Assembly (NCBI GenBank): GCA_035288225.1 | Contig: DATEAT010000007.1 | Span: forward strand, 4,828-68,827 | Direction of reading: 5' to 3' | DNA: 64,000 nt | Origin: Anaerolineales bacterium | GTDB lineage: Bacteria; Chloroflexota; Anaerolineae; Anaerolineales; RBG-16-64-43 | Shown: positions 1 through 64,000 of the stretch, one piece after another | Numbering within the stretch: the first letter of the stretch is position 1 | Layout: the number at the start of each line of letters is the position of its first letter | Position numbers and translations under genes: made by a program | The notes under the pieces: generated by a model | Databases searched by the model: none | Seen by the model: the letters and a program-made list of their open reading frames with translations, nothing else | What the model was told of the DNA's origin: nothing

Positions 1-382
1 GCCTACTCTCGGGTTGCCCTATCTCACTCTGGCCCAGGGCGATCGCATGCTCGAACACTATTACACCCGCCGCTGGTACAACGTCTTCGAGATCTACGCC
101 GGCGAGTCATCGCTGCTCAAAGGCTGGTACTGCAATATCGCCCGTCCGGCGCACATGCACGGAAGCCTGATCGAGAGCGAGGATTTGGCGCTTGACCTCT
201 TCGTCTCGCCCGAAGGCAAGACACTTCTTCTCGACGAGGAGGAGTTCGCCGGGCTGGCGCTCTCCCCCGACGATCGCGCCCAGGCCACCGCCGGCCTCGC
301 GGACCTGCAGACCCTCGTTCGCGAACATCGCCCGCCGTTCGAGGCTCTGGCGCAGCAGGGGCGACCGCTCGACAGGGGTTAG
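1..382 (+). CDS. DUF402-family protein, C-terminal part (gene probably starts upstream of the window)
   Basis: Frame of ORF 14..382 stays open back to nt 2. Pattern WYNVFEIY..GWYCNIARP..EDLALDLFVSPEG..LDEEEF is typical of DUF402. Confidence 0.6.
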   Translation, partial: PTLGLPYLTLAQGDRMLEHYYTRRWYNVFEIYAGESSLLKGWYCNIARPAHMHGSLIESEDLALDLFVSPEGKTLLLDEEEFAGLALSPDDRAQATAGLADLQTLVREHRPPFEALAQQGRPLDRG

Positions 383-420
383 CCGCCACCGCGAGCCCTG
401 CCTCGCCGCGTGGGAACGGC

Positions 421-452
421 AAGGGCCTGGCGTGAGCCAGGCCCTTTGGTTT
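421..452. terminator. Hairpin between convergent genes (11-bp stem AAGGGCCTGGC / GCCAGGCCCTT, loop GTGA, then TGGTTT)
   Basis: Perfect inverted repeat 421-431 / 436-446 read directly. It sits between the end of the + gene (382) and the end of the - gene (475). Confidence 0.6.
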
Positions 453-474
453 CATCGACCGATGGTATTCGAAC

Positions 475-747
475 TCAGACTGCCGGAGGAATTTCCGCGG
501 TCTTCTTCTTGCGCAGCGTCAGGATGCCGACGATAACCGGGATGGCGATCAGAATCAGACCGCCGCAGATGCCCGCTACGCCATACCACGTCGGTGTAGC
601 ACCGCTGGAGCTGGTGCCCATCAATTCACTGGTGTACGTGCCCAGCCCCACCGCCGTCAGCACGCCGCCCAAGCACACGAACAGACCCGGGCAGCCGCAC
701 AACAGCGCTGTGGCAACGGTCAGGATGATTGCTGTCGTTCGATTCAT
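475..747 (-). CDS. Small membrane protein (two hydrophobic helices, basic C-terminus), unknown function
   Basis: ORF track 90 aa with two long hydrophobic stretches. GGAG-type purine tract lies upstream of the ATG (revcomp of 748-760). Confidence 0.5.
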   Translation of the reverse strand: MNRTTAIILTVATALLCGCPGLFVCLGGVLTAVGLGTYTSELMGTSSSGATPTWYGVAGICGGLILIAIPVIVGILTLRKKKTAEIPPAV

Positions 748-889
748 CGCATCTCCTCCGAAGAATGAATTACCGCTCGTCGAGTATTGTCGGCCTTTGC
801 CTGCGGCCCGCGACTCTCACCCCGCCCGGCGCCAACCGAGGGAAATTGTAATCCCGACTCGTCGAATCTGCTATGGCCGATTCACGAGC

Positions 890-920
890 GAGTGCCGCCG
901 CGGTTGACGCGGCGGCACTC
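890..920 (-). terminator. 13-bp perfect hairpin downstream of the DUF4126 gene
   Basis: GAGTGCCGCCGCG gttga CGCGGCGGCACTC. It lies 30 nt past the stop at 951. No clear U-run. Confidence 0.4.
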
Positions 921-950
921 AATGGACTCGCAAGCCACGATCAGGCGTGG

Positions 951-1526
951 TTAGGCAGCTTCGAGGGCCTCGCGGTTGGCGCGCCGCCAAATGCGCCAGA
1001 TGACCCAGGCAGCGACCACGCACAGGAGCGCCCCCAGGAAGACCGGGATGACCACGGCCAATACCGACATCACCGTAGCCAGGATGTCTTCGCCGGCGCT
1101 GACAATCGGGTTCGCCGTGCCGCCCGTGGCGATGGTCACAGCCGGGCGGACCGCCAGCGCCTTGACCGCATGCACGCCTCCAGCCACCAGCAACCCGGCG
1201 ACGATGGCCACAACCGGATGGACATCGGTGATGACATGGGCGCTGGCCGCAAAGACCACTGCCCCGGCGGCCGGCCGCACAAAGGACTGAATGATGTCGT
1301 TGATGTGGTTGACCGCCGGCACCTTATCGGCGAAGATCTCGATCAGCAGCAGCACGCCGAGTATGCCGATCACCCACCAACTGGTCAGCGTATCCCACGG
1401 CGCCGAGAGCTTGATCCACGGCGTGAGCTTGGCCATGAGCGCCACGACCAGCAAGGGGATGTAGGCGTTCAACCCAGCGCTGGCCGAAAGGCCAAAGGCC
1501 GAGAGAACCCCAAGCAAAGATTCCAT
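951..1526 (-). CDS. DUF4126-family integral membrane protein
   Basis: I chose the internal ATG at 1526 (MESLLGVLSAFGLSASAGLNAYIPLLVVALMA..), which is preceded by GGAGGAGAAAG. The ORF-track extension to 1622 has no membrane-protein character. Confidence 0.6.
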   Translation of the reverse strand: MESLLGVLSAFGLSASAGLNAYIPLLVVALMAKLTPWIKLSAPWDTLTSWWVIGILGVLLLIEIFADKVPAVNHINDIIQSFVRPAAGAVVFAASAHVITDVHPVVAIVAGLLVAGGVHAVKALAVRPAVTIATGGTANPIVSAGEDILATVMSVLAVVIPVFLGALLCVVAAWVIWRIWRRANREALEAA

Positions 1527-1752
1527 CTTTCTCCTCCGCAAGCCATTGTGCATCCAAGTGATGCACCGCGGCCCATTGCGTGCTTTGCATCCTACCACAC
1601 TCGCTGTCGACCTCGAGCGCAACAGCCGCTAACCACCCCAGCGTCCGGCGCGATTCGCGCCGAACGGTGGCCGGGTTTCATGATTCATCTACGCAGGAGG
1701 TGCTCAGTGAGTTGCAGGCGGGGGCACGGACCAAGATGTTGCGGAAGGAACA

Positions 1753-1800
1753 CTCCACCTCACCCCCTGCCTTCGGAACGAAGGTGGGGGCCAGGGCCGG
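1753..1800. repeat. REP-like structured element, copy A (CTCCACCTCACCCCC + hairpin CCCCTGCCTTCG gaa CGAAGGTGGGG)
   Basis: About 30/35 nt identical to 17145-17179, and the C-rich 5' arm recurs at 17071-17092. One stem difference is compensated (T-A versus C-G). Confidence 0.5.
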
Positions 1801-1821
1801 TCGTCCTTCTTCCGCAGGCTC

Positions 1822-2676
1822 CTAAGCGCCCAGGCGCAGCCCGCCCCACGTGCCGGTAAGGCTAAAACGCAACATGTCAATGGCCGCGATGTGAAGCAGC
1901 GCCAGTGTGAGAGCCGCGAGGACGTGCGGCCAGGCCTCGATCAGGCGGACAAATCGATTCTCGCTGCGCAGGATGACCAGCCACAGCACCAGGTAGACGC
2001 CGCACAGCGTCGCCAGTACGCCGACGACGCTGAACAGCGCCAGCGGATAGAGCACAAGCGCGTTCTCGGGCAGCACCAGGCCGATGAGAATTGGAGCTGC
2101 AGCGAGATAGAGCGCCATCTCGCCAAAGCTGTCAAGAACCGGCCGGGTGTCCTGCTCGCGCCAGAGAGTCTGGTTCACGGCGGGCAGAAGGAAGATCGGG
2201 ACGATCAGCCCGACCAATGTGCCGGTGGTGAGACGCAGCCAGTTGTGGGGTGTGTACAGTGTGGGCAGCCTACCGAAAAGTGCGGCGTACGAATTGGTCC
2301 CGTCCACAACCCACGGCACGACGAGCGCGGCCAGCACGAGAACGAGGGCGATGCGCGGCCAGCCGGATCGTCTGCCTCGGCCCGTGGCGATGAACAGCGC
2401 CGTCCCCGTGAAGACGCCCAGGAACGTGCCGGTGCATCGCGCACACAGCGGCAGCGCCCGCTCGCCCAGATGGAACGAACGCAGCTCGATGCGGTGGCAC
2501 ACAGCGTAGCCCACGCCGTCGGCGGCGCCCAGCAGGCCCTGGGGCGCAAGGTAGAGCGCCCCGGCCGCGACGAAGATGAAGGCCAGGACGACGATGCGCC
2601 GCAGCCAACGTGCGGAAAGCCCCGGCGGTTGCTCCCCCGCGTTGGAGAGTGGCTTGGCCTTAGGCGATGTCGTCAT
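1822..2676 (-). CDS. DUF2085-family membrane protein
   Basis: CHRIELRSFHLGERALPLCARCTG motif followed by several TM helices. Start is uncertain: ATG at 2676, or TTG at 2715 as in the ORF track. Confidence 0.6.
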   Translation of the reverse strand: MTTSPKAKPLSNAGEQPPGLSARWLRRIVVLAFIFVAAGALYLAPQGLLGAADGVGYAVCHRIELRSFHLGERALPLCARCTGTFLGVFTGTALFIATGRGRRSGWPRIALVLVLAALVVPWVVDGTNSYAALFGRLPTLYTPHNWLRLTTGTLVGLIVPIFLLPAVNQTLWREQDTRPVLDSFGEMALYLAAAPILIGLVLPENALVLYPLALFSVVGVLATLCGVYLVLWLVILRSENRFVRLIEAWPHVLAALTLALLHIAAIDMLRFSLTGTWGGLRLGA

Positions 2677-2724
2677 GGGGAAGCCGGGCGGTTCGATGTC
2701 CGTCGGTGCGTGCAACTATGCACT

Positions 2725-3345
2725 TCACGCAGCCAGCAGCTTGTCGAGCTCGCCGCGCGAGGCTTTCTCGATCTCGGTGTGCAGGCTTTGCCCGTGCGAA
2801 TCCATCGTCACCACGGCCGGGAAGTCCACCACCTCAATGACCCACATGGCCTCGGGCACGCCAAACTCCAGCTTGAGCACACCTTGAACGCTCTTCACTG
2901 TCTCGGCAATGAGCGTGGCTGCCCCGCCAATGGCGTGCAGGTAGACTCCCGGGATCTCGCCGCAGGCTGCCAGCGTGCGCGGGCCCATACCGCCCTTGCC
3001 GATCACGGCCCGCACTCCGAAATGCCGCATGACCTCACCCTGATACGGCTCTTCGCGGATCGAGGTCGTTGGTCCGGCGGCTTTGAAAACGTACTGCTTC
3101 GTCTGCAACCCGGCCACCACCGGCCCGCAATGGTAGATCGCCCCGCCTCGCAATAGGTCCCGCAGCGCGGCATAGGTCTGTTCATCGTCACCGCTGGGCG
3201 GGCGCGTGCGGCGAATGTAGGTGTCGATCATCCACTTGTGCGCCGTATCGCGGGCGGTAATCATGACTCCCGAGAGCAGCACCGAGTCCCCCAGGTGCAA
3301 GGCGCGGATGGCTTCTTCGGAGAGCGGCATGTGCAGCGGTATCAT
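2725..3345 (-). CDS. Class I (Fe-S) fumarate hydratase / tartrate dehydratase, beta subunit
   Basis: LHLGDSVLLSGVMITARDTAHKW.. and GKGGMG motifs of the Fumerase_C domain. It lies directly downstream of the alpha subunit. Confidence 0.8.
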   Translation of the reverse strand: MIPLHMPLSEEAIRALHLGDSVLLSGVMITARDTAHKWMIDTYIRRTRPPSGDDEQTYAALRDLLRGGAIYHCGPVVAGLQTKQYVFKAAGPTTSIREEPYQGEVMRHFGVRAVIGKGGMGPRTLAACGEIPGVYLHAIGGAATLIAETVKSVQGVLKLEFGVPEAMWVIEVVDFPAVVTMDSHGQSLHTEIEKASRGELDKLLAA

Positions 3346-3360
3346 GCGGTCCTCCTGCCC

Positions 3361-4233
3361 TTACTCGATGGCCTGAGAGTCGCCGCGGACAGTCAGCCGC
3401 CGCCGGCGGTCGGCCCAGCACATATACGACACCGTGACAAAGTAGGAGGCCGGCAGGCGGTGTTGGCTGGTCATCTTGACCCCCAGCACCGTCGTCGCGC
3501 CGCCAAAACCCATCGGCCCCACGCCCAGCCGGTTGGCCTCCTGCGTCAGCTGGGCTTCCATGCGCGCCAGGTCCGGGTTGGGGTTGGTGTCGTCCAGTCG
3601 GCGCAACAGTTGTTGCTTGGAGCGGGCATACGAGGTGCCGCGGTCGCCGCCGATGGAGACGCCCAACACGCCCGGTGCGCATCCCAGTCCCTGAGCTTGG
3701 TGGACAGCATCCAACACCGCCCGGCGGACGCCTTGCAGGTCGCGGTCCGCCCCCAGGCGGTCATCGGGCAGCGAGTACTGCGCGCCCACGTTTTCGCACC
3801 CGCCGCCCTTGAGCAACAAATCGACCGTCAGGGTGTCGCCTTCGACCTCTTCGAAGTGCAGGCTGGGAAAGGCTTCGTCGCCCAGGTTGTTGCCGCTGTT
3901 TTTTCCACTCAGGCTGTCGACCGCGTTCGGCCGCAGGTAGGCGTCTTCCGTGGCGCGGGCGATCGCCGCACGCATTTGCTCACGCAGGGCGCGGCTGCTC
4001 CATCCGGCGGGGTAGCGCACAAAGAAGATCGGGGTGCCCGTATCCTGGCAAATGGGCGAAATCTTCTCACGCGCCAGTTCAACGTTCTGCAAAATGCTCT
4101 CGAGGGCGCCGCGAGCCGCCGAACCGGGTGCCTCACGATCGCGTGCCTCGGTAAGCGCGCGGCGCACGTCGGCCGGAAGGTCGGTGGACGTGCGCCGGAT
4201 GAGTTCCACGAACTGCTCAGTCAGGTCCTGCAT
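3361..4233 (-). CDS. Class I (Fe-S) fumarate hydratase / tartrate dehydratase, alpha subunit
   Basis: ICQDTGTPIFFV, LLLKGGGCEN and VSIGGDRG motifs. Start set at ATG 4233 (MQDLTEQF..), which is preceded by GGAGGGAGAG. The ORF-track N-terminal extension was rejected. Confidence 0.8.
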   Translation of the reverse strand: MQDLTEQFVELIRRTSTDLPADVRRALTEARDREAPGSAARGALESILQNVELAREKISPICQDTGTPIFFVRYPAGWSSRALREQMRAAIARATEDAYLRPNAVDSLSGKNSGNNLGDEAFPSLHFEEVEGDTLTVDLLLKGGGCENVGAQYSLPDDRLGADRDLQGVRRAVLDAVHQAQGLGCAPGVLGVSIGGDRGTSYARSKQQLLRRLDDTNPNPDLARMEAQLTQEANRLGVGPMGFGGATTVLGVKMTSQHRLPASYFVTVSYMCWADRRRRLTVRGDSQAIE

Positions 4234-4354
4234 GCTCTCCCTCCGCACGCGCACATGAAGGCGTGCCCAGATTGTGAGCAGGGACACTCTCCCGGGGGAG
4301 TGACAAACGACAGCGCCCAGCCAATGACCGACGTCCTGATTGTCGAGTTCGGCA

Positions 4355-5821
4355 CTAGGATGCCGGCACGCTCCAGTCCCCGCCAAGAATCAACTGCACG
4401 TCGATGCCTTGCTCGAGGCTGACCTGGCTGAGATTGTTGCCGGAAGCAATGCCCATAAGTTCCACCAGGAAGCGCACGGTGTAAGGCATGCCGCTGAAAT
4501 CGATCACCTGGGTGGAGGGGTAGTATCCGGCGGCATCGCCGACGGAAATGTTGGCATCGGGAAGCCCCATGCGCACCAGGTATTCCTTCGTGGCGCCGGC
4601 CAGCCCCGGTATGCCGGAGCCATTGAGGATTTCGATCTTCGCGCCCTCTTTGGGTGCCAACTCGGCCGGATTGGCCACCGGGGTCAGCGGCCCCGGCGAG
4701 CCGGCGGAGGTGAAGATGTCATCCCGCAGCGCGCGCACCTTCTCCAAGTTGGGGATGAGCACGTCCAGGTCGTCGATTCGTTGCATCGACTGCAACTGGT
4801 CCGGCCCGATCGTGCCGGAGCGAATGTTGTCGCGCGAGACATCCTTGGCCGACCAGCCCAGCGAGAGCATCTGGTCGATGGTCAGGTTGGTCCGGACACC
4901 GCCCATGGCCGTGTTCCACAGATTTGGCGCGCGCGCGATGAGCAGCGGCAAGGACTCCAGGCTGAGCAATTTGTCGCGAACCGCGTAGATCACTTCTTGC
5001 TGTCGGCGGGCGCGGTCGAAGTCGCCGCCCTCCGAGCTGCGCGCGCGTGCGTAAGCCAGCGCGGCCGAACCGTTGAGGTGGTGCCGGCCGCGATGCAGGC
5101 GAATGGTGTTACCCGGTCCGATCGGGTCGATGCGTAGCTCCTCTTCTGGGACGTCGACGTCGATGCCGCCGATCTCATCGATGAACGTCATAAACGAGCC
5201 GAAGTCGATCACCGCGTAGTAATCGATCGGCACACCCAACAGAGTTTGCACTGTTTGCATCGCCAGTGCCGGCCCGCCTCCGGGAAGGCGGTAGGCTTCG
5301 GCATCGAAGTAGGCCTTGTTGATCTTGTCGTAGCCGAAGCCGGGGATTTCCACCCACAGATCGCGCGGGATCGAGAGCATACCGACGTTGAGCCCGACCG
5401 GATCGAAGCTGATGAGCATCATCGTATCGGTGCGCGGCGGGCCGTCGCTAGTCACCGTGTCGCGATAGTCGAGGCCCATGACCAACACCGTGACCCGTTC
5501 GACGCTGTTCCACGGTTTGGGGGTGGGCCCGGCCATCAGGCCCGGCGGCGGGGTAATCCCCGGCGCCGAACTCGTGCTCTGCGCCGAGGGAGAGAAAATG
5601 CCCGCCAGCCCGCCGCTGCCCGCGGCGACGATGTTGCGCACCAGCGTGAAGGCAAAATAGGTCGAGGCCGCCAGGGCCACCACGAAGGCTGCGCTCAGCC
5701 CCCACAATCCCCAGTTGACCGATTTCATTCTCTCGGTCGGGATCTTCGGCACGCGCGGCGGCCGGACCTTCGGCAGTTTTGGCTCACGTTGTTTCGGCGT
5801 TGGTAGATACGACATTCCCAA
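4355..5821 (-). CDS. LytR-CpsA-Psr (LCP) family cell-envelope phosphotransferase with C-terminal LytR_C-like domain
   Basis: N-terminal TM anchor, then VLVMGLDYRD..RTDTMMLISFDP..SIPRDLWV..KINKAYF. The first codon is TTG at 5821, and an ATG follows 2 codons later. Confidence 0.75.
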   Translation of the reverse strand: MGMSYLPTPKQREPKLPKVRPPRVPKIPTERMKSVNWGLWGLSAAFVVALAASTYFAFTLVRNIVAAGSGGLAGIFSPSAQSTSSAPGITPPPGLMAGPTPKPWNSVERVTVLVMGLDYRDTVTSDGPPRTDTMMLISFDPVGLNVGMLSIPRDLWVEIPGFGYDKINKAYFDAEAYRLPGGGPALAMQTVQTLLGVPIDYYAVIDFGSFMTFIDEIGGIDVDVPEEELRIDPIGPGNTIRLHRGRHHLNGSAALAYARARSSEGGDFDRARRQQEVIYAVRDKLLSLESLPLLIARAPNLWNTAMGGVRTNLTIDQMLSLGWSAKDVSRDNIRSGTIGPDQLQSMQRIDDLDVLIPNLEKVRALRDDIFTSAGSPGPLTPVANPAELAPKEGAKIEILNGSGIPGLAGATKEYLVRMGLPDANISVGDAAGYYPSTQVIDFSGMPYTVRFLVELMGIASGNNLSQVSLEQGIDVQLILGGDWSVPAS

Positions 5822-5984
5822 ATCCCGTTGATCTCGTGCGGTTGTGCGTTCTGGTATGCTTCGGACGGTCGATTATAACACCCGCACTTTGGCCAACACT
5901 GCAGTGCGTGGCAAGACCGGGCACCACAGCGGAGGCAGCTGCACGTGCCTTCGTTCGGTTGGAGAGCAGGAGAGTATACCGACG

Positions 5985-6605
5985 GTGGTCTGGCCGCATC
6001 CGCTCGAGCCGTTGACCCTCGAAGGCCGGTTCATCCGGCTGCTCCCCTTGGCAGCAGCCCATGCTCAAGCGCTATTCGACATTGGGCGCGATGAAGACAT
6101 CTGGCGATTCATGCCTTACGGACGGATGGACTCACTGGCCGATATGGAAGCCTGGATGACCCTCTTGCTCGAGCACCGGGCCCGCGGCAGCGATTTGCCT
6201 TTCGTCGTCTTCCATCGTGGTCAGGCCAAGGTTGTGGGTGCCACCCGTTTCATGAACGCAGATGCGCCCAATCGGGCCGTCGAAATCGGCGGCACCTGGT
6301 ACGCCGCAGGATATCGCGGAACGATCGTCAACCCTGAAGCCAAACTGCTCTTGCTGCAGCACGCGTTCGAGCACTTGGCCTGCGTTCGCGTCCAATTCCG
6401 GACCGACCTGCGCAACCTGCGCTCGCAGCGCGCATTGGAGCGGCTGGGCGCCGTGCGCGAGGGCGTGTGGCGCGAACACATGTTGCTCCCCGACGGCCAC
6501 CGCCGCAGTTCGGTCGTCTACAGTATTCTCGAAAAGGAATGGCCCGCCGTCAAGGCGGGCCTGATGCAACGCGTGGCCAAGGACGCGGCGAAGCCAGCTA
6601 CTTGA
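5985..6605 (+). CDS. GNAT-family N-acetyltransferase (RimJ/RimL-like)
   Basis: LEGRFIRLLPL..DIWRFMPYG..VGATRFM..IEIGGTWY..GYRGT. Start guessed at GTG 5985 after AGGAGAG. The ORF track allows 5844. Confidence 0.6.
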   Translation: MVWPHPLEPLTLEGRFIRLLPLAAAHAQALFDIGRDEDIWRFMPYGRMDSLADMEAWMTLLLEHRARGSDLPFVVFHRGQAKVVGATRFMNADAPNRAVEIGGTWYAAGYRGTIVNPEAKLLLLQHAFEHLACVRVQFRTDLRNLRSQRALERLGAVREGVWREHMLLPDGHRRSSVVYSILEKEWPAVKAGLMQRVAKDAAKPAT

Positions 6606-6741
6606 GAACGAAGGAGAGCACGATCATCACCACCACGAACGAACCGGCGATCAGCGCGATGCGCCGTAGGTCCTTCTTGATGTGTGAATAGTTCGGGTTA
6701 AAGGTTTCCGGGCGAGTCGGGCGCACCATCTTTCGGCTCAT
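6598..6741 (-). CDS. Unlisted 47-aa single-pass membrane protein (MSRKMVRPTRPETFNPNYSHIKKDLRRIALIAGSFVVVMIVLSFVLK)
   Basis: My own translation, because it is below the ORF-track size cut-off. ATG at 6741 is preceded by GGAG. Charged N-terminus plus one TM helix. The 3' end overlaps the GNAT stop by 8 nt. Confidence 0.4.
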   Translation of the reverse strand: MSRKMVRPTRPETFNPNYSHIKKDLRRIALIAGSFVVVMIVLSFVLK

Positions 6742-6775
6742 ACACTGTCTCCTCGGACCGAATTATACCGCGGTC

Positions 6776-7663
6776 TCAGTTCCCCACGAGTTCGGCAGTC
6801 ACCACGATGCGCTGAGAGTCAATCATGTACGGATAGCACGAGATGAGCGTCAGCGTCGCCCGCGGGCTGGCGGCCATCACCTCAACCTCCGTCGGCGTCA
6901 CCAAGCGCCACCCCACCACGCGATAGGTGTACACCTGGCGGGACGTCGAAACGCGCACCTCGTCGCCGGGTGCCAACCTGTCCAAATCGCGGAACACCTC
7001 TCCATAAATGTCGTTGTGCCCGGAAAGCACCATGTTGCCCAGGCGCCCCGGATCGGCCGACCCAATGTGATGGGCGACACCTTGCTTGAGCTGCTCCCAG
7101 CCGTCGCCTTCCACCACCGGAATGGCCAGCTTGCCAATCGCCGGCACGTCCAACAGCAATGCCTGTTCCGGCCCGCTGGTGGGTACCGCTGGCGCCGGCA
7201 TCGATTGCACGAGGGCGCGCAGATTGGCAGGAATCTCATCTTGGTTGGGTTGCGCGCCGCCGGGCGAATTGGGAGGGGTGTGTCCTGAGGGCAACACCAC
7301 GGCTGAAATCAGCGGGGTGGGCGTTGTGCGCCCAAGGGCCGAAGAGACTTCGCGGTTGAGCCTGTCGAGCACCCCGGCCCCGTTGATCAGGACCAGCGCC
7401 AAGCCAATGGCTGCCCCGACCTCGACAAACAACAGCAGCCGGTCCAACACGCGCCGCGAACGGGAAGCCGGTGGGCTGGTATGCGTGGTCTGGCCTTCGT
7501 CCGCAGGCGAGGAGGGCAGCGGGTGAAGCGTGCGTCCAGTGCGGCGGAACTGCGCAAGCCGGTCGCGTCGCTCGGCCAGGCGTTTGGCCGCGAGCAGCCG
7601 TTCAAGTTCCCGGACCGAAAGATTCTTGGGATCTTTGGATGCCATGCGTGTCCCGCTCTGCAC
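6776..7663 (-). CDS. Sortase-family transpeptidase (membrane anchored)
   Basis: LSGHNDIYGEVF (His), TLTLISCYPY (TLxTC-type Cys) and RIVVTAEL (Arg), with an N-terminal TM segment. Confidence 0.75.
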   Translation of the reverse strand: MQSGTRMASKDPKNLSVRELERLLAAKRLAERRDRLAQFRRTGRTLHPLPSSPADEGQTTHTSPPASRSRRVLDRLLLFVEVGAAIGLALVLINGAGVLDRLNREVSSALGRTTPTPLISAVVLPSGHTPPNSPGGAQPNQDEIPANLRALVQSMPAPAVPTSGPEQALLLDVPAIGKLAIPVVEGDGWEQLKQGVAHHIGSADPGRLGNMVLSGHNDIYGEVFRDLDRLAPGDEVRVSTSRQVYTYRVVGWRLVTPTEVEVMAASPRATLTLISCYPYMIDSQRIVVTAELVGN

Positions 7664-7767
7664 ACGATCGATGCGCAGAGTGCCTTAACCCCTGGGGTGC
7701 ACAGATTGTGCCTGCGGTTTTTGGGCCGAATCCAGAAGTTTGTGCGTTGGGGCGCAGGTCCGCCCGG

Positions 7768-8460
7768 TCAATGGGCCGGCTTGGGCACTTCGTCCCGGCT
7801 CGGTGGAGCCAACCGAGCGCGCGCCTGCGCAACCGGGTGGTACGAGAGGCGGTGCAGCGGCGTCGGGCCCAGCCGCTCAAGTGCCCGACGGTGTTCAGGT
7901 GTGCCGTAGCCCTTGTTGCGAGCCAAACCAAACTCGGGGAAGTTCTCGTCGTACATCATCATCACTCGATCGCGCCACACCTTGGCCACCACCGAAGCGG
8001 CGGCCACCGAAAGCATGCGCGCATCGCCACGCGGCAGGGCCGTCTGCGGGAGCGGGCACTCGGGCAATCGCAGGTAGTCGATCAGCAGGTGATCGGGAGG
8101 CACGGCCAGCGCGTCGAGGGCCCGCTGCATTGCCAGGCGCGTCGCGCCCAGCGGCCCGAGGTCATCCACCTCCCCCGGCGCCGCGCTGCCCACGGCCCAG
8201 GCGAGGGCCACAGCCAGTATGGCCTCCGCCCAACGATCCCGGCCGGCGGGTGTCATGACTTTGGAATCACGAACCCCGCGCAGCATGCGCGCCAGGTTAT
8301 CACGCCCGGCCGGGAGCACCACGGCGGCCGCGACGAGCGGCCCGGCCCACGCACCTCGCCCCACCTCGTCCAGCCCGGCGACGTGCATGCAGCCGCGGCG
8401 CCACAGCCCGGCTTCATAGCGCAGACTGGGGCGGCGAGGGCCGTGAGGTGTCATACACAC
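7768..8460 (-). CDS. rnhB: Ribonuclease HII
   Basis: VAGLDEVGRGAWAGPLVAAAV, DSK and SVAAASVVAKVWRD motifs. The 5' end overlaps the upstream GT2 gene. Confidence 0.85.
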   Translation of the reverse strand: MCMTPHGPRRPSLRYEAGLWRRGCMHVAGLDEVGRGAWAGPLVAAAVVLPAGRDNLARMLRGVRDSKVMTPAGRDRWAEAILAVALAWAVGSAAPGEVDDLGPLGATRLAMQRALDALAVPPDHLLIDYLRLPECPLPQTALPRGDARMLSVAAASVVAKVWRDRVMMMYDENFPEFGLARNKGYGTPEHRRALERLGPTPLHRLSYHPVAQARARLAPPSRDEVPKPAH

Positions 8461-9169
8461 CGCGCATCCAGTTCACCCGGATGCGCACCAAGTCCGCCAA
8501 CATGCGTAGCGAATCGGCCGCCACCTGCACCCGGCTTTCGGCCTGGTAGGTCCAGGGGATCGGCACATCGACGACAGAGTATCCCAGCCGGCGGGCGAGG
8601 AAGAGATCCTCGACGTCGAAGGTCCATCCCTGGAGCACCTGGCGCGAGAAGACATCCTGCGCAGCCCGCGCGCGGTAGCACTTGAAGCCGCACTGCGTGT
8701 CTTCGAAACCGCGCAGCACGATCAGTTTGACGGCTTGGGCGAAGACCCGGCCCATCAGATGCCGGTAGGCCGGCTCGCCAAAGCGGCGCGCACCCTGGGC
8801 CTCGCGCGACCCGATGGCCACCTCCGCTTCGACCCGCGGCGGCAGAAAGCGGCCCACCTCTTCGATGGGCATCGACAGATCCGCATCGCACATGAAGCGG
8901 AATGCGCCGCGCGCCGCCAGCATGCCCGCGCGCACCGCGCCGCCCTTGCCGGCCCGCGGCACCGAAAGCAACCGCAGCTGGGCGAAGCCGGGTCGTGCGC
9001 GCTCGACCACAGCTCGCGTGCCGTCGCGGCTTCCGTTTTCCACAATGATGACTTCGAATGTATAGCCCTGGGTGGGAAGGAACTCTTGCAGGCGGCGCAG
9101 CGTGGAGGGCAAGCGGTGTTCTTCGTTGTGCGCCGGGATGACGACCGAGAGGAAAATCTCTTCCGCCAT
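8414..9169 (-). CDS. Family 2 glycosyltransferase (dolichyl/polyprenyl-phosphate glycosyltransferase-like)
   Basis: LSVVIPAHNEE..VIIVENGSRDGT..CDADLSMP (DxD) motifs. Confidence 0.75.
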   Translation of the reverse strand: MAEEIFLSVVIPAHNEEHRLPSTLRRLQEFLPTQGYTFEVIIVENGSRDGTRAVVERARPGFAQLRLLSVPRAGKGGAVRAGMLAARGAFRFMCDADLSMPIEEVGRFLPPRVEAEVAIGSREAQGARRFGEPAYRHLMGRVFAQAVKLIVLRGFEDTQCGFKCYRARAAQDVFSRQVLQGWTFDVEDLFLARRLGYSVVDVPIPWTYQAESRVQVAADSLRMLADLVRIRVNWMRGVYDTSRPSPPQSAL

Positions 9170-9337
9170 GTCGGCCGGATTGTATCAGAAAGGCGGTCCA
9201 CAATCGGCTATCGAGGCGAGGCGCCGACGAAGCGCGCGACGAGATGATGTCCCCAGTTCTCTGCCTGAGGATGAAGACGGAGATCATCGATCGAGGAGTG
9301 TCAATGCCGGGCGCGGGTGCCGCGGACGTGCAGGAAG

Positions 9338-10195
9338 TCAGCTGCCGACCAGCGAGTTGGTGACCACCACCACGACCAGCGCACCCAAGACACACAGGTT
9401 GGCCAGCCCCAACAACACCAGCAGCACCGCCTGCTTGCGGGTCAGGCGTCGGCGGCGTTCGGCCGGGCCGGCCGGCGAGGCAGGCATCTCGCGGCTGTCG
9501 GGGTCCGCTGCGGCGACGAGTGCGGCGGGCACGGTCGGAGCAGAGGAGCGAGGCAGCACGGCCACCGCGGCCTGCACCGCTTCGGCCTCAATCGGTGCCT
9601 CGTCCTTCGGCCCGCCTAGCGCCCGTGTGATATCTTCGACGACGGCCGGCGAAAGGATCGGCCGCAATTGCATCAGGCTGGTCGCAAAGTTCTCGACCCC
9701 GTCGGCCAGCACCACGCGCAGCGAGGTCTTGATGTTCTCGACGTAGGTCTCGGGCCGGGCCACGATGAGCACCGGCTCACCCTCGGGAAGGTTGATGCCT
9801 TTGCTGGTAACGAAGCGGCGCACGGCATCTTCAAACAGGCGCAGGCGCGAAGCCAGGTTGGGGTGCGAGGACTTGAACGTCCCGCTGCCCCCCAGCGACA
9901 TCCACTGGCCGGCTTTGGCGCGGTAGGTTCCGCGCAACGAGGTTGTCATCATGACCCGCACGCCGATCGGGCCGATGAGGATGAGCGGCACCGGCTCATG
10001 GCTGGTCGGCATGGGGCAATTGCGCACGAGGACATAGTCGTCGCCGAAGACTTTCGCCAGGCGGCGCGTGATGTCCTCCTGGGCCTGCACCTCGGCTTGC
10101 CAGCCGAGGCCTTCCTTAAAGACGGCCTGCAAGCGAGTGGAGAAGGAAATCTGGCCGCCGGCATTGCGAAACGTCGACCGGTCGATAGTTCGCAT
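9338..10195 (-). CDS. NERD-like domain protein with C-terminal TM anchor (catalytic residues apparently degenerate)
   Basis: DDYVLVRNCPMP..PLILIGPIGVRVMMTTSLRGTY..GQW resembles the NERD core but lacks the usual D/E..K signature. A hydrophobic tail sits at the C-terminus. Confidence 0.4.
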   Translation of the reverse strand: MRTIDRSTFRNAGGQISFSTRLQAVFKEGLGWQAEVQAQEDITRRLAKVFGDDYVLVRNCPMPTSHEPVPLILIGPIGVRVMMTTSLRGTYRAKAGQWMSLGGSGTFKSSHPNLASRLRLFEDAVRRFVTSKGINLPEGEPVLIVARPETYVENIKTSLRVVLADGVENFATSLMQLRPILSPAVVEDITRALGGPKDEAPIEAEAVQAAVAVLPRSSAPTVPAALVAAADPDSREMPASPAGPAERRRRLTRKQAVLLVLLGLANLCVLGALVVVVVTNSLVGS

Positions 10196-10249
10196 GACAG
10201 CCTTCTGGTGGGCGGATCAACCGCGATTATACGTCCGCGCCATCAAACC

Positions 10250-10291
10250 CGCCAGAAACAAGAGGCCGCCCGCGCGCATCGCGGGCGGCCT
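10250..10291 (-). terminator. Rho-independent terminator of lexA
   Basis: 12-bp stem AGGCCGCCCGCG / CGCGGGCGGCCT (10263-10274 / 10280-10291), followed on the minus strand by CTTGTTTCTGG. Confidence 0.65.
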
Positions 10292-10314
10292 GGCGGTTTG
10301 TGCGATCGGGCAGG

Positions 10315-10968
10315 CTAGTGTTTGACGCCCCCGCGCTTCTCGAGCTGGCGGACAACCATGACCACTCGCCCGCGAATCTCCACCTGCTCCAGATTGTCGA
10401 CGAATATCGGGTTCATCTGGGGGTTGGCCGGCTGCAGGCGCACCCGCCCGTCCTCGTAGAAGAAGTACTTGAGCGTCGTTTCGTCGCGGTCCTTCAACCA
10501 CACGGCCACCATCTCGCCGTTGCGGGCCTGCTGCTGGGGTTTGAGGATGACGTAGTCCCCGTCGTGGACCATGGCGTCGATCATCGAATCGCCTCGCACG
10601 ATCAGCGCGAACAAATCCCGGTCGCGCGGCAGCAGGTCGCGCGAGATGGCCAACGCTTCGTCGGCGCCAAACAGCGGCTCGGTCACGCCGGGGACGGGCA
10701 TCGGCTCGCCGGCGGCAATGTAGCCCCATACGCGGATCGAGCGCAGTTGCGCCATATGCGGGCGAATGCCACGGGCCACCCGCGGATCCCGATCCAGAAT
10801 GCCCTCGCGTTGCAGGCGATCCAGGTTATAGCGCACCACCGAGAGCGAGGGGATGCCGACCTGCTTCATGATCTCGCGGTACGAGGGGGCATACCCGTGC
10901 TCGGCGAAGTATTCCTCGATGTACTTCTTCATCTCGGCCTGGCGGGCCGTCAGATTGCCCTCGCCCAT
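10315..10968 (-). CDS. lexA: LexA SOS repressor
   Basis: N-terminal wHTH (APSYREIMKQVGIPSLSVVRYNLDRL), cleavage-site region (AAGEP) and S24 peptidase motifs (VRGDSMIDA .. TLKYF). ATG 10968 is preceded by GAGGAGG. Confidence 0.9.
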   Translation of the reverse strand: MGEGNLTARQAEMKKYIEEYFAEHGYAPSYREIMKQVGIPSLSVVRYNLDRLQREGILDRDPRVARGIRPHMAQLRSIRVWGYIAAGEPMPVPGVTEPLFGADEALAISRDLLPRDRDLFALIVRGDSMIDAMVHDGDYVILKPQQQARNGEMVAVWLKDRDETTLKYFFYEDGRVRLQPANPQMNPIFVDNLEQVEIRGRVVMVVRQLEKRGGVKH

Positions 10969-11103
10969 GGTGACCTCCTCAGGCGCCTGGCCCCTCCACG
11001 TTCCTGGAGGCGGAACCGGACGCTTCGCGAACTGCCCCCCGCTTTCCACCCGGCTGGCAAGCGGCTGCAACCCGGATGTCGGCAGGTTTTCCACATGCTA
11101 CAC

Positions 11104-11115
11104 GAACATCTGTTC
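11104..11115. promoter_or_regulatory. Candidate LexA operator (SOS box) GAACATCTGTTC
   Basis: Perfect GAAC-N4-GTTC palindrome in the 74-nt gap upstream of lexA, 136 nt from the ATG. Confidence 0.6.
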
Positions 11116-11168
11116 TGTGTCAAGGGAGAAGTCGTTCGCCCGGCAAGAGGGCCGGATTCAGCACACGC

Positions 11169-12242
11169 CTACTGTTCTTCGCCTGTTTCGGGGTTGACGC
11201 CGATCTGCAGGTCACCCGCGGCCAGCCGCCCCATCATCTCCTGCAGGTTGGCCTGCAACCCGGGAGTGATCCACGGCGTGGAGAAGGGAGCGTAGCCTAG
11301 CCCCCCGTTTTCAATCTCGTAGACGAGCGGCTCACCAAACACCTCTCCCGCCAGGAAGCGCGGCAGCGCCTCGGCCAGGAGCAGCGCAGGATGCACCTGA
11401 AGCTCGCCCAACAGGTTACCCGCCGCGTCCGGCTGGCTGCTCAGCGCTTGTGCGCCGAAGCCCGCTCGCGAACCCGCCACACGCACTGCTCGAGTGGCGA
11501 GCGCCAGAAGCGCGCCATCGCCTGCCGGGCTCGGGAATGCGCCTGCGGTATCAACATAGCGCACCAGCAGCAACTCCGCCAAGGCCGTTCCAGTTTCGAC
11601 GCTTGCCCCCTCGGCCGCGCCCTCTTCGAACACCCAGCACAACGGGCAGGTGAAGCGCACACCATGAATGAAAGCGTTACGGACCAACGTGCCGCGCACG
11701 CTGCCCGGCTCGCCGATCCACCCCACGCGATTGTTGGAATTGGCGACGCCCACCAGCGCCCCGGCCAGGAACGCCGCCTCATCTTCGCGCACGCGCGGAC
11801 CGATCACCAGCAGGTTGGTGCTCGGGAGCACATCGGCTTCGTCGATTGCTACCCAACGCAGATCCGGGTGTGCCGCGGCGGCCTGCGTGATGGATGCGCC
11901 CAACCCGGTCGCGACACTGACCAACAGCATCGGCTCCTCAGCCAGCGCCTCGTCCAGGGTATCCGCGCCCGCGGCCAGCCGCCTCAGGCTCCAACCCTTC
12001 TCGCGAGCCATCGCCTCCAGCACCGCCTGCGCCGCAAGGTGGGCCGGGGCCACGTCATCGGAGGAGGTCAGGAGGAGGACGCGTGGTGCGGCGGGTGCGG
12101 TGGGAGCCGGGGTGACACTCGGTACGCTGGCTATTTCGGGCGAGGGCGAGGCCGCGGGCTCGCGTCCGGTCGCCGTGCACGCCGTGAGGGCAAATGCGAC
12201 CGCAACCCCGGCCAGCGCGGCCGCGCGCCTACTCCTCGTCAT
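11169..12242 (-). CDS. BMP-family (Med/PnrA-like) lipoprotein, probable ABC-transporter substrate-binding protein
   Basis: Lipobox LTAC after the signal peptide. EDEAAFLAGALVGVANSNNRVGWIG resembles the Bmp fold. Confidence 0.5.
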   Translation of the reverse strand: MTRSRRAAALAGVAVAFALTACTATGREPAASPSPEIASVPSVTPAPTAPAAPRVLLLTSSDDVAPAHLAAQAVLEAMAREKGWSLRRLAAGADTLDEALAEEPMLLVSVATGLGASITQAAAAHPDLRWVAIDEADVLPSTNLLVIGPRVREDEAAFLAGALVGVANSNNRVGWIGEPGSVRGTLVRNAFIHGVRFTCPLCWVFEEGAAEGASVETGTALAELLLVRYVDTAGAFPSPAGDGALLALATRAVRVAGSRAGFGAQALSSQPDAAGNLLGELQVHPALLLAEALPRFLAGEVFGEPLVYEIENGGLGYAPFSTPWITPGLQANLQEMMGRLAAGDLQIGVNPETGEEQ

Positions 12243-14613
12243 GCTCGTCCTCGGAGCCCTGGTTGCCCTCGTCGCCGTAATCGATCACCTCGCGCGGCTG
12301 GGCCCCCGGCTGGGGCGGGCCGATGATGCCACGCTCCTCGAGCGCATCCATCATACGCGCCGCGCGCGTGTAGCCGATGCGGAAGTGGCGCTGCAAGCGC
12401 GTGGTGGAGGCCTTGCGCCACTGGCGCACGATGTGGATGGCCTTTTCCAGCAGCGCGTCCTCGCCCTCGCCCCGGGCGGGTGTCTCATCCCACAAGGGCG
12501 CCTGCTCCAGATGCGCGTCCGGGGGGAAGGCGCTCGGCGCGCGATCGACCGCCGGACCATCTTCCGCCTCGGGCGCGAATTCGCGCCGCGCTTCGGCCAG
12601 CTGCGCCTGTCGCGCCTGGTTGGATGAGCGCCAATAGTTGACCAGGTGAACCAGCTCGGCCTCCGAAACGTACGCGCCTTGCAGGCGCACCGGCGCCGGC
12701 GAGTCGGGCGACTGGAACAGCATGTCGCCACGACCGAGCAGCCGCTCAGCACCCGGCTGGTCGAGCACCACCCGGCTGTCGACCATCGAGGCCACGGCGA
12801 ATGAGATGCGCGCCGGGAAGTTGGCTTTGATCAGGCCGGTCAGCACGTCCACCGACGGGCGCTGGGTTGCAATGACCAGATGAATGCCGGTCGCGCGCGA
12901 AAGTTGTGCCAGGCGGGTGAGGATGCGCTCGGTTTCATCCGGCGCCATCAGCATCAGGTCGGCCAACTCATCGATCACCACCACCCAGGAGGGCAAGCGC
13001 CTCTCGCCCAGGTCGGCGGCTTTCGAGTTGAAGTCGTCCAGGTTGCGCGCGCCCACTTTCGCGAAGCGCCGGTAGCGTTCGTCCATCTCGCGCGTGACCC
13101 ATTGCAGCGCCGCCACCACCCGTTCGAGTTCGACGATCACCGGCGCGAGCAGATGCGGGATGCCGTTGTAGGAGGTCAGTTCCACGCGCTTCGGGTCGAC
13201 CATCAGGAAGCGCAGTGTATCGGGCGTGTTATGCAATAGGAAGCAGCTGATGAGCGCGTTGACACACACCGACTTCCCCGACCCGGTCGTGCCGGCGATC
13301 AGCAGGTGCGGCATGGTCGCTAAGTCGCCCACCACCGGATGTCCCGACACGTCCTGACCGAGAGCAAAGCGCAGCGGCGAGCTCTTCTTGTGAAAAGCCT
13401 CCGATTCGACAACGTCGCGCAGGCTCACCAGCGAGATCTCGTTGTTGGGTACCTCGATCCCGACGTATCCCTTGCCCGGCACCGGAGTCTGCAGGCGGAT
13501 GGAAGGCGCGGCCAGCGCCAGCGCCAAGTCGTCGGCCAGCGCCCCGATCTTGCTCACCTTCACCCGAGTGCGTTTGCCGCCGCGCACCTCGACAAAATCG
13601 GGTTCGACGCCGAATTCGGTGATGGTCGGGCCGCGATTGACCTCGACCACGCGCACCGGCGCGCCGAAGGAAGCCAGCGTTTCCTCGATCAGCCGGGCGC
13701 GTTGGCGGTCGAAATCGTCGCTGGCGGAAGCCTCCACGCCCGGATTGAGCATCTGCGTCACGTCCGGTAGATTCCACGGAGGTAATTCCGGCACGCCGAT
13801 GATGCGTGAGGGGAGGTCGGGCGCAGACGGCTGGGCCGGTCGGGCTTCGGGTGGTTTGGCGGCAGACTCCTCCGCCCGGGCCGTCGCCGCAAGCGAAGGG
13901 TGTAGCGCAGGAGTTGCCGCACGCGTTGCGCGCGACGGCGCCGACGGCGAGGGCAGGGACGACGAGGGCTGCGGCATTCGCTCGCGCAATCCGGAAGTGC
14001 GTGCCCCAATCCAGCGGCCTGCTCGAGCCAGGGCGCGCAAAATATCCGTCAGCGAAATACGCAGCGCGAGGATCAGCCCGACCAGGAACCAGGCCACCAA
14101 GACGAAGATCGTCCCCGGCCAATCGAAGAGCCGCAGCAACGCCACCAGCAGCAATGCGCCGGCGTATCCGCCGCCTCGCCCGGCCTCGGCGTGCTCCAGG
14201 AAAGTCGCGGTGCCGAACGCATCGAGCACGGCGTGGAAGACCGTCAGGAGATTGAAGTAGAGCAGGAACGCACCCAGCACACGGCCCGTTCCCGGATGCG
14301 GCAGGGAGTCGCGGAACTGGCGCAGGATGAGCCACGCGCCGAGCGCCACGACAACCAGCGGGACGACGTAGGCCCCCCAACCGAAGCCCTGACGGATGAG
14401 AAAGGTCAGCTTGTAGGTGAGCGACCCCGGCGCGGCGGCAATCAGCCCGAGCAGTGCGAAGCCGCCCAGTGCGGCCAGGACGAAACCGAGGATGTCCAGG
14501 CGGCGGTCGAGAGCCGACACGCTGCCGGGTGAGTTGCCTCGCGATGGTGAAGCGCCTCGGCGCGAGGGCGCCGAGGTGCGCTTGGCCTTGCCACGATTGG
14601 ATGATGTGCCCAC
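12229..14613 (-). CDS. ftsK: DNA translocase FtsK/SpoIIIE
   Basis: N-terminal TM domain, Walker A (AGTTGSGKS), VVIDELADLM, and a C-terminal gamma winged helix (LQRHFRIGYTRAARMMDALEERGI). Confidence 0.9.
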   Translation of the reverse strand: MGTSSNRGKAKRTSAPSRRGASPSRGNSPGSVSALDRRLDILGFVLAALGGFALLGLIAAAPGSLTYKLTFLIRQGFGWGAYVVPLVVVALGAWLILRQFRDSLPHPGTGRVLGAFLLYFNLLTVFHAVLDAFGTATFLEHAEAGRGGGYAGALLLVALLRLFDWPGTIFVLVAWFLVGLILALRISLTDILRALARAGRWIGARTSGLRERMPQPSSSLPSPSAPSRATRAATPALHPSLAATARAEESAAKPPEARPAQPSAPDLPSRIIGVPELPPWNLPDVTQMLNPGVEASASDDFDRQRARLIEETLASFGAPVRVVEVNRGPTITEFGVEPDFVEVRGGKRTRVKVSKIGALADDLALALAAPSIRLQTPVPGKGYVGIEVPNNEISLVSLRDVVESEAFHKKSSPLRFALGQDVSGHPVVGDLATMPHLLIAGTTGSGKSVCVNALISCFLLHNTPDTLRFLMVDPKRVELTSYNGIPHLLAPVIVELERVVAALQWVTREMDERYRRFAKVGARNLDDFNSKAADLGERRLPSWVVVIDELADLMLMAPDETERILTRLAQLSRATGIHLVIATQRPSVDVLTGLIKANFPARISFAVASMVDSRVVLDQPGAERLLGRGDMLFQSPDSPAPVRLQGAYVSEAELVHLVNYWRSSNQARQAQLAEARREFAPEAEDGPAVDRAPSAFPPDAHLEQAPLWDETPARGEGEDALLEKAIHIVRQWRKASTTRLQRHFRIGYTRAARMMDALEERGIIGPPQPGAQPREVIDYGDEGNQGSEDEHDEE

Positions 14614-14755
14614 TGGGGGTCAGGGTCCGAAGGACGTCTCGTGCATCTTGAGGCGGCAGATTATAGCACAGCGATCGTGCCCATCCGTGGCATGCGCTGG
14701 CGAAGCTGCGCAGGCTGCGCGGGAAGGCCGCGTTCTCTCTTCGCGCGAGTCGCCA

Positions 14756-14764
14756 TGCTACAAT
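14756..14764 (+). promoter_or_regulatory. Extended -10 promoter element TGCTACAAT
   Basis: TGn + TACAAT lies 15 nt upstream of the ATG at 14779, implying a very short leader. Confidence 0.35.
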
Positions 14765-14778
14765 AATCGCGTCGCCGG

Positions 14779-16476
14779 ATGAGCAGCGCGCCGCGGGCAT
14801 CGCCCCCTCGGCTCTTCGAACTTGCGCCGGCGATGGATGCCCGACCTCACAGATTGGCCACGCTCATGATGCCGCAACTCTCTCCGTCCACGCTCATCGA
14901 CACCGCTTACCTCTTGCGCGCGCTGAGCCCGCAAGAGCGCGCGGAGGTTGGCCGCTTCTTCGTTGAAGAACACGTGGCGGGCGGCGAGATCATTCTCGAG
15001 GCGGGGCAGCCGGGCGTAGGCCTGTGCCTGATCGCCAGCGGTGCGGTGCGCGTGTTGGGGCCGCCGCGCAAAGCTCGCCGCAGCATGTTGCTCGGCGAGG
15101 GCGACCACTTGGGCGAGGCGGCGCTCGTGCGCCAGGCAGAACCTTTCACGGCCGTTGCCGAATCGCCGGTGACGCTGCTGCGTCTGCCCACGGCCCACAC
15201 TGCCTCACTGCTCACGCGCGCGGCGCACTTGCGGCCCAGCGTGCGGCTGGCCTTGGCCAGCCGCCGGCTGGCGCTCAGCCAGGATTGGGAATGGCGTGGC
15301 GCCGAAGAGGCCATCCACCTGGTCACACGCCGGTCGAAGACCGTGCTGGCCCTCTCGCTCATCTTGCCCATGGCGATCGCTGTGCTCAGCCTGGGCGCGC
15401 TGGCTATGATGTTGGTTTGGCAAGATGCTCCGGCGTTGTTGCCGCTGCCGCTGGCCGGGCTGGGTGTAGCCCTGCTCAGCGGCGGCTGGGCGGTGTGGGA
15501 TTGGCTCAACGATCTCTTCCTGGCGACCAATCAGCGCCTGATCGTCATCGAGCGCCTGCCGCTTATATATGAAGACCGCACCGAAGCCCCGCTGCGCACG
15601 CTGCTCTCGGTCGAGGTGGACTCCTCGGCCATCAAGCACTGGCTGGGTTTTGGCAGCGTGGTGGCGCGCACCTTTACCCGGCCTGTCATCCTGCCCGACG
15701 TGCCGGAACCTTACCGTCTGGCGCAATGGATCGAGGCGCTGGGCGATCAATTGCGCGCACGCCAGGAGCGAATGCAGCGGGCGGAGATCGAATCGGCCAT
15801 CGGCCAGCGCTTGGATCCTTCGCTTTCCGAAAGCGAGGCCGCCGGGCACGCTGCTGCGGCTGGCAAATCCGGCGCGAAGGGGTTGGGCATGCGGGTCGAG
15901 ATAGGCGATCGCATCATCTACCGCAAGGACGCGTACTTCCTGGTCAACGATTTGGCCATGCCGCTCGCGGTGCTGGTGATGGGCGGCGTGCTGCTCGTGC
16001 TCGAGGCCTCCGGCTCGCTGCCCTTTGCGGGCTGGATTCCGTGGCTGGTCGCCGGCGCGCTTCTGGCGGCGGGCCTCGGCTGGGGCGCCTACGAAGTGAT
16101 CGACTGGGCCAACGATCTCTATATGGTCACGCCCGATCAGATCATCGCCCTGCATCGCACGCCCCTCGGCCGCGAAGACCGCCGCGCCGCCTCGCTCGGA
16201 AATATCCTCAGCCTGGAGTATGACCGCCCCGGCCTGATGGCGCGCCTGATGAACTTCGGAAACGTGATCGTCACCGTGGGCAACGTTTCGTTCGTCTTCG
16301 ACCGAGTGCACGATCCGGTCGGGGTCCAAGAGGATATCTACCGCCGCATGGAGTCGCATCGCGCACGGCGCGAACAGAAGGACCGCCAGACGCGCGGCGA
16401 AGAAATCGCCGAGTGGCTGGATGCGTATCATCACGTGACGCAGAAGAAGCCGAACCCACCGGGTGGGAGAGAATAG
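14779..16476 (+). CDS. Cyclic-nucleotide-binding domain protein with two membrane-embedded bPH (YdbT-like) modules
   Basis: cNMP-binding pattern (FFVEEHVAGGEIILEAGQPG..LIASGAVRV..GEGDHLGE), then two TM-pair plus PH-like repeats (NDLFLATNQRLIVIE.. / NDLYMVTPDQIIALH..). Confidence 0.55.
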   Translation: MSSAPRASPPRLFELAPAMDARPHRLATLMMPQLSPSTLIDTAYLLRALSPQERAEVGRFFVEEHVAGGEIILEAGQPGVGLCLIASGAVRVLGPPRKARRSMLLGEGDHLGEAALVRQAEPFTAVAESPVTLLRLPTAHTASLLTRAAHLRPSVRLALASRRLALSQDWEWRGAEEAIHLVTRRSKTVLALSLILPMAIAVLSLGALAMMLVWQDAPALLPLPLAGLGVALLSGGWAVWDWLNDLFLATNQRLIVIERLPLIYEDRTEAPLRTLLSVEVDSSAIKHWLGFGSVVARTFTRPVILPDVPEPYRLAQWIEALGDQLRARQERMQRAEIESAIGQRLDPSLSESEAAGHAAAAGKSGAKGLGMRVEIGDRIIYRKDAYFLVNDLAMPLAVLVMGGVLLVLEASGSLPFAGWIPWLVAGALLAAGLGWGAYEVIDWANDLYMVTPDQIIALHRTPLGREDRRAASLGNILSLEYDRPGLMARLMNFGNVIVTVGNVSFVFDRVHDPVGVQEDIYRRMESHRARREQKDRQTRGEEIAEWLDAYHHVTQKKPNPPGGRE

Positions 16477-16478
16477 GT

Positions 16479-17012
16479 ATGGCTGTGCGCGAAATCCTGA
16501 CCGCGGCCCACCCCGCACTGCGCAAGAAGGCGCGCCGCGTGGGCGAGCTGACGCCGGCGCTCGACAAGCTCATCGACGACATGATCGAGACCATGCGCGA
16601 GGCGCCCGGGGTCGGCCTGGCCGCGCCGCAGGTGGGCGTAAGCCAGCGCGTGATTGTGGTCGAGTATGCCGAGAACGAGGAACAGGAGCAGCCAGCCTCA
16701 GGCGATAAGGCTCCTGCGCCGCGCAAACTGTTCGTCGTGATCAACCCAGAACTCGTGCGGCCAAGCATCGAAACGGTGACGGCCACCGAGGGCTGCCTTT
16801 CGGTGCCCGGTTACGCCGGCGAGGTGGAGCGCTTTGCCGAGGTCTCGGTGAAGGGCCTCAACCGCCGCGGCTCGCCGTTGCGCCTGCGTGCCCGCGGCTG
16901 GCTAGCGCGCATCTTCCAGCACGAAGTGGACCATCTCGACGGCGTGCTGTACACCGACCGCGCGCAGCGGGTGTGGGCGCTGGAAAAAGAAGAGACACTC
17001 GATAACGTGTGA
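16479..17012 (+). CDS. def: Peptide deformylase
   Basis: GVGLAAPQVG, EGCLSVPG and QHEVDHLDG motifs. ATG 16479 lies 2 nt after the upstream stop. Confidence 0.9.
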   Translation: MAVREILTAAHPALRKKARRVGELTPALDKLIDDMIETMREAPGVGLAAPQVGVSQRVIVVEYAENEEQEQPASGDKAPAPRKLFVVINPELVRPSIETVTATEGCLSVPGYAGEVERFAEVSVKGLNRRGSPLRLRARGWLARIFQHEVDHLDGVLYTDRAQRVWALEKEETLDNV

Positions 17013-17070
17013 GGCCAGGGCAATCCGGTCCGGTTCGTCGCCCCCGCGTGCTCTGGCAAGTTGTGGCCGC

Positions 17071-17179
17071 CTCCACCTCCCCCCTCACCCCCGCATCGAT
17101 TCCTTCATGGCGAGGACCTTGCTCGTCGGGGGAGGGGTTGGGGGCCTGCCCTCGGAAGGAGGGTGGGGGCGAAAGCCGG
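17071..17179. repeat. REP-like structured element, copy B (expanded by about 52 nt relative to copy A)
   Basis: CTCCACCTCCCCCCTCACCCCC ... CCTGCCCTCGGAAGGAGGGTGGGGGCGAAAGCCGG. See copy A at 1753-1800. Confidence 0.5.
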
Positions 17180-17358
17180 TCGCCCCTCTTTCGCTTGGTC
17201 CCAGACGGGGACCCACGTCTGTTCTGGACACTGGAGGATACGCTCGCATGCGCGCGGCGCAGGACATGCGTGACGCTGCCTTGGATTCCCGCTACGAACA
17301 CGCGGAAATATCGATCAAGGACCATCCACGGAGGGATGACGGGGTTATCCGAACGCGA

Positions 17359-17384
17359 GAGGGCTTCCCTGGCGGGAAGCCCTC
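17359..17384 (-). terminator. 11-bp perfect hairpin 30 nt downstream of rpoD
   Basis: GAGGGCTTCCC tggc GGGAAGCCCTC. Weak U-run. Confidence 0.45.
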
Positions 17385-17414
17385 GATGATTTGCGACCGA
17401 CGAGGCACGACGGC

Positions 17415-19064
<1,650 letters not shown>

Positions 19065-21044
19065 TCAGAATGCCTCCAGCCCACCCTCACGGGATGCGGG
19101 CCGCGTCGTGGGCAGCGCGGGCAGGCCTCGAGCCAGGGCGACATCGATGCGCAGGATGTTTTCGCTAATTGCATTCATACGTTCCAGCGGCGCCTCACCC
19201 GGCTCCGCTACGGCCGCCGGCACACCGCTCTCTTCCGGCTGGGCTTCCTTCTCGAGGATGTAGAAACGCAACTCGCCCAGCTTGCGCTCCAGCGCCTGCC
19301 GTCGCAGGCGCAGGAGACCTCCCAGCACATCATCCGCATCCGCCTCTTCGCCGGCCTGGAAGCGCTCGAGACTCGCGCGGGCAGCGGCCAGCGCCTCAGG
19401 CGCTTCTTGGGCGGCATGCGTTTCGATGAAGATGGCCGGGTCGGTTTCCTCCTGAGAGAGCGAGCGCTGGATGATCTCAAGCAGCCACTGACTCTCGGAG
19501 GTGGTGAGATCCTCTGGCCCGGGCCGCGCCAGCCCCAGTTCACCGAAGATGCGGTTGGCGCGAAACAGCAGCAGCGGTTGGCGCACAAGCGCTCCCAGGC
19601 AGAAGGCCTCGCGGCTGGAGGCCTTGGCCGCCAGCCCCGCAGCCGGTGCGGCGGGCGCCGAGGGTGCCTCGCCGCGGCCGCCGCGCATCGCACTGCGGCG
19701 AGCCGGGCGCCGCCCGGGCGTAGCCTGCAACGACGCCAACTCCACCCGCAGCAATCGCGCCAACTGCTGCCGATAGGCATCCCGCTCCACTGGGTCGGCG
19801 ACGTCTTCAATGAGTGGCAGGATGCGCGCCGCAACCTCCGCCTTGACCTTGGCCTCGTTCAGGTTTCTGCCCTGGGTAATGACTCCCAGCACGTGCTCCA
19901 CGACCGGCCGCGCCTCGGCAATGCGCTGGCGCCAGGCCTCACGGTCTTGCAGGATGAGTTCATCCGGATCGAGCCCGGCAGGCAAAGTCGCCACGCGCAG
20001 GTCGGCTTGCAGCCTTCCTTCGAAACGGACCAATCCGCGCGCATCGAAGACGGGCTCGCCTTCGCGCTCGAGCGTCTCGCGCGCCAGGTCCAGCCCGCGC
20101 AGGGCGGCCGCGTCGCCAGCCGAATCGGCGTCCAGTGCCAGGACAATGCGTCGCGCATGGCGCTTGAGCATGCGCAGCTGGGCTTCGGTGAGGGCCGTGC
20201 CCATCGGCGAGACCACGTTAAGGAAGCCGGCCTGATGCGCAGTCATCACGTCGAGATAGCCCTCGACAATGACCGCCTCCTCTTGGGCGCGGATGGCGCG
20301 CGCGGCGCGATCCAGCCCGTACAACAGGTGGCCCTTATCGAAGATCGGCGACTGGGGTGAATTGAGAAACTTGGGCACGTCGTTGGGGTCGACGATACGT
20401 GCACCGAAACCGCACATCCGCCCGCGGTTATCACGGATGGGGATGGTGATACGGTTGTGGAAGCGGTCGCGCAGCCCGCCACCCTCGGGCGTGACCACCA
20501 CCCCGGCCTGCTGGAGATCGTCGTCGGTGTAGCCCTTGCCGCGAAAATAGGACAGACCGTGGTCGCGCCCGGCCGGGGCCAGCCCAACCTGGAAGGCTTC
20601 CAGGGTCTCGTCTGCGAGACCGCGCCCGTGCAGGTAGTCCCTCACCGTGGCACCGGCGGTGGAAGTAAGCAAGTAGTTGCGGTAGTAGGTGGCGGCCAGT
20701 TCCAAGAGGCCGCGAAGATGCTCGTAGGTTTCCTCCGCCCGCTGCTCATCGGCCGAGCGCGGATGAAGTTCGATGCCGGCGCGGGCCGCAAGCTGGCGCA
20801 GCGCCTCGGGGAAATCCCAGCCCTCTTTCTTCATGACGAACTTGAAGAGGTCGCCGCCCTCGTTGCACGCGCCGAAGCAGCGCCAGGTGCCACTGTCGGG
20901 GAAGACCACAAAGGCCGGGGTGTGAACGTTGGGGTGAAAGGGACAGAAGCCGATGTAGTTCTTGCCGGTGCGCCGCAGTCGGACGCTCTCGCTCACCAGC
21001 TCGACGATGTCGAGGCGTGCCTTGATGTCATCAACGGCGGTCAT
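19065..21044 (-). CDS. dnaG: DNA primase
   Basis: Zinc finger CPFHPNVHTPAFVV..WRCFGAC and Toprim (VIVEGYLDV .. LALDADSAGD). The TGA abuts the rpoD ATG (TGAATG). Start chosen at ATG 21044. Confidence 0.88.
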   Translation of the reverse strand: MTAVDDIKARLDIVELVSESVRLRRTGKNYIGFCPFHPNVHTPAFVVFPDSGTWRCFGACNEGGDLFKFVMKKEGWDFPEALRQLAARAGIELHPRSADEQRAEETYEHLRGLLELAATYYRNYLLTSTAGATVRDYLHGRGLADETLEAFQVGLAPAGRDHGLSYFRGKGYTDDDLQQAGVVVTPEGGGLRDRFHNRITIPIRDNRGRMCGFGARIVDPNDVPKFLNSPQSPIFDKGHLLYGLDRAARAIRAQEEAVIVEGYLDVMTAHQAGFLNVVSPMGTALTEAQLRMLKRHARRIVLALDADSAGDAAALRGLDLARETLEREGEPVFDARGLVRFEGRLQADLRVATLPAGLDPDELILQDREAWRQRIAEARPVVEHVLGVITQGRNLNEAKVKAEVAARILPLIEDVADPVERDAYRQQLARLLRVELASLQATPGRRPARRSAMRGGRGEAPSAPAAPAAGLAAKASSREAFCLGALVRQPLLLFRANRIFGELGLARPGPEDLTTSESQWLLEIIQRSLSQEETDPAIFIETHAAQEAPEALAAARASLERFQAGEEADADDVLGGLLRLRRQALERKLGELRFYILEKEAQPEESGVPAAVAEPGEAPLERMNAISENILRIDVALARGLPALPTTRPASREGGLEAF

Positions 21045-21191
21045 CAGCTCTCTCTTGGGTGATGCCCGAGGGATTATACCCGCATCGCCAGCCGTATCGT
21101 GCACACCAGCGAATTCCATCTGCGCACGGAATGCCAGCGGCGGCGCGCGAGGCGCCGCCGCTGGCATTGCTGCTCCACAGCCGAGGCATCT

Positions 21192-21872
21192 TCAGGGAAC
21201 AAAGATGCTTCCGCGCAGTGGCTTGTCGCCACGCTCGCCCACTCCGAATTTGCTGCCATCCGGCGCCTGCAGCATCCAGTAGCTGGTATGGGTCCCGCCC
21301 TCGTAGGGAGCGATCATGATCGCGCCGATAAACATGTGATCGCCGGGCGGTACCTCTTTAGGGAAGGCCACCCAGTTGGCGCCGCTCATGTGCTCGCCGC
21401 CGAAGAAGATCAGGCGGTAGTCCCGAGTCCAGGTGCAGGTGCCGATGTTGCGCACGTCCCACACTTTCTTAAAAGTTTCCGCCACACCCACCGGCGCACC
21501 ATCGCCCAGACCCACATAGCCGACGAAGTAGGCCGCGTTGCAGAGTTGCTCGAGCGGTGCGGCAGGGTTCGTTCCCGGCGTGCCGTAGGGTGCCCGCGTC
21601 AGCGAATAGGTGGCGGAACCCTGCGGCGTTTCGCTGGGTGCAGTCGCCGAGGCCGACGGCTCGCTCACCCCGGGCGTCATCCCCGCAAGCGCAGTGGGCA
21701 GCGCGGCCGGCGTGCCTGCCTCCGAGCGCGTCGGTGCCGCCGCGGGTGGAGGCGTGGCCTGCGAAGCCGGCGCGCGCTGCAGTACGCCGGCCAAGTTGCA
21801 TGCCAGCAGCGCGGCCGCGGCCACGGTCAATGGGAGGAGAATGCGAGTTCGATGATGGAATGGCATCGGCAT
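21192..21872 (-). CDS. Secreted protein with NBR1-type Ig-like (N_BRCA1_IG-like) domain, paralog 1
   Basis: Signal peptide plus Ala/Pro-rich linker plus FVGYVGLGDGAPV..TFKKVWDVRNIGTCTW..YRLIFFGGEHM..YWMLQAPDGSKFG. Confidence 0.6.
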   Translation of the reverse strand: MPMPFHHRTRILLPLTVAAAALLACNLAGVLQRAPASQATPPPAAAPTRSEAGTPAALPTALAGMTPGVSEPSASATAPSETPQGSATYSLTRAPYGTPGTNPAAPLEQLCNAAYFVGYVGLGDGAPVGVAETFKKVWDVRNIGTCTWTRDYRLIFFGGEHMSGANWVAFPKEVPPGDHMFIGAIMIAPYEGGTHTSYWMLQAPDGSKFGVGERGDKPLRGSIFVP

Positions 21873-22257
21873 GAGCCTCGACGCAGCACAAAGTGTGTGT
21901 GCGATTATACCCAGCCGCGAGCGACTTCCCGGCGCCGGTTCAGCGCGGCTCGTCTGATCCGCGGGCAGGTTGCCTCCTCCATCGTGATCGGCAGGGCTTA
22001 ATCGGGATATCGCACACGCGTTGCACCCTCATGCGCTACGCCACGGTATTCGCTGTGGAATGGATCATCGCATTCCATGGCCCGCCTCGCACGTCTTCCA
22101 CCCACACCGCGCGCTCTCGCCTTCGGCAGCTATTCGAATGTGCGCCAGACGTGCCGGGGTCTCCTCTGCCGCACGCCACGAGGCCCCTTCGCGGACCATC
22201 AGGCAAGGCATGACCGCACCGCACGCTCGCAGCGGTCATGCCCCGCCGCCCCTCCTC

Positions 22258-22294
22258 CAAAAGAAATCCCTCCCGCGGTGGTCATCGGGAGGGA
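22258..22294 (-). terminator. Rho-independent terminator of NBR1-like paralog 2
   Basis: Stem TCCCTCCCG / CGGGAGGGA (22267-22275 / 22286-22294), followed on the minus strand by TTTCTTTTGG. Confidence 0.6.
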
Positions 22295-22322
22295 TGGAAA
22301 GGCAAAGGCTGTGCGCCGTGGC

Positions 22323-22994
22323 TCAGGGGACCACGATCTTCACCGTGAGCGGCGTGAGGCCGTTATCGCCCACGCCGAACTTGCTGCCGTCGGGCGCCTG
22401 CAACATCCAGTAGCCGATGTAGGTGCCCGACTTGGCCGGGGTGATCATCGTCACTGAGAGGAACAGATGGTCGCCGGGTTCGACGATCTCCGGGAAGCGC
22501 GCGGAGTTCGGGCCGTCCATGTGTTTGCCGCCGTTAAAGACCAGGCGGTACTCGCGGCTCCAGGTGCAGGTGCCGATGTTGCGCACGTCCCACGTCTTGC
22601 GGAAGGTTTCGCCGGCGGGGAGCAGCGCGCCGTCCTTGAGCCCGATATCGCCGACGAAGAAGGCTGCGTTGCAGAATGTGGTCAGGGTCGGGTGCACACC
22701 GGGCGTGCCGTAGAAGGCCGGGGTGAAGATGAGCGAGGCCGTGGCACTCGGCAGCAGCGGCACGAGCAGGGTGGCGGTGGGCGGCGGAAGGGTTGCGGTG
22801 GGCAGCGGCAGCGCCACGGTTGCAGTGGAGGTGGCGGCCAGCGACACCTGGGTGAGCATGGCCTGAACTGTTTGCGCAGCCTGAGTGGCCAGCGGCACCT
22901 CGGTGACAGCAGGCGCGCCCGTGCTGCAGCCGGCCAGCACGAGCGACGCAGCCAGCACAGTCAACGCCAGGGTGCGCAAGGTGTGGGATGTCAT
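22323..22994 (-). CDS. Lipoprotein with NBR1-type Ig-like domain, paralog 2
   Basis: ATG 22994 after GGAGGA. Lipobox LAGC. The C-terminal domain is collinear with paralog 1 (FVGDIGLKDGALL..TFRKTWDVRNIGTCTW..YWMLQAPDGSKFG). Confidence 0.6.
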   Translation of the reverse strand: MTSHTLRTLALTVLAASLVLAGCSTGAPAVTEVPLATQAAQTVQAMLTQVSLAATSTATVALPLPTATLPPPTATLLVPLLPSATASLIFTPAFYGTPGVHPTLTTFCNAAFFVGDIGLKDGALLPAGETFRKTWDVRNIGTCTWSREYRLVFNGGKHMDGPNSARFPEIVEPGDHLFLSVTMITPAKSGTYIGYWMLQAPDGSKFGVGDNGLTPLTVKIVVP

Positions 22995-23045
22995 TGGGTC
23001 CTCCTCGTGCCAGGGTGTGCGGCGCATGGGCCGTTGCGGCCCGCC

Positions 23046-25550
23046 TCACGCCGCACCGAGCGCCTCCGGCTCGCCCTCCTGTTGCGGCGAGGGCTCACTC
23101 TCGGCCGCCTGAGGCTCGATCATCAGTTTGTCGTCGCGCAGCGCGATGGTCACCGTCTGATCGTCGTGGATGCGGCCTTCGAGCATGGCCTCCGAGAGCA
23201 TATCCTCCACTTCGGTCTGGATGACGCGCCGCAGCGGGCGGGCGCCCATCTCCGGGTTGTAGCCCAGATCCGCCAGACGTGCCTGGGCCTCGGGCGTCGC
23301 GCTCAAGGTGATGTGATGCTCCACCAGGCGCTGTGCCACTTTGGCGATCTCCAGGTTGACGATCTGGGTGATGTCGTCCTTGTTCAGCGCGCGGAACACG
23401 ATCACCGCATCGACCCGGTTGAGGAACTCGGGGCGGAAGGCGCGGCGCAGCTCCTCGAGCAGCTTCTTGCGCATCTCGTCGTAGGGTGCCACCTCGCCGC
23501 GGGTCTCATCGCGCTGGATGGCAAAGCCCAGCCCGGCCTGGCGGCGGATGGTCTCGGCGCCCACGTTGGAGGTCATGACGATCATCGCGTTCTGGAAGTT
23601 GACCTTGTGGCCGCGTGCATCCGAGAGGTGCCCCTCTTCCATGATCTGCAGGAGCATGTTGTGCGCCTCGGGGTGCGCCTTCTCGATCTCGTCGAAGACG
23701 ATGATCGAATACGGCCTCCGGCGCAGGGCTTCGGTGAGCTGCCCAGCATCGTCGTAGCCCACGTAGCCCGGGGGCGCGCCGACCAGGCGGCTCACCGTGT
23801 GGCGCTCCATGAACTCCGACATGTCGAGCTGCACCAGCGCGTCTTCCGAACCGAACATGAAGGCGGCCAGGGCCTTGGTGAGTTCGGTCTTGCCTACGCC
23901 GGTCGGCCCGAGGAAGATGAACGAGCCGATCGGGCGGCGCGGGTCCTTGAGCCCGGCGCGCGCCCGGCGTACAGCCTTGGAGATAGCCAGGATGGCTTCA
24001 TCCTGCCCAATGATGCGGCCGCGCAGCGTTTCTTCCATCTTCATCAGGCGTGCCGACTCGGCTTCCGCGAGCTGCATCACCGGGATGCCGGTCCACATCG
24101 AGACCACTTCGGCGATATCTTCGGGCACCACGCGCGGGCCCTTATCGCGGTCGGCCATGACCACCTGCAGTTCCTGTCGAGAACGCTCTAGCTCGTTCTC
24201 CCGGTCCTGGATTTCCTCGGCGGCCTCGTAACGTCCTTCTTCGGCGGCTGTGGCACGTTCGGCCCGCAGGCGGCGCAGCTCGCCCATGATCTCCTTCAGG
24301 CGTTTGGCCTCCGGGCTCTTGTACATGCGCACGCGCGAAGCCGTTTCGTCAATCAGGTCGATAGCCTTATCCGGCAGGAAGCGATCGGGCACGTAGCGCC
24401 CGGAGAGGCGGGCGGCGGCTTCGAGCGCCTCGTCCGTGATCCGCAGGCGGTGGTGGTCCTCGTAATTGCGGCGCACGCCGCGCAGGATCTGGATCGATTC
24501 CTCCACCGAGGGCTCCTCGACCATCACCGGCTGGAAGCGGCGCTCGAGGGCCGCATCGCTCTCGATGTGCTTGCGGTATTCGGTGAGGGTGGTCGCGCCG
24601 ATCACCTGCAGCTCGCCGCGCGAGAGGGCCGGCTTGAGAATGTTGGCCGCATCCACCGACGAGCCGGCTGCGCCGGCGCCCACCAGCATGTGGACCTCAT
24701 CGATGAAGAGGATTGCGCCCGAGGCTTTCAGCTCGTCGATGACGCGCTTCAGGCGTTCCTCGAATTGGCCGCGGTACATGGTGCCGGCCACCAGCGAACC
24801 CACGTCGAGCTGCAAGAGGCGCTTGCCCATGAGCGGCGCGGGCACATCGTTGGTGACAATGCGCTGTGCCAGGCCTTCCACGATGGCCGTCTTGCCCACC
24901 CCGGGCTCGCCGATGAGGGCCGGGTTGTTCTTGGTGCGGCGGGCGAGGATCTGAATGACCCGTTCGATTTCGGTTTCGCGTCCGACGACCGGGTCGAGCT
25001 TGTTCTCCTCAGCCAGCGTGGTCAGGTCGGTGGCCAGTTGATCGACGAGGGGTGTCTTGGCTTTGTCGGCCTTGGCGCCGGCCGCGGCCGGCTGGCGTGC
25101 CTGGGCCGGGGCTTCCTGCAGCAGGCGGCGCGTCTGGCGGCGAACCTGTTCCGGGCTGACGCCCAGGCGGCGCAGCACGTCGATGGCCACGCCCTCCGGC
25201 TGGCGCACAATGCCCAGCAACAGGTGTTCGGTGCCGATGTAGTGATGGCCGAGGCGGCGCGCCTCGTCGATGGCCAGTTGCAGCACCTGTTCGGTATCGG
25301 GCGAGAGATCGATGCGTTCGGGGGTCGTGCGGCCCGGCGCGGATTGGCGCTCGACCATTTCCTGGACGCGCTCGGGCTCCAACCCCAGCTCGCGCAGCAC
25401 GCGTCCGGCCACACCGCCTTCCTCGCGGATGAGGCCGAGCAACAGGTGCTCGGTGCCGATGGTCGGGTGATGCAATCGCTCAGCCTCTTGATGGGCCAGG
25501 CTGAGCACACGTCGTGCGCGCTGAGTAAAGCGTTCTAAGTTGTCGGCCAC
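23046..25550 (-). CDS. clpC: ATP-dependent Clp protease ATP-binding subunit ClpC-type (class I AAA+)
   Basis: Double Clp_N repeat, two Walker A sites ([16 protein letters not shown]), and a short UVR-like middle domain ([16 protein letters not shown]). GTG start after GGAGAGGAAGG. Confidence 0.88.
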
Positions 25551-25801
25551 GCGGGCCTTCCTCTCCTGGATTCAGGCTCCACAGCCCGAATCGTATACCT
25601 CGCCAGGGATTCTACCAAATCCGCCTAGGGCAATCCAGAAAGGCGGGCGATTCCCCGGGGGGACAGTATCGGGTCACGGGCCGAAGGGGACCTTTGTCGG
25701 GTGCGTCGCAGCCGGATTCTCCATACAATCAGAGCGGTCCAGGCACTTGGTGCCCGAGTTGGCATCCGTGCCGTTTTGTGCACGAATTGCAGGAGGGGGA
25801 T

Positions 25802-26236
25802 GTGGCCGAAGCCATTCTGACCCGATGCGGCTATCGCTGCGACCTCTGCCTGGCGTATGCCCCCAATATTGCGCACACTCCCTCGAACCAACAGAAACTG
25901 AGCGACGGCTGGCACGCGTACTTCGGTTTCCGCATTCTCCCGGACGAAATTCACTGCGACGGCTGCCTGAACGAGAATTCGCGGCTGATCGATACGGCTT
26001 GTCCGGTGCGCCCATGTGTCATCGAGAGAGGGCTTGAGAACTGCGCCCAATGCGCCGAGTATGTCTGCGCGCGCCTGAGCCAGCGGCTCGTCTCGTACGA
26101 CCAGCTTCTGGAGAAGACCGGCCGGCCGGTCCCGAACGACGATTACGAGTGTTTCATTCGCCCGTATGAGAACAAGCGACGCCTCGCCGCCCTGAGGGCG
26201 GCGGCGCCCGCGGGTGCACGCCGGCAACGGGAGTGA
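25802..26236 (+). CDS. Cys-rich DUF3795-like protein
   Basis: CGYRCDLC..CDGC..CPVRPC..CAQCAEYVC pattern. GTG 25802 lies 6 nt after AGGAGG. The ORF-track N-terminal extension was rejected. Confidence 0.45.
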   Translation: MAEAILTRCGYRCDLCLAYAPNIAHTPSNQQKLSDGWHAYFGFRILPDEIHCDGCLNENSRLIDTACPVRPCVIERGLENCAQCAEYVCARLSQRLVSYDQLLEKTGRPVPNDDYECFIRPYENKRRLAALRAAAPAGARRQRE

Positions 26237-26379
26237 CCTCCTTGCGCCCTGCGGCCAGGGACATTCGGGGCGGCCCGCCTGGCGGCCGCCGCGGCCAGTG
26301 TCCGCGCGTTGGCGCAGCGCGGGCCACTGCCTGCCGAAGGCATTCGAACTACAGGCTCCATCATACGGGAGGGGGGCCG

Positions 26380-29121
26380 ATGAAACATGGAACCCGCCTG
26401 CTGCCCGTCGGCGTTCTATTGATCTCCAGTCTCCTTCTCTTCACGTCTCGCGACCTCCCTGCGGCTGGTGCCGCGCCCGACCTGCTTGACTTGGAGGAGG
26501 TCTGGACGACAGGACTCGTCTATTGGGCGGCACCGGGTCAAATCGAAATCGGAGATTTCGATTTGGATGGCGCGACCGACATGGTCACATGCGCCCACGA
26601 CCAGATCCTCGTACTCAACCACACGTCGCTCGACACCTACGAACCCGTCTGGTACAGCCGACCGACGAAGTGCAGTCGGGTCGCAGCCGGAAATCGCGAC
26701 GGCACAGGAGTCGGCGAGTTTTACGTCGCAACCACCGACGGCCACGTCCAGGTCGTCGACGCAGACACGCACGCCACGCTTGGAACGATCAGCCTGCCCT
26801 ACGGGGCGGCGCCCGCCGACCTCTTGGTGGCCGACGCCGACGGTGACACCATACCCGAAGTAATCGTGACGCGAGCCGAAGACACGCTTTTCTACGACGC
26901 GGTGTCACTGGCGCTGGAGTGGCAAGCCTCCGGGCTCGGCGGGAACCTCCTGGTTGTCGCCAATATCGACGGTGACCCTGACCCCGAAACCCTCGTCAAC
27001 GGCAACCCGGCCCACATCCTCAACGCCTCGCTTCAGGTTCAAGAATGGGAACGGGCCGGTGGCTTTGGGCCGCACCTGGCCGCCGGCGACGTGGATGGCG
27101 ACGCGATGGCGGAGATCGCCTTCCTGGTGAATTGGGACTACGACATCGTCGTCTATGACGCCGATGTCCAGGCCATCAAGTGGCAACGACACGAAACCTC
27201 CAGGGCCACCGAAGTGCTGGTGACCGATCTCCAACACGATGGGCTGGCAGACGTCATTGCGGGGCCAATTGGCCTTGACGGGGCGCGTGGCTACAACGGC
27301 CAGGACGGGACACCCTTGTGGGCAATCCACAACTCCACTCATGGCCTGGCGGGGTTGACCTTCGGCGATGTGGACGACGACGGCACCATCGAAATCGTGT
27401 GGGGTTCCAGCTCATCGGCACACGCCATGGTCGTGGGCGATTGGCAGGCCCAAGCTGTCGAGTGGGTCAGCCCTGAGTGGGAGGAATACACGGCGGTCGA
27501 GGTAGGAGATGTCGATCTGGATGGCTCGGAGGAGATCGTCTCCGCGACCCGGTCCCGCGGCATCACCGTCTACGACGGCCAGACCCACCAGGTCGAGTGG
27601 ACGACCTCGTCGTCGGGACTCGGTGCCTATCTGGAATCCATGGAGTTGGGGGAATTCGATGGCGACCCCGAGCTCGAAGTCCTTGCTGCATTTGGAAGCG
27701 ACCCAACCCTGCGCACCTACGATGGCCTCACCGGCGCGCTGGAATGGCAGGGCCCCGATCTGGGCTCCGGCGGGACGCTTGGCCTGGAGGTTGCCAATCT
27801 CGACGGCGACCCGGCACAGGAAATAGTGCTGGGCCTTTCCAGCGGGTCACATATCATCGTGCTCAACGGAGCCACGCCCTTCATCCAGTGGGATAGTGGG
27901 TTATTGGATGGCGGCATCGAAGACTTCGACGTGGGCGAGCTTGATGGCGACGGTGTTCTGGAGCTTGCCGTTCTCACCAACTTGGCCGTCCACGTCTTTG
28001 AGACGGCGACCTGGCAGGAAAGGCTGGACCAGCCGGTTGCGTCCGGGCGGGAAGTGGCCATCGCCGGCGATGCTTCGGGCGGCCCGGGCCAGTTGCTGGT
28101 GGCCCGTTGGACCTCTCCCTCCAGCTACATCGTCGAGTCGTGGAGAGGAGACAATTTTGCCAAAGCCTGGGACCGCCCGCTGGCGATCGCCGCTCTGGAT
28201 GACATCCTTACCGCCGATCTGGATGGCGACGACATGCAGGAATTCCTGCTCAATGGGACCCTGGCCTGGGGCCCGCCGAAAACCCCTCTACTGTGGATCG
28301 GCGGGCAAGTGCTTCCTCCACTCTGGAACTACAAGATGGCGGACGTCTGGGGATCTATCACGAGCACGACCGTTTCGGACGTTGATAGTGACGGTTCGCA
28401 GGAGGTGGTCTGGACCAGCGCCACGACGCTGCAGGTGATGGACGCGGTCAGTCACCCGCTGCAGCGCGTATATCTGCCCCTGGCCGTGAATGCAGAGAGC
28501 GAAGTATGGACCACGATCTTCGAGGAAGGATTCGAGGGAACTTTCCCCGGTGCATGGTTGGTATTCGACAACTATCCGCAGAACGGGATCCACTATTGGG
28601 GGAAGCGCAACTGCCGGGCGTTCTCCGGGACCTACAGCGGGTGGAGTATCGGCGCGGGCTCCCAGGGCGGGAGCCTTCCGTGCGGTGCCGAATATACGAA
28701 CAATGCCGAGTCGTGGATGATGCGCGGCCCGATGAGCCTGGCCGATGCCACAGCCGCGGAACTGAGATTCAAGATGTGGCTCAATAGCGAGCCCAATGAC
28801 GGCCTGTGCCGTATGGCCTCCATCGATGGGTACAACTTCTATGGATACTGCACCTCTGGCGTGACCTCGGGATGGGTGGATCAGGTGCTTGATCTGGAAG
28901 ATGTGTACACGCTTGGAGATTTGACGGGGGAGCCGAAGGTCTGGGTCGCGCTGATCTTCATCAGCGACGGAGCCATCTACTACCAGGAGGGGGCCCACGT
29001 GGACGACATCCTGATGCGCAAGTGCGTGTGGTCGCGCTGCACGCTCTCGCTCGACGGCGAGGCGCAACCCGGCCCGCTCGATCTCCGCGAGTGGGGCACC
29101 GAGATGATGGTTCCGGAATGA
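26380..29121 (+). CDS. Secreted FG-GAP/VCBS-type repeat protein (14 DxDxDG-type blades) with C-terminal beta-sandwich domain
   Basis: ATG 26380 after GGGAGGGGGG. Signal peptide. I counted 14 repeats such as GDFDLDGATD, ADADGDTIPE and ANIDGDPDPE. The C-terminal about 200 aa starts with FEEGFEGTFPGAW. Confidence 0.7.
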   Translation: MKHGTRLLPVGVLLISSLLLFTSRDLPAAGAAPDLLDLEEVWTTGLVYWAAPGQIEIGDFDLDGATDMVTCAHDQILVLNHTSLDTYEPVWYSRPTKCSRVAAGNRDGTGVGEFYVATTDGHVQVVDADTHATLGTISLPYGAAPADLLVADADGDTIPEVIVTRAEDTLFYDAVSLALEWQASGLGGNLLVVANIDGDPDPETLVNGNPAHILNASLQVQEWERAGGFGPHLAAGDVDGDAMAEIAFLVNWDYDIVVYDADVQAIKWQRHETSRATEVLVTDLQHDGLADVIAGPIGLDGARGYNGQDGTPLWAIHNSTHGLAGLTFGDVDDDGTIEIVWGSSSSAHAMVVGDWQAQAVEWVSPEWEEYTAVEVGDVDLDGSEEIVSATRSRGITVYDGQTHQVEWTTSSSGLGAYLESMELGEFDGDPELEVLAAFGSDPTLRTYDGLTGALEWQGPDLGSGGTLGLEVANLDGDPAQEIVLGLSSGSHIIVLNGATPFIQWDSGLLDGGIEDFDVGELDGDGVLELAVLTNLAVHVFETATWQERLDQPVASGREVAIAGDASGGPGQLLVARWTSPSSYIVESWRGDNFAKAWDRPLAIAALDDILTADLDGDDMQEFLLNGTLAWGPPKTPLLWIGGQVLPPLWNYKMADVWGSITSTTVSDVDSDGSQEVVWTSATTLQVMDAVSHPLQRVYLPLAVNAESEVWTTIFEEGFEGTFPGAWLVFDNYPQNGIHYWGKRNCRAFSGTYSGWSIGAGSQGGSLPCGAEYTNNAESWMMRGPMSLADATAAELRFKMWLNSEPNDGLCRMASIDGYNFYGYCTSGVTSGWVDQVLDLEDVYTLGDLTGEPKVWVALIFISDGAIYYQEGAHVDDILMRKCVWSRCTLSLDGEAQPGPLDLREWGTEMMVPE

Positions 29122-29278
29122 GTATTCATGCGGGTCGTAGCCTGCGTCCTTTCAATCGAAAGAGGATAGCCCGCAGGCGCATGCCACTCTACATCGAGTC
29201 GGCAACGTACGCCGGCCTGGCTCGCCATGGCCAGTAGGCGCTCATGATGCGTTTGGGGCGGACTGGCAAGGGGGGTGA

Positions 29279-31393
29279 ATGAACCTCATCCGGCGCCGCC
29301 TGCTGATGTGCAGCCTCCTCGCGGCGGGCTTCTTGCTTCCGCCGGCGCTGCCGTCCCCTGCCGCCGACAAGCGCGAGATGCGCTCTGACCTGATATGGGA
29401 GTGGGCGACGGGATCGATCAAGACCAGGTTGCCGGAACGCTCGATCGAAGTCACCGATCTGGATGGGGATGGCGCCACCGACATGGTTGTGTGCCAGCAG
29501 GGTTACGTCACCAATTTGAACTTTGTCCCTCCCGCGGCCTATGCACCTGCCTGGTTCAGTGTTTACATGCGATGCACCGCGATCGCTACCGGCGACCGGA
29601 ATGGGGACGGCGCACGGGAGATCTACGCCCTGGTAGACCCCGGACGTGTCGTCATCCTGGATGCGAGCGGCCGCGCCGAACTGGGCGCATTCGACCTGCC
29701 CGCCGGCGTCGTCTCATATGATCTCGCCGTTGCCGATGTCGACGGTGACACCCATTCGGAGATCGTGGTCTCCCTCCGCGATCGCACGCTCGTCTATGAC
29801 GCGGCAACCTTTGCGCTGGAGTGGAGCGCGATCGGCCACGGTGCCGGTTCTGCCCACAACGGCGGAGTCCTTATCGCCAACATCGATGGCGATGCTTTGC
29901 TGGAAATTGTTGTCAACGGCGATGCCGGCCACATTCTGAACGCCGCTCTCCAGACGGAGGAATTCGGCATTGCCGGCGGATTGGGAAAGGACTTCGATCT
30001 GAGCGACGTCGACTCCGACGGCATGGCGGAAATCGTGTATGGCGAGAGTACCCAACTATACATCCTGGACGCTGATACGCTTTCGGTCAAGTGGCAACGC
30101 GGCGATCTGCCGATGGCGTACAGTGTGGTCGCCGTCGACCTGGACGGCAACGGCGAAACCGAAATCGTGCATGGAGATGGGAATGTGGTCCGTGGTCTCA
30201 ACGGGGCTAACGGCGCAACCCTGTGGACCTGGGACACTCCGCGCAACGAAACCGAGGGCCTTGTTGCCGGGGACCTCGACAGTGATGGCCTGGTGGAGTT
30301 GGGATGGGCGGCTCCCAGTGTCGGCGCCCTGTACATCGGGGACTGGCAATCGCAGACCGTCGACTGGGAGAGTTGGGACTATACGGGCACCTTCCTGGCA
30401 GAGACAGGTGATGTTGATGCCGATGGGGAAGGCGAGATTCTCGTCGCCCCGCGGTCGGGGGACTTGCTGGCTTACGCCGGGTCGTCGCACGATTTGCTCT
30501 GGTCGAAGGTGGACGACCCGGGGCTTTACCACACCTCCTTTCTCGAGCTGGGCCAGGTGGATGACGACTCCGCCCTAGAGATCCTTACCGCCAACTATTC
30601 GACATTGAGCGCGTTCGATGGGGCTACGGGGATGCGCGAGTGGGCGTATCACGTCTTCTCCTCGTCCGACCCCGCAGGGCTCGCTGTCGCCAATCTGGAT
30701 TCCGATCCGCAAGACGAGATCGTCATCGGCACCACGGCTGGCCACGTGCTTGTTCTGGACTCGGATGGAAGCACGGTATTGTGGGACAGCGGCGCCCAGC
30801 CTGGTTCGATCATTGATTTCTCCCTGGGCGACCTGAATGGTGACGGGGTCCTGGACCTGGCCGTCCTGACCGCTCAGGTCCTACGAGTGTTCACGACGGA
30901 CACATGGGAGCTGACCCAGGATGTTCCCTTCACGGATGGCGTTGCCATTGCCGTCGCCAACGGTGACGGGCGCAATGCGGGCGAACTGATCACCGCACGC
31001 TACGCCGGCTCCTACCTGCACACCCTCCAGGCCTGGAATGGCATCGACCTTCAACCCATCTGGCAGGAGTCACTATCCGTTGGCAGCGTTGAAGAGATCG
31101 ATGTCGCGGACCTGGATTCGGACGGCGTGCAGGAATTTCTCGTCATGGGCGTCTTTCGATACGACGTGATCGCGCATCCGAGCAGCTACCTGCGCATCGG
31201 CGCGCTGTATCACGACCCGGTGTGGGAGTATCAACTTCCCGACAATTGGGAGACGGTGTACGGAAGTGCGGCCTTCGACCTCGATAACGACTCGCGTCTG
31301 GAGCTTGTCCTGGGCGCCCATGCCACAGTCCAGGTGTATGAGGTCACGGGCTGGCCGGTGTATTACCTGTTTACTCCATTCGTGACACGCTGA
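29279..31393 (+). CDS. Secreted FG-GAP/VCBS-type repeat protein (14 blades), paralog lacking the C-terminal domain
   Basis: Signal peptide. 14 DxDxDG-type loops in the same blade order as the upstream gene (for example blade 4 ANIDGD and blade 10 ANLDSDP). Confidence 0.7.
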   Translation: MNLIRRRLLMCSLLAAGFLLPPALPSPAADKREMRSDLIWEWATGSIKTRLPERSIEVTDLDGDGATDMVVCQQGYVTNLNFVPPAAYAPAWFSVYMRCTAIATGDRNGDGAREIYALVDPGRVVILDASGRAELGAFDLPAGVVSYDLAVADVDGDTHSEIVVSLRDRTLVYDAATFALEWSAIGHGAGSAHNGGVLIANIDGDALLEIVVNGDAGHILNAALQTEEFGIAGGLGKDFDLSDVDSDGMAEIVYGESTQLYILDADTLSVKWQRGDLPMAYSVVAVDLDGNGETEIVHGDGNVVRGLNGANGATLWTWDTPRNETEGLVAGDLDSDGLVELGWAAPSVGALYIGDWQSQTVDWESWDYTGTFLAETGDVDADGEGEILVAPRSGDLLAYAGSSHDLLWSKVDDPGLYHTSFLELGQVDDDSALEILTANYSTLSAFDGATGMREWAYHVFSSSDPAGLAVANLDSDPQDEIVIGTTAGHVLVLDSDGSTVLWDSGAQPGSIIDFSLGDLNGDGVLDLAVLTAQVLRVFTTDTWELTQDVPFTDGVAIAVANGDGRNAGELITARYAGSYLHTLQAWNGIDLQPIWQESLSVGSVEEIDVADLDSDGVQEFLVMGVFRYDVIAHPSSYLRIGALYHDPVWEYQLPDNWETVYGSAAFDLDNDSRLELVLGAHATVQVYEVTGWPVYYLFTPFVTR

Positions 31394-31545
31394 CAACACG
31401 TGTAGCGCCTTAGAGCATACTTGAGTCTCAATCCATGCACCCTCGGTTCGCGGGCCAGCCGACGCGGCGTCCCGCGCGGGATGCATTCCCCTTACAATAG
31501 ATCCACCATCATCCGCAGGCGATCACAGCACTCGGAGGGTCCGTG

Positions 31546-33156
31546 ATGACATATGCCTGGTGGCAGGAAGGCGTCATCTACCAGATCTACCCACGCTCGT
31601 TCGCCGACGACGACGGCGACGGCGTGGGCGACCTGCGCGGGATCATCGCCCATTTGGATCACCTCAACGACGGCACCCCCAACTCCCTGGGCGTGGACGC
31701 GATCTGGCTCTCGCCGGTCTATCCCTCGCCGGGCTACGACTTCGGCTACGACGTGGCCGACTACTGTGACATCGCCCCGCTCTTCGGCACGCTCGCCGAC
31801 TTCAACCGCCTGATCGCCGAGGCCCACCGCCGCGGTATGCGCGTTCTCATGGACATGGTGGTCAATCACACCTCGCACCAGCATCCGTGGTTCGTTGAAT
31901 CGCGCGCCGCGCGCGAGAATCCCAAGCGGGATTGGTACATCTGGCGCGATGCACGCGCCGGCGGCGGCAGACCCAACAAGTGGGAATCGGTTTTCGGGGG
32001 ACGCGCCTGGGAGTGGGATGAGGCGACCCAGCAGTACTACTACCACATGTTCCTCAAGGAACAGCCGGATCTCAACTGGCGTAATCCCGACGTGCGCCGT
32101 GCGGTGATGCAGGTCTTCCGCTTCTGGCTGGAGCGTGGGGTGGATGGCTTCCGCCTGGACGTGGTCAACGCTTATTTCAAGGACGCCGACCTGCGCGACA
32201 ACCCGTCCAAGCTCGGCATCCGCGGCTACGATCGCCAGGCGCATGTCTATGATATGGACCGCCCCGAGCTGATTGGGGTCTACCGCGAGCTGAACACGCT
32301 GCTCGCCGAGTACGGCGAGCGCATGGCGGTGGGCGAGATCATGGAGGCCACGCACGCGAAGGTCGCGCGCTACAGCGGGCCGGGGCGGCTGCCGCTCGCA
32401 TTCAACTTCGAGTTCACGCGCCAGCCGTGGCAGGCGCGAGCGTTTGCGCGAGCGGTTGCCCGCTGCGAGGCCTCCCTGGGCGAAGCGGGCTGGCCCTGCT
32501 ACGTGCTCTCCAACCACGATGTGCCGCGCCACGCCTCGCGCTACGGCGGGCGCTTCGCGGTCGAGCGGGCCAAGGTGGCGGCGGCGATGCTGCTCACGCT
32601 GCGCGGTACACCCTTCCTTTATTACGGCGAGGAGATCGGCATGCGCGACGGCCGCATCCCGCGCGCGCAGATCCAGGACCCGCCGGGGAAGCACTACTGG
32701 CCTCTGTACGGCGGTCGCGACCCCGAGCGCACGCCGATGCCGTGGAGCGCGGAAGAAGGCGCCGGCTTCAGCCGCGGCCGGCCGTGGCTGCCGATCAACC
32801 GGGACTATCGCGAGGTGAACGTTGCGGCGCAGCGCGATGATCCGCACTCGGTGTTCTCGTTCTACCGACAGCTGATCTGGCTGCGCAAGGCGAGCGTGGC
32901 GCTGCGCCAGGGGAGTTACCGCCCGCTCATTCAAGCGCCGCGGCACGCGCAGGCTTACCTGCGCGATGCGCCAGGCCAGCGGATGCTGGTGGCGCTCAAC
33001 TTCTCCGCCCAACCGCTGGTGGCCCCGTTCAACGAGCCGCTGCCGCGTGCGGCCTGGCGCCTGCGCCTCAGCACGCACGCCGCGGCGCATGAGCCCATGC
33101 AGGGCGGTAGCATACATCTGCGGCCATACGAGGCGTGCATCTTCGAGGCCGAGTAA
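31546..33156 (+). CDS. GH13 alpha-glucosidase / oligo-1,6-glucosidase-like
   Basis: WWQEGVIYQIYPRSF.DDDGDGVGDLRGI, GVDAIWLSPVY, DMVVNHTS, GFRLDVVN, GEIME and SNHD conserved regions. Confidence 0.85.
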   Translation: MTYAWWQEGVIYQIYPRSFADDDGDGVGDLRGIIAHLDHLNDGTPNSLGVDAIWLSPVYPSPGYDFGYDVADYCDIAPLFGTLADFNRLIAEAHRRGMRVLMDMVVNHTSHQHPWFVESRAARENPKRDWYIWRDARAGGGRPNKWESVFGGRAWEWDEATQQYYYHMFLKEQPDLNWRNPDVRRAVMQVFRFWLERGVDGFRLDVVNAYFKDADLRDNPSKLGIRGYDRQAHVYDMDRPELIGVYRELNTLLAEYGERMAVGEIMEATHAKVARYSGPGRLPLAFNFEFTRQPWQARAFARAVARCEASLGEAGWPCYVLSNHDVPRHASRYGGRFAVERAKVAAAMLLTLRGTPFLYYGEEIGMRDGRIPRAQIQDPPGKHYWPLYGGRDPERTPMPWSAEEGAGFSRGRPWLPINRDYREVNVAAQRDDPHSVFSFYRQLIWLRKASVALRQGSYRPLIQAPRHAQAYLRDAPGQRMLVALNFSAQPLVAPFNEPLPRAAWRLRLSTHAAAHEPMQGGSIHLRPYEACIFEAE

Positions 33157-33181
33157 CCCGCGACGCTGCGTGCATGAATAG

Positions 33182-33216
33182 AAGCGCCGGCCCACCATAT
33201 GGTGGGCCGGCGCTTT
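33182..33216. terminator. Bidirectional terminator hairpin (13-bp perfect stem GCGCCGGCCCACC / GGTGGGCCGGCGC, loop ATAT, flanked by AA / TTT)
   Basis: Read directly. Lies between convergent genes. Confidence 0.65.
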
Positions 33217-33237
33217 GCCTGCGGGCCGCAGTGCGCG

Positions 33238-33477
33238 CTAGAACAGCCCGCGAAGCAAGAGCAAGAAGCCGACAATGATTAGCGGGATCCCGATGATCGC
33301 GCCCACCACGGTGATCGTGAGCACCACGCCCACCACCATCAGCACGAAGCCGAGAATCACCGCCACCAGCCGCCCGGTGAATCCTAGGATCCACGTGAGC
33401 AACTGCCAGATGGCCCAGAACGGCCACAGATACCACGCCACACGCTTGCTGCTCGTCATCCTTGCCTCCTTACCCAT
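33238..33477 (-). CDS. Small two-TM membrane protein, unknown function
   Basis: ORF track 79 aa, strongly hydrophobic. Downstream of the PspC-domain gene on the same strand. Confidence 0.45.
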   Translation of the reverse strand: MGKEARMTSSKRVAWYLWPFWAIWQLLTWILGFTGRLVAVILGFVLMVVGVVLTITVVGAIIGIPLIIVGFLLLLRGLF

Positions 33478-33504
33478 CGCCTCACACGGATCCGGCGCTG
33501 TGGG

Positions 33505-33702
33505 TCACGCGCCAGGAATGATGATCCAGCACAAGAGGTACATGGCCAAACCGGGCACGCCGCCTGGGATGCAGGCCACGAGGAACCCCAAGCGGAACCA
33601 GGTTGGGCTGATTCCGAAGAATTCACCCAGGCCGCCGCACACGCCTGCCAGCACCCGGCTGGAGGGTGAACGACGCAGCGGCGCGCGGGTTGTCTCATTC
33701 AT
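33505..33702 (-). CDS. PspC-domain protein
   Basis: LRRSPSSRVLAGVCGGLGEFFGISPTWFRLGFLV plus a TM helix. Start set at the internal ATG 33702 (MNETT..). Confidence 0.7.
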   Translation of the reverse strand: MNETTRAPLRRSPSSRVLAGVCGGLGEFFGISPTWFRLGFLVACIPGGVPGLAMYLLCWIIIPGA

Positions 33703-33893
33703 TCTAGCCTCCGTCGATACATGTTCGTTCAAACTGGATATACGCACGTCCGCGGTGGCAGTTGCCGGTTTCGTTGCGGGTTTGGCTGGGGTCCGGCCGG
33801 GATGGGGAGGCTACGGCCGCTTGACACGCCAATAATGGCTGTAGACGCCTCCCAGGGGTGGCTGGAGGGCTTTGATGTGCCCAAGACTGGGGC

Positions 33894-33911
33894 TTGCGTA
33901 ATCTTTCACAA
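33894..33911. promoter_or_regulatory. Rex-like operator TTGCGTAATCTTTCACAA
   Basis: 12 of 14 specified positions match TTGTGAA-N4-TTCACAA, and the right half is perfect. It ends 3 nt upstream of the TG of the putative extended -10 element (33915-33923). Confidence 0.4.
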
Positions 33912-33914
33912 CTA

Positions 33915-33923
33915 TGCTATAGT
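33915..33923 (+). promoter_or_regulatory. Extended -10 promoter element TGCTATAGT (with TTGCGT 18 nt upstream)
   Basis: Only sigma-70-like signal I see in the 600-nt gap upstream of hdrA. It implies a leader of about 375 nt. Confidence 0.35.
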
Positions 33924-34306
33924 CTTCACTATCGGGAGAGGAACCTGACAATTTCGCACCACGGCGCTCGCTCCTGACTCTCTCGGAACTTACGTGGTTG
34001 TCATTGAGCCTTTTGGGGAGGGCTCACCGCCGCAGTTCCCAGTTGCGATGGACGGGGTTTCATGGCCCGAATTGGCGTGAACCCATGCCGCCGAACGCGC
34101 GGGCATCCGGGTGGCTCCCAGCCACCCCAGGTCAACTGTTGCCTGCCTCTGAATCCTCCCGTCTCCATCCGATTTCCAGCGAACGCCTCCCACGCGTCTG
34201 GCTCGGCCATCCCCTTTGAGCGTGTTGGCCCGCCGGCGCGCCATTCGATCCCGCCCGCTGCCCGTGGCGGGCCTTCGCCAACACCGCGCACAAGGAGGAG
34301 CACCGC

Positions 34307-36343
34307 ATGAGTGCCAACCGTAGCGCAGGCATCTCGCCGGGCGAGTACTCGGCCGCGCCTCCAGGCGAGAAGATCGGCGTGTACATCTGCCACTGCGGCA
34401 CCAACATCGCCGCCATGGTGGATGTTGCCGAGGTGGCCGAGTACGCCGGGGCGCTGCAGGGAGTGGCCGTCGCGCGCCACTACACCTACATGTGCTCCGA
34501 CCCGGGCCAAGCGATGATCCAGGAGGATATTCGCTCGCTCGGCTTGGACCGGGTGGTGGTGGCCTCCTGCTCGCCGCTCATGCACGAGCCCACCTTCCGT
34601 GCGGCGTGCGCCCAGGCCGGTCTCAACCCGTTTCTCTTCCAGATGACAAACATCCGCGAGCACGTCTCGTGGGTGAGCGACGACCGCAGCAGCGCAACGC
34701 AGAAGGCGCTGGCGTTGGTGACGGCAGCCGTGCGCCGGGTGTCATTGCAGCAGCCGCTCGAGACCCGCCAACTGGGAGTCACCCAGTCGGCGCTGGTGGT
34801 GGGCGGCGGTATTGCCGGCATCGAGGCCGCGCTACGCCTGGCCGATGCCGGCAAGCGAGTGTATCTGGTAGAGCGTGAGCCGTCGATCGGCGGGCACATG
34901 GCCCAACTCTACAAGACCTTTCCCACTCTCGACTGTGCGGCCTGAATTCTCACCCCCAAGATGGTGTCCGTGGGACGCCATGAGAACATCACACTCCTCA
35001 GCTACAGCGAGGTGGAAGCTGTATCCGGTTTCGTGGGGTCCTTCCAGGTGCGCGTGCGCCGCAAGGCGCGCCATGTGAAAGAAGATTTGTGCACCGGCTG
35101 CGGCACCTGCGTGCAGAAGTGTCCCTGGCGCAAGATCCCCTCCGAGTTCGACCTGGGCCTGGGCACCCGCCCGGCGATCTACTTCCCCTTCGGCCAGGCC
35201 GTGCCGCGCGTGCCGGTCATCGACACCGAGCACTGTGCCTACTTCGCCAAGGGCACCTGCCGCGCCTGCGCCAAATTTTGCCCGCGTGAAGCCATCGACT
35301 TCGAACAGACCGACCAGCAGCTCGAGCTCGAGGTCGGCACGATCATCCTGGCCACCGGCTTCCAGAACTACGACCCGCGCCGCGACTCGCGCTTCGGGTA
35401 CGGGGAACTGCCGGACGTGGTCACCGGGCCGGAGTTCGAACGGCTGGTGAATTCGGGCGGGCCCACATTGGGGCAGGTGCTGCGCGCCGACGGCACCCCA
35501 CCCAAGAAGGTGGCCCTCATCCATTGTGTGGGCAGCCGCGGCGAGGCACACGAATACTGCTCGCGCGTGTGCTGCATGTATTCGCTCAAGCTGGCGCACC
35601 TCGTCCACGATGCGACCGGGGCCGAGGTGACCGAGTTCTACCGCGACATGCGCACCTTCGGCAAGGACTACGAATCGTTCTACCGCCGAGTGGTTGCGGA
35701 GGGCATCCATACCTTCCGCTATGAGGGTGATGTGCAGGTGACCCAGGCCGATGGCCACTTGCGGGTGACCGCCACCGATGTGTTCACGGGAAAGCCGGCC
35801 GAGATCGAAAGTGACATGGTGATCCTGGCCACCGGCCTGGAGCCGCAGGCCGATCAACGGCAGGTGGCCCGCCGTTTCGGAGTGAGCCTCAGCCCGGACG
35901 GTTTCTTCATGGAGCGCCACCCCAAACTGGCGCCGGTGGAAACGGCCAGCGACGGCATCTTCCTGGCCGGCACCTGCCAGGGGCCCAAGGATATCCCCGA
36001 CAGCGTTGCCCAGGGGGGCGCCGCGGCGGCGGCCGCGCTCTCGCTGATGGATGCGGGCTACGTCTATCTCGAGCCCTTCACGGTGCACGTGCTGTCCGAG
36101 CGCTGCAGCGGCTGCCGCACCTGTCAGAACCTGTGCCCCTTCAGCGCGATCCAGATGACCGAGCACGACGGACGAACGGTCTCCACGATCAACGAAGTGC
36201 TGTGCAAGGGCTGCGGCACGTGCGCCGCCGCCTGCCCGGCCGGCGCCATATACCAGAACAACTTCTCCAACGATCAGGTCATCGCCGAAATCCTCGGGGC
36301 GCTGTCGATCGACCGCGCCGTTCCTCAGGAGGCCTTCCCATGA
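34307..36343 (+). CDS. hdrA: HdrA-like flavoprotein (heterodisulfide reductase subunit A family), selenocysteine-containing (TGA 34943-34945 read as Sec)
   Basis: ORFs 34307..34945 and 34961..36343 are in the same frame, separated only by TGA. Joined sequence: ..YKTFPTLDCAA-U-ILTPKMVSVGR... Other HdrA hallmarks: VYICHCGTNIA, GGGIAGIEAAL, CTGCGTC, CVGSRGEAHEYCSRVCCMYSLK, FLAGTCQGPKDIP, and a C-terminal 2x[4Fe-4S] ferredoxin. ATG follows AAGGAGGAG. Confidence 0.8.
34961..34981 (+). other. Putative bacterial SECIS-like hairpin (AUGGUGUCC gug GGACGCCAU)
   Basis: 9-bp stem including one G-U pair, starting 15 nt after the UGA. An equivalent hairpin follows the second UGA. Confidence 0.4.
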
Positions 36344-39300
36344 ACCGCTCCTCCCCCCGGACGGGCGTCTACGTCTGCCAGTGTGGGACCAATATTGCCG
36401 CGACGGTGGAGGTGCAGCAGGTAGCCGAGTTCGCGCGCGACCTGCCGGGCGTGGTGGCCGCCCGCAGTTACAGCTATATGTGCTCCGAGCCCGGCCAGGC
36501 GCTGATCAAGCAAGACATCCAGGACCACGGCCTCAACCGCGTGGTGGTGGCCTCCTGTTCGCCGCTCATGCACGAGCCCACATTCCGGCGCGCATGTGCC
36601 GAGGCCGGCCTCAACCCCTTCTGCATGCAGATGGCCAACATCCGCGAGCACTGTGCCTGGGTCATCGACGACCGTCAGCAGGCCACCGCCAAGGCCAAGC
36701 ATCTGGTGGCGGCCGCGGTCCGCCGGGTGGCTCAGCACCGCCCGCTGGAGATGCGCCAGGTGCATGTGGAGCCAGCCGCGCTGGTGGTGGGCGCGGGCAT
36801 CGCCGGCATCGAGGCGGCGCTGCGCCTGGCGGAGGCGGGCAAGCAGGTCTATCTGGTGGAGCGCGAGCCGTCGATCGGCGGCCACATGGCCCAGCTCTAC
36901 AAGACCTTTCCCACCCTCGACTGTGCGGCTTGAATACTCACACCCAAAATGGTGTCCGTTGGACGCCAAAAGAACATCAAGCTGCTGAGCTACAGCGAAA
37001 TCGAATCGGTTTCAGGCTATGTGGGCAACTTCGAGGTGCGCGTGCGGCGCAAGCCGCGCTACATCGATGAGAGCAAGTGCACCGGCTGCGGCAATTGCGC
37101 CACCGTCTGCCCGATCGAGGTGACCAACGTCTTCGACCTGGGGCTGAGCACGCGCCGCGCGGTGTACCGCCACTCGCCGCAAGCCGTGCCCGGCGCGTTT
37201 ACGATTGAGAAGCGCGGCATCGCCCCGTGCCGCAATGCCTGCCCAACCGACCAGCGCGCCCAGGGTTACATCGCCCTGGTTCGCCAGCGGCGTTTCGCCG
37301 ATGCCTACTGGGCCATCCGCCGCGAGCATCCCTTCCCCTCGGTGTGCGGGCGCGTGTGCAACCATCGCTGCGAAGATGCATGCAGCCGGGGCAGTTACGA
37401 TCAGCCGGTCAATATCATGGCCCTCAAGCGATTCGTCGCAGATTGGGCCTTCGACCATCGCGACCAGCTCCCGGCCCAGCGCGCCAAGTCGCTCACCGGC
37501 ACGCCCTTTGCCGTGCACCCGACGGCCAGCGGCAAGAAAATTGCGATCATCGGCGCCGGGCCGGCCGGGCTGACCACCGCCCTCGACCTGGTGCGCCTCG
37601 GCCACCAAACCACGGTATTCGATTCACTGCCGGTGGCCGGCGGGATGATGCGCGTGGGCATCCCGCCCCATCGCATGCCGCTGGAACTCATCGAATGGGA
37701 GATTCAGCAGATTCTGGACGAGGGCGTGCAATTGCGCCTGAACACGTGGGTTGACGACATCCCGGCGCTGCTCGACCAGGGCTACCATGCGGTGCTCATC
37801 GCCACCGGTGCCCACCAGGCCAAGAAGATTCCCATCCGCAACTCGAACCATCCCGACAACTGGCTCAGCCTGAACCTGTTGCGGCGTGTGGCGCAGGGCG
37901 AGGCGATCGACCTGCGCGAGCGCAGCGTGATCGTGATGGGCGGCGGCAACGTGGCCCTCGACACGGCGCGCACGGTAGTGCGCCTGGGCGCGCGCCAAGT
38001 GAGCATCGTGTGCCTCGAACCGCGCGGCGAGATGCCGGGCTTCGCCTGGGAAGTGGGGGTGGCCGAGCAGGAGGGCATCCACGTGCTGCCCGGGCGGACC
38101 TTTAAGGAAGTGGTGGTCAAGGGCAGCCGCATCAGCGGGCTGCGCTGCACCGAGGTTGTCTTCCGTGGCTTCAAGCGCGGGCGGCCCGATATCAGCGAGA
38201 TTCCCGGCACCGAGCACGTTGTGCCCGGCGATCTGGTGATCTGGGCCATCGGCCAGGGGCCGGATTTCTCCTTCCTGCCCGGCGACGGCAGCATCAACAC
38301 GTGTTATCCGGTGGGTATCCAGACCAACAGCGAGATGATGACCACCACCCCGGGCGTGTTCTGCGCGGGTGATGTGCGCCGCGGGCAGACCTTCTTTGTG
38401 GTCGACGCCATCGGCGAGGGCCACCACGCCGCGCGCTGCATCGACCGTTACCTGCGCGGCGAGCAGGGTGTGCAAGAAACGCATCGGCCGCCGGTGGTGG
38501 AATTGCGCCGCGAGGAGATCGAGCACAAATTGGAGCTGGGGGAAGCCGCGCGCCATCCGCGCGCGGTGATCCGCAACATCGGCGTGGAAGCGCGCCGGCT
38601 CAACTTCCGCGAAGTGGATCTCACGCTGACCGAAGCCGAGGCTGTGGCCGAGGCCGAGCGCTGCCTGCGCTGCGGAGTATGTTCCGAGTGCTTGGAGTGC
38701 GTCTCGGCATGCGAGCGAGGGGCGATCAACCACGACATGCAGGCCGAGATCTTGGATCTCAAGGTGGGGACGCTGGTGCTGGCCACCGGCTTCCGCGATT
38801 TCGACCCGCGAGTTGCCCCTGAGCTGGGTTACGGGCGCCTGCCAAATGTGCTGAGCGCTATGGAGTTTGAGCGGCTGATCAACACCGGCGGCCCGACGCT
38901 GGGCAAGGTGCTGCTCGCCAACGGTCAGCCGCCCAAGCGGGTGGCCATCGTGCACTGTGTGGGCAGCCGCGACGACCGCTACCACGAGTATTGCTCGCGC
39001 GCCTGTTGCATGTACTCACTCAAGATCGCCCAACTGGCACACGAGTACCTGCAGGCGGAGGTGTTCGAGATCTACCGCGACATGCGCTCCTTCGGCAAAG
39101 GCTACGAGGAGTTCTACAACCGCACGCGCGCGAGCGGCGTTAACTTCTTCCACGGCCGGGTGCGCGAGGTGACGGCGGTTGATGGACACCTGCGCGTGCA
39201 GTGGGAAGAGAGTTTCCACAACGAGCCCGACCAGGTGGACGTGGACCTCGTGATTCTCGCCACGGGCATGGAACCGCAAGGCGATACGGCACGCATGGCG

Positions 39301-39762
39301 AAGCTTTTCGGTCTCTCGCGCAGCCGGGATGGGTTCTTCCTCGAGCGCCATCCCAAGCTCGCCCCAGTGGAGACCTCCTCGCAGGGCATCTTCCTTGCCG
39401 GAGCGTGCCAGAGTCCCAAAGACATCCCCGACACGGTGGCGCAGGCCTCTGCCGCTGCAGCCGGCGCGCTGGCCCTCATCGACCAGCACACCATCAGCCT
39501 GGATCCCTCCATTGCCGAGGTGGAGGCGGCACGCTGCCTAGGCTGCGGCCAGTGTGCAGCCGCCTGCCCGTATGGGGCCATCGAACTGGCGCGCGGCAAG
39601 GCCGCGGTCAACGCCTACTTGTGCAAAGGCTGCGGCACGTGCGCCGGGGCGTGCCCGAACAAGGCCATGAGCCTCATCCATTTCGACGACCGCGAGTTGA
39701 TTGCCGAACTGGACGGTGCCCTGGCGTGGATCGATGCCGCCGAAGAGGTGGGCCATGTATGA
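36340..39762 (+). CDS. Chimeric HdrA-like flavoprotein with inserted GltD/NfnB-like NAD(P)H-binding module, selenocysteine-containing (TGA 36931-36933 read as Sec)
   Basis: ATG 36340 overlaps the hdrA stop (ATGA). ORFs ..36933 and 36949.. share a frame across TGA, in the identical TLDCAA-U-ILTPKMVSVGR context. The middle about 430 aa has CRNACP..VCGRVCNHRCEDAC, GKKIAIIGAGPAGL, VIVMGGGNVALD and GVFCAGD. The flanks are collinear with HdrA. Confidence 0.75.
36950..36968 (+). other. Putative SECIS-like hairpin (UGGUGUCC guu GGACGCCA)
   Basis: 8-bp stem starting 16 nt after the UGA at 36931. Confidence 0.4.
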
Positions 39763-40243
39763 ACCCAAGGTGATCGGATTCCTGTGTACCTGGTGCAGCT
39801 ACACCGGCGCCGACTCGGCCGGCACCTCGCGCCTGAAAACCCCGTGGAACCTGCGCGCCGTGCGCGTGCCGTGCTCCGGGCGCGTGGCGCCGGAGCTCAT
39901 CCTGCGCGCCTTCGACCAAGGGGCCGACGGCGTTCTGGTGCTCGGCTGCCACATCGGCGAATGCCACTACGACAGCGGCAACCATCGCGCCGCTAAGCGC
40001 ATCCCGCTGCTGCTCTCCATCCTGGAGTTTGCCGGGATGCAGCCCGAGCGGCTGCGTTTGGATTGGGTGTCGGCCTCGGAGGGCGATCGCTACGCGCGGA
40101 TCGTGAGCGAGTTTGTCGACGCGCTGCGCCCACTTGGGCCCGACACCTGGCGTATCAGCGGCGCCGCCCCGAGGGCCGACGCGGCGATCGGCGTGCCGCT
40201 GGCGGCGTCGTCGGAGCTGAGCGGAGGCGCACCATGTCCATAA
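39755..40243 (+). CDS. mvhD: MvhD/FlpD-like protein (methyl-viologen-reducing hydrogenase delta subunit family)
   Basis: GFLCTWCSYTGADSAG..VPCSGRV..GADGVLVLGCHIGECHY. The start overlaps the upstream stop by 8 nt. Confidence 0.8.
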   Translation: MYEPKVIGFLCTWCSYTGADSAGTSRLKTPWNLRAVRVPCSGRVAPELILRAFDQGADGVLVLGCHIGECHYDSGNHRAAKRIPLLLSILEFAGMQPERLRLDWVSASEGDRYARIVSEFVDALRPLGPDTWRISGAAPRADAAIGVPLAASSELSGGAPCP

Positions 40244-41127
40244 GCGAAGCCATGCAATCCGCGGCGCGCGATGTGCTGGCCTCCGGCCAAGTACAACGGG
40301 TCATCGGCTACGAGGTAGGCCCGCACGGCCGCGTTCGCCCGGCGATCATCGACCGGCCGGAGGAGGCCGGGCGCCTGGTGTGGAGCGCGGACTGCACACA
40401 TAACCTGACTGTCTACCTGCAGCGCGCCTTGAACGGCGAGAACGGCCGCGCCTCGCACGAGGCCGCGACCCCGCCGACGCGCGTCGCCATCGTCGTCAAG
40501 CCGTGCGACAGCCGCGCGATCAATGTGCTGCTCGCCGAGCACCAGTTCTCACGCGAGCAGGTTTTCGCCATCGGCATGGCCTGCGAGGGGATACGCCAGG
40601 GCGCGCCGGCCAGTGTGCCGGAGGCGACGCTGCAGGCACGCTGCCTGCGCTGCCGCGAGCGGGTGCCGGTAGTCCAGGATGTGCTGCTCGGCGAGCCGCC
40701 GAGCGCGCTGCCGGAGGCGCTGCCGGACGAGGCGCTGGCGCACGTGCGCGGCATGCCGCCGGCCGAGCGGGCCGCCTTCTGGCTCAGCCAGTTCGATCGG
40801 TGCATTCGCTGCTACGCCTGTCGCCAGGCCTGTCCGATGTGCAATTGCCCGACCTGTCTCTTCGAACAAGAGGATGCACTGTGGGTGGGCATGCGCATCG
40901 CGCCCTCCGAGAAGCGCACCTTCCACTTGGGGCGCGCGCTGCACCTCGCCGGGCGCTGCGTCGGCTGTAACGAGTGCGAACGAGTGTGCCCGATGGGCAT
41001 TCCGATCGGGCTGCTCAACCGCCATCTGGCGGAGACCGTCGAGAGCCTGTACGGTCATCGGGCCGGGATGCAGCCGGTGCTCTCACCGGTGACGGGCATG
41101 CTCAGCGCGGAGGAGAGTGCCCCATGA
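40234..41127 (+). CDS. Iron-sulfur protein, 4Fe-4S dicluster type (FlxC / HydB / AsrA-related)
   Basis: VKPCDSRAINVL, CIRCYACRQACPMCNC and CVGCNECERVCPMGIP. Overlaps mvhD by 10 nt. Confidence 0.6.
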   Translation: MSISEAMQSAARDVLASGQVQRVIGYEVGPHGRVRPAIIDRPEEAGRLVWSADCTHNLTVYLQRALNGENGRASHEAATPPTRVAIVVKPCDSRAINVLLAEHQFSREQVFAIGMACEGIRQGAPASVPEATLQARCLRCRERVPVVQDVLLGEPPSALPEALPDEALAHVRGMPPAERAAFWLSQFDRCIRCYACRQACPMCNCPTCLFEQEDALWVGMRIAPSEKRTFHLGRALHLAGRCVGCNECERVCPMGIPIGLLNRHLAETVESLYGHRAGMQPVLSPVTGMLSAEESAP

Positions 41128-42122
41128 AGACTCTCTCGCGAGAGAATCTCAACCTCTGGCTGGATGGGCTGGCGGCGCAGCAGGTGCTCATCGCCCCGCA
41201 CCTCGAGGCGCAAGGCGTGTTCTATCGCCCGGTGCAGCGGGCCCAGGAGATTGCCTGGGAGGCAGGCCGCCCGGTGCTCTCGGCCAAGGAATTCCTGTTT
41301 CCCCCCAGCGAACGCCTGCTCAAGGTGGAGAAGCGCGGGCCGGACATCCGTCTCGAGGCCAGCCCTTCCGCCGCGCCACAAGTGATCTTTGGCCTACGCC
41401 CGTGCGATGCGCGCGGCATCCGCGTGTTGGACGCGGCCTTCGTCGATACACCGCCGATTGACCCCCAGTATGCGAGCCGCCGTGAGAACACGCTGCTCGT
41501 GGGGCTGGCCTGTCGCAGCATGGGCGCCTCCTGCTTCTGTACCGCCGTGGGCCTGGCACCGGATGACCCGCGCGACATGGACGTGATGTTCAGCGATCGC
41601 GGGGCGACGCTGGCCGTGCAGGCCCTGACCCCGCGCGGCGAGGCGCTCATCGCCAACCTGGCGCTGGTCGAGGAGCCAGGGGAAGTGGCGCCCGCCTCGC
41701 GACGAGAGGTGAGCGGCCTGCCAACGGCCGAGGCTTGGAAAGAGAGTTACAGCGACGCGCGATGGGCCAAGCACGGCGAGCGCTGCCTGAGCTGCCGCCT
41801 GTGCGCTTACGTCTGCCCCACCTGCCGCTGTTACGACGTACGCGATGAGGCGCTGCCCTCCCCGCCGGGCGAGGCACACTTCGAGCGGTTGCGCACATGG
41901 GATAGCTGCACGCGGGAAGGCTACCGGCGCACGGCCGGCGGGCACAACCCGCGCGCGGCTTCGGGCAGCCGCCTGCGCAACCGGCTGCTGTGCAAGTTCG
42001 TCTACTACCCGCATCAGTATGGCCCTGCCGCCTGCACCGGTTGCGGTCGCTGCCTCGACGCATGCCCGGTGAACCTCGACCTGCTCGAGATTGGCGGCGC
42101 GCTTCAGGAGGCTGCCCAATGA
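41124..42122 (+). CDS. Iron-sulfur protein, anaerobic sulfite reductase subunit A / sulfhydrogenase beta (HydB) / FlxB-like
   Basis: LRPCDARGIRVLD, CFCTAVG, CLSCRLCAYVCPTCRCYD and CTGCGRCLDACPVNL. ATGA overlap with the upstream gene. Confidence 0.65.
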   Translation: MKTLSRENLNLWLDGLAAQQVLIAPHLEAQGVFYRPVQRAQEIAWEAGRPVLSAKEFLFPPSERLLKVEKRGPDIRLEASPSAAPQVIFGLRPCDARGIRVLDAAFVDTPPIDPQYASRRENTLLVGLACRSMGASCFCTAVGLAPDDPRDMDVMFSDRGATLAVQALTPRGEALIANLALVEEPGEVAPASRREVSGLPTAEAWKESYSDARWAKHGERCLSCRLCAYVCPTCRCYDVRDEALPSPPGEAHFERLRTWDSCTREGYRRTAGGHNPRAASGSRLRNRLLCKFVYYPHQYGPAACTGCGRCLDACPVNLDLLEIGGALQEAAQ

Positions 42123-42964
42123 GCACAGCCGACGGCACCGATCCGATGTATCCACTCCTGGGGCGATTGGTTTCCAGCCGCGACATGGGGCGCGAGATCA
42201 AACTGCTCGGGGTGAAGCTGCTCAATGGAACACAGCCCCGCTTTCCAGCCTATGCGCCGGGTCAGTTCGCCTTCCTTTCGGCGTTCGGAATCGGCGAGGC
42301 GCCCTTCGGGCTGGCCTCCACCACCGAACGAGGCGAAGTGCTTGAGTTCGCCGTGCAGCGCCTGGGCTCCGTGACGACCGGCCTGCACGAGCTGGCCGAG
42401 GGCGATGCGCTGGGGGTGCGCGGCCCCCTGGGCAACACCTTCCCGATGGAGGCCTTCCAGCACAAGAACTTGCTCGTGCTCGGCGGCGGCATCGGCGGCG
42501 CGCCGTTGCGCCCGCTGATTCACAGCGTACTCGACCACCGCCAGGATTATGGTCAATTGACCATTCTGTGGGCAGCCCGCCACCCCTCGCTGCTCATATT
42601 CCGCGACGAATACGAAAGTTGGCGCGCCGCGCCGCACACCGAGCTGCACCTGACCGTGGATGAGGCGGATGCCGCGTGGGATCATCACGTGGGCCTGATG
42701 ACCGATCTTGTGCGGCAGGTGGCGCCCTCAGCCGCCAACACCATCGCCATCACCTGCGGGCCGCCGATTATGATCTATCACGTCGACAAGCTGCTCAGCG
42801 AACTGGGCTTCGCGCCCGAGCAGCGCTACGTCACGCTCGAGGCGCGCATGCACTGCGGCCTGGGCAAGTGCGGACGATGTAATATGGGCGAGCTCTTGGT
42901 GTGCCGCGACGGGCCGGTCTTTTCTATGGCCCAGGTCGGCAACTTCTTGGAGAGTTACCTGTAG
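42119..42964 (+). CDS. FAD/NAD(P)-binding oxidoreductase with C-terminal [2Fe-2S] (AsrB / HydG / PyrK / NfnA / FlxA-like)
   Basis: PGQFAFLS, LLVLGGGIGGAPLRPL and the C-terminal CGLGKCGRCNMG...VCRDGPVF. ATGA overlap with the upstream gene. Confidence 0.7.
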   Translation: MSTADGTDPMYPLLGRLVSSRDMGREIKLLGVKLLNGTQPRFPAYAPGQFAFLSAFGIGEAPFGLASTTERGEVLEFAVQRLGSVTTGLHELAEGDALGVRGPLGNTFPMEAFQHKNLLVLGGGIGGAPLRPLIHSVLDHRQDYGQLTILWAARHPSLLIFRDEYESWRAAPHTELHLTVDEADAAWDHHVGLMTDLVRQVAPSAANTIAITCGPPIMIYHVDKLLSELGFAPEQRYVTLEARMHCGLGKCGRCNMGELLVCRDGPVFSMAQVGNFLESYL

Positions 42965-43000
42965 AGGGAAACCGCCACGCGCGGGAGAGGGCGGGGCACA

Positions 43001-43030
43001 TATGCGGGTCGCCATCTGGCGACCCGCATA
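43001..43030. terminator. 13-bp perfect hairpin between convergent operons (TATGCGGGTCGCC atct GGCGACCCGCATA)
   Basis: Read directly. It lies 37 nt after the stop at 42964 and 30 nt from the kinase stop at 43060. Confidence 0.6.
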
Positions 43031-43059
43031 CGATTCGTGCTGCACAGGGGCCGTCCGGG

Positions 43060-44946
43060 TCAGGCAGCCCGCGCGGGTTCCGGGGCTGCAGTCTCCAGGG
43101 GAAGCACAACAGTGAAAGTGGTGCCGCGTCCTTCCTCGCTTTGCACGCTGATCAACCCCCCAAAGGAATCCACCAGACGCTTGACGATGCTCAGGCCCAG
43201 GCCGGTGCCCACGATCCCGGAGTGGCGCGCATTGGAGGCGCGGAAGAATTCTTCCCACAGGCGCGGCATCTCGTCCCGCGGAATGCCCATGCCGGTATCG
43301 GCGATCACCACCTCGGCCGAGGTGGCGCGCAGACCGACGCGCACCTCCACCTGCCCGTCGGCCGGGGTGTATTTGACCGCGTTGCCAATCAGATTCTCAA
43401 GGACGCCCGCCAACCCGTCGTGTGTCGCGCGCACGTCCACCTTCCCCGGCGGCAAGCGCACGCGCAGCCCCACCCGTTTGACCTTGGCGGCCGCTGCGTG
43501 CTGCTCGACCGCCCACTGCACCACCGCCTTGAGCTCCACCGCCTCGGTGCGCTCCTCAAAGCCCATCGTCTTGGTGGCGGCCAGGGCCAGCAGGTCGCCG
43601 ATGAGTGCCATCAACCGGTCGAGGCGGCCGAGCACGCGAGCGACGATATCCTTCTGTTTGTCGCTCATCTCGCCCGACATCCCACCCAGCATGACCCGCA
43701 GCAGGCTTTGCGCGCCGCCCACCGGCGAGCGCAATTCGTGGGTCACCGTGCGCACGAACTCCGCGCGGGCCTGGTCGGCACGCTGCAGCGCCTCGTGCGC
43801 CTGGGCGTTTTCGATGGCCACCGCTCCCTCGCGTGCGATGGCCGTGACATAGTCAGCGTCGGCCGGAGTGAAGCGCCGCGGCTGATCGGCGTACACGCGC
43901 AGCACCCCCAGCGGGCGCGTGCGGCCCATGATCGGGACCACCAGGATACTGAGAATACCCTCCTGAATGACCTCGTCGGGATACTGCAAGCGGTCGTCGG
44001 CCAGCACATCATTGACGATGACCGGAGTCCCCGAGAGCACCTCGCGATCCATGGGACTGCGCGAAAGATCCACCGGCCCTTTGCGCTGGTATTCCGCACG
44101 CAGCCCATAGGAGGCCGCCAGGATGAGCCTCTCGCCCGTTTCATCCAGCAGGCGGATGGAGGCGCGCTCCGTGGAGAGCACGTGTGCGGCGTTGCGCGCC
44201 AGGCGTTCGAGCACCTGCGGCAAGCTGAGCGTCGACGAAACGGCTTGCGTCGCCTGCAGCAAGCCCACCACTTGTCGTTCGCGTTCGCGCAGGCGGTCCA
44301 TAATCGAGGCACTCAGCACGACGGTCCCCGCGGCCGCGATCCCGAAGAACCCGATTTGGGCCAGGATGAAGAGCGGCTGCCGGTAGAGGTCGGGTGGCAG
44401 GAAGGGCAGCGCCGGCAGGTTGGGCAGCACTCCGGTGGCTTCGGCGAGGGCCAGCACGATGAGCGCGCCCAGACCGATGCTCACGGTGAGCAATGGGTGC
44501 GTTCCGGGGAACAGGATGGCCCCGATCAGCATGTGGATGAGGAAGAAAGGAATTGCCGGGCTGGTCAGGCCGCCGGTCAGATGCAGGAAGATGGCCATTG
44601 CCATCCAGTCGAGCGCCACCTGGAGAAGTACCAAGCGCCGGATGCCCCGCGAATACAGCGCCGCATCGTCCGAGAAGATCCGCCCGGTGAGCCACAAGAG
44701 AACCAGATTGTAGAAGAGAATCGTGAGACCGAGCGCGACAAGCGGCGTTTCGGGGATCGGCAGACCCAGCAGTCGAACGCAAGCCAGCGCCCCGATGAGC
44801 ACGCCGGTGCCGGCCAGCCAGCGGATCTGAATCAGACGCGCACTGGTGCTGGCCACATCGCCCGGCAGCAGCCCATCGTGCCGGCTGGCGGGGATGTCGT
44901 TCTCGGGCGGGACCGCGGACAAGTCCACCTCAGGTGGTTCGGTCAC
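43060..44946 (-). CDS. Sensor histidine kinase (polytopic N-terminus, GAF, HisKA, HATPase_c); no cognate regulator adjacent
   Basis: TVTHELRSP (H-box), NLIGNAVKYT (N-box), DTGMGIP and GTGLGLSIV. GTG start. Confidence 0.8.
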   Translation of the reverse strand: MTEPPEVDLSAVPPENDIPASRHDGLLPGDVASTSARLIQIRWLAGTGVLIGALACVRLLGLPIPETPLVALGLTILFYNLVLLWLTGRIFSDDAALYSRGIRRLVLLQVALDWMAMAIFLHLTGGLTSPAIPFFLIHMLIGAILFPGTHPLLTVSIGLGALIVLALAEATGVLPNLPALPFLPPDLYRQPLFILAQIGFFGIAAAGTVVLSASIMDRLRERERQVVGLLQATQAVSSTLSLPQVLERLARNAAHVLSTERASIRLLDETGERLILAASYGLRAEYQRKGPVDLSRSPMDREVLSGTPVIVNDVLADDRLQYPDEVIQEGILSILVVPIMGRTRPLGVLRVYADQPRRFTPADADYVTAIAREGAVAIENAQAHEALQRADQARAEFVRTVTHELRSPVGGAQSLLRVMLGGMSGEMSDKQKDIVARVLGRLDRLMALIGDLLALAATKTMGFEERTEAVELKAVVQWAVEQHAAAAKVKRVGLRVRLPPGKVDVRATHDGLAGVLENLIGNAVKYTPADGQVEVRVGLRATSAEVVIADTGMGIPRDEMPRLWEEFFRASNARHSGIVGTGLGLSIVKRLVDSFGGLISVQSEEGRGTTFTVVLPLETAAPEPARAA

Positions 44947-45138
44947 TTATCGACCTCTCGCGTGCGGCCATTATCGCCAGGCCCCCTCGCGTGCGTTGCC
45001 AGCCCGGGCGACGCCGATGGTGCGGACTACGCTGCCTGCCGATTCTAGCCCAAACGGCCCACCCGCGGTGTGCGCGGCGGAACACCGCGCCGGCCACAGG
45101 CGTCTTAATCGGCAGACCCAGCAACCGGGAGGTGCCCT

Positions 45139-47526
45139 ATGCTACGCCGACCTGTGCTCTTCACCCTGCTCGCTGCGTTTTGCCTGCTCGCCCTGCCATC
45201 TGCGGTTCACGCGGATGGCATCATCATCCCCGATCCTCCGCCGCCCGACTGTCTGCCCTTCATGACTCCTTCCGAGGCGATGCCGGCCTGGCCGACACCC
45301 GTCCGCATCACGATTTGCCCTCCCCGGCCGGAATTGGCCATCGTCTATCACCGGGTGACGGTCACCATCCAGGATCAGGTGGCCGTGACGCGCGTCGACC
45401 AGGCTTTTCGCAACGACAGCGGCATCACCGTGGAGGGAATGTACGTCTTCCCGCTCCCGCCGGAGTCCTCCGTGACCCGCTTCTCGTTGTGGGTCGGCGG
45501 CGAGAAGGTGGAGGGCAAGGTGTTGACGGCCGAAGAGGCGCGGGCCATCTATGAAGATATCGTCCGCCGCCAGCGCGACCCGGCGCTGCTCGAGTACATT
45601 GACCGCGGCGCGGTGCAGGCACGCATCTTCCCCATCGCCCCAGGCGAGACGCGCCAGATTCAACTCGAGTACACCCAGACTTTGCCGATGACGAGCGGCC
45701 TGGTGCACTACCGCTACCCGCTCAACACCGAGAAGTTTTCGTCGCAACCACTGGAGCAGGTGAGCATCACGGTAAGCGCACGCTCGACGCAGGCGCTGCG
45801 CGCCATCTACTCCCCGTCGCATCCCATCTCTGTCACCCGCGACGGCGAACACAACTTCCGCGCCGGGTACGAAGCCTCCGGCGTGCGGCCCGACACCGAC
45901 TTCGATCTGTATTACTCCACGGCCCAGAACGGCATCGGCCTTAACCTGATGACCTTTCACGACCCGGCTGGCGGCGAGGCGGATGGCTTCTTCCTCATGC
46001 TCGTCTCGCCCGGGTTGGACACCGGCGACTCGCAGGTTGCCAAAGACGTTATCTTCGTCCTCGACCGCTCGGGCAGCATGGACGGCGAGAAGTTCGATCA
46101 GGCGCAGCAGGCGGCGCAGTACGTGCTCGAGCATCTCAATTCGGAGGATCGCTTCGGCCTGATCGCCTTCAGCACGGGCATGGAACCTTTTGCCAGTGAA
46201 CTCGTGCCCGCCAGCCGGCGCAGCGAGGCGGAGCGGTGGATCGCCACACTCTCGGCGGAAGGCTCAACCGACATTCACCGCGCATTGCTCGAGGCGGCGG
46301 CCATGGTGCGCCCCGGACGACCAACCTACCTGATCTTCCTCACCGACGGGTTGCCGACGGAGGGGGTCATCGATCGCGAACAGATACTGCAGGCCTTTGC
46401 CTCGGCCGCCCCTTCGACGGTGCGTTTGTTTGCCTTCGGCGTAGGTTACGACGTGGACACGGTGCTGCTCGACAGCCTGGCCCAGGCGCACCATGGCGCG
46501 ACGACCTACGTCGCCCCGGGCGAGAGCCTCGAGGAGGCCGTCTCGGCGTTCTACGCGCGCATCACCAGCCCGGTGCTCACCGACCTGCAACTCGATTTCG
46601 GGCGGATCACGGCCTACGACTACTATCCGCAGGAGCTGCCCGATCTGTTTGGCGGAAGTCAGTTGGTGGTGGCCGGGCGCTACCGCGGCAACGGCAGCAG
46701 CACCATCACGCTCACCGGCCGGGTGAACAACGAATCGCGGTCGTTCAGCTACCCGGGGCAGACCTTCTCCGCGAGCGGGGGCTTGAGTGCACTCTCGCGC
46801 CTGTGGGCCACGCGCAAGATCGGCCATCTGCTCAACGAGATCCGGCTGCACGGCGCGGAGCGCGAAATGGTGGATGCGGTGGTGGCACTCAGCGTGCGTT
46901 ACGGCATCGTCACACCCTACACCTCCTACTTGGTGACCGAGCCGGAGGCCTTGAGCGCCGACAGCCGGCAACAGATCACCGATCAGGCGCTGCGCGAGCT
47001 TCAGGCGATGCCCACCCAGGTGGCGGGGGCACCGGCGGTGCAGAAGGCACAGGAACAATCCCAGTTGGCCGGCGCGCAGAGTGTACCCGCCCCGAGCCTG
47101 CCCGAAGCGCAGGATGTGGTGCGCAACGCGGGCTCGCACAGCTTCCTGCTGCGTGGCGAGGTGTGGATCGACACCACCTTCGATGCAGGACGCATGCAGG
47201 CTGCACCCATCGCGTTCGGTTCGGCCGACTACTTCAAGCTGGCCGGGGTCTCGCCCGAGGTGGGCGCGGCGCTGGCTCTCGGCCCGCGGGTGATCGTCGT
47301 CTGGCAGGGCGCCGCGTACGAGATCGTGGCCGAGGGCGAACCCGTGGCGGCAGTGGACGTGCCGGAGCCGATCGAGCCCGGACCGATCGACCCCTCGAAC
47401 CCGCCGCTGCTGCCCGACCCGGCTCAACCCGTGTCCGCTGCTCCGCTGTCATTGCCGTGTGCCTCGGCGTTGCTGCCGTTGGGGATGGTTGTGGCGCTTG
47501 GTATGGCCAATTCGCGAAAGAGGTAG
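45139..47526 (+). CDS. Secreted VIT + von Willebrand factor A domain protein with C-terminal hydrophobic anchor
   Basis: Signal peptide. VIT pattern (VTVTIQDQVAVTRVDQAFRN..YVFPLP..F.LWVGGEKVEGKV). MIDAS VLDRSGSMDG. C-terminal LLPLGMVVALGMANSRKR. Confidence 0.75.
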   Translation: MLRRPVLFTLLAAFCLLALPSAVHADGIIIPDPPPPDCLPFMTPSEAMPAWPTPVRITICPPRPELAIVYHRVTVTIQDQVAVTRVDQAFRNDSGITVEGMYVFPLPPESSVTRFSLWVGGEKVEGKVLTAEEARAIYEDIVRRQRDPALLEYIDRGAVQARIFPIAPGETRQIQLEYTQTLPMTSGLVHYRYPLNTEKFSSQPLEQVSITVSARSTQALRAIYSPSHPISVTRDGEHNFRAGYEASGVRPDTDFDLYYSTAQNGIGLNLMTFHDPAGGEADGFFLMLVSPGLDTGDSQVAKDVIFVLDRSGSMDGEKFDQAQQAAQYVLEHLNSEDRFGLIAFSTGMEPFASELVPASRRSEAERWIATLSAEGSTDIHRALLEAAAMVRPGRPTYLIFLTDGLPTEGVIDREQILQAFASAAPSTVRLFAFGVGYDVDTVLLDSLAQAHHGATTYVAPGESLEEAVSAFYARITSPVLTDLQLDFGRITAYDYYPQELPDLFGGSQLVVAGRYRGNGSSTITLTGRVNNESRSFSYPGQTFSASGGLSALSRLWATRKIGHLLNEIRLHGAEREMVDAVVALSVRYGIVTPYTSYLVTEPEALSADSRQQITDQALRELQAMPTQVAGAPAVQKAQEQSQLAGAQSVPAPSLPEAQDVVRNAGSHSFLLRGEVWIDTTFDAGRMQAAPIAFGSADYFKLAGVSPEVGAALALGPRVIVVWQGAAYEIVAEGEPVAAVDVPEPIEPGPIDPSNPPLLPDPAQPVSAAPLSLPCASALLPLGMVVALGMANSRKR

Positions 47527-47536
47527 AGCCATCACC

Positions 47537-47563
47537 ACGGAGTCCACAGAGAACACAGAGCAC
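47537..47563. repeat. 3 x 9-bp tandem repeat (ACGGAGTCC ACAGAGAAC ACAGAGCAC)
   Basis: Read directly. A related triplet lies at 48328-48354 on the other side of the GNAT gene, in the same orientation. Confidence 0.55.
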
Positions 47564-47588
47564 ATCTGTGGAAACCCCTTATCTCCAG

Positions 47589-47626
47589 AAAGGCCTTGGC
47601 CCTGCACATGCAGGGCCAAGGCCTTT
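47589..47626. terminator. 17-bp perfect hairpin (AAAGGCCTTGGCCCTGC acat GCAGGGCCAAGGCCTTT)
   Basis: Read directly, 63 nt downstream of the VWA gene stop. The A-run/T-run flanks allow function in both directions. Confidence 0.6.
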
Positions 47627-47721
47627 AGACTGGGGTGATTGACATGGCTTGCGTCGGATTGTAGAGTTGACGCACTGGCCAGCCGCCATCGCGCACAGCT
47701 CATGGCCGGCAAGGAGGCACA

Positions 47722-48309
47722 ATGAGCGCCCCACGCAAACAACTGGGAACGCTGACCTTTCGCCCGGTTACCCCATCGCGCTGGAAGGATTTGGAGACCT
47801 TGTTCGGCACGCATGGCGCCTGCGCTGGATGCTGGTGCATGTGGTGGCGCCTGCCGCGCGCTGAGTTCAACGCTAAGCGTGGCGCGGGGACCAAACGCGG
47901 TCTCAAGCGATTGGTGAGCGAGGGCAAGGTCCCCGGCGTTCTGGCCTACGTGGAGGGCGTGCCCGCCGCCTGGTGCAGCATCGCTCCGCGCCGCCAGTTC
48001 CCCGGGCTCGAGCGATCGCGCATCCTCGCGCCGGTGGATAGCACGCCGGTGTGGTCCGTGGTGTGCTTCTTCGTCGCGCGCCCCTTTCGCCGCCAGGGGC
48101 TGACCGCCAAAGTGCTTGCGGCCTCCACCGAGTACGCGCACCGCCGGGGCGCACGCATCGTCGAGGGTTACCCGGTGGATATGCGCGGCAAGGTTTCCCC
48201 GGACCCGTGGGTCTATACCGGCCTGCTCTCCGCGTTCGTCCAAGCCGGGTTTGTGGAGGTGGCGCGCCGCTCGCCCACCCGGCCCATCATGAGGCACACC
48301 GCCACGTAA
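47722..48309 (+). CDS. GNAT-family N-acetyltransferase
   Basis: FVARPFRRQGLTAKVLAAS (acetyl-CoA loop Q/RxxGxG/A-like) and CAGCWCMWWR near the N-terminus. Confidence 0.65.
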   Translation: MSAPRKQLGTLTFRPVTPSRWKDLETLFGTHGACAGCWCMWWRLPRAEFNAKRGAGTKRGLKRLVSEGKVPGVLAYVEGVPAAWCSIAPRRQFPGLERSRILAPVDSTPVWSVVCFFVARPFRRQGLTAKVLAASTEYAHRRGARIVEGYPVDMRGKVSPDPWVYTGLLSAFVQAGFVEVARRSPTRPIMRHTAT

Positions 48310-48327
48310 AGCCCAAGAGCTCTCACC

Positions 48328-48354
48328 GCCGAGAACGCAGAGACCGCAGAGAAT
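48328..48354. repeat. 3 x 9-bp tandem repeat (GCCGAGAAC GCAGAGACC GCAGAGAAT)
   Basis: Same RCNGAGNNC periodicity and orientation as 47537-47563. Confidence 0.55.
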
Positions 48355-48608
48355 CTTGAGGCTGGGTGCTCCATGCAGCGGTGGCGGCACGGCCATCGAT
48401 CCCGAACCTCGTGAGTTCGAGGCGGCGGTTTGGGATTTTATGCGCGCCGGAGTCTGTCCGCGGGGGAAATGCGTGCGCGCGCCGGGCTAGCGCGGGGCGA
48501 GTGTTTGCCGGGCGCACCGATTCGTGATGCATGGGAGGGAGGGTAGCGCCCGCATCACGAGGGCCGCGCCCCCCTCTCCCAAGGTCTGGTCGTTCTGGCC
48601 GAACTCAC

Positions 48609-50183
48609 TCAGTCAATAAACGGCGAGTAGCACTCCCGTTTCTGGCCGTTGACCTCGACGGAATACAGTCCTTTGCGCTCGGACACGCGGTATGGCGTGA
48701 GCGCCTGCGCCTCCGATTGCATCAGTCGCTGGGCTCGCCAGGTCGCGACCGTGAATGATGGCCAGGGCCGCACGCGTTGATCACGGGCATCGAATGCAGC
48801 CCGGCAAGCGAGAACTCCGCCGACCTCCGCCTGCACCCAACCCGATAGGCTGCGGTGCAGAGAAACAAGCGCGGGAACAGAATCCTCCGAGAGGCTGGCC
48901 AGATAGCCTGTATCGAGCTTCTGCCCGGCCAGCGCGCGTGCGACGTTCTGGCGAACGATGAATCCATCCACGTTGAGCGCCGCCAGCGAGAGGGCAAAGC
49001 CCAACGAGGCCACGAGGGTCACCATGGCAAACATCCTCAGTCGCTGCATGAGGTCGAGCGCCAGCAGCGCGATCAACCACCCCCCAAGCCAGAAGATGAA
49101 GACGTGGGTGTACGTGCGCAGGCGCGAGAAACCGTAAGCCGTTTCGTAAAGCTGCAGGCGCAAGTATGCCGAAACCAGGATGGCGATGACCAGCAGCACC
49201 AGCCCGGCGCCGAAAGCCGAGAACAAGCGCTGCTCGCGCCGCTCGCCGCGCCGCGTGAGGCTGGTCAGGCCGAGGAACAGGAGCTGGCTGAGCACCGCCA
49301 CCGCCACGAGCTCGCCAAAGCCACGCCGCGCATACTCCGAGTAGGTGAATCCCTCCACTGTGATGTTGGCCTGGCCGCCGAATAGGTAGCGGAACTGAAT
49401 CGCAACGAAAGCCGCGAAGAGCAAGTCGACGCTGGCGAGAATAATGCCGGCCTCGGTGAAACCGAGGAAGCGCGGCAGCCACGGCTTCTCGAGCCCGATC
49501 AGTTTGTGCTCGCGGCTCGAGAAGAGAGCGTAGGCGAACACGCCGACGAGCAGGAAGGTGCCGACCAGGATGTAGGCCAGGCGGAAGATGTACTCGGGCA
49601 GGTTCTCGATGCGTAGGAATTTGAGCACCTGTTCCAGCCGGTTCGAAAACACCGGGTCCGCCGATGCCAAGAGAGCCGCGAACACGGCCAGGATAGGCAG
49701 CGCGAGCAACACACCTCGCACCACGGCCCAGCCGCGCGGCGCACCGCGGCGAGGCTCGCCCGCGCTCACCGGCTGGGCCGGGCCTGCCTGCCAAAAGCGA
49801 ATCGGCCCGGCCAGCGTGTCGAGTGCAAGGCGCACGGCCCCCACCACGTAGTCGCTGACGCTGAAGCGCCACCAGGATCCGGCGATGAAAGAGTAAGCCA
49901 GCACGGCCATCAACCCTACGCAGGTGGCCGTGCTCAGGAAGAGGGTCATCGACTCGGCTCTTAGGAAGGTCAGCGAGGTAAAGACCAGGATCAGCGCGAG
50001 CAGCACCAGGTTGACGGGCGCCATGCGCACCCGCTCGCGCCACGCCAGGAACAATCCACCGCCCAGGCAGAGCAGGACAAAGACAGCGAACGAAACGCCT
50101 GGGGCCTTCTTCCAGAAGAGCAGGTCGAAAGACCAGGCCACGACCAGAGCGGTGATCCAAAAGCGGTTGGGCGATGTGCTCAT
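48609..50183 (-). CDS. Polytopic membrane protein (DUF4153/DUF4173-like)
   Basis: About 10-12 predicted TM helices. N-terminus FWITALVVAWSFDLLFWKKAPG. ATG follows GAGGAGG. Confidence 0.45.
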   Translation of the reverse strand: MSTSPNRFWITALVVAWSFDLLFWKKAPGVSFAVFVLLCLGGGLFLAWRERVRMAPVNLVLLALILVFTSLTFLRAESMTLFLSTATCVGLMAVLAYSFIAGSWWRFSVSDYVVGAVRLALDTLAGPIRFWQAGPAQPVSAGEPRRGAPRGWAVVRGVLLALPILAVFAALLASADPVFSNRLEQVLKFLRIENLPEYIFRLAYILVGTFLLVGVFAYALFSSREHKLIGLEKPWLPRFLGFTEAGIILASVDLLFAAFVAIQFRYLFGGQANITVEGFTYSEYARRGFGELVAVAVLSQLLFLGLTSLTRRGERREQRLFSAFGAGLVLLVIAILVSAYLRLQLYETAYGFSRLRTYTHVFIFWLGGWLIALLALDLMQRLRMFAMVTLVASLGFALSLAALNVDGFIVRQNVARALAGQKLDTGYLASLSEDSVPALVSLHRSLSGWVQAEVGGVLACRAAFDARDQRVRPWPSFTVATWRAQRLMQSEAQALTPYRVSERKGLYSVEVNGQKRECYSPFID

Positions 50184-50439
50184 CCGAGCCTCCTCGACAA
50201 TGGGGCACCGTGCCGACAGGCACGGCGGCGCGCACGCCCCCGATCCCGGGCGTGCTAGATCATTCTAGGGCAGCCCCAGCTCCCAAGCCAGCCCTCGGCG
50301 CACACGGTTGGAGCACCCAAGTGCTTGACGAGGGTCCCGGCCGGGGGCATCGTGTAAAATCCAGGCATCCCGCGACAATCGCTGGCGAATTGCACACCCC
50401 CCGGCCAGTGTGAGTGCTCCTTGGGCCGGCGGAGGCCGC

Positions 50440-51183
50440 ATGGAAAACCTGCTGCTCGTTGAAGACAGCCCCAACCTGCGCTCGGCGCTGCGTGAGGGGC
50501 TGGAACAAACCGGCGAAGTGCACGTCGTCCACGACGGGCCCAGCGGCGAAGAGGCACTCGAGTACTGTTTGAGCCACGAGCCGCCCTCGGCCGTGCTCAT
50601 GGACGTGCAACTGGCCGGCCCCATGAACGGCATCGAAGCCGCGGTTTCGTTGCGGCGCGAGTTTCCCCGCCTGCCGGTTGTCTTCTATTCCATTCAGGAC
50701 GACGAGACCTACTATCGCGCCTTCCGCACCGCCGGCATCCTCAGCCACTATGCCTATGTGCGCAAGTCGAACTACCTCCTGCCGGCGATGATCGTTCCTC
50801 TTCTGCGCGATGCGATCGCCGGCCGAAGCTTCATCGACCCGGAGATCGAGAGCCGGGTGGAAGAGGTTCGCCACAAGGATGCGAACTCGCCGATGGCGCT
50901 GCTCGAACCGACCGAACAGGTGGTGGCGCGCATGCTGGCCGAGGGGCTGAGCAACGAGCAGATTGCGGCGCGGTTGGGCTTCCGGGATAAGCGCACCATT
51001 AGCCGCATGAACGGGCAGATCTACGCCGCCTGGGGGCTCAGCCAGACGCCCGTCGATGAGAAGGTGGCCCGCACACGCGCCGCGCTCATTGTGCGCGAGG
51101 GGCGGCTGCTCACCTGGGATGAGGACGGCACGCCTCGCGCGATGGATGCACAGGGACGATGGGTGATGCACAAATCCTCATGA
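50440..51183 (+). CDS. Response regulator, receiver + LuxR/GerE-type HTH, with about 45-aa C-terminal extension
   Basis: LLVEDSP..VLMDVQLAG (phospho-acceptor Asp) and LAEGLSNEQIAARLGFRDKRTISRM. ATG 50440 follows GGAGG. Confidence 0.75.
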   Translation: MENLLLVEDSPNLRSALREGLEQTGEVHVVHDGPSGEEALEYCLSHEPPSAVLMDVQLAGPMNGIEAAVSLRREFPRLPVVFYSIQDDETYYRAFRTAGILSHYAYVRKSNYLLPAMIVPLLRDAIAGRSFIDPEIESRVEEVRHKDANSPMALLEPTEQVVARMLAEGLSNEQIAARLGFRDKRTISRMNGQIYAAWGLSQTPVDEKVARTRAALIVREGRLLTWDEDGTPRAMDAQGRWVMHKSS

Positions 51184-53321
51184 GCGGCAACTGGCTCCTC
51201 GACGGAGCGATACTCTCCATCTCGCTCTTCAACACCATCACGCTTCTGTGGCTGGCGTTCACCGTGCTGCTCAATGCGCAGCGCCGCACCTGGGGCGTGT
51301 GGCTGATCGGCCTGGGCCTGGCAGCCGGCGCGTTCTTCTTCGTGAGCCACGGGGTCATCGCCAGCCGCGGGCTGGAAGGCGATCTGGCCGCGCGTGATAC
51401 GTGGTGGCATCTGGGCTGGGCGCCGGTGGCCGTCGCCCCCCTCTCGTGGTACGTCGCCATGCTGTGGTACTCCGGCTTGTGGGAGAAGCCCGCCGAGGCC
51501 CTGGCCGCCTGGCGTGGGTTGCGCCGCTGGCACAGCCTCGGCCTGCTGCTGGCGGGTGTGGGCTGCGCCCTTGTCCTGGTGCTGCTCGTGCGCTCCAACC
51601 CGCTGCCCAACTACGCCGGGCTGAGCCAAGTGCATCTCTTGCCCGCGCTCTCACTGGCCGGCGTGCCGCTCCTGGTATGGACCTACGCCGCCTACATGGC
51701 CGCCTGCATTCTGCTTGCCCTGGATGCGCTGCGCCGGCCGGGGCCCACCCGGCGCGTGATGGGCCAGCAGGCACGCCACCGCGCACGACCATGGCTGGTG
51801 GCCACCTCGCTCACGCTGCTCTCGGTGAGCCTGCTGGTCACCTGGGCCATGCTCGCCATCGTGCGCCACGTCGAAACGCCCGGCGGCCCGCCCGAGGGGC
51901 TGGCCCTGCTCGTTGCTCGCTTCGACCTGGGCATAGCCTTTCTGCTCGGCTACGCTGTGACGCTGCTCGGCCAGGCCATCACCTCTTACGAAGTGTTCAC
52001 CGGCAAAGCCCTGCCGCGCAACGTCATGCGCCGTCAGTGGTACCTCTTGCTCATGATGGGCGCCGTGTTTGCGCTCACGCTGGGTTTTGCCGTCGCCTTA
52101 AGGTTGCCTTCCATCTACACAGCTCTCGCCGGGGCCGCGCTCGCGGTGGTTTTGTACGCGCTGCTCACCTGGCGCACCTTCGTCGAGCGCGAGGCACTCA
52201 TCCACCGCCTGCGTCCTTTCCTCTCCAGCCCGCGGGTTATCGAGCGCCTGCTGCATGAGGGCGCCGCCGGCTCGGCACAGCGCGAACTGGCCGAACCATT
52301 CCGCGCGCTGTGCCAGGAAGTGCTCGACACGCGGCAAGCCTATCTCTTCGCCGCCGGGCCGTTGGCAAACTTCGCCGGCGAGATGTTCACCTTTCCGCCG
52401 GCCGCCACAGCATTGCCGGCCGGCACCACACGCCAACTCGAAGCGCAGGCGGCTGCGTTGGGGTCGAGCGCGCTATACCTGCCGCTCGACCCGTTGCGTG
52501 CCTCCGGTTGCGAGTGGGCCATCCCTTTGTGGAGCGAGGGCGGCCTGGCCGGGCTGCTGGTGCTGGGGGCGAGGACGAATGGCGCACCCTACACGCAGGA
52601 GGAATTCGAGGCGGCGCGCGCGGCGGCCGAGCGCCTGCTCGACACGCGGGCCACGGCCACGATGGCCGAGCGCCTGATGGCCCTGCAACGTGAACGCCTT
52701 GCGGAAGTGCAGGTGATCGATCAGCGCACGCGCCAGGCACTCCACGACGACGTCTTGCCGGAGTTGCACACCGCCATCCTGTTGCTCAGCGCACCCGCGG
52801 CCGCCTCGCCGGCCTCGGCCGAGGTGGTGCGGCTTCTGGGTGATACTCACCGCCGCCTGTCGCAAGTCATCCGCGAGATTCCCGTGTCGAGCATGGTGGA
52901 AGTGCGCCGCCTAGGGCTGTTCGGCGCGCTGCGCAGAGCGGCCGAGCTCGAACTGGGCGATTCATTTGCCGGGATTGAATGGGCCATCAGCAGGGAGGCC
53001 GAAGCGCGCAGCCGTGAGCTGGCGCCGGTGGTGACCGAGGTGCTCTTCCTGGCGGCGCGCGAGGCCATGCGTAACGCGGCCCATCACGGTCGCGGCCGCG
53101 ATGCCGTGCGCCCGCTCACCCTGCGTATGGCCGCCGAAGCAGGGCCAGGCCTGACTTTGAGCGTTGCCGATGACGGCGTGGGGCTGGAGGGCGCAGCGCA
53201 TCCCCCCGACGCGGGCCATGGGTTGGCGCTGCACTCAACCCTTATGGCCATCGTCGGCGGAACGCTCGACGTTGACTCCTCCGCGGCCGGCACGTCCGTA
53301 CGGTTGCACCTTCCCCGCTGA
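51180..53321 (+). CDS. Sensor histidine kinase (polytopic N-terminus, GAF-like, HisKA_3, HATPase_c)
   Basis: ATGA overlap with the regulator. ALHDDVLPELHTAIL (HisKA_3 His), REAMRNAAHHG and VADDGVGL. Confidence 0.75.
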   Translation: MSGNWLLDGAILSISLFNTITLLWLAFTVLLNAQRRTWGVWLIGLGLAAGAFFFVSHGVIASRGLEGDLAARDTWWHLGWAPVAVAPLSWYVAMLWYSGLWEKPAEALAAWRGLRRWHSLGLLLAGVGCALVLVLLVRSNPLPNYAGLSQVHLLPALSLAGVPLLVWTYAAYMAACILLALDALRRPGPTRRVMGQQARHRARPWLVATSLTLLSVSLLVTWAMLAIVRHVETPGGPPEGLALLVARFDLGIAFLLGYAVTLLGQAITSYEVFTGKALPRNVMRRQWYLLLMMGAVFALTLGFAVALRLPSIYTALAGAALAVVLYALLTWRTFVEREALIHRLRPFLSSPRVIERLLHEGAAGSAQRELAEPFRALCQEVLDTRQAYLFAAGPLANFAGEMFTFPPAATALPAGTTRQLEAQAAALGSSALYLPLDPLRASGCEWAIPLWSEGGLAGLLVLGARTNGAPYTQEEFEAARAAAERLLDTRATATMAERLMALQRERLAEVQVIDQRTRQALHDDVLPELHTAILLLSAPAAASPASAEVVRLLGDTHRRLSQVIREIPVSSMVEVRRLGLFGALRRAAELELGDSFAGIEWAISREAEARSRELAPVVTEVLFLAAREAMRNAAHHGRGRDAVRPLTLRMAAEAGPGLTLSVADDGVGLEGAAHPPDAGHGLALHSTLMAIVGGTLDVDSSAAGTSVRLHLPR

Positions 53322-53386
53322 AGCGCAGCCCGCCCGTTTCGTGCGCCGCTTTTCACTGCCCCGACGCGCGCTTCCGATGAGGGCAC

Positions 53387-53395
53387 TGCTATAAT
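53387..53395 (+). promoter_or_regulatory. Extended -10 promoter element TGCTATAAT, 6 nt upstream of the ATG (leaderless or near-leaderless transcript)
   Basis: TGnTATAAT read directly. The ATG is at 53402 and no Shine-Dalgarno sequence fits in between. Confidence 0.45.
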
Positions 53396-53401
53396 CACGG
53401 C

Positions 53402-53947
53402 ATGAGCCAGCCCACGCCTTCCACCTCACCCGGCGGCACCCCGGCTTATCGTGATCTGCTGACAAGCTCGTTGTTGATGGGTCTGGGGGGCTGGGCGCTC
53501 ATTGCCGCGCTCGTCTTTCTCGTCTCGCCCACCCTCGGCCCGCGCTGGGCGTTCTTCTTCGCACTCTTCATCGCCCTGGTGGGCACCTCCACTCCGCTGC
53601 TGTGGTACCTCAATCGCCGTTTCTCGCCCGATCCATTCCCAAGCCCAGGCGTGCTATGGCGCGAGGCCGTGGAAGTCGGCGTCTGGGGGTTGTTCCTTGT
53701 TTGGCTGCGCGTCGGGCGCCTGCTCACCCCCTTTGCCGCATGGACGCTGACTGGCGCTGTCTTCGCCGTGGAGCTCCTGCTGCGGCTGTACGAGCGCAGC
53801 CGATGGGCGCCATCGACCTCCGTGCGTTCGCCCGCGGCCCCTGTGGAGGCAACGCCCCCGGCCGAGGCAGCCGAGCCGCCGACGGCATCGCTCGTCACGC
53901 CTCCTTTCATCGATGATGAGTTGGATTCGGACGATCCGCCCGCATGA
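53402..53947 (+). CDS. Membrane protein (4 TM helices, acidic Pro/Ala-rich tail), unknown function; translationally coupled to selA
   Basis: Hydrophobic profile of the ORF. The stop overlaps the selA start (ATGA at 53944). Confidence 0.5.
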   Translation: MSQPTPSTSPGGTPAYRDLLTSSLLMGLGGWALIAALVFLVSPTLGPRWAFFFALFIALVGTSTPLLWYLNRRFSPDPFPSPGVLWREAVEVGVWGLFLVWLRVGRLLTPFAAWTLTGAVFAVELLLRLYERSRWAPSTSVRSPAAPVEATPPAEAAEPPTASLVTPPFIDDELDSDDPPA

Positions 53948-55323
53948 GCCTGCGCGAGCTTCCCTCGGTTGATGTGCTTCTACAGCAGCCCCACACGCGC
54001 CGCCTGACCGAGGCCTACGGGCGCGATCTCACCCTGGATGCGTTGCGCAGCGCGCTGCAAGGCGCGCGGGATGCCGTACGCGCCGGGCAACCCGTTCCAT
54101 CGGCCGAGGTGCTCCTCGAAAGCGCACAGCGGAACCTGGCCGAGTGGACCGCTCCCAGCCTGGTGCCGGTGATCAATGCCACCGGCGTCATCCTGCACAC
54201 CAACCTCGGCCGCGCGCCGCTCAGCGCCTCCGCCCTGCGCGCCATGCTGCAGGTGGCACAGGGCTACGCCACCCTCGAATACGACCTGCCCTCCGGCCAG
54301 CGCGGCACGCGCACGGCGCATGCCGAACGATTGCTCACCCGCCTCACCGGCGCTGAAGCCGCACTGGTCGTCAACAACAATGCCGGGGCCGTCCTGCTCG
54401 CGCTCACTGCCCTCGCCAAGGGGCGCGAGGTGATCATTGCCCGCTCGCAGCTGGTCGAGGTTGGCGGGGGGTTCCGCATCCCGGACGTCATGCGCCAGTC
54501 GGGCGCGCGCCTGGTCGAGGTGGGTACAAGCAATCGCACGCACCCGGCCGACTTCAAAGAAGCACTCGGCGCGCGCACAGCAATGCTGCTGCGTGCGCAC
54601 CATTCGAACTTCCGCCTGGTCGGGTTCACGAGTGAGCCGACACTGGCCGAGATGGCGGAGGTGGCGGCGGCACATCAGGTGCCTGTGGTGGACGACCTGG
54701 GCTCGGGTGCGCTGCTCGATACCGCGGCCTTCGGATTGGGCCACGAACCCATGGTCCAGGAATCGCTCGCGGCGGGCGCGGCGCTGGTGATGTTCTCGGG
54801 CGATAAACTGCTGGGCGGCCCGCAAGCTGGAATCCTGGTCGGGCACGAGGCGTTGATGGCACGCCTGCGCAAGCATCCGCTGGCGCGCGCGCTGCGCGCC
54901 GACAAGTTGTGCCTGGCGGCGCTGGAAGCCACGCTGCTCCACTATGCCCGCGGCGAGGCCCTTCAGGCGCTGCCCGTGTGGCAGATGATCGCCGCGCCGC
55001 TCACCACGCTGCGCGTGCGCGCCGAGCGCTGGGCGGCCGAGCTCGGACAGGGACAGGCGATCGAGAGCCGCTCCACCGTGGGCGGTGGCAGCCTGCCCGA
55101 AGAAACGCTGCCCACCTGGGCGCTGGCCCTTACGCTGCCCAAGCCGCAGACGGTGCTCGCGCGCCTTCGCCAGGCGAGCCCGCCGATCATCGCCCGCGTG
55201 GAGGAGCAGCGCGTGCTGCTCGACCCGCGCACCGTTTTGCCGGATCAGGATGAGATGCTCCTGCGCCAGCTGGCCGAGGTGCTCGCGGCCTCCACGACTA
55301 CACAGACAGGGAAGGCGTCATGA
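53944..55323 (+). CDS. selA: L-seryl-tRNA(Sec) selenium transferase
   Basis: VINATGVILHTNLGRAPL, LEYDL..G.RG.R, ALVVNNNAGAVLLAL and FSGDKLLGGPQAGILVG (PLP lysine). Confidence 0.88.
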   Translation: MSLRELPSVDVLLQQPHTRRLTEAYGRDLTLDALRSALQGARDAVRAGQPVPSAEVLLESAQRNLAEWTAPSLVPVINATGVILHTNLGRAPLSASALRAMLQVAQGYATLEYDLPSGQRGTRTAHAERLLTRLTGAEAALVVNNNAGAVLLALTALAKGREVIIARSQLVEVGGGFRIPDVMRQSGARLVEVGTSNRTHPADFKEALGARTAMLLRAHHSNFRLVGFTSEPTLAEMAEVAAAHQVPVVDDLGSGALLDTAAFGLGHEPMVQESLAAGAALVMFSGDKLLGGPQAGILVGHEALMARLRKHPLARALRADKLCLAALEATLLHYARGEALQALPVWQMIAAPLTTLRVRAERWAAELGQGQAIESRSTVGGGSLPEETLPTWALALTLPKPQTVLARLRQASPPIIARVEEQRVLLDPRTVLPDQDEMLLRQLAEVLAASTTTQTGKAS

Positions 55324-56657
55324 AATCGGACCTCGATCGGTTGATGGGCGAACGCAACCTCGACGGCCTGTGGGTCACCGGCCCGGGATTGCACAACCCG
55401 GCCATGAGCTATTTCACCGGCCTCGCGCATCTCACCCGCGCCGACCTGGTGAAGCCGCGCGGGCAGGAACCCGTGCTCTACTACTTCGCGATGGAACGCG
55501 ACAACGCGATAGCCACCGGGCTGCGCACCAAGAATATCAACGACTACGACCCGCTGCGCCTGCTGCGCGAGGCGCGCGGCAACCGGGCGCGCGCCATGGC
55601 CGCTCGACTTAAGCTCAGTTTTGAAGATCTCGGCTTGCGCGGGCGGGTCGGCGTCTACGGCACGGTGGATGCTGCGCTGCCATTGGCCGTGGCGAAGGAA
55701 TTACATTCGCACATGCCCGAGGTGACGCTGGTCGGCGAGGGTGAAGACACGCTGCTCATCGCCGCGCGCGCCACCAAGGACGAGGCGGAGATCGAGCGCA
55801 TCCGCCAGGTGGGGCGCGCCACAACCGCCGTCATGGCGCGCACCGCCGAATACCTCACCACGCGCCGCGTGCGCGGGGATATGCTCCTTCGCGAAGACGG
55901 CCAGGTGCTGGCCGTGCGCGATGTCAAGGCGCGCATCAAGGCCTGGTGTATGGAACTCGGTCTGGAAGACAGCGAAGGAGTCATTTTCGCCATCGGGCGC
56001 GACGGCGGCGTACCACACTCCAGCGGCAAGCCGGACGATCCGATTCGCACCGGCCAGCCGATCGTGTTCGACTTCTTCCCGCAGGAGAGTGGCGGGGGCT
56101 ACTTCTACGACATCACCCGCACCTGGTGCCTGGATCATGCGCCGCAGGAGGTCGAAGAACTCTACCGGCAGGTGCAGGGCGCCTATCAACTGGCACTCGA
56201 CAGCTTCACACCCGGCATGCTGTGCCGGTTTGCCCAGCGCCGTGTGTGCGAGTACTTCGAAGCCCTGGGACACCCGACCTTGCTCAGCAACACGACGACC
56301 GAGGTGGGTTATGTGCATACACTGGGGCACGGGGTCGGGCTGAACATTCACGAGAGCCCGGCCTTCGCCGACATCGAGCAGAACAACGACCGGCTCGAGC
56401 CGGGTATGGTTTTCACCCTCGAGCCAGGGTTGTACTACCCGGAGCGTGGAATGGGCGTGCGCCTGGAGGACACTTTGGTCATCGGACGCGACGCGCAGAT
56501 CGAGGTGCTGGCGGAGTATCCGATGGACTTGGTGCTGCCGATGCGCAAAGCTGTGCGGGCGGGCGCCTCGCGCGCCAAGCCTGCCAAGCCTCCCTCGGCC
56601 AAGCCCGCCCGCACGATCAAACGCGCAACCGGGCGCGCCAAACCACGCCGCCGCTGA
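55320..56657 (+). CDS. M24-family Xaa-Pro peptidase / aminopeptidase P-like
   Basis: DFF..GGYFYDITRT, GHGVGLNIHE, VFTLEPGLY and RLEDT metal-ligand pattern. ATGA overlap with selA. Confidence 0.8.
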   Translation: MKSDLDRLMGERNLDGLWVTGPGLHNPAMSYFTGLAHLTRADLVKPRGQEPVLYYFAMERDNAIATGLRTKNINDYDPLRLLREARGNRARAMAARLKLSFEDLGLRGRVGVYGTVDAALPLAVAKELHSHMPEVTLVGEGEDTLLIAARATKDEAEIERIRQVGRATTAVMARTAEYLTTRRVRGDMLLREDGQVLAVRDVKARIKAWCMELGLEDSEGVIFAIGRDGGVPHSSGKPDDPIRTGQPIVFDFFPQESGGGYFYDITRTWCLDHAPQEVEELYRQVQGAYQLALDSFTPGMLCRFAQRRVCEYFEALGHPTLLSNTTTEVGYVHTLGHGVGLNIHESPAFADIEQNNDRLEPGMVFTLEPGLYYPERGMGVRLEDTLVIGRDAQIEVLAEYPMDLVLPMRKAVRAGASRAKPAKPPSAKPARTIKRATGRAKPRRR

Positions 56658-56683
56658 TCCCCTGCGCCGAATGAGTGCCGCCG

Positions 56684-57754
56684 ATGCCTGAGAAGAAGAG
56701 CAAAGGAAGACCTGACCCCGTCCGTGTGCTGGGCATCGAAACCTCGTGCGACGAGACCGCGGCTGCGGTCGTCGAGGACGGTCGCATCATCCATTCCAAC
56801 ATCATCGCCTCCCAGGTTGAACTGCACGCGCCCTACGGAGGCGTCTTCCCCGAAGTCGCTGCGCGCCGTCACATCGAGGTCATCGGGCCGGTCATCACAC
56901 AGGCGCTGAGCCAGGCCCACATTGGCGTGAGCGACCTGGATGCCATTGCCGCCACGCGCGGCCCGGGCCTGGCCGGGTCGTTGGTCATCGGGCTGAACGC
57001 GGCCAAAGGCCTGGCGCTGGCCGCCGGGCTGCCGCTGATCGGAGTCAACCATCTCGAGGCGCATCTCTATTCGCTCTTGCTCCTCGACGACACCCATCCG
57101 GTGACCTTCCCGGTGGTGTGCCTGATCGTGTCGGGCGGGCATACCGAGATCATCCTCATGCTCGATCACGGCCGCTACCGCCGATTGGGCGCGACCCTGG
57201 ATGATGCGGCCGGAGAGGCTTTCGACAAGGTGGCTCGCCTGCTGGGCCTGCCTTATCCCGGCGGCCCGGTCATCGAACAGGTGGCGCGCAACGGGCGGGC
57301 CGAAGCCTACCGCTTCCCGCGCGCCTGGTTGGAGGGAACTTATGACTTCAGCTTCAGCGGCCTAAAGACCGCCGTGCTGCGTGTGGTGCGCAAGCTGCAA
57401 CCCGAACTGAAGGCAGGCCTCGAGCCGCCGCGGGCCGGGTTGCCCATCCCCGATCTGGCGGCGTCCTTCCAGGCCGCCGTGGTGGACGTGCTGGTGACCA
57501 AGGCGGTGCAAGCGGTGAAAGAGTTCGAAGCGACGCAGCTCTTCGTGGCGGGCGGGGTCTCGGCCAACGTCGCCTTGCGCGAGGCGCTGCGCGCCGCTTC
57601 GCCTTGCCCGGTGCGCACTCCCACGCCCGATCTGTGCACCGACAATGCCGCGATGATTGCCGCCGCCGGCACAGCGCGCTTCCTCGCCGGGCAACGCGAT
57701 TCCATGGATATCGACGTTTTGCCTGGGTGGACGCTGGAGACTCTCAGTGGGTAA
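56684..57754 (+). CDS. tsaD: tRNA N6-adenosine threonylcarbamoyltransferase
   Basis: VLGIETSCDETAAAVV, GGVFPEVAARRH, SGGHTE and VAGGVSAN. Start is either ATG 56684 or GTG 56675. Confidence 0.88.
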   Translation: MPEKKSKGRPDPVRVLGIETSCDETAAAVVEDGRIIHSNIIASQVELHAPYGGVFPEVAARRHIEVIGPVITQALSQAHIGVSDLDAIAATRGPGLAGSLVIGLNAAKGLALAAGLPLIGVNHLEAHLYSLLLLDDTHPVTFPVVCLIVSGGHTEIILMLDHGRYRRLGATLDDAAGEAFDKVARLLGLPYPGGPVIEQVARNGRAEAYRFPRAWLEGTYDFSFSGLKTAVLRVVRKLQPELKAGLEPPRAGLPIPDLAASFQAAVVDVLVTKAVQAVKEFEATQLFVAGGVSANVALREALRAASPCPVRTPTPDLCTDNAAMIAAAGTARFLAGQRDSMDIDVLPGWTLETLSG

Positions 57755-57772
57755 GACGTAGGGCGATCGGCA

Positions 57773-57801
57773 TTGACACGCCCTGCGCGAGGTTTTATAC
57801 T
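57773..57801 (+). promoter_or_regulatory. Near-consensus sigma-70 promoter TTGACA-17 nt-TATACT
   Basis: Read directly. It lies 19 nt downstream of the tsaD stop. Confidence 0.6.
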
Positions 57802-57835
57802 TGAGAGGCAAGCTGGAACGAGGAGGAAAACCGCC

Positions 57836-57874
57836 ATGAGCGGTCTGGCACACGGCACGAGGCTCACCGGCTGA
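57836..57874 (+). CDS. Possible 12-codon leader ORF (MSGLAHGTRLTG)
   Basis: ATG lies 9 nt after GAGGAGG. It ends 3 nt before the terminator-like hairpin. No homology evidence. Confidence 0.25.
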   Translation: MSGLAHGTRLTG

Positions 57875-57877
57875 CGA

Positions 57878-57905
57878 GGCACCGGGTCTCCCCGCGTGCC
57901 TTTTT
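57878..57905 (+). terminator. Terminator/attenuator-like hairpin GGCACCGGG tctc CCCGCGTGCC + TTTTTGTTT
   Basis: Read directly. GTGCC can alternatively pair with two upstream GGCAC copies (57847-57851 and 57854-57858). Confidence 0.5.
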
Positions 57906-57935
57906 GTTTCTTATCACCTTCCAAGGAGCCCGCGA

Positions 57936-58178
57936 ATGGACTATGGGATGATCGGCAAGATCGACAAGGCCAAGCGTTACGCCCAGGAGCCAGAGCGGTT
58001 CCACTTCGACGCCTTTGCACTAGTATTCCACGGCGATAACAACGATCACAAGCTGAGCTATGCGCAGGGCAAATGGGATTGCGATTGTGAGTTCTTCAAA
58101 CGGCGCGGCGTGTGCAGCCACACCATGGCGCTGGAACGCATGCTGGAGAAGATGCTGGCGGTGAAGGAAGCCGTTTAG
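57936..58178 (+). CDS. Small SWIM zinc-finger protein
   Basis: CDCEFFKRRGVCSHTMA fits the CxCxnCxH SWIM signature. ATG follows AAGGAG. Confidence 0.6.
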   Translation: MDYGMIGKIDKAKRYAQEPERFHFDAFALVFHGDNNDHKLSYAQGKWDCDCEFFKRRGVCSHTMALERMLEKMLAVKEAV

Positions 58179-58268
58179 CCGCGGCACTCGCGGGGCCGCC
58201 GACCTCGGTGCGCCTGCGCGCCGCTTGCGGGCGGCGTGTGCCTACGAACGTAAAGCATTCGTGAATCA

Positions 58269-58305
58269 AAGGACGAACGCCGACGGCGTTCGTCCTTCTT
58301 CTTTG
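58269..58305. terminator. Rho-independent terminator (13-bp stem AAGGACGAACGCC / GGCGTTCGTCCTT + CTTCTTTG)
   Basis: Read directly. Lies between the convergent SWIM gene and ccmD. Confidence 0.7.
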
Positions 58306-58336
58306 TGGATGTGCTGCACGCCGATCCCGGCGCGGG

Positions 58337-58498
58337 CTACTTCTTCTCCCCCCGTTCGACCTCAGCCAGCCAACGTTCCTCGCGCGCCAGCGCGCGCCAG
58401 CGCACCATCAGGCTGATCACATACAGCAGCAGCCCGCCCAGGATGACGGTGTAGCCCGCAATCAAGTAGGCTCGGGTGTCGGGAATCGTTTCAATCAT
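58337..58498 (-). CDS. ccmD: Heme exporter protein D (53 aa; not in the ORF track)
   Basis: My translation: MIETIPDTRAYLIAGYTVILGGLLLYVISLMVRWRALAREERWLAEVERGEKK. Single TM helix. ATG lies 2 nt after GAGGAGGCG, directly downstream of ccmC. Confidence 0.6.
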   Translation of the reverse strand: MIETIPDTRAYLIAGYTVILGGLLLYVISLMVRWRALAREERWLAEVERGEKK

Positions 58499-58507
58499 TG
58501 CGCCTCC

Positions 58508-59215
58508 TCAGGCCGCGGCCAGTTCCGCGCGGCGCATCTCGAGCGCTTCCGCGCGACGCGCCAGGCGCACCCGATGCAGGAGCAGCGCGAAGTACAGCAC
58601 CGAGAACGCCAGCAAGCTGATCATGAAGGTCTGCAGCATGGGCGGGGTCATGTCGAAGGCGCCTTGCGCCGCGGCATCGCCCGAGCCGATGACCACCGGA
58701 TGGATTGTGCGCAGAAAGCGGATCGAGAGAAAAGTGATCGGCACGGTGAGCACGCCGACGATGGCATACACCGCACCGAAGCGCGCTCGGCGCTCGGGGT
58801 CTTCGACCCCCTGGCGCAGGAGCACGTAGGCGGCGTAGACCAGCTCCATGATGGTGGTCGTCACCAGGCGCGGATCCCAGGTCCACCAAGTGTTCCACAC
58901 CGGGCGCGCCCAGATCGACCCGCTGAGAATGGCGATCAGGCCAAACACCATGCCGATCTCCACCGACGACACGCCGACCAAATCCCAGGTGCGGGTGCGC
59001 CGCATGAGGTAGGTCACGCCGGCCACGGCCGCCACCACAAATGACAACATGCCCACCCAGGCTGAGGCCACGTGGAAATAGAACACGCGCTGCACCTCGC
59101 CCATCACGCGCTCGCGCGGGGCGTAAAGAAAGACCAGGCAACCCGCGGCCAGCACGAGCAGGATGGCGGCTGCGGTCAGGATCTTCAGCCCGAGCGACAT
59201 CTTCTGATCAGTCAT
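58508..59215 (-). CDS. ccmC: Heme exporter protein C
   Basis: WARPVWNTWWTWDPRL (WGxxWxWD-type tryptophan-rich motif) and conserved His in FYFHV. Start set at ATG 59215 (MTDQK..). Confidence 0.85.
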   Translation of the reverse strand: MTDQKMSLGLKILTAAAILLVLAAGCLVFLYAPRERVMGEVQRVFYFHVASAWVGMLSFVVAAVAGVTYLMRRTRTWDLVGVSSVEIGMVFGLIAILSGSIWARPVWNTWWTWDPRLVTTTIMELVYAAYVLLRQGVEDPERRARFGAVYAIVGVLTVPITFLSIRFLRTIHPVVIGSGDAAAQGAFDMTPPMLQTFMISLLAFSVLYFALLLHRVRLARRAEALEMRRAELAAA

Positions 59216-59261
59216 CCTCGCCTCCCTTGACCCGTCGATCGCCCTCCACGCGGCGATCGTC

Positions 59262-59978
59262 CTATTCCTCCACCACGAAGTCGAACACCATATAGCCCGC
59301 CGCAACGAAGATCACATCGCAGGCAATGAGCAGGTTGAGCCACGGCCAGATCTCCTCCATGGGCACGCCCTGGAGCACGCCGGTGCTTGCCTTGACGGCA
59401 GAGATGATTACCGGCAGCACGACCGGGAAAAGCAGGATCGGCAGCAGCACGTCGCGCGTGCGTGCCTGCACGGCCATCGCAGAAAGCAGCGTGCCCAGTG
59501 CGACGTAGCCGACCGAGCCAAGTGCCACCACCAGAAGCAACAGAGGCTGGAACAGGTTGACGTTGTACAGCGCGCTGTAGACCGGCAGGACGAGAATCTC
59601 CATGATGGCCATGAAGACCAGGTTGCCCAGCGCCTTGCCGAAATAGATGGCGCTGCGGTCGACCGGCGCCAGCAGCAGTCCCTCCAGGCAGCCCCCGTCG
59701 CGCTCGAGGGCCAGCGAGCGGTTGAGGCCGAGCGTTCCGGCGAAAGCAAAGGTGACCCACAACACGCCGGCGGTCACGCTCTGGCGCGCGCGCACATCCA
59801 GCTCGAGGGCGAAGTTGAATACCAGCACGACCAGCAGCGCGAATACCAGCATGCCGCTGATCAGCTCTTTGCTGCGCAACTCGGCGGCCAGATCTTTCCA
59901 CACAATGGCGGCCACGGCGCGCACGAACCCGCCGCGCGCAGTGCGCGCTATGGGCAGGGCGCGCTCACCGGCGGGCAT
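59262..59978 (-). CDS. ccmB: Heme exporter protein B
   Basis: Six-TM ABC permease pattern between ccmA and ccmC. Start chosen at ATG 59978, overlapping the ccmA stop by 14 nt. Confidence 0.7.
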   Translation of the reverse strand: MPAGERALPIARTARGGFVRAVAAIVWKDLAAELRSKELISGMLVFALLVVLVFNFALELDVRARQSVTAGVLWVTFAFAGTLGLNRSLALERDGGCLEGLLLAPVDRSAIYFGKALGNLVFMAIMEILVLPVYSALYNVNLFQPLLLLVVALGSVGYVALGTLLSAMAVQARTRDVLLPILLFPVVLPVIISAVKASTGVLQGVPMEEIWPWLNLLIACDVIFVAAGYMVFDFVVEE

Positions 59979-60672
59979 TGACCGCCTCCTGGTAGAGCGA
60001 GGGCAGCCGGTCGAGGGCGAACTCGCCGCGCCGCCAACTGGCGGCAATCGCGCCGCGCGAGAGCACATCCACGCGATCCCCGAGCGCGGCGGCACGCAGC
60101 AAATCGTGCGAGGTCATCACGATCGTGCGCCCGGCGGCAGAGGTGGCCCGCAGCAGATCATCCAGCAGCTCGCCGGCCTGCTGATCGAGGCCGGTGTAGG
60201 GCTCGTCGAAGAGCAGTACCTGCGGTTCGTGCAACAGGGCGCGCGCCAGCGAGAGACGCTGCTGCATCCCCCGCGAGAAGGAACGAACCGGGTCGCGCCG
60301 GCGCGCCGCCAGACCCACCTGGTCGAGGGCTTTCTCCACACGCGCCTCGAGATCAACGAGCCCGTACATTCGCCCGTAGAAGCGCAGATTCTGTTCGGCC
60401 GAGAGGTCGCCGTACAGCAAAGGCTGGTGCGACAGCACGCCGATGCGCCGGCGCACCTCGGCGGCCTCCTGCGGCAGGCGGCACCCGGCCACGCGCACTT
60501 CGCCGAAGGCGGGGCGCACCAGGGAGGCCAAGATGCGAATGAGGGTCGTCTTGCCGGCCCCATTCGGTCCGAGCAAAACGACGAACTCGCCCGCCGCGAC
60601 CCGGAAGTTGAGCTTGCGCAGCACCACGCGCGGGCCGAAGGCCTTGGTAAGGTTGCGCACCTCGATGGTCAT
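59965..60672 (-). CDS. ccmA: Heme ABC exporter ATP-binding protein
   Basis: Walker A (LLGPNGAGKTT), signature (FSRGMQQRLSLARAL) and Walker B (LLFDEP). ATGA overlap with the upstream cytochrome gene. Confidence 0.8.
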   Translation of the reverse strand: MTIEVRNLTKAFGPRVVLRKLNFRVAAGEFVVLLGPNGAGKTTLIRILASLVRPAFGEVRVAGCRLPQEAAEVRRRIGVLSHQPLLYGDLSAEQNLRFYGRMYGLVDLEARVEKALDQVGLAARRRDPVRSFSRGMQQRLSLARALLHEPQVLLFDEPYTGLDQQAGELLDDLLRATSAAGRTIVMTSHDLLRAAALGDRVDVLSRGAIAASWRRGEFALDRLPSLYQEAVNARR

Positions 60673-62555
60673 GGCGTCTTGCCATCCTCGAGTTCCATCA
60701 GCCGTTCCTTGAGGGCTGCGCGGCGGGTTGTGTACTCGCTCTCCTTCACCCGGCCGGCCTGATTGTCGTCATCCAGATCGGCGAGAGATTGGAGCAGCTT
60801 CTCGCGTTCCTCGTGTGGCCCGGCCTCATCATCCGCCCCAGCGTCATCATCGCGGCGCGAGCGCCACCAGCCCCACAGGCCGGCGCCGATCAGCACCCCA
60901 CCTAGCACCACGGCTGCGATGATTAGTTCGTTGCCCTCCGCGCCCGCGGCGTTCGAGGCAGCCGCCGGTTTGCCCGCGAGCGTGAGGGTCAGCGTCTGTC
61001 CTGCGGCCAGCGCGCCGCCGGAATACGTGCGGTAGGCCACGCCCTCGATCTGGCGCACCCCGGAGTCCTGCAGTGCCTCGCTCTCCACGCGCATCCCGTC
61101 GGGCACGACGATGATTTCGCCCGAGACCGGATAGCGAACCGGGAACTCCAACTTAGCGCTGCGCGTGTAAGGAATATCAAACGAGAACACGACCTGGTGC
61201 GAGCCCTGGCCGGGGATCACCGCCAGCGTATCGGCAAACCCTGTCTCAGTCTGGATGTAGCGTCCGCCCAGTTCACCCTCTTGCATCTGCAGGTTGACCG
61301 CGGCCTTAGGCAAATCGAAGAACAGTGTGCCCTCGCCTGTGCCGGCGGCCGCCAGCGCGTGCGAATCTGAATTCGAAAGGAGCGCCAGTGCGCCGACGCG
61401 CACCACATCCTGGCCAGCCACGGGCTCGAGGAAGAGGTGTAGGCGGTCGATGCTGATACCCGTCGCGTCGCGGGTGGTGTCGTAGAGGGTGACGTTCAAC
61501 TCGAGCGTGCTCTCGCCAGCAAGGGCTTGCGCCACCTCCGAGAAGTACGACACGCCGAGGTAGTCTGCTTCGATGATCACCGCACGCTGCGGCGAGAATT
61601 CCACGCCATCGAATTGGAAGCGGCCTTGGCTGTCGGTCTGCCCGGTGAGAGGATCCAATTCCTGCGTCCCCTCAAAGCGGCGCAGCGAGATCGCGAGATT
61701 CGCCATGGGCTGCTGGGTGGTGCCGTTGAGCACCTTCCCGCTGACCTCAGCCACGGCTGAGATGCCCTCCGGCAATGTGGCGGCCGGCGTCTCGCTGCCA
61801 GCCAGGTCCGTCGCGATCGCGACGACCGAGCCGGGTGTGTAGCTCAGGCTGCGTACAAAGCTCACCAGGCTCCACCGTTCATCATCGCTGAGGGTCGTGC
61901 CAAGGGCGGGCATGCCTTGTACGTTGCCCTCGCCGATCAGGGTGAAGATGTCTTGCGCGCTGCGTTCGACCAAGGTCTGCGGCTGGCGCAAATCGCGCAG
62001 AGGAACTGTAACCGTGCCGGGCTGTGCACTATCGCCGGCGCCCTCGGGCCCATGGCACTCGGCGCAGCGGGCCTCGAAAAGTGCACGCGCTGGTTGGAGA
62101 TCATTCGCACCTTGTGAGAGCGACATTGCATAGTAGGTCACGTTCCAGCGTTCAGCTGCGGTCAGGGCATTGCCGAAGGGCGGCATGAAGCGCGGCATAT
62201 TGCCGACGGTGATCATGCTGAACCATTCGAGGGGCACAGCCGTGCGCCCAAGCTCGATGCTGCCGATCGCCGCGGGCGGATTCGAAAGCTGTGTGGCAAG
62301 CTCACCGTCGCCCAGGCCGCGCTCGCCATGGCATGCTGCGCAGCGGTCGAGAAAGATCGCGCGGCCTGCCTGCAGGTCGATCGATGGCGGCGGCTCAACC
62401 GGCTCGGGCGTGGCAGAGGGCCCAGGTGTGGGAGGTATTTCCGTCGCGGACGAGGCCGTCGCGGCGGCGGGCCGGGCGAGCCCGGGCGGCGGCGTGATGT
62501 CTTCCGAGAGCGAGCATCCCGCCAGCCCAAGAGGAAGGAGGATGGCCAAGGCCAT
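60669..62555 (-). CDS. Diheme c-type cytochrome lipoprotein with beta-sandwich region, C-terminal TM helix and cytoplasmic coiled tail
   Basis: Lipobox LAGC. Two CxxCH sites (CAACH, CAECH). TM helix LIIAAVVLGGVLIGAGLWGWW. Start is uncertain: ATG at 62555, while the ORF track extends to 62765. Confidence 0.65.
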   Translation of the reverse strand: MALAILLPLGLAGCSLSEDITPPPGLARPAAATASSATEIPPTPGPSATPEPVEPPPSIDLQAGRAIFLDRCAACHGERGLGDGELATQLSNPPAAIGSIELGRTAVPLEWFSMITVGNMPRFMPPFGNALTAAERWNVTYYAMSLSQGANDLQPARALFEARCAECHGPEGAGDSAQPGTVTVPLRDLRQPQTLVERSAQDIFTLIGEGNVQGMPALGTTLSDDERWSLVSFVRSLSYTPGSVVAIATDLAGSETPAATLPEGISAVAEVSGKVLNGTTQQPMANLAISLRRFEGTQELDPLTGQTDSQGRFQFDGVEFSPQRAVIIEADYLGVSYFSEVAQALAGESTLELNVTLYDTTRDATGISIDRLHLFLEPVAGQDVVRVGALALLSNSDSHALAAAGTGEGTLFFDLPKAAVNLQMQEGELGGRYIQTETGFADTLAVIPGQGSHQVVFSFDIPYTRSAKLEFPVRYPVSGEIIVVPDGMRVESEALQDSGVRQIEGVAYRTYSGGALAAGQTLTLTLAGKPAAASNAAGAEGNELIIAAVVLGGVLIGAGLWGWWRSRRDDDAGADDEAGPHEEREKLLQSLADLDDDNQAGRVKESEYTTRRAALKERLMELEDGKTP

Positions 62556-62677
62556 AACGGCGAGAGGTCTACCGCGCGGCAGCGCCCGCTCGCGGCGCGG
62601 GCCGCCGGATCGGTCGTGTGCAGAGGGATGGCTTTGATGAAGGAAAGGCACGGGAAACCTCGCTCGAGAGCGTTCGA

Positions 62678-63199
62678 TCAGGTCGTCTTTTCGTGACGCA
62701 ACGCGGTGCCGCAACTCGGGCAGAATTTGTCGCCCACTTGAACCCGCGTGCCGCAGGCGGGGCAAAAGCCCGTTTTGCGCTTCGCCCCGTTCGGGGCGGG
62801 CTGAGCGCGGCGGGACGTTATTTCGGCTTCAAGCGCGGCGTCACGCTCCGCGCGGGGCACGCGGAGCGCCGTGATTTCGCGCTCAAGTGCCTGCTCTCGC
62901 CCGCCGGGTGCGCCGCCAGTCGTGCCGCGGGCCTCATCCAGCCGCCGCAGTTGATCGGCACCCTGGGCCACCAACTCTTGCCGACGCAGCGGGTATTCGT
63001 CCTCGGGAATCTTGCCCAGGGCGTGGTCGAAATCCAATTCGCGCAGCGTTTCGACCGTGCGGTCAACCTCGGCCTCCCACGAGGAAACCCCAACTGCGCG
63101 CCGTCCCGCGCCAGCCCTCTGCCCGAGCAGCGGCTGGGCCAGGAAGATGACAACCAGGATGAGGACGGCCAGCGCCGTCAGCAGAGCGGCAACGTCCAT
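62678..63199 (-). CDS. Single-pass membrane protein with C-terminal zinc ribbon
   Basis: N-terminal TM helix, the ELDFDHALGKIPEDEY motif, and C-terminal CPACG..(11 aa)..CPSCG. Confidence 0.55.
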   Translation of the reverse strand: MDVAALLTALAVLILVVIFLAQPLLGQRAGAGRRAVGVSSWEAEVDRTVETLRELDFDHALGKIPEDEYPLRRQELVAQGADQLRRLDEARGTTGGAPGGREQALEREITALRVPRAERDAALEAEITSRRAQPAPNGAKRKTGFCPACGTRVQVGDKFCPSCGTALRHEKTT

Positions 63200-63750
63200 T
63201 AGGGTTTCACCAGCGGATCGAGGATGGATTGGAGTTCATTCATTTCGATCGGGCCGATCTTCACGCGCACGAGCATGCCCTGACGATCGATGAAGTAAGT
63301 TTCCGGAACGCCGCGGATACGGAAGGCCTGCGAAATGCGGGTGCCCAGATCGGGTCCGTTGGGATAGGTAATGCCGAAGCGTTCGAGGTAGGCCCGCGCC
63401 TCGGGTTCCGTGTCTACGTAATCGACACCCAGGAAAGATACGCCCTGATCGCGGTACTTCTGCCAGCCGGCCTCCAGGGTGGCGGCTTCCTCCTCACACG
63501 GCTTGCACCAAGAGGCCCAGAAGTTAACGACCACCACCTGACCTTTAAGATCGGCCAGGCGGATGGTTCCTCCGTCAAAGGTGGTCAGGGTGAAATCGGG
63601 GGCCGGTCCACTTGAGACCGGGCCGGCTTGGGTGCGGTACAGGCCAAAACCCATCAATGCGAGCAAGGCGGCCAACCCGCCCCATAGCAGGAGGCGTCCG
63701 AAATTCCGCGCAGGCGGCGCGGGCGGTGGAGGAGCGGGCGTATCAGACAT
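63199..63750 (-). CDS. ccmG: Thiol:disulfide oxidoreductase, TlpA/DsbE/CcmG family
   Basis: VVVNFWASWCKPCEEE thioredoxin motif and N-terminal TM anchor. The stop overlaps the downstream start by 1 nt (TAATG). Confidence 0.8.
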   Translation of the reverse strand: MSDTPAPPPPAPPARNFGRLLLWGGLAALLALMGFGLYRTQAGPVSSGPAPDFTLTTFDGGTIRLADLKGQVVVVNFWASWCKPCEEEAATLEAGWQKYRDQGVSFLGVDYVDTEPEARAYLERFGITYPNGPDLGTRISQAFRIRGVPETYFIDRQGMLVRVKIGPIEMNELQSILDPLVKP

Positions 63751-63753
63751 GTC

Positions 63754-64000
63754 TCATTCTCGTCGGCGGAGTTCTTCTTCGATGCGGCGGGTGTAGTCGT
63801 CTTCGGCCGTGGGCGGCGGAGAGGCTACGGGCCTCGCAACGCGCCGCCAGGTGCGAACGGCGCGATAAACAATGTACGCCCCGACCACGAAGGCCAGCGG
63901 CGGTAACAGGTAGACCAGCAGGCTGAGCCCGCGGGCCGGCGGCGCGGCGAGTACGCGCGCCCCATATTGCTCGACAAAGTAGTTCTTGATCTCTTGCTCG
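63754..64000 (-). CDS. ccmH: Cytochrome c-type biogenesis protein CcmH/NrfF family, C-terminal part (5' end beyond the window)
   Basis: My translation: ..EQEIKNYFVEQYGARVLAAPPARGLSLLVYLLPPLAFVVGAYIVY.. This fits the CcmH C-terminal region plus TM helix. The CxxC motif would lie outside the window. Confidence 0.55.
   Translation of the reverse strand, partial: EQEIKNYFVEQYGARVLAAPPARGLSLLVYLLPPLAFVVGAYIVYRAVRTWRRVARPVASPPPTAEDDYTRRIEEELRRRE

Follow-up and report, generated by a model that had tools for sequence, protein, structure and literature searches.

We describe a six-gene operon (g1 to g6) without genes for HdrBC that is conserved, judging by gene content and order, in Anaerolineae (Chloroflexota). 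It pairs two different HdrA paralogs, both apparently selenoproteins, with an MvhD-type adaptor and an NAD(P)H-linked module. The analysis covers the window, that is, the whole 64,000-nt stretch of DNA, in which every plausible open reading frame (ORF) of the 64 kb was translated and scanned against Pfam. In an earlier interpretation of the same DNA, hereafter the sequence-only reading, the cluster was put forward as a candidate undescribed complex. This stands for the HdrBC-less six-gene arrangement, of which no description was found in the searchable literature, but not for the HdrA-GltD chimera within it, which had already been described as HdrL.

Organization of the operon

The six genes lie on the + strand between 34307 and 42964 (Table 1), and inspection of the ORFs and their junctions shows that all five junctions overlap. 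ATGA stop/start overlaps occur at 36340 (g1/g2), 41124 (g4/g5) and 42119 (g5/g6), with overlaps of 8 nt at 39755 (g2/g3) and 10 nt at 40234 (g3/g4), all exactly where the sequence-only reading had placed them; a GGAGG-type ribosome-binding site precedes each start. The best explanation of this layout is a single translationally coupled operon, which would encode a soluble flavin/iron-sulfur complex. The six ORFs counted earlier are indeed six genes if in-frame TGA codons are read as selenocysteine, but g1 and g2 are not uninterrupted, and because each contains such a codon a mechanical ORF list gives eight pieces.

Table 1. Positions of genes and other features in the window
Feature	Coordinates	Strand	Details
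Non-coding leader / divergent promoter region	33699..34306	+	About 608 nt before g1 ATG
Candidate Rex-type operator TTGCGTAATCTTTCACAA	33894..33911	+	~396 nt before g1 ATG, inside leader
g1, hdrA	34307..36343	+	678 aa; canonical full-length; NCBIfam HdrA2/HdrA, E 4e-242
In-frame TGA (predicted Sec codon) of g1	34943..34945	+	Motif FPTLDCAA-U-ILTPK; residue 213
SECIS-like hairpin of g1	34962..34980	+	GGUGUCC-GUG-GGACGCC; by folding
g2, hdrL / type III hdrA	36340..39762	+	1140 aa; GltD-like module inserted in HdrA
In-frame TGA (predicted Sec codon) of g2	36931..36933	+	Residue 198
SECIS-like hairpin of g2	36950..36968	+	GGUGUCC-GUU-GGACGCC; by folding
GltD/NfnB-like insert of g2	37195..38661	+	About residues 286-774; splits inserted ferredoxin domain
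g3, mvhD / flxD-like [2Fe-2S] adaptor	39755..40243	+	162 aa; Pfam FlpD 1-123/123, E 8e-48
g4, FdhB/FrhB-fold FeS protein, flxC-like	40234..41127	+	15 invariant Cys
g5, HydB/AsrA-like FeS subunit, flxB-like	41124..42122	+	Pfam Fer4_22, E 2e-29
g6, HydG/AsrB-like FAD + NAD(P)H + [2Fe-2S] subunit, flxA-like	42119..42964	+	Pfam NAD_binding_1, DHODB_Fe-S_bind
13-bp G+C-rich hairpin	43001..43030	+	37 nt past g6 stop codon
selA (L-seryl-tRNA(Sec) selenium transferase)	53920..55323	+	Pfam SelA, E 4e-132; Se-cys_synth_N

Both proposed boundaries of the cluster are present. The downstream hairpin, however, is not a canonical intrinsic terminator, since no T-tract follows it, and a terminator scan does not call it. 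The upstream leader, previously put at 600 nt, has no ORF that matches Pfam or shows the GC3 of coding sequence, and no match to an Rfam family or to the sigma-70 consensus. It does contain the only site in the 64 kb with at most two mismatches to TTGTGAANNNNTTCACAA, the Rex operator consensus (PMC2883068), where 0.04 such sites are expected. Rex-type boxes at the same threshold are found 5' of the operon in 15 of 33 orthologous loci, compared with 0.09 loci in shuffles. Since the predicted operator is present both here and in these orthologs, expression is probably tied to NADH/NAD+, and the NADH sensor Rex may control the operon.

Selenocysteine in both HdrA genes

The sequence-only reading had overlooked the in-frame TGA in both HdrA genes. 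In g1 the codon aligns with Sec197 of Methanococcus maripaludis HdrA, a known Cys/Sec site, and across homologs the codon at this position of the motif FPTxDCxx[U/C]ILTPK is TGA in 72 cases, TGT in 25 and TGC in 11. A hairpin 19 nt after the TGA is found in all 65 TGA copies and in none of the 36 Cys-codon copies; its synonymous sites are 100% conserved among TGA copies, and the mean folding energy after the codon is -12.0 kcal/mol in TGA copies versus -4.0 kcal/mol in Cys copies. The two hairpins of g1 and g2 match no Rfam family. Outside the operon, 11 kb downstream, the window encodes selA, while no tRNA gene, selB or selD was found in the 64 kb. Taken together, the Cys/Sec site, the TGA-linked hairpin and the presence of selA strongly support the conclusion that both TGAs encode selenocysteine and that g1 and g2 are selenoprotein genes.

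Were both TGAs instead true stops, through pseudogene formation or sequencing error, the cluster would be decayed or its proteins truncated. This would agree with the breaks in the mechanical ORF list and with public gene calls for homologs, which end at the same point (~935 aa, 81% of the query). We nevertheless reject this explanation as extremely improbable: the residue at the TGA position is Cys in 36 homologs and Sec in M. maripaludis HdrA, the hairpin tracks the TGA without exception, selA lies within the window, and coding-type GC3 (0.84-0.86) runs on past both TGAs.

The two HdrA paralogs

The g1 protein has the domains of HdrA from end to end (N-terminal cluster, TrxR-like FAD, inserted ferredoxin and C-terminal ferredoxin), with residues 21-667 aligning to residues 12-654 of PDB 8rvu_a (E 7e-213) and the inserted ferredoxin domain intact. 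The g2 protein matches NCBIfam HdrA in two stretches (7-304 and 773-1129) that flank an insert, over which (291-802) an NCBIfam GltD-like NAD(P)-binding family is matched; with the insert removed, it is 60% identical to g1. Alignment shows that g1 and g2 both carry the predicted Cys-x-x-Sec motif and the E/K signature of bifurcating HdrA flavins: EFERL and CCMYSLK align to LELER and CCMYAMK of 5odc_A, the residues being E356 and K409 in M. thermolithotrophicus numbering if chain index equals residue number. Glu356 and Lys409 near the flavin are a published criterion for separating bifurcating from non-bifurcating HdrA.

The insert of g2 is bounded by CTGCGNCATVCP and CLRCGVCSEC...ERGAI and comprises a Fer4_20 domain (295-373) with two [4Fe-4S] motifs and a Pyr_redox_2 domain (400-694), with an FAD site and an NAD(P)H Rossmann site. 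Its PDB matches are 9bov_A (7.6e-83), NfnA 9n5u_A (2.8e-73), StnC 8oh5_C (1.8e-65) and NfnB 4ylf_B (8e-57). The embedded NfnB-like module of the sequence-only reading is thus a real GltD/NfnB-like insert, but by these matches its nearer relatives are the NADPH-input domains of Stn/NfnABC, which do not bifurcate, rather than the bifurcating NfnB, and the earlier count of two best-known bifurcating FAD modules is therefore doubtful. The Arg that marks the NfnB flavin does not discriminate, as non-bifurcating StnC has the same Arg. There is also no direct NfnB-NfnA pairing as in NfnAB, the GltD-like part being internal to HdrA.

In its nucleotide-binding motif (GGGNVA...CLEPRGEMP) the insert has CLE where relatives carry YRR. 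The YRR after GxGxxA is kept in the HdrL proteins of loci where hdrB precedes hdrL, as well as in Nfn, Stn and GltD structures; other Anaerolineae clades have FRK or a deletion at this site, and operons with two hdrL copies have one FRK copy and one CLE copy. Directly 3' of g2 lies mvhD (g3), an order seen in nearly all of 83 loci.

MvhD and the NAD(P)H module

The g3 protein matches NCBIfam VhuD and the HdrA2 C-terminus. The g4 protein matches the FdhB C-terminus in PDB entries 8rvu_E (2e-23) and 7bkb_E (2.5e-20), and its AF2 model (pLDDT 81) retrieves the same chains in Foldseek (7bkb_E, E 8e-13, TMq 0.69; 8rvu_E, 1e-11), evidence that together establishes a predicted FdhB/FrhB fold; in 26 of 44 loci g4 is fused to MvhD. 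The g5 protein belongs with ShyB/HydB/AsrA (NCBIfam, E 3e-44 to 4e-40) and is related to the beta subunit of sulfhydrogenase I (9nez_B, E 3.6e-43). For g6, earlier labelled NfnA-like, the matches favor a HydG/AsrB/sulfhydrogenase-gamma-like protein instead (NCBIfam PRK08345 1e-55 and AsrB 1e-48; 9nez_C 4.7e-45 versus NfnA 4ylf_A 1.3e-13); this label apart, the domain assignments made earlier for the six proteins hold in Pfam and NCBIfam searches. The predicted pyridine-nucleotide site of g6 is best described as NAD(P)H, a preference for NADH or NADPH not being readable from sequence. By these matches, g3 to g6 clearly resemble the electron-input arm that feeds HdrA in methanogens from hydrogenase, Fdh or Elp.

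Recurrence of the operon and the distribution of HdrBC

As the sequence-only reading had claimed, HdrBC, hydrogenase and formate dehydrogenase are absent from the 64 kb: Pfam scans found no CCG domain (PF02754) in any plausible ORF, nor did a CCG regex, and no NiFeSe_Hases, Oxidored_q6 or molybdopterin/formate dehydrogenase genes were found in the window. The six-gene order it had proposed to look for elsewhere does recur. Among the 80 best-matching species-representative genomes, hdrA-hdrL-mvhD-FeS-hydB-flxA without hdrBC makes up 37 complete loci and 8 more that are cut off by contig ends, which confirms a gene order beyond chance. Only two of the 37 complete orthologous loci have an ORF with two CCG domains within about 9 kb, and across 41 loci no redox partner or partner gene recurs among the neighbors of the operon.

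That these 64 kb hold no hdrBC does not mean that the genome holds none, and methanogens such as M. thermolithotrophicus often hold hdrA and hdrBC in separate clusters. The operon could therefore be part of an NAD(P)H:disulfide reductase that follows the logic of FlxABCD-HdrABC with an additional HdrL and with CCG subunits encoded elsewhere; electrons from NAD(P)H would be bifurcated at HdrA, to ferredoxin and to a disulfide, and HdrBC or HdrD would act on DsrC, heterodisulfide or another thiol carrier. We regard this as the main alternative, only slightly less probable than the reading favored below. Judged by domains, the operon has HdrA and equivalents of all four Flx proteins, HdrC is required at the high-potential exit of canonical HdrA, and HdrABC/HdrL proteins of Syntrophobacter fumaroxidans are abundant with sulfate. 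Furthermore, 24 of the 35 remaining loci, which lack a complete same-strand Flx-like set, have an hdrB-like gene with two CCG domains directly upstream of hdrL. In Dehalococcoidia, Flx-like genes lie beside hdrB-hdrL in L041 and L054, with hdrC and metF confirmed in L041 (a Dehalococcoidales relative, hdrC-hdrB-hdrL-metF), and adjoin an mvhGA-hdrCB-hdrA cluster in L038, so Flx-like modules and HdrL do co-occur with CCG proteins. In L006, hdrB-hdrL2 directly follows the six genes, although there hdrB is paired with an hdrL of its own and the two may form a separate unit. Other points against a disulfide reductase are the scarcity of CCG genes near the operon (none in 35 of 37 complete loci), the lack of sulfate-reduction or DsrC genes in the window, and the redundancy of two NAD(P)H modules for disulfide reduction. 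In 22 of the 24 hdrB-hdrL loci the hdrL strand carries no Flx-like genes, and there the insert therefore appears to be the sole pyridine-nucleotide site encoded beside hdrL.

Proposed function

With known modules present and the disulfide-reducing HdrBC missing, the partners of the complex are most likely NAD(P)H and ferredoxin. We tentatively favor, at somewhat less than even chances, a self-contained NAD(P)H/NAD(H)/ferredoxin bifurcating oxidoreductase, soluble, selenium-dependent and operating without HdrBC. Several features point this way: the recurrence of the order with so few CCG genes nearby; two distinct nucleotide modules, the sulfhydrogenase-I-gamma-like g6 and the GltD-like insert; the complete ferredoxin domain of g1; and E356/K409 in both paralogs. 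An input arm is suggested by the match of g4 to FdhB of Fdh-Hdr and Elp-Hdr complexes and by its frequent fusion to MvhD. The replacement of YRR by CLE, the Rex-type boxes, and the precedents for nucleotide use by such a module in StnABC/NfnABC, type III HdrA and M. thermoacetica HdrA fit the same reading.

In this oxidoreductase g1 and g2 would pair as a heterodimer, and the complex as a whole would have three substrate sites: g6 and the g2 insert would each bind a pyridine nucleotide, and g1 would serve ferredoxin. Bifurcation or confurcation at the flavins of HdrA would couple the three. The second nucleotide would likely be NAD(H) in the clade of the window because CLE replaces the NADPH-type YRR, a reading of specificity that is a rule of thumb. 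The complex would in effect be an Nfn/Stn-like NAD(P)H:ferredoxin:NAD(P)+ oxidoreductase, running in vivo probably from NADH and reduced ferredoxin to NADPH, or in reverse. Low-potential electrons leave canonical HdrA through its inserted ferredoxin domain, and the high-potential electron passes to HdrC; no subunit here occupies the HdrC position, and the model would therefore need a rewired or inter-protomer path.

The complex might also be an electron hub that does not bifurcate, acting either as a downhill reduced-ferredoxin:NAD(P)+ oxidoreductase or as an NAD(P)H-fed input module for a varying partner that is not encoded alongside, for instance a membrane complex or reductase, reached via HdrA/MvhD. 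HdrA/MvhD modules do serve many partners (MetFV in L041, Mvh in L038, Fdh and Elp in solved complexes), MvhD of Sporomusa ovata is reported in the literature as largely membrane-associated, and non-bifurcating HdrA homologs exist, for which the literature cites Appel 2021. We consider a hub unlikely, given that both paralogs keep the signature of bifurcating flavins, that no partner gene recurs near the operon, and that a six-subunit, Sec-containing complex with three or more flavins would be costly for a simple downhill reaction.

Comparison with known systems

The chimera pointed out by the sequence-only reading is not new and corresponds to HdrL of Desulfobacterium autotrophicum (2009; a Sec-containing protein with mvhD after its gene, and with a tandem hdrL/hdrA locus), to HdrA9-11 of ANME-1 (2022) and to 'type III HdrA' (2025), which is predicted to use NAD(P)H via the former ferredoxin arm. 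In all of these, S. fumaroxidans HdrL included, a ~500-aa GltD/NfnB-like module breaks the inserted ferredoxin domain as in g2, often with Sec and with mvhD following. Described HdrL cases lie beside hdrBC, dsrABC, fdh or mvhADG, whereas g2 lies beside a second hdrA and a Flx-like module with no CCG gene, and differs from them in having CLE for YRR.

The FlxABCD-HdrABC system of Desulfovibrio vulgaris, which Ramos and colleagues reportedly described in 2015, also clusters a FlxA-type NAD(P)H/FAD/[2Fe-2S] protein, two FeS proteins and MvhD-like FlxD with HdrA, a likeness that for g4 to g6 is one of domain families. The sequence-only reading was correct, at that level, in recognizing a Flx-like set in D-C-B-A order. 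Here the set follows the hdrA genes, the window has no HdrB/HdrC (CCG) genes, and there are two HdrA paralogs, one with a GltD-like insert and both predicted selenoproteins.

HdrCBA-MvhD-MetVF of Moorella thermoacetica has the same pair of HdrL and HdrA modules, fused there in a 1487-aa HdrA whose HdrL-like half (GltD set within a TrxR-like domain) is involved in NADH oxidation by this protein, and encoded here by two adjacent genes. The Moorella complex uses HdrBC and MetVF as acceptor module, whereas the window has neither HdrBC nor MetF; its HdrA half lacks the inserted ferredoxin domain that g1 retains. Methanogen Mvh-, Fdh- and Elp-HdrABC (PDB 5odc, 7bkb, 8rvu) share an HdrA to which g1 aligns end to end (E about 1e-210), Sec at the Sec197 position, MvhD (g3) and an FdhB-type donor fold (g4). 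The donor module here would instead be an NAD(P)H dehydrogenase of sulfhydrogenase I beta/gamma type rather than hydrogenase, Fdh or Elp, with neither HdrBC nor CoM/CoB chemistry.

NfnAB and StnABC/NfnABC share with the g2 insert a GltD-like FAD/NAD(P)H domain with two [4Fe-4S] clusters, the best matches being StnC and NfnA(Bfu), with which the insert has the post-GltD linker in common. StnABC/NfnABC are three-partner enzymes for NADH, NADPH and ferredoxin with no further substrate, in which this domain takes in electrons from NADPH without bifurcating them and is connected to a separate, bifurcating transhydrogenase module. The six proteins contain no NuoE/NuoF-type domain of a HydBC/NuoEF-like flavobicluster (FMN) module and no NfnA partner (g6 matches NfnA at 1e-13, sulfhydrogenase I gamma at 5e-45), and the candidate bifurcating flavins here are of HdrA type. 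Finally, g5 and g6 are nearest in sequence to the beta and gamma subunits of Pyrococcus furiosus sulfhydrogenase I (PDB 9nez; 4e-43 and 5e-45), likewise a two-subunit NAD(P)H-linked electron module; unlike that enzyme, the operon has no hydrogenase alpha/delta subunits, and its module would feed MvhD/HdrA.

Operon layout and genomic context

With a G+C content of 62-70%, the window is rich in spurious ORFs, and coding frames were chosen by third-position G+C. The six genes g1 to g6 are joined just as the sequence-only reading had proposed, through ATGA at 36340, 41124 and 42119 and through overlaps of 8 nt at 39755 and 10 nt at 40234, and a GGAGG-type ribosome-binding site lies 6-10 nt 5' of every start. 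The long non-coding leader was also borne out, in that about 608 nt 5' of g1 are without a convincing ORF. Its upstream limit is set by a pair of minus-strand ORFs (33238-33698), which may be two small genes or one gene split by a frame change. A promoter scan of the leader returned zero sigma-70 matches, and Rfam searches (the whole window at the gathering threshold, 33200-37400 at E values up to 5) returned no riboswitch or SECIS family. The 13-bp hairpin reported 3' of the operon is present but has no T-tract, and it was not called by a terminator scan.

On its upstream side the operon borders a + strand gene for an alpha-amylase, and on its downstream side a - strand gene for a GAF histidine kinase; the kinase is an operon neighbor in 9 of 41 loci, which may reflect residual synteny or a regulatory role. 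Farther away, two adjacent N_BRCA1_IG Ig-like-domain proteins and two large FG-GAP/beta-propeller repeat proteins are probably cell-surface proteins without relation to the operon. System I cytochrome c maturation genes have as neighbors the genes of an AhpC/TSA-type thiol-disulfide protein and of a 719-aa protein in which two cytochrome c domains were recognised, a set that hints that the organism is more than a pure fermenter.

Features of the operon and its surroundings (window positions)
Feature	Position	Strand	Remarks
N_BRCA1_IG and FG-GAP/beta-propeller proteins	21192-23045; 26170-31393	-; +	
Short ORF	33238-33504	-	GC3 0.85; weak DUF5362 match; overlaps next ORF
Short ORF	33456-33698	-	GC3 0.58; good ribosome-binding site
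Rex-type operator candidate	33894-33911		in leader; sole window match at <=2 mismatches; expected 0.04
Six genes g1-g6	34307-42964	+	overlapping chain
g1, hdrA	34307-36343	+	
In-frame TGA of g1	34943-34945	+	FPTLDCAA-TGA-ILTPK
g2, hdrL	36340-39762	+	
In-frame TGA of g2	36931-36933	+	FPTLDCAA-TGA-ILTPK
g3, mvhD/flxD-like	39755-40243	+	
g4, flxC-like	40234-41127	+	
g5, flxB-like	41124-42122	+	
g6, flxA-like	42119-42964	+	
Hairpin	43001-43030		3' of operon
Histidine kinase	43060-44946	-	GAF-HisKA-HATPase
ORF upstream of selA	53381-53947		188 aa; zero Pfam matches
selA (selenocysteine synthase)	53920-55323	+	Pfam E 4e-132; 11 kb downstream of operon
Cytochrome c maturation genes and adjoining cytochrome c and thiol-disulfide protein genes	58508-62828; 63199-63753	-; -	CcmC-like, CcmB, ABC ATPase
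Loci with upstream Rex-type palindrome			L005, L007, L011, L013, L016, L021, L027, L030, L032, L035, L050, L057, L073, L081, L083

Selenocysteine codons in g1 and g2

While the six genes hold, the sequence-only reading had passed over an in-frame TGA in both g1 and g2, at a position equivalent to Sec197 of Methanococcus maripaludis HdrA. The window and 83 related loci, some of which are redundant, yielded 108 copies of the FPTLDCAA-x-ILTPK motif, and the codon at this site is TGA in 72 and TGT or TGC in 36. An 8-bp hairpin, GGUGUCC-GUN-GGACGCC, lies 19 nt 3' of the TGA in g1 and g2 alike; among non-redundant copies it accompanies 65 of 65 TGA codons and none of the 36 Cys codons. Across the 65 TGA copies the hairpin segment is 100% conserved at the nucleotide level, synonymous sites included, with a mean folding energy of -12.0 kcal/mol versus -4.0 kcal/mol in the Cys-codon copies. 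As no Rfam family was found, the case for a SECIS element rests on these comparative data. A selA gene, directly preceded by an ORF with zero Pfam matches, is present in the window, where selB, selD and tRNA-Sec (the last by tRNA scan) were not seen.

Judged by these comparisons, both TGAs are selenocysteine codons. The view that they are true stops, which would make g1 and g2 pseudogenes, is excluded by the Sec-site alignment, the TGA-linked hairpin and the presence of selA, and we give it almost no chance of being right. Public gene calls split hdrA and hdrL genes at the TGA, so that the family is systematically mis-annotated; most g2 homologs in the databases measure about 935 aa, at 81% coverage of the protein.

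The HdrA pair and its GltD-like insert

g1 is a canonical HdrA, which matches HdrA structures from methanogens from one end to the other (8rvu_a, E 7e-213) and has a complete inserted ferredoxin domain. Apart from its insert, g2 is 60% identical to g1; the insert, a GltD/NfnB-like module of about 490 residues composed of Fer4_20 and a FAD/NAD(P)H Rossmann pair, interrupts the inserted ferredoxin domain. This HdrA-GltD chimera belongs to a known kind. A 2009 description of HdrL, the 'heterodisulfide reductase/glutamate synthase fusion', presents it as often a selenoprotein with mvhD always following, a tandem hdrL/hdrA locus included, and HdrL was detected in the S. fumaroxidans proteome. HdrA9-11 of ANME-1 are HdrL-type proteins with the insert inside the ferredoxin domain, and for 'type III HdrA' a block of ferredoxin access was predicted, with NAD(P)H as mid-potential donor. 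The 1487-aa HdrA of M. thermoacetica joins an HdrL-like half to an HdrA half; this HdrA oxidises NADH.

The insert had been read as an NfnB-like module, a reading that lost ground: NfnB is a weaker match (8e-57) than 9bov_A (7.6e-83), NfnA 9n5u_A (2.8e-73) and StnC 8oh5_C (1.8e-65). The insert is closest to the GltD-like domains of Bfu-type transhydrogenases, with which it has the post-GltD linker in common, and in Stn the homologous domain takes in electrons from NADPH without bifurcating them and is wired to another module that does the bifurcation. An arginine (R201 of NfnB, R239 of StnC) was rejected as a bifurcation marker for the GltD flavin; since it is conserved in both kinds, sequence cannot decide between a bifurcating and a non-bifurcating flavin here. 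Glu356 and Lys409, a signature for marking bifurcating HdrA flavins, are kept in both g1 and g2. A role of the complex as a hub without bifurcation is, in our judgement, improbable.

Residue-by-residue alignment to two Bfu-type structures, 9bov_A and NfnA 9n5u_A, shows YRR after GxGxxA in both. Among the HdrL copies of related loci L001-L083, the same residues occur in 40, nearly all of these from outside Anaerolineae, and many of the YRR loci have a gene with the CCG domain of HdrB-type proteins adjoining hdrL. In the window's clade the residues are CLE, in another Anaerolineae clade FRK or CRK, and a third clade has lost 3 residues and reads GAGDVA. Where an operon has two hdrL genes (L002, L003, L010, L035, L050), different classes are combined, one copy having FRK and the other CLE. 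Such discrete residue classes may mark switches of nucleotide specificity. In the Rossmann fold, an acidic residue at the strand end usually favours NAD(H) over NADP(H). The operons of the five loci with two hdrL genes, all from Anaerolineae, run hdrL-hdrA-hdrL-mvhD-... and include three HdrA-type genes, with a Sec codon and hairpin in every copy.

The products of g3 to g6

Pfam and NCBIfam searches upheld the product identities proposed from sequence, except that g6 is poorly described as NfnA-like: its NfnA match reaches only 1.3e-13, and it is closest to the gamma subunit of Pyrococcus furiosus sulfhydrogenase I (SHI; E 4.7e-45), with an AsrB match too. Alignment of g6 to SHI gamma, PyrK and NfnA was uninformative on a preference for NAD(H) or NADP(H). 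g5 is closest to SHI beta (E 3.6e-43), also with an AsrA match, and g3 is MvhD (FlpD, E 8e-48). g4 had zero NCBIfam matches; its C-terminal half matches FdhB of Hdr-bound formate dehydrogenases (2e-23), and in its AlphaFold model (pLDDT 81, pTM 0.82) almost the full length corresponds to FdhB of the Fdh-Hdr-Fmd complex (E 8e-13, TMq 0.69), with a further match to the FdhB-like subunit of Elp-Hdr (E 1e-11). g4 was considered as a stand-in for HdrC and rejected, because both sequence and fold match FdhB and not HdrC; g4 and g5 are distant paralogs only. MvhD and the g4 homolog are fused into one polypeptide in 26 of 44 related loci, which argues for contact between the two.

Conservation of the operon and the missing HdrBC

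Consistent with the absence noted from sequence, Pfam scans of all plausible ORFs in the 64 kb revealed no CCG domain (PF02754), hydrogenase or molybdopterin enzyme. Relatives were collected by scanning one genome per species with the junction-plus-insert part of g2 and keeping the best 80 of at least 583 genomes. Within this set, Chloroflexi bacterium RBG_16_64_43 and an Anaerolineae MAG come nearest (97%), which places the window in an Anaerolineae genome, and the gene order was found to recur: hdrA-hdrL-mvhD-FeS-hydB-flxA is complete in 37 loci, and 8 further loci ended by contig edges agree with it as far as visible. They come from Anaerolineae, some Dehalococcoidia and one Hadarchaeota MAG; when cultured carriers were sought among g4 and HdrL homologs, every named match was a MAG. 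No redox gene recurs among the operon neighbors in 41 loci, where the only recurring ones are InhA-like protease, histidine kinase, ClpB and cNMP-binding proteins. The other 35 loci, from many phyla and at identities of at most about 45%, lack a complete Flx-like set on the hdrL strand, most having hdrL-mvhD alone.

The main rival to a self-contained complex, and a serious one that we nonetheless hold below an even chance, is a Flx-Hdr-type NAD(P)H:disulfide reductase with HdrBC encoded elsewhere, as methanogens also separate hdrA from hdrBC. It gains from the other 35 loci, 24 of which have, ending at the hdrL start, an hdrB-like ORF (about 300 aa, two CCG motifs) whose CCG identity was confirmed by Pfam in two of the 24, and from Dehalococcoidia hybrids that combine both kinds of genes. 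In a Dehalococcoidales MAG (L041, 6892-16651), hdrC-hdrB-hdrL is followed by a fused MTHFR/DUF5981 (MetF-MetV-like) gene and is convergent with mvhD-FeS-hydB-flxA; the L041 genes form an Hdr-type cluster for methylene-THF reductase that resembles the Moorella one and adds HdrL and a Flx-like module, and in L054 too the Flx-like genes lie beside hdrB-hdrL. In a Dehalococcoidia MAG (L038, 1-6153, - strand), an mvhGA-hdrCB-hdrA operon divergent to the hdrA-hdrL-mvhD genes encodes a response regulator, small and large [NiFe] hydrogenase subunits, fused HdrCB and a further HdrA; in L006, hdrB-hdrL2 lies directly 3' of the six genes. Against a disulfide reductase, a CCG gene is consistently missing from 35 of the 37 complete loci, only two having a two-CCG-motif ORF within about 9 kb, and such an enzyme would have no need of a second NAD(P)H module. 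CCG pattern matches in MvhD-FeS fusion ORFs (L002, L003, L010, L024) were set aside as single-motif chance matches, Pfam finding no CCG domain in L002 and L003. The non-bifurcating hub and the pseudogene explanation both rank lower than the disulfide reductase.

A candidate Rex operator

The leader was matched against TTGTGAAN4TTCACAA with up to 2 mismatches, after the Rex consensus given in PMC2883068, and contains one candidate operator. Of 33 orthologous loci, 15 have a Rex-type box in the 900 nt that precede the operon, versus 0.09 loci in composition-preserving shuffles; no rex gene was found within the window.

Discussion

In anaerobic digesters, sediments and subsurface habitats, Anaerolineae rank with the most abundant bacteria, yet the enzymes by which they gain energy and balance redox carriers are known largely by inference. 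A conserved operon with two Sec codons, signs of Rex control and recurrence in dozens of species-level genomes would be central to their balance of ferredoxin, NADH and NADPH. The earlier notion of an undescribed complex stands only in part: the modules have all been described, while their conserved combination, a six-gene arrangement without HdrBC, is apparently undescribed within the searchable literature.

Our preferred reading, held tentatively, is a complex that works on its own and couples three substrate sites through HdrA-type flavins. One pyridine nucleotide would bind at g6, a second, probably NAD(H), at the g2 insert, and ferredoxin at g1, whose inserted domain is intact, in an Nfn/Stn-like logic on an HdrA scaffold, and Rex would switch the operon on at high NADH. 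The comparisons establish which proteins the parts are, that the operon is conserved without CCG genes, that MvhD and g4 are linked and where the Sec sites lie, whereas the heterodimer of g1 and g2, the routes of the electrons, the choice of nucleotides and the reaction itself are inferred. The main weakness of this reading is that the place of HdrC, through which the high-potential electron exits canonical HdrA, is filled by nothing here. A more far-reaching and rather doubtful extension is an HdrA-based, selenium-dependent class of ferredoxin-coupled NADH/NADPH transhydrogenase, without HdrBC or a thiol substrate, in which a heterodimer of canonical HdrA and HdrL would carry one or two bifurcating HdrA-type flavins, with the SHI-like arm and the GltD insert as nucleotide sites and the g1 inserted domain as ferredoxin site. 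On this view Anaerolineae, and perhaps some Dehalococcoidia and Hadarchaeota as well, would depend on it as their chief enzyme for redox balance.

The operon is widespread, testable and informative on how HdrA works without HdrBC, as a natural system in which a normal HdrA has for its partner an HdrA with an NAD(P)H module in place of the ferredoxin arm. The role of the HdrA flavin without a high-potential partner, electron passage between the protomers of HdrA heterodimers and the purpose of the Cys-x-x-Sec pair can all be tested here. In methanogens a hydrogenase, Fdh or Elp supplies the donor arm of HdrA; taken together, g6, g5, g4 and g3 resemble such an arm, fed here by NAD(P)H through an SHI-like module.

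Follow-up and report, generated by a model that had tools for sequence, protein, structure and literature searches.

Two in-frame UGA codons predicted to encode selenocysteine in adjacent hdrA and hdrL-like genes of an Anaerolineales bacterium

Results

Genes and features at the locus

The 64-kb stretch of DNA from an Anaerolineales bacterium that we analyzed (hereafter referred to as the window) carries hdrA, an hdrL-like gene, further genes of the same operon and selA, all of which are listed in Table 1. At hdrA, the open reading frame 34307..34945 closes at a TGA and the open reading frame 34961..36343 lies in the same frame, with the five codons between both encoding ILTPK, such that the joined peptide reads KTFPTLDCAA*ILTPKMVSVG (the asterisk marks the TGA). 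These frames, their coordinates and the ILTPK codons had been described in the original prediction and were all reproduced here. The start of the hdrL-like gene overlaps the hdrA stop (ATGA), and its translation contains a single internal TGA. This second in-frame TGA was absent from the original prediction.

Table 1 Positions of the genes, predicted selenocysteine codons and hairpins considered in this study, given as coordinates within the window.
Feature	Position	Strand	Description
hdrA	34307..36343	+	678 codons including the Sec codon; HdrA-like FAD/Fe-S flavoprotein; single internal TGA in continuous translation
Predicted selenocysteine codon UGA, hdrA	34943..34945	+	Equivalent of archaeal HdrA Cys/Sec197
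Possible extended SECIS, hdrA (low confidence)	34947..34986	+	Lower stem UUCUCA (34947-34952) with UGAGAA (34981-34986)
SECIS-like hairpin, hdrA	34961..34981	+	AUGGUGUCC-GUG-GGACGCCAU; 9-bp stem; apical loop GUG at 34970-34972
hdrL-like gene	36340..39762	+	1140 codons including Sec; HdrA with inserted GltD/NfnB-like NAD(P)-binding module
Second predicted selenocysteine codon UGA, hdrL-like gene	36931..36933	+	Motif FPTLDCAA-U-ILTPKM, identical to that of hdrA
SECIS-like hairpin, hdrL-like gene	36950..36968	+	8-bp stem; loop GUU at 36958-36960
mvhD/vhuD-like, Cys-type	39755..40243	+	Pfam FlpD E = 1e-47; NCBIfam VhuD and C-terminal part of the HdrA2 model
Fe-S protein, 297 aa	40234..41127	+	Pfam 4Fe-4S motifs only; called on L240
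Sulfhydrogenase beta / AsrA-like subunit	41124..42122	+	Pfam Fer4_22; NCBIfam ShyB, HydB, AsrA
Sulfhydrogenase gamma / AsrB-like FAD/NAD(P)-binding subunit	42119..42964	+	Pfam NAD_binding_1, DHODB_Fe-S_bind
selA, L-seryl-tRNA(Sec) selenium transferase	53944..55323	+	Pfam SelA E = 4e-132; TIGR00474 equivalog

Residues 21-667 of the hdrA product align with solved HdrA chains with E values of 7e-213 to 5e-185 (phmmer against the PDB), and the Pfam domain order is that of HdrA, namely, an N-terminal Fe-S domain, a TrxR-like FAD domain, an inserted ferredoxin and a C-terminal ferredoxin. The two halves of the gene cover successive stretches (1-191 and 194-647) of the NCBIfam HdrA2 model. Scanned separately, these halves score 274 and 508 bits, short of the HdrA2 cut-off of 1100, and they score lower still against two other NCBIfam methanogen HdrA models. 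As the equivalog cut-off is not reached, the protein should be considered HdrA-like and not an equivalog of the methanogen enzyme.

In the hdrL-like product, Fer4_20 and Pyr_redox_2 together span residues 295-694 (Pyr_redox_2 alone, residues 400-694) and are placed by Pfam between the HdrA N- and C-terminal parts, while NCBIfam returns PRK12771 (E = 1.6e-137) and HdrA2. The gene thus displays the HdrL architecture, with HdrA parts, a GltD/NfnB-like insert and mvhD directly after it. An unbroken Cys-type orthologue of 1132 aa is found at locus L247, where the equivalent of the downstream Fe-S protein is fused to MvhD. In the window, this Fe-S protein is without a match in NCBIfam. For the two sulfhydrogenase-like subunits, the assignments should be read with their scores in mind, as the ShyB, HydB and AsrA matches of the beta-like subunit (1e-40 to 1e-44) and the PRK08345 and AsrB matches of the gamma-like subunit (NCBIfam) are all under the respective cut-offs. 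Neither Pfam nor NCBIfam revealed an HdrB/HdrC (CCG-domain) protein in the operon or in the rest of the window; in the relatives L245 and L246, a CCG-domain gene adjoins hdrA.

The residue at the UGA position

When the hdrA product was aligned with Cys- and Sec-type homologues, as had been suggested with the original prediction, 117 of the 120 top scorers presented Cys opposite the TGA, within the motif FPT[LM]DCxxCIL[TA]PKM. With Cys at exactly this column, the in-frame TGA is not a matter of chance. The TGA takes the second position of the C-x-x-C pair and, in the alignment to structure chains, coincides with Cys197 of 5odc_A and X197 of 9sfi_A, which bears out the earlier proposal that U replaces the second Cys of the motif. 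That proposal had also placed the residue at a cluster-ligand position, in agreement with a study in which Cys197 is described as coordinating the N-terminal [4Fe-4S] cluster in the partner protomer (PMC9012536).

Hairpins downstream of the UGAs

The 9-bp hairpin that had been predicted to start 15 nt past the hdrA UGA was recovered as a perfect stem with one G.U pair, a UGA-to-loop distance of 24 nt and an energy of -12.4 kcal/mol, which was matched by none of 200 dinucleotide shuffles (z = -3.7). The hdrL-like hairpin (-11.3 kcal/mol, again with 0 of 200 shuffles as good) also presents a UGA-to-loop distance of 24 nt and is the minimum-free-energy structure of 36931-36978 (z = -2.4). The published criteria for bacterial SECIS elements (bSECIS) call for an apical loop of 3-9 nt, an upper stem of 4-16 bp, a G in the first two loop positions, a UGA-to-loop distance of 16-37 nt and an energy of -7.5 kcal/mol or lower (PMC13188914). 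Both hairpins lie within all of these constraints. The stem of the hdrA hairpin depends on minority codons, namely, UCC, used for 18% of Ser, and GGA, used for 9% of Gly. The G-U of the hairpin loop also forms positions 1 and 2 of a conserved Val codon.

The minimum-free-energy fold of 34943-34990 (-16.0 kcal/mol, z = -2.0) includes an additional lower stem that would extend the hdrA element; this lower stem is not conserved in the hdrL paralogue or in relatives. Rfam returned no match at gathering thresholds over the whole window and, at E <= 10 on 34850-37100, no SECIS or tRNA-Sec family, with sRNA matches at chance level only. Within the hairpin class of the window (10 sequences), one-sided changes occur at one pair, with no two-sided compensatory change.

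Selenocysteine machinery and stop-codon usage

The selA gene, the position of which (53944) had been given correctly in the original prediction, scores 547.6 bits against the TIGR00474 cut-off of 267.9. It is the sole gene of the Sec machinery within the window and lies 19 kb downstream: ARAGORN found no tRNA, including tRNA-Sec (selC), in the window, and no SelB or SelD was found by Pfam in 40 ORFs across it. TGA is the terminal codon of 19 of the 32 Pfam-supported genes in the window, hdrA and the hdrL-like gene included. A heuristic scan of the window for further in-frame TGAs yielded four sites that were judged spurious, although the scan should be considered insensitive, as its thresholds also missed both hdrA-type sites. 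These four were taken to be either frames antisense to high-GC genes or genuine ends of genes.

Survey of related loci

A scan of public genomes revealed at least 119 loci with TGA at the equivalent of HdrA codon 197, of which about 50 are from Chloroflexota and others from Planctomycetota, Calditrichota, KSB1, Zixibacteria, Acidobacteriota and Asgard archaea. It should be noted that these loci were retrieved by a pattern already holding TGA and ILxPKM, such that the conservation of those codons among them is not independent. Cys-type paralogues were sought within the 119 Sec-type loci as an internal control and none was found; the Cys-type control genes were, therefore, drawn from another collection, a single metagenome scan.

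Of 117 bacterial TGA loci, 110 have, within nt 13-57, a stem of 6 bp or more without gaps, as compared to 22 of 117 Cys-type genes and none of four archaeal loci, and the excess of such stems in Sec-type over Cys-type genes persists within GC strata. When a loop starting with GU or GG was also required, the numbers were 97 of 117 Sec-type and 3 of 117 Cys-type genes. At least four SECIS designs are found at this codon within Chloroflexota. Across the HdrA relatives, the commonest class is the GGUC tetraloop (73 of 117), in which pair 29-36 covaries (CG in 43, UA in 27 and UG in 10), 97.7% of cells are paired and the observed covariation was reached by none of 500 shuffles; this covariation concerns the same gene family but another hairpin register than that of the hairpins in the window. 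The SECIS element of Escherichia coli fdhF is the bacterial prototype, and the GGUC tetraloop of most HdrA relatives is the fdhF loop sequence.

The hairpin is, nonetheless, an imperfect discriminator, as L243 and the hdrA of L244, the two closest Cys-type relatives, have retained it wholly or for the most part. The retention is in line with a remnant SECIS, yet weakens the argument from codon choice. In other Cys-type genes with the same MVSVG peptide, that is, three metagenome genes and L245-L247, the hairpin is lost. The codon-choice test with MVSVG-encoding Cys-type genes is thus suggestive, although not a clean one. In one relative, P0115 (locus L242), which has W at the column, a TGA read as Trp was suspected; its codon turned out to be UGG, and the locus lacks a hairpin.

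Of the retrieved genome loci, that of an Anaerolineae MAG came closest to the window, at 74% DNA identity. An independent assembly of the same species (L240) shows 255 mismatches to the window over 20.8 kb (98.8% identity) and has the TGA in hdrA and the hdrL-like gene alike, while a 2.3-kb contig from another sample (L241), which covers no gene but hdrA, matches the window exactly around the codon, TGA included. With both TGAs kept in the one and the hdrA TGA in the other, sequencing error is ruled out. The same species is present in ENA ERZ27256953 and JGI 3300031949. Automated annotation had been expected to split hdrA, and public gene calls on L240 indeed present it as 212 and 460 aa, and the next gene as 197 and 937 aa.

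Discussion

Alternative readings of the UGA codons

It is very unlikely that the UGAs are read through with another amino acid (Cys carried on tRNA(Sec), or Trp or Cys through near-cognate pairing), be it always or when selenium is scarce, with the hairpin serving as a stimulator only. While the inserted residue cannot be told from sequence alone, selB, selC and selD were not seen in the window and P0115 encodes Trp at the codon, this relative has no hairpin, the position is Sec in a solved HdrA, and both hairpins of the window agree with the SelB-type SECIS model as to their loop sequence and their spacing. Furthermore, the window contains an intact selA, the sole known role of which is Sec-tRNA(Sec) synthesis.

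We give only a very slim chance to each UGA being a true stop, with the 212- and 197-aa N-terminal fragments assembling with 460- and 937-aa C-terminal fragments that restart at the Met of PKM. An in-frame ATG is indeed found 15 nt past each UGA, and public gene callers annotate the genes in this manner, but this Met merely belongs to the invariant PKM motif of unbroken homologues. Shine-Dalgarno sequences precede both true starts (AGGAGG in each case, as part of AAGGAGG ahead of the hdrA ATG at 34307), whereas none was present upstream of either internal ATG (34961 in hdrA and that following the hdrL-like UGA) when looked for. The 15 nt between stop and ATG encode the conserved ILTPK, with three synonymous and no non-synonymous differences between the paralogues, and a split would delete the very residue that is Cys in 117/120 homologues.

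That the genes are pseudogenes arising from nonsense mutation, or that the TGAs are sequencing or assembly errors, is effectively refuted. A lone in-frame stop does resemble a nonsense mutation; however, the same codon is affected in two paralogues that are only 68% identical in DNA, the TGA is retained in independent assemblies 98.8% identical to the window, and at least 117 bacterial loci from many phyla present TGA at precisely this codon. In addition, the coding signal continues downstream of the TGA (GC3 of 0.85 and 0.86 in the first and second halves of hdrA, respectively) and the full-length domains are intact. Genome-wide reassignment of UGA to sense (e.g., code 4 or 25), in favor of which stand the two in-frame UGAs and nothing more, is refuted by the stop-codon usage described above, with the heuristic scan having given no other convincing in-frame TGA.

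Proposed reading of the UGA codons as selenocysteine

The UGAs of hdrA and the hdrL-like gene are, in our view, very probably read as selenocysteine by the standard bacterial mechanism. The hairpin found some 20-40 nt past the UGA would act as a SECIS element when the ribosome arrives, with the apical G-U on a stem of 8-9 bp recruiting SelB carrying GTP and Sec-tRNA(Sec), the latter being made by the SelA encoded downstream. Sec would then be inserted at the UGA and translation would go on, such that the full-length products should be an HdrA of 678 aa and an HdrL-like protein of 1140 aa. Direct observation covers the codons and how they align with Cys/Sec197, both hairpins, selA and the conserved arrangement, while selenium incorporation and interaction with SelB at both UGAs are predicted from them.

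In the proteins, Sec would stand in for the second Cys in C-x-x-C, which is residue 197 of archaeal HdrA and has been reported either to coordinate the N-terminal [4Fe-4S] cluster in the partner protomer or to form a Cys-Sec redox relay that links FAD and this cluster. Besides both predicted selenoproteins, the operon encodes MvhD, an Fe-S protein and a pair of subunits that resemble sulfhydrogenase beta and gamma (AsrAB). Together, these products probably make up a flavin-based electron-bifurcating complex that is NAD(P)H-linked and lacks HdrBC. We would extend this only tentatively, to a picture that we consider unlikely as a whole, in which HdrA and the HdrL-like protein form a heterodimer with each Sec197 equivalent reaching the N-terminal [4Fe-4S] domain of the partner, as a selenolate ligand or in a Cys-Sec relay, within an HdrBC-less, NAD(P)H-linked bifurcating complex of a Chloroflexota type, with two selenium sites and a minimal triloop SECIS (C-GUN-G). 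The C-GUN-G triloop differs from the GGUC tetraloop of most bacterial hdrA genes, other Chloroflexota paralogues included.

In practical terms, the public calls for this species break both genes, which belong to a probable electron-bifurcating complex, into four mis-annotated fragments, and presumably the same applies to dozens of Chloroflexota MAGs. Merging the fragments restores predicted selenoproteins of 678 and 1140 aa and marks the organism as a selenium user. The UGAs almost certainly belong to a well-known selenoprotein family, and the result should, therefore, be considered an ordinary annotation fix that would not surprise a selenoprotein specialist. Sec at HdrA position 197 is common well beyond Methanococcales and Deltaproteobacteria, and this wide distribution provides useful background to the question of what Sec197 does in HdrA (PMC13518236).

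Comparison with known systems

The occurrence of HdrA as a selenoprotein is well established for Methanococcales, Deltaproteobacteria and Firmicutes (PMC1794560; PMC2702500), and HdrA ranks among the most widespread bacterial selenoprotein families (PMC1794560). The original prediction was thus right in treating HdrA as a known selenoprotein family, but the range that it gave, Methanococcales and some Deltaproteobacteria, proved too narrow in view of the approximately 50 Chloroflexota MAGs.

The hdrA product belongs to the same family as the HdrA of Methanococcus maripaludis (9SFI chain A), to which it aligns end to end (E of about 1e-190 to 1e-213), and for which Sec197 has been reported (PMC13518236). 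For this Sec, both a role as cluster ligand and one in a Cys-Sec relay have been considered (PMC13518236). Sec occupies the same column in both proteins, that is, the second residue of the FPTxDC-x-x-[C/U]-IL-x-PKM pair, and both have an MvhD/VhuD subunit as a partner; Cys197 counterparts are seen in the HdrA of Methanothermococcus thermolithotrophicus (PDB 5ODC) and in chains 8RVU/8RVV. The archaeal gene, however, relies on a SECIS in the 3'-UTR, whereas the gene in the window has a hairpin in the coding region, which is absent in all four archaeal loci scanned. Unlike in the archaeal case, the operon in the window is without HdrBC, hydrogenase or formate dehydrogenase, and CoM-S-S-CoB should, therefore, not be taken as the substrate.

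Similar in gene arrangement is Desulfobacterium autotrophicum HRM2, in which HdrA1/HdrA2 and HdrL1/HdrL3 contain Sec (PMC2702500). This organism encodes HdrA and fusions of HdrA to a glutamate-synthase-like part (HdrL), each then followed by mvhD, as here, and one of its loci, with hdrL and hdrA in tandem, resembles the window (PMC2702500). The Sec position of our HdrL-like protein is presumably the same as that of HdrL1/HdrL3. The two systems differ in phylum (Desulfobacterota as opposed to Chloroflexota) and in partners, these being DsrABC or Fdh in D. autotrophicum and subunits resembling AsrAB or sulfhydrogenase beta-gamma in the window.

As in the bSECIS model of Zhang and Gladyshev (summarised in PMC13188914), the stem-loops in the window are found in the coding region just past the UGA. 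Their loops of 3 nt (GUG and GUU) are, however, at the lower limit of the model, they contain no bulged U, and they correspond to no Rfam family. A further likeness is offered by Sec-type hdrA genes in Chloroflexota MAGs of other species (e.g., L093 of Anaerolineae N6_285, L083, L006 and L076), which present the same motif and the same spacing and which have the MVSVGR-encoding hairpin UGGUGUCC-GUN-GGACGCCA in common with the window; in public calls, such genes appear only as split ORFs.

Two tandem genes with in-frame TGA codons

In hdrA, the originally noted arrangement of an ORF (34307..34945) ending at the TGA at 34943-34945 and of a second ORF (34961..36343) continuing in the same frame was confirmed on the sequence. 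Translation of 34307-36345 in one frame gave 678 codons interrupted by one stop (...KTFPTLDCAA*ILTPKMVSVGRH...), and the two halves correspond to successive stretches (1-191 and 194-647) of a single NCBIfam HdrA model. The hdrA stop overlaps the start of an hdrL-like gene (ATGA, 36340-36343), which contains a second in-frame TGA, absent from the original prediction, at 36931-36933. This TGA is the sole one in the gene, and the motif around it, FPTLDCAA*ILTPKMVSVGR, is identical to that of hdrA. Two tandem selenoprotein genes are thereby predicted from sequence within the window. The module inserted in the HdrL-like protein was recognized by Pfam (Fer4_20 and Pyr_redox_2) and by NCBIfam PRK12771 (E = 1.6e-137).

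Features of the window considered in the analysis
Feature	Position	Details
Two large FG-GAP/VCBS-repeat proteins	26233-31393	962 and 704 aa; upstream of hdr operon
alpha-Amylase-family gene	31543-33156	upstream of hdr operon
ORF, 186 aa	33275-33835	upstream of hdrA; coding-like GC3, no Pfam match
hdrA	34307-36343	
hdrA hairpin	34961-34981	AUGGUGUCC-GUG-GGACGCCAU; 15 nt between UGA and stem
hdrL-like gene	36340..39762	1140 residues; HdrA with inserted GltD/NfnB-like NAD(P)-binding module
SECIS-like hairpin of hdrL-like gene	36950-36968	UGGUGUCC-GUU-GGACGCCA; 0/200 shuffles as good
mvhD	39755..40243	FlpD E = 1e-47
Fe-S protein gene	40234..41127	downstream of mvhD
Sulfhydrogenase beta / AsrA-like subunit gene	41124..42122	Pfam, NCBIfam
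Sulfhydrogenase gamma / AsrB-like subunit gene	42119..42964	Pfam, NCBIfam
ORF, 181 aa	53402-53947	directly upstream of and overlapping selA; coding-like GC3, no Pfam or NCBIfam match
selA	53944..55323	
Cytochrome c maturation and multi-haem cluster	58508-62765, minus strand	CcsA-like, CcmB-like, 698-aa protein with two cytochrome c domains

As had been anticipated, automated annotation splits these genes: in the public calls for L240, an independent assembly of the window's species, hdrA appears as 212 + 460 aa and the hdrL-like gene as 197 + 937 aa. That the N- and C-terminal parts are in fact made separately is unlikely, as an AGGAGG-type Shine-Dalgarno sequence precedes both genuine starts and none precedes the internal ATGs, and as a coding constraint spans the UGA-ATG gap, whose 15 nt encode ILTPK in both genes with codons that differ at three positions, all synonymously. 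A pseudogene or sequencing error is also improbable, given that the TGAs are retained in independent assemblies: L240 (a 21-kb ENA contig; 98.8% identity and 255 mismatches to window 25502-46346) has the two TGAs and the two hairpins unaltered, and in L241, a 2.3-kb JGI contig from a different sample and covering just hdrA, the TGA and hairpin of that gene are present. Genome-wide recoding of UGA is hard to reconcile with TGA being the stop codon of 19 of the 32 Pfam-supported window genes.

Identity of the predicted recoded residue

Alignment with Cys- and Sec-type homologues bore out the predicted position. The protein aligns end to end with solved HdrA structures (E = 7e-213 to 5e-185), where the TGA falls in the column of Cys197 in 5ODC chain A and of residue 197, deposited as X, in 9SFI chain A. 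Cys occupies this column in 117 of the 120 best-scoring homologues, all 117 being uninterrupted proteins; the other three are a split C-terminal fragment of the window's species, one outside the motif and one with Trp. The TGA and read-through evidence, this residue column and the SECIS evidence below make read-through with insertion of some other amino acid unlikely, as they do the three alternatives already considered.

Cys197 is described as a ligand to the N-terminal [4Fe-4S] cluster, contributed by the partner protomer (PMC9012536). For Sec197 of M. maripaludis HdrA, a Cys-Sec selenylsulfide relay from FAD to this cluster was proposed, the authors leaving its role unresolved (PMC13518236). 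It should also be noted that the homologue P0115 (L242 1824, from a Dehalococcoidia MAG) is full-length, lacks a downstream hairpin and has UGG (Trp) in the Cys/Sec197 column. This UGG is one substitution away from UGA, and likewise from UGC, and P0115 may represent a paralogue that has lost its function, or an error of assembly.

Hairpins and codon choice

The bacterial SECIS model describes an apical loop of 3-9 nt on a stem of 4-16 bp, a G at loop position 1 or 2, mostly with G or U next to it, a UGA-to-loop distance of 16-37 nt and an energy no higher than -7.5 kcal/mol (PMC13188914). Both window hairpins conform to the model in all four respects: that of hdrA has the loop GUG, a 9-bp stem and an energy of -12.4 kcal/mol, that of the hdrL-like gene the loop GUU, an 8-bp stem and an energy of -11.3 kcal/mol, and the spacing is 24 nt in each. 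The hairpin originally claimed for hdrA is thus upheld, none of 200 dinucleotide shuffles being as stable. While DNA identity between the two genes is 68% across 870 nt around the site, the 16 stem nucleotides are nonetheless identical.

To see whether the hairpin exceeds what the amino acid sequence alone would give, public genomes were scanned with the pattern GAYTGY-N6-TGA-ATH-YTN-N3-CCN-AAR-ATG, yielding at least 119 Sec-type loci. The matches listed include about 50 Chloroflexota MAGs, many Desulfobacterota and four archaea, as well as Planctomycetota, Calditrichota, KSB1, Zixibacteria, Acidobacteriota and Firmicutes. As a control, metagenomes, a different collection, were scanned with TGY in place of TGA, giving 117 usable Cys-type sites. 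As the pattern includes the TGA and ILxPKM codons, independent evidence comes solely from the sequence beyond the ATG, which itself supplies the first three stem bases of the window-class hairpin.

Measured on nt 13-57 after the codon, an ungapped stem of at least 6 bp was found, among the matches listed, in 110/117 bacterial Sec-type, 22/117 Cys-type and 0/4 archaeal Sec-type loci, with mean minimum free energies of -12.2, -7.1 and -2.9 kcal/mol, respectively. Such a stem combined with a loop starting GU or GG occurred in 97/117 bacterial Sec-type against 3/117 Cys-type loci among these matches. The Sec-Cys difference in energy (Mann-Whitney p ~1e-24, although kinship among the sequences means that p values overstate independence) persists inside GC strata. 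The archaeal loci with TGA at the same HdrA codon (L017, Hermodarchaeota; L051, Promethearchaeia; L055, uncultured archaeon; L085, Thermoproteota-labelled MAG; two of the four titled as Asgard lineages) have no coding-region hairpin (about -2 to -5 kcal/mol), as expected if theirs is in the 3' UTR, where archaeal SECIS elements are located.

In Chloroflexota alone, at least four hairpin designs occur downstream of this one HdrA UGA (L001-L119, nt 19-45), each with its own peptide: GGAUGYC-GGUC-GRCAUCC (MMDAGR), UGGUGUCC-GUN-GGACGCCA (MVSVGR), GGUUGACGC-GGC-GCGUCAACC (MVDAAR) and GGCCUC-GGU-GAGGUC (MASVRS). In the GGUC design, the commonest (73/117 among the matches listed), position 2 of an Ala/Val codon and the synonymous position 3 of an Arg codon covary: GCC occurs with CGG 47 times and with CGA never, and GUC with CGA 28 times (Fisher's p = 2e-14, in related sequences). 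Alignment pair 29-36 is CG in 43, UA in 27 and UG in 10, a covariation matched by 0/500 shuffles. The window's class comprises 10 sequences among the matches listed, all Chloroflexota-like, and its changes are all one-sided (U.G to C-G or U-A), with no compensatory pair; covariation support for the GUN design is therefore weak. The window stem needs UCC (18% of window Ser codons) paired with GGA (9% of Gly codons), a choice made by all ten Sec-type members and mostly not by Cys-type genes for the same peptide (L122, L126, L158, L245-L247). As exceptions, the close Cys-type relative L243 retains most of the hairpin and the L244 hdrA retains the stem-loop sequence unchanged, and the hairpin is therefore an imperfect Sec/Cys discriminator. 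The best reading of these two is that the SECIS persists as a remnant of a recent change from Sec to Cys; such cases have been described before (PMC1794560; PMC13582414). L244 (JGI 3300041085 contig Ga0452209_003509, positions 1580 and 3566) is a mixed tandem pair, with UGU (Cys) in hdrA, UGA in the neighbouring hdrL and GUGUCC-GUG-GGACAG downstream of both; it resembles the outcome of a recent Sec/Cys switch that left a remnant SECIS, or of gene conversion between the paralogues.

Sec machinery and genomic context

The predicted selA is genuine (Pfam SelA E = 4e-132; TIGR00474 547.6 bits against a cut-off of 267.9), and no selB, selC or selD was found inside the 64-kb window. In Anaerolineales, Sec use was noted for formate dehydrogenases, and SelB was reported (PMC4959059). 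We consider it very probable, judging from the sequence, that both UGAs undergo ordinary bacterial Sec insertion directed by the coding-region hairpins. Each hairpin would direct insertion at its own UGA, giving HdrA and the HdrL-like protein at full length, both with Sec at the position equivalent to Cys197. Genes for HdrB or HdrC (CCG-domain) are absent alongside hdrA, the hdrL-like gene and mvhD, and the selenoproteins, MvhD and the AsrAB-like subunits probably form an NAD(P)H-linked, HdrBC-less bifurcating complex.

The same operon is present in L247 10001-18608 (ENA ERZ511474, 126-kb contig; HdrA 71% identical to the window's), in the order hdrA, hdrL, mvhD fused to the Fe-S protein, AsrA-like and AsrB-like. 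There, hdrA and hdrL are uninterrupted and Cys-type with degraded hairpins, and clpB adjoins the operon, as in the window. The order of the FG-GAP/VCBS-repeat and alpha-amylase-family genes is kept in L240. The cytochrome cluster suggests an organism that does not live by fermentation alone.

Comparison with known systems

HdrA is, as originally stated, a long-known selenoprotein family; it has been reported from Methanococcales, Deltaproteobacteria and Firmicutes (PMC1794560). The "HdrL" architecture was first reported in Desulfobacterium autotrophicum; in that species HdrL1 and HdrL3 contain Sec, and mvhD follows each hdrA or hdrL (PMC2702500). In the window, too, mvhD follows the hdrL-like gene. 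According to our scan, Sec-HdrA is very common in Chloroflexota MAGs, and the matches listed that come nearest to the window's species are Anaerolineae MAGs, with a DNA identity of 74% at most. Family, Sec position, HdrL fusion, mvhD linkage and SECIS type are already known, and what is new is only the present instance, a Chloroflexota species with both genes split in public calls.

Follow-up and report, generated by a model that had tools for sequence, protein, structure and literature searches.

A predicted HdrL-type selenoprotein HdrA with an inserted, permuted StnC-like NAD(P)H module in an Anaerolineales operon

Introduction

The gene at 36340–39762 of the window (the whole 64-kb stretch of DNA analysed here) raises the question of whether a single polypeptide can hold two flavins of two bifurcating lineages. 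A preliminary description read the 1140-aa product as an HdrA scaffold with an internal GltD/NfnB-family NAD(P)H module. It took the last gene of the operon for NfnA and suggested that a complete Nfn-like unit had been grafted onto Hdr. The idea of an HdrA-NfnB fusion is already published and the HdrL design is not new. HdrL was described in Desulfobacterium in 2009 as a Sec-containing HdrA/glutamate-synthase fusion with mvhD as the next gene (PMC2702500). HdrA-NfnB fusions of ANME-1, possibly with two bifurcation sites and with NADPH as carrier, were reported in 2022 in a paper that also summarised the HdrA electron paths (PMC9012536), and in 2025 "type III HdrA" was proposed to use NADH via a repurposed ferredoxin arm (PMC12054007). 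The present gene adds a Chloroflexi HdrL, or "type III HdrA". The points found here are that the insert is permuted as in the StnC family, that it has Lys in place of Glu at a cluster position, that the last gene is not NfnA, that the conserved, coupled operon is without HdrBC and that a SECIS hairpin follows both UGA codons.

Reading frame and HdrA scaffold of HdrL

The hdrL gene lies on the forward strand, as do all features described below, and AGGAGG is located 8 nt upstream of its ATG. Translation of 36340–39762 gave 1140 codons with a single internal TGA at nt 36931–36933, corresponding to aa 198 between TLDCAA and ILTPK. With this codon read through, the product is predicted to be an HdrL-type ("type III") HdrA selenoprotein.

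As judged from the alignments, the HdrA core of HdrL is complete and is made up of residues 1–292 and 781–1140. The first part (36340–37215) was aligned with residues 3–291 of 5odc_A at 380.6 bits. It contains the N-terminal FeS domain, the GxGxxG that binds FAD and the pair C195-x-x-U198, together with C247, C250, C253 and C257, which make up the first Cys motif of the inserted ferredoxin domain; the Cys residues of this part did not vary across an alignment of 13 diverse fusions. The second part (38680–39762) was aligned with 5odc_A 293–649 at 319 bits, and its Cys residues are likewise invariant. It begins with C781, C784, C787 and C791, which form the second Cys motif of the inserted ferredoxin domain. 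The remaining FAD domain with its CxGSRD..CSxxCC cluster follows and, at the C terminus, the 2x[4Fe-4S] ferredoxin domain. The PDB search against HdrA 5odc returned HdrL segments 5–292 and 781–1127, and NCBIfam HdrA2 matched two stretches, 7–304 and about 773–1129. The FAD-domain cluster (C873, C885, C889 and C890), which normally feeds HdrC, was strictly conserved in the 13-fusion alignment, a hint that this branch has a partner.

All motifs said to be common to HdrL and the upstream HdrA were found: VYVCQCGTNIA/VYICHCGTNIA, CTGCGxC, CVGSR..EYCSRxCCMYSLK, FLAGxCQxPKDIP and, in both proteins, the terminal ferredoxin (2x CxxCxxCxxxCP). Collinearity with HdrA was borne out for residues 1–292 and 781–1140; residues 720–780, previously counted as collinear, do not derive from HdrA but belong to the N-terminal end of the NfnB fold, which has been displaced.

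The inserted module

Pfam, NCBIfam and PDB alignments agreed on a GltD/NfnB-family NAD(P)H module inside the HdrA scaffold. The insert comprises residues 293–780 (37216–38679), matching PRK12771 at 475 bits over 291–802 and 9bov_A, 9n5u_A and 8oh5_C across 286–788. It is therefore about 488 aa long and not about 430 aa, and its DNA boundaries are near 37216 and 38680 instead of 37150 and 38600. [quoted passage not shown] The motifs noted earlier were present, namely PCRNACP..VCGRVCNHRCEDAC, the dinucleotide folds GKKIAIIGAGPAGL and VIVMGGGNVALD, and GVFCAGD, and the GltD-like assignment held in the HMM check, in which Fer4_20 and a full-length Pyr_redox_2 were found. Fer4_20, the GltD N-terminal FeS domain, matched residues 295–373 (37222–37458) at 74.6 bits, with C297, C301, C340, C344 and C348 invariant. 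The FAD Rossmann fold GKKIAIIGAGPAGL and the NAD(P)H Rossmann fold VIVMGGGNVALD occupy residues 395–709 (37522–38466), where Pyr_redox_2 matched 400–694 at 150.5 bits over model positions 2–291 out of 291. The module is predicted to carry a single FAD, a single NAD(P)H site and 2x[4Fe-4S].

The missing start of the NfnB fold was located at the other end of the insert. Residues 745–780 (38572–38679; ...NFREVDLTLTEAEAVAEAERC775LRC778G) matched 4ylf_B 12–43 (E 5e-4) and 9bov_A 528–568 (E 4e-7), and the next residue begins the second HdrA motif. HdrL 751–778 corresponds to NfnB residues 12–43, while HdrL 296–709 corresponds to NfnB 46–463 (4ylf_B, E 8.5e-56). C775 and C778 are invariant and provide the two Cys missing from the first NfnB cluster motif. 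The insert therefore has seven invariant Cys, divided between its two ends, and NfnB uses the same number of cluster Cys. According to these alignments, the insert is NfnB in circularly permuted form, as in the StnC family.

In the NAD(P)-site alignment, VIVMGGGNVALD is followed by IVCLE where the NADPH-type has IVYRR, and L559 and E560 were at least 90% conserved within the Anaerolineae clade. Because of this difference, the insert of that clade probably uses NADH, a call based solely on the Rossmann beta2 rule.

Selenocysteine, SECIS hairpins and distribution

In the alignments, the codon at 36931–36933 falls on Cys197 of methanogen HdrA and on the Sec (X) of 9sfi_A. TGA was used at this position in all 66 HdrA-type and HdrL-type genes read there at related loci, and Cys-type homologues had TGC or TGT. 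A SECIS hairpin, UGGUGUCC-GUU-GGACGCCA, follows at 36950–36968. At about 60 loci its stem was invariant at synonymous sites, while the loop and flanks were variable. One locus (L014) carried a compensatory variant, the divergent HdrA of loci L020–L027 had a hairpin of other sequence in a similar place, a few nt more downstream, and at a Cys-type locus (L038) the hairpin was destroyed. The gene selA for selenocysteine synthase (53944–55323; Pfam SelA, 441 bits, plus Se-cys_synth_N) is present within the window, which supports selenoprotein synthesis by the organism. The earlier reading of the UGA as selenocysteine is thus upheld by the Cys/Sec197 alignment, by the SECIS hairpin tracking TGA and by selA.

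The upstream HdrA has a TGA of its own at nt 34943, at the same motif. A SECIS-like hairpin with an 8-bp stem and a GUG loop lies at 34962–34980, beginning 19 nt past the U of this UGA.

In public gene calls, hdrA and hdrL are each broken at the TGA, and most database entries are of about 937 aa, as would be seen if the TGA were a true stop giving separate 197-aa and 937-aa products, or if the gene were a pseudogene or an assembly chimera. We give such artefacts almost no credence. The exact 937-aa product after the TGA recurred on three separate ENA assemblies, and full-length Cys-type homologues (P0002 and P0003) were collinear across both junctions, so that the possibility of a chimera raised in the preliminary description was rejected. 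The fusion was found in about 30 Anaerolineae species, and both junctions were spanned in 49 of the 150 best clusters (50% identity). Across Chloroflexota, Syntrophaceae, Asgard archaea and Pseudomonadales, they were kept at identities that ranged from 98% to as low as about 35%. A true stop is further contradicted by the invariant Cys aligned with the TGA, by the hairpin covarying with it and by selA, and a lone 197-aa fragment would be without most of the FAD domain.

Operon and partner subunits

The genes are arranged in the order hdrA-hdrL-mvhD-flxC-flxB-flxA. Each gene overlaps the next by 4 to 10 nt at the stop and start codons; the six are predicted to be translationally coupled, and the order was kept in about 25 Anaerolineae species. 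The first gene, hdrA1 (34307–36343), encodes a conventional HdrA selenoprotein of 678 aa (TGA at 34943–34945, Sec213) and ends within the start of hdrL (ATGA). Its product shows 70% and 54% identity with the two HdrA parts of HdrL, and the gene was found upstream of hdrL at every complete related locus. The mvhD/flxD-like gene (39755–40243, 162 aa; Pfam FlpD, 161.9 bits, full model) starts 8 nt inside the end of hdrL. It is followed by genes for a FlxC-like FeS protein of 297 aa (40234–41127; Pfam Fer4 families), whose C-terminal 100 aa resemble the FeS region of FdhB of Fdh-Hdr complexes (8rvu_E 273–374, 86.7 bits), and for a FlxB-like, HydB/AsrA-like FeS protein of 332 aa (41124–42122; Pfam Fer4_22, 102.7 bits), which also matched NCBIfam ShyB, HydB and AsrA, and 9nez_B at 151 bits.

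The last gene (42119–42964, 281 aa) encodes a FAD, NAD(P)H and [2Fe-2S] protein of the HydG/AsrB/PyrK family (Pfam NAD_binding_1 and DHODB_Fe-S_bind). Its product matched PRK08345 at 189 bits and AsrB at 165 bits, whereas the NfnA-type PRK06222 gave 77 bits against a cut-off of 220. P. furiosus sulfhydrogenase I gamma (9nez_C) scored 157 bits, as compared with 54 bits for NfnA 4ylf_A. The gamma and beta subunits of sulfhydrogenase thus resemble FlxA and FlxB, respectively. Because a HydB/AsrA-like partner is encoded directly upstream, we read the last two genes as FlxA and FlxB, and the NfnA assignment was abandoned.

Discussion

We consider it fairly probable from these sequences that the gene encodes an HdrL-type Sec-HdrA with a permuted StnC-like, non-bifurcating NAD(P)H module, in complex with HdrA1, MvhD and Flx-like subunits. 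Chadwick et al. (PMC9012536) proposed in print that such a fusion may be Nfn grafted onto Hdr, with a bifurcating NfnB-type FAD besides the HdrA FAD; here the last gene product would act as NfnA on the insert. The insert does match the bifurcating NfnB of T. maritima and P. furiosus (E 1e-54 to 1e-56), the Arg that H-bonds FAD N5 in NfnB is retained as R445, and the last gene shares the PyrK superfamily with NfnA. However, this Arg (NfnB R201, StnC R239) is of no help in telling the two types apart, and the insert is nearer to the StnC type (282, 244 and 222 bits) than to NfnB (192 bits). It shares the permutation and the short GRVCxxxC spacing of StnC. At the proximal-cluster position, Lys363 aligns with StnC K170, whereas bifurcating NfnB (5jca_L, 5vj7_A) has Glu as the proximal [4Fe-4S] ligand; all 13 diverse fusions had K or H there and none had E. 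The StnC flavin is reported, on experimental grounds, to be non-bifurcating (PMC10482914). Since Lys replaces Glu, the insert may well be a plain NAD(P)H port and not a second bifurcating flavin, although the criterion was drawn from a single family with structural work (Stn) and may not hold for HdrL. The last gene, in addition, has an all-Cys [2Fe-2S] motif (CGLGKCGRC...C) and a HydB-like subunit of its own. We therefore regard a complete Nfn unit with two bifurcating flavins as improbable.

As to net chemistry, we favour, by analogy with Nfn and Stn, a ferredoxin-dependent NADH/NADPH transhydrogenase-type reaction. A thiol/disulfide acceptor was also considered, in which case the complex would be a classical Flx-Hdr NAD(P)H:disulfide (DsrC-like or heterodisulfide)/ferredoxin bifurcating enzyme, HdrBC-type proteins would be encoded elsewhere in the genome, and the insert would be no more than an additional or alternative point of entry for NAD(P)H. 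Other Flx proteins work with HdrABC (PMC4287179, PMC5947623), HdrL adjoins hdrABC in S. fumaroxidans, and the HdrC-feeding cluster is strictly conserved. Against this, no CCG/HdrB-type protein was found among the scanned genes of the window or within 10 kb of the operon at loci L038 and L040. No HdrBC genes were linked to the six-gene operon, and hdrB or hdrC was not interposed in the species that keep it. Nor are Anaerolineae known to have DsrC or a CoM/CoB metabolism. The disulfide-reducing enzyme is thus the less likely of the two, but it deserves serious attention.

In the favoured complex, HdrL would be produced alongside MvhD, the three Flx-like proteins and HdrA1, a conventional Sec-HdrA. 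The insert begins and ends within its own FeS sub-domain, and C775 and C778 continue into the second HdrA motif as CxxCxxCxxCxxCxxxC, so that its clusters should be in series with those of the HdrA ferredoxin arm. Electrons would pass from the insert clusters through the ferredoxin-arm clusters to the HdrA FAD. The insert would act as a non-bifurcating pyridine-nucleotide port, taking over the arm that normally reduces free ferredoxin, and the bifurcating or confurcating site would stay at the HdrA-type FAD. HdrA1 and HdrL may form a heterodimer in which HdrA1 retains a free ferredoxin arm and HdrL gives NAD(P)H in cis; the AlphaFold model of a Cys-type homologue had a mean pLDDT of 55.9, too low for use on the heterodimer or on cluster wiring. 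From a second NAD(P)H site, FlxA-FlxB-FlxC-MvhD would feed the C-terminal ferredoxin domain. At locus L038, MvhD and FlxC are fused.

Reading frame and HdrA scaffold of HdrL

The hdrL gene (window positions 36340-39762, + strand) comprised 1140 codons with a single internal TGA at nt 36931-36933, corresponding to aa 198 (...KTFPTLDCAA*ILTPKMV...). The ATG at 36340 was preceded by AGGAGG and overlapped the stop codon of the upstream hdrA1 gene (ATGA). hdrA1 (34307-36343, +), which encodes a conventional HdrA selenoprotein of 678 aa, carried an in-frame TGA of its own at nt 34943 in a motif identical to that of hdrL. The hdrL region had an even base composition of about 66% G+C that did not change at the domain junctions.

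The preliminary description had proposed an HdrA scaffold with a GltD/NfnB-like insertion. All motifs it listed were found in the translated sequence, and domain parsing with Pfam and NCBIfam models recovered both the HdrA halves and the GltD-like insert. The NCBIfam HdrA2 model matched HdrL in two stretches, aa 7-304 and about 773-1129 (787 bits), and PRK12771 ('NAD(P)-binding protein') matched aa 291-802 (475 bits). Pfam placed Fer4_20, the FeS domain of GltD/DPD, at aa 295-373 and a full-length Pyr_redox_2 at aa 400-694, with HdrA-type FAD and ferredoxin matches on either side. In PDB alignments, residues 3-291 of HdrA 5odc_A corresponded to HdrL aa 5-292 and residues 293-649 to aa 781-1127, and aa 296-709 were aligned with NfnB chains 4ylf_B (E 8.5e-56) and 5jca_L (E 1.5e-54). 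These domain and structure alignments therefore delimit the insert to aa 293-780. Alignments with 5odc_A, 8rvu_a and 9sfi_A ran in two stretches (625 to 699 bits), and the sequence flanking the insert aligned to 5odc residues 291 and 293. [quoted passage not shown] According to the summary of the M. wolfeii structure in PMC9012536, low-potential electrons pass through this arm to ferredoxin.

HdrL contained the N-terminal FeS domain, the FAD GxGxxG, the equivalent of Cys/Sec197, the CxGSRD..CSxxCC cluster and the inserted and C-terminal ferredoxin motifs of HdrA, with all ligand Cys invariant. Its scores were below the equivalog cut-offs of the methanogen HdrA/HdrA2 models (NF040770, 787 vs 1100 bits; NF041778, 582 vs 1400 bits). 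HdrL is an HdrA-family protein and not an equivalog of the CoB-CoM enzyme subunit. The predicted structure of P0002, a full-length Cys-type homologue, was based on a shallow 32-sequence alignment and had a mean pLDDT of 55.9 and a pTM of 0.43, a quality too low for use.

The N-terminal 235 residues of HdrL were 73% identical to HdrA1 and the C-terminal part of the FAD domain 58%, and the SECIS regions of both genes were nearly identical. The uneven identity may be due to gene conversion between the tandem paralogues or to unequal constraint.

Selenocysteine insertion

In all Cys-type homologues, the residue aligned with the UGA of hdrL was an invariant Cys; in methanogen HdrA it was Cys197. 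The aligned residue is 'X' in chain 9sfi_A, and Sec197 was modelled in M. maripaludis HdrA (PMC13518236). Cys/Sec197 is described in PMC9012536 as a ligand given to the N-terminal cluster of the partner protomer. In the alternative view it belongs to a Cys-Sec redox pair located between FAD and the N-terminal cluster (PMC13518236); such a pair in HdrL would be C195 and U198.

An 8-bp hairpin (UGGUGUCC-GUN-GGACGCCA) began 19 nt past the U of UGA in both hdrA1 and hdrL. Its folding-energy Z-scores were -1.5 to -1.9, and because folding energy alone is weak, the assignment as a SECIS rests on comparative evidence. TGA was used in 66/66 HdrA-type and HdrL-type genes read at the Sec position across the related loci. 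The stem was invariant at synonymous sites in these loci, the loop and flanking codons varied, and one locus (L014) carried a compensatory variant in the stem. A divergent HdrA paralogue had a hairpin of another sequence (GGAUGUC-GGUC-GACAUCC) in a similar place, a few nt further downstream. At the Cys-type locus L038 (TGC, TGT) the hairpin was destroyed. A selA gene (L-seryl-tRNA(Sec) selenium transferase; 53944-55323, +; Pfam SelA, 441 bits) was located 11 kb downstream of the operon. Neither selB nor selD was seen among the window genes scanned, ARAGORN detected no tRNA gene, hence no tRNA-Sec (selC), in the window, and an Rfam search of the whole window gave no match at the gathering threshold. 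With a UGA aligned to Cys, a SECIS hairpin downstream and selA in the genome, Sec insertion is regarded as established at the sequence level. A true stop codon or pseudogene was rejected.

Public gene calls cut both selenoprotein genes at the UGA (hdrA, 212 + 460 aa; hdrL, 197 + 937 aa), and restarts of the gene callers behind the TGA have left most database entries for the HdrL family N-terminally truncated, at about 937 aa. The same gene pair was located at 7359-9395 and 9392-12814 in the related locus L040. The hdrA and hdrL genes of this Anaerolineae lineage are thus systematically mis-called as two ORFs each, from their Sec/SECIS usage. Since gene callers stop at the Sec codon, the family is annotated just as "FAD-dependent oxidoreductase" or truncated "HdrA".

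Nature of the inserted module

The best relatives of the insert in the structural database were not classical NfnB but the GltD-like domains of StnC (8oh5_C), 9bov_A and 9n5u_A (222 to 282 bits), and the StnC-type alignments ran on to about HdrL residue 787. HdrL 751-778 (NFREVDLTLTEAEAVAEAERCLRC) matched the N-terminal residues 12-43 of T. maritima NfnB (E 5e-4), with weaker matches to the N-terminal stretches of P. furiosus NfnI and DPD. The homology of this stretch to the NfnB N-terminus indicates that the insert is a circular permutant of NfnB/GltD. The insert had the GltD fold, with FAD and NADPH Rossmann folds and cluster Cys for two [4Fe-4S], and its 'NFxEV..RCLxC' segment was located behind the nucleotide-binding folds and not at the N-terminus as in NfnB. 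A genuine glutamate synthase small subunit was rejected, with no GltB nearby and a score under every GltD model cut-off.

Alignment of 13 fusions from distant taxa showed C297, C301, C340, C344, C348, C775 and C778 to be invariant. Seven is also the number of Cys that NfnB uses for two [4Fe-4S] clusters, its ligand set being seven Cys and a Glu. The first two cluster ligands (C775 and C778) come from the C-terminal end of the insert. Motif 2 of HdrA (C781, C784, C787, C791) follows directly, giving a continuous CxxCxxCxxCxxCxxxC, and we infer that the clusters of the insert would be in series with those of the ferredoxin arm.

The preliminary description had proposed a second FAD, of another bifurcating lineage, in the same polypeptide, and two bifurcating flavins in one polypeptide are also considered in PMC9012536. 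The FAD of StnC does not bifurcate, and its proximal [4Fe-4S] cluster has Lys170 or Cys114 as a ligand where NfnB has Glu (Stn structure paper, PMC10482914). In the alignments, HdrL K363 (NIMALKRFVADW) occupied the position of StnC K170, where 9bov_A and 9n5u_A also have Lys; 5jca_L and 5vj7_A carry Glu at this position (NIGKLERFVADY). Among the 13 fusions, Lys was found in 11, His in two and Glu in none, so that the Glu ligand, which is linked to low potential and bifurcation in NfnB, is absent. HdrL has R445 as the conserved equivalent of NfnB R201, the Arg near FAD N5; it does not discriminate bifurcating from non-bifurcating flavins because the same Arg is conserved in StnC. Given the Lys-type character of the insert and its non-bifurcating StnC relatives, a second bifurcating flavin is the less likely reading. 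The insert is most likely a simple NAD(P)H-to-FeS port, which agrees with the proposal made for archaeal type III HdrA in PMC12054007.

After the second Rossmann motif, HdrL had IVCLE (aa 558-562, window 38011-38025) instead of the NADPH-type IVYRR, and L559 and E560 were at least 90% conserved within the Anaerolineae clade. By the classical beta2 acidic-residue rule, IVCLE suggests NADH as the substrate, and its replacement of IVYRR may represent an NADPH-to-NADH switch within the HdrL family. A few distant fusions had 'ICLET' or 'ACIED' at this site, and most distant fusions retained YRR.

Operon structure and Flx-like subunits

The six genes of the operon were joined by start/stop overlaps of 4 to 10 nt. 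On the + strand, hdrA1 and hdrL were followed by mvhD (39755-40243; Pfam FlpD, 162 bits), which overlapped the hdrL stop codon, and by a flxC-like gene for an FeS protein (40234-41127), the C-terminus of which resembles the FeS end of FdhB from Fdh-Hdr complexes (8rvu_E, 87 bits). The last two genes were flxB-like, with HydB/AsrA-like similarity (41124-42122, +; 9nez_B, 151 bits), and flxA-like, with HydG/AsrB-like similarity (42119-42964, +). The preliminary description had called this last gene NfnA-like. The resemblance held at the superfamily level, but identity as NfnA did not: the FlxA-like protein scored 157 bits with sulfhydrogenase gamma (9nez_C), 74 bits with PyrK, 54 bits with NfnA 4ylf_A and 77 bits with NfnA-type PRK06222, for which the cut-off is 220. 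No NfnA partner was found in the operon. Located next to hdrA were instead an MvhD-like protein, two FeS proteins and a FAD/NAD(P)H/[2Fe-2S] protein, which is the composition of FlxABCD (Flox). The FlxA-like protein, its HydB-like partner, the FeS protein and MvhD thus appear to reproduce the Flox NAD(P)H dehydrogenase module, as assigned by domain architecture and HydB/HydG similarity rather than by comparison to D. vulgaris Flx sequences.

The six-gene order was kept in about 25 Anaerolineae species, with HdrL identities of 67-98%. Five loci (L005, L008, L014, L019 and L034) contained a tandem hdrL pair (hdrA-hdrL-hdrL-mvhD-flxCBA); the second copy was about 68% identical to the window HdrL, and both copies had the TGA and the hairpin. 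In the Cys-type locus L038 (GCA_019873735.1), MvhD and the FlxC-like FeS protein were fused into one protein of 452 aa (13402-14760), which argues for contact between the two proteins. Scans for a consensus promoter (33100-34400) and for a terminator (42800-43200) gave nothing above shuffled expectation.

Distribution of HdrL

The 937-aa product following the TGA was found, with exact identity, on three separate ENA assemblies, one of them a 76.7-kb contig with the same neighbours as in the window. An assembly chimera, which the preliminary description had named as the finding that would overturn it, was rejected on account of these three assemblies and of the common occurrence of homologues spanning the junctions. 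Two of these, P0002 and P0003 from Anaerolineales, were full-length with Cys at the Sec position.

More than 120 clusters were found at 70% identity and higher, most of them of about 937 aa. A scan of species-representative genomes detected hdrL in 36 Chloroflexota MAGs, its reach being limited to Anaerolineae by very specific peptide patterns. The nearest HdrLs were those of 'Chloroflexi bacterium RBG_16_64_43' and an Anaerolineae MAG (97-98% identity). For the wider distribution, we used a junction-spanning query (aa 245-895) against 1.84 billion representative proteins, which gave 3212 matches at E < 1e-30. The query was covered end to end in 49 of the best 150 clusters (50% identity). Named members were from Dehalogenimonas sp. 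WBC-2, Syntrophaceae, Heimdall/Asgard archaea and marine Pseudomonadales. HdrL, or type III HdrA, is widespread in Chloroflexota, Syntrophaceae, Asgard archaea and marine Pseudomonadales.

A second type of locus was found in Anaerolineales (L020, L021, L024-L027 and L032), with two adjacent shorter HdrL-like genes. These matched only HdrL residues of about 143-815, a stretch with the FAD-domain N-lobe, the first ferredoxin motif and the GltD module, and had no N-terminal domain, Sec codon or C-terminal half. They were followed by mvhD, a Sec-type hdrA (SECIS GGAUGUC-GGUC-GACAUCC) and a second mvhD.

Comparison with known systems

The architecture of an HdrA/GltD-NfnB fusion has been published three times before (PMC2702500; PMC9012536; PMC12054007). 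HdrL of Desulfobacterium autotrophicum HRM2 and Syntrophobacter fumaroxidans (Sfum_0824) is, like the window protein, a large soluble fusion of HdrA and the glutamate synthase small subunit (Strittmatter 2009, PMC2702500; Sedano-Nunez 2018, PMC5947623). HdrL1 and HdrL3 also contain Sec, mvhD is likewise the next gene, a tandem arrangement with a plain hdrA is possible, and NADH oxidation has been proposed for these proteins. However, their hosts are sulfate reducers and the present host belongs to Anaerolineae (Chloroflexota), and the window hdrL has flxCBA-like genes linked to it rather than dsr, hdrBC or fdh. Some deltaproteobacterial HdrLs are about 1500 aa long with extra domains.

The 'HdrA-NfnB fusions' HdrA9/10/11 of ANME-1 (Chadwick 2022, PMC9012536) are the 'type III HdrA' of PMC12054007 (2025). 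These papers propose NAD(P)H as the carrier, and the structure predictions published there put the insert at the ferredoxin-reducing arm. The ANME-1/type III proteins are reported as archaeal and rare (nine sequences in the survey), whereas the family was broad in Bacteria here. Kinship to the named HdrL1-3 and ANME-1 HdrA9-11 was inferred from architecture and from Syntrophaceae and archaeal clusters spanning both junctions. The window gene is recognisable, from its sequence, as an HdrL/type III HdrA from Anaerolineae. In the parts consulted, PMC9012536 and PMC12054007 make no mention of the circular permutation or the Lys/Glu difference. The present analysis adds the permutation, the StnC-like character of the insert with its Lys, the wide spread of the family, the conserved hdrA-hdrL-mvhD-flxCBA operon lacking HdrBC and the universal Sec/SECIS usage.

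StnC (8oh5), 9bov_A and 9n5u_A share the order of the insert (FeS domain, FAD/NADPH folds, 'NFxEV..EAxRCLxCG' segment), and Lys at the proximal cluster is common to StnC and the permuted GltD module of HdrL. The GltD-like domain of StnC is a non-bifurcating NADPH entry to a separate bifurcating module; it occurs in fusion with NuoG/FdhF-like domains and delivers electrons to a HydBC-type FMN site. The HdrL insert, in contrast, lies within HdrA and would deliver them to an HdrA-type FAD, and no NuoG/FdhF-like or StnAB (HydBC-like) domains were found in HdrL or the operon. NfnB (4ylf_B, 5jca_L) resembles the insert in fold, in FAD and NAD(P)H sites and in the Arg near FAD N5. The insert differs from it in being permuted, in Lys for the Glu cluster ligand, in IVCLE for IVYRR at the 2'-phosphate site and in having no NfnA-type partner. 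FlxABCD (Flox) is the NAD(P)H dehydrogenase module of Flx-Hdr complexes (Ramos 2015, via PMC5947623; PMC4287179). The Flx-like set of the window has the same four-protein content and is encoded beside hdrA, but it differs in its D-C-B-A order downstream of hdrA-hdrL without hdrBC.

Proposed complex

The window genes scanned and the 10-kb flanks of loci L038 and L040 contained no gene for a CCG-domain (HdrB/HdrC) protein, so that co-encoding of HdrA with HdrB/HdrC was not observed within this scope. HdrA is described in PMC9012536 as an obligate dimer in which Cys/Sec197 is swapped between protomers. This exchange, the constant adjacency and translational coupling of hdrA1 and hdrL, and the fact that the HdrL halves are nearer to HdrA1 (73% and 58%) than to distant HdrLs together suggest an asymmetric HdrA1/HdrL dimer as the core. 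In such a dimer the ferredoxin arm of HdrA1 would stay free and that of HdrL would be taken up by the NAD(P)H module. The C-terminal ferredoxin domain would exchange electrons, in or out, with FlxA-B-C-MvhD, as MvhD does in methanogens. The complex would contain one site for ferredoxin and two for pyridine nucleotides, without a linked subunit for disulfide reduction, and the simplest balanced chemistry would be Nfn/Stn-like ferredoxin-dependent transhydrogenation.

We put forward, tentatively and as a rather doubtful possibility, that the six subunits HdrA1-HdrL-MvhD-FlxCBA of Anaerolineae, without HdrBC, may form a ferredoxin-dependent NADH/NADPH transhydrogenase of a third type, independent of NfnAB and StnABC. 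Bifurcation would take place at the HdrA-type flavin, the medium- and high-potential partners would be two different pyridine-nucleotide ports, the permuted GltD insert in cis and FlxA via MvhD in trans, and the low-potential exit would be the ferredoxin arm of HdrA1. Alternatively, HdrBC-type proteins encoded elsewhere in the genome may serve a disulfide acceptor, an explanation kept alive by the strict conservation of the FAD-domain cluster (C873, C885, C889, C890). In place of the vague notion of two bifurcating flavins, the permuted Lys-type insert offers a testable hypothesis, in which one protomer of an asymmetric HdrA dimer would have its ferredoxin arm taken over by a non-bifurcating NAD(P)H port. 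If the complex is indeed a transhydrogenase, it would add a new way in which abundant fermentative Chloroflexi balance NADH, NADPH and ferredoxin. To our knowledge, no HdrL or type III HdrA has been purified to date.

Genomic surroundings

The operon was flanked by unrelated genes, with FG-GAP proteins and an alpha-amylase upstream and a GAF histidine kinase and a VIT/vWA protein downstream. The 1.15-kb stretch immediately upstream (33157-34306) had no confident + strand gene and no consensus promoter. A 186-aa ORF at 33275-33835 had no Pfam match and an atypical codon-position GC pattern, and in the equivalent stretch of L040 two small minus-strand genes were called, one of them PspC-like. 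The FG-GAP/beta-propeller repeat proteins (26233-31393, +) were two large paralogues of 962 and 704 aa with signal-peptide-like N termini, encoded directly upstream of the alpha-amylase family gene. Cytochrome c maturation genes (CcmC-like, CcmB) and a gene for a 698-aa protein with two c-type cytochrome domains were located at 58508-62765 (-). From these cytochrome genes, the host is probably not a strict fermenter.
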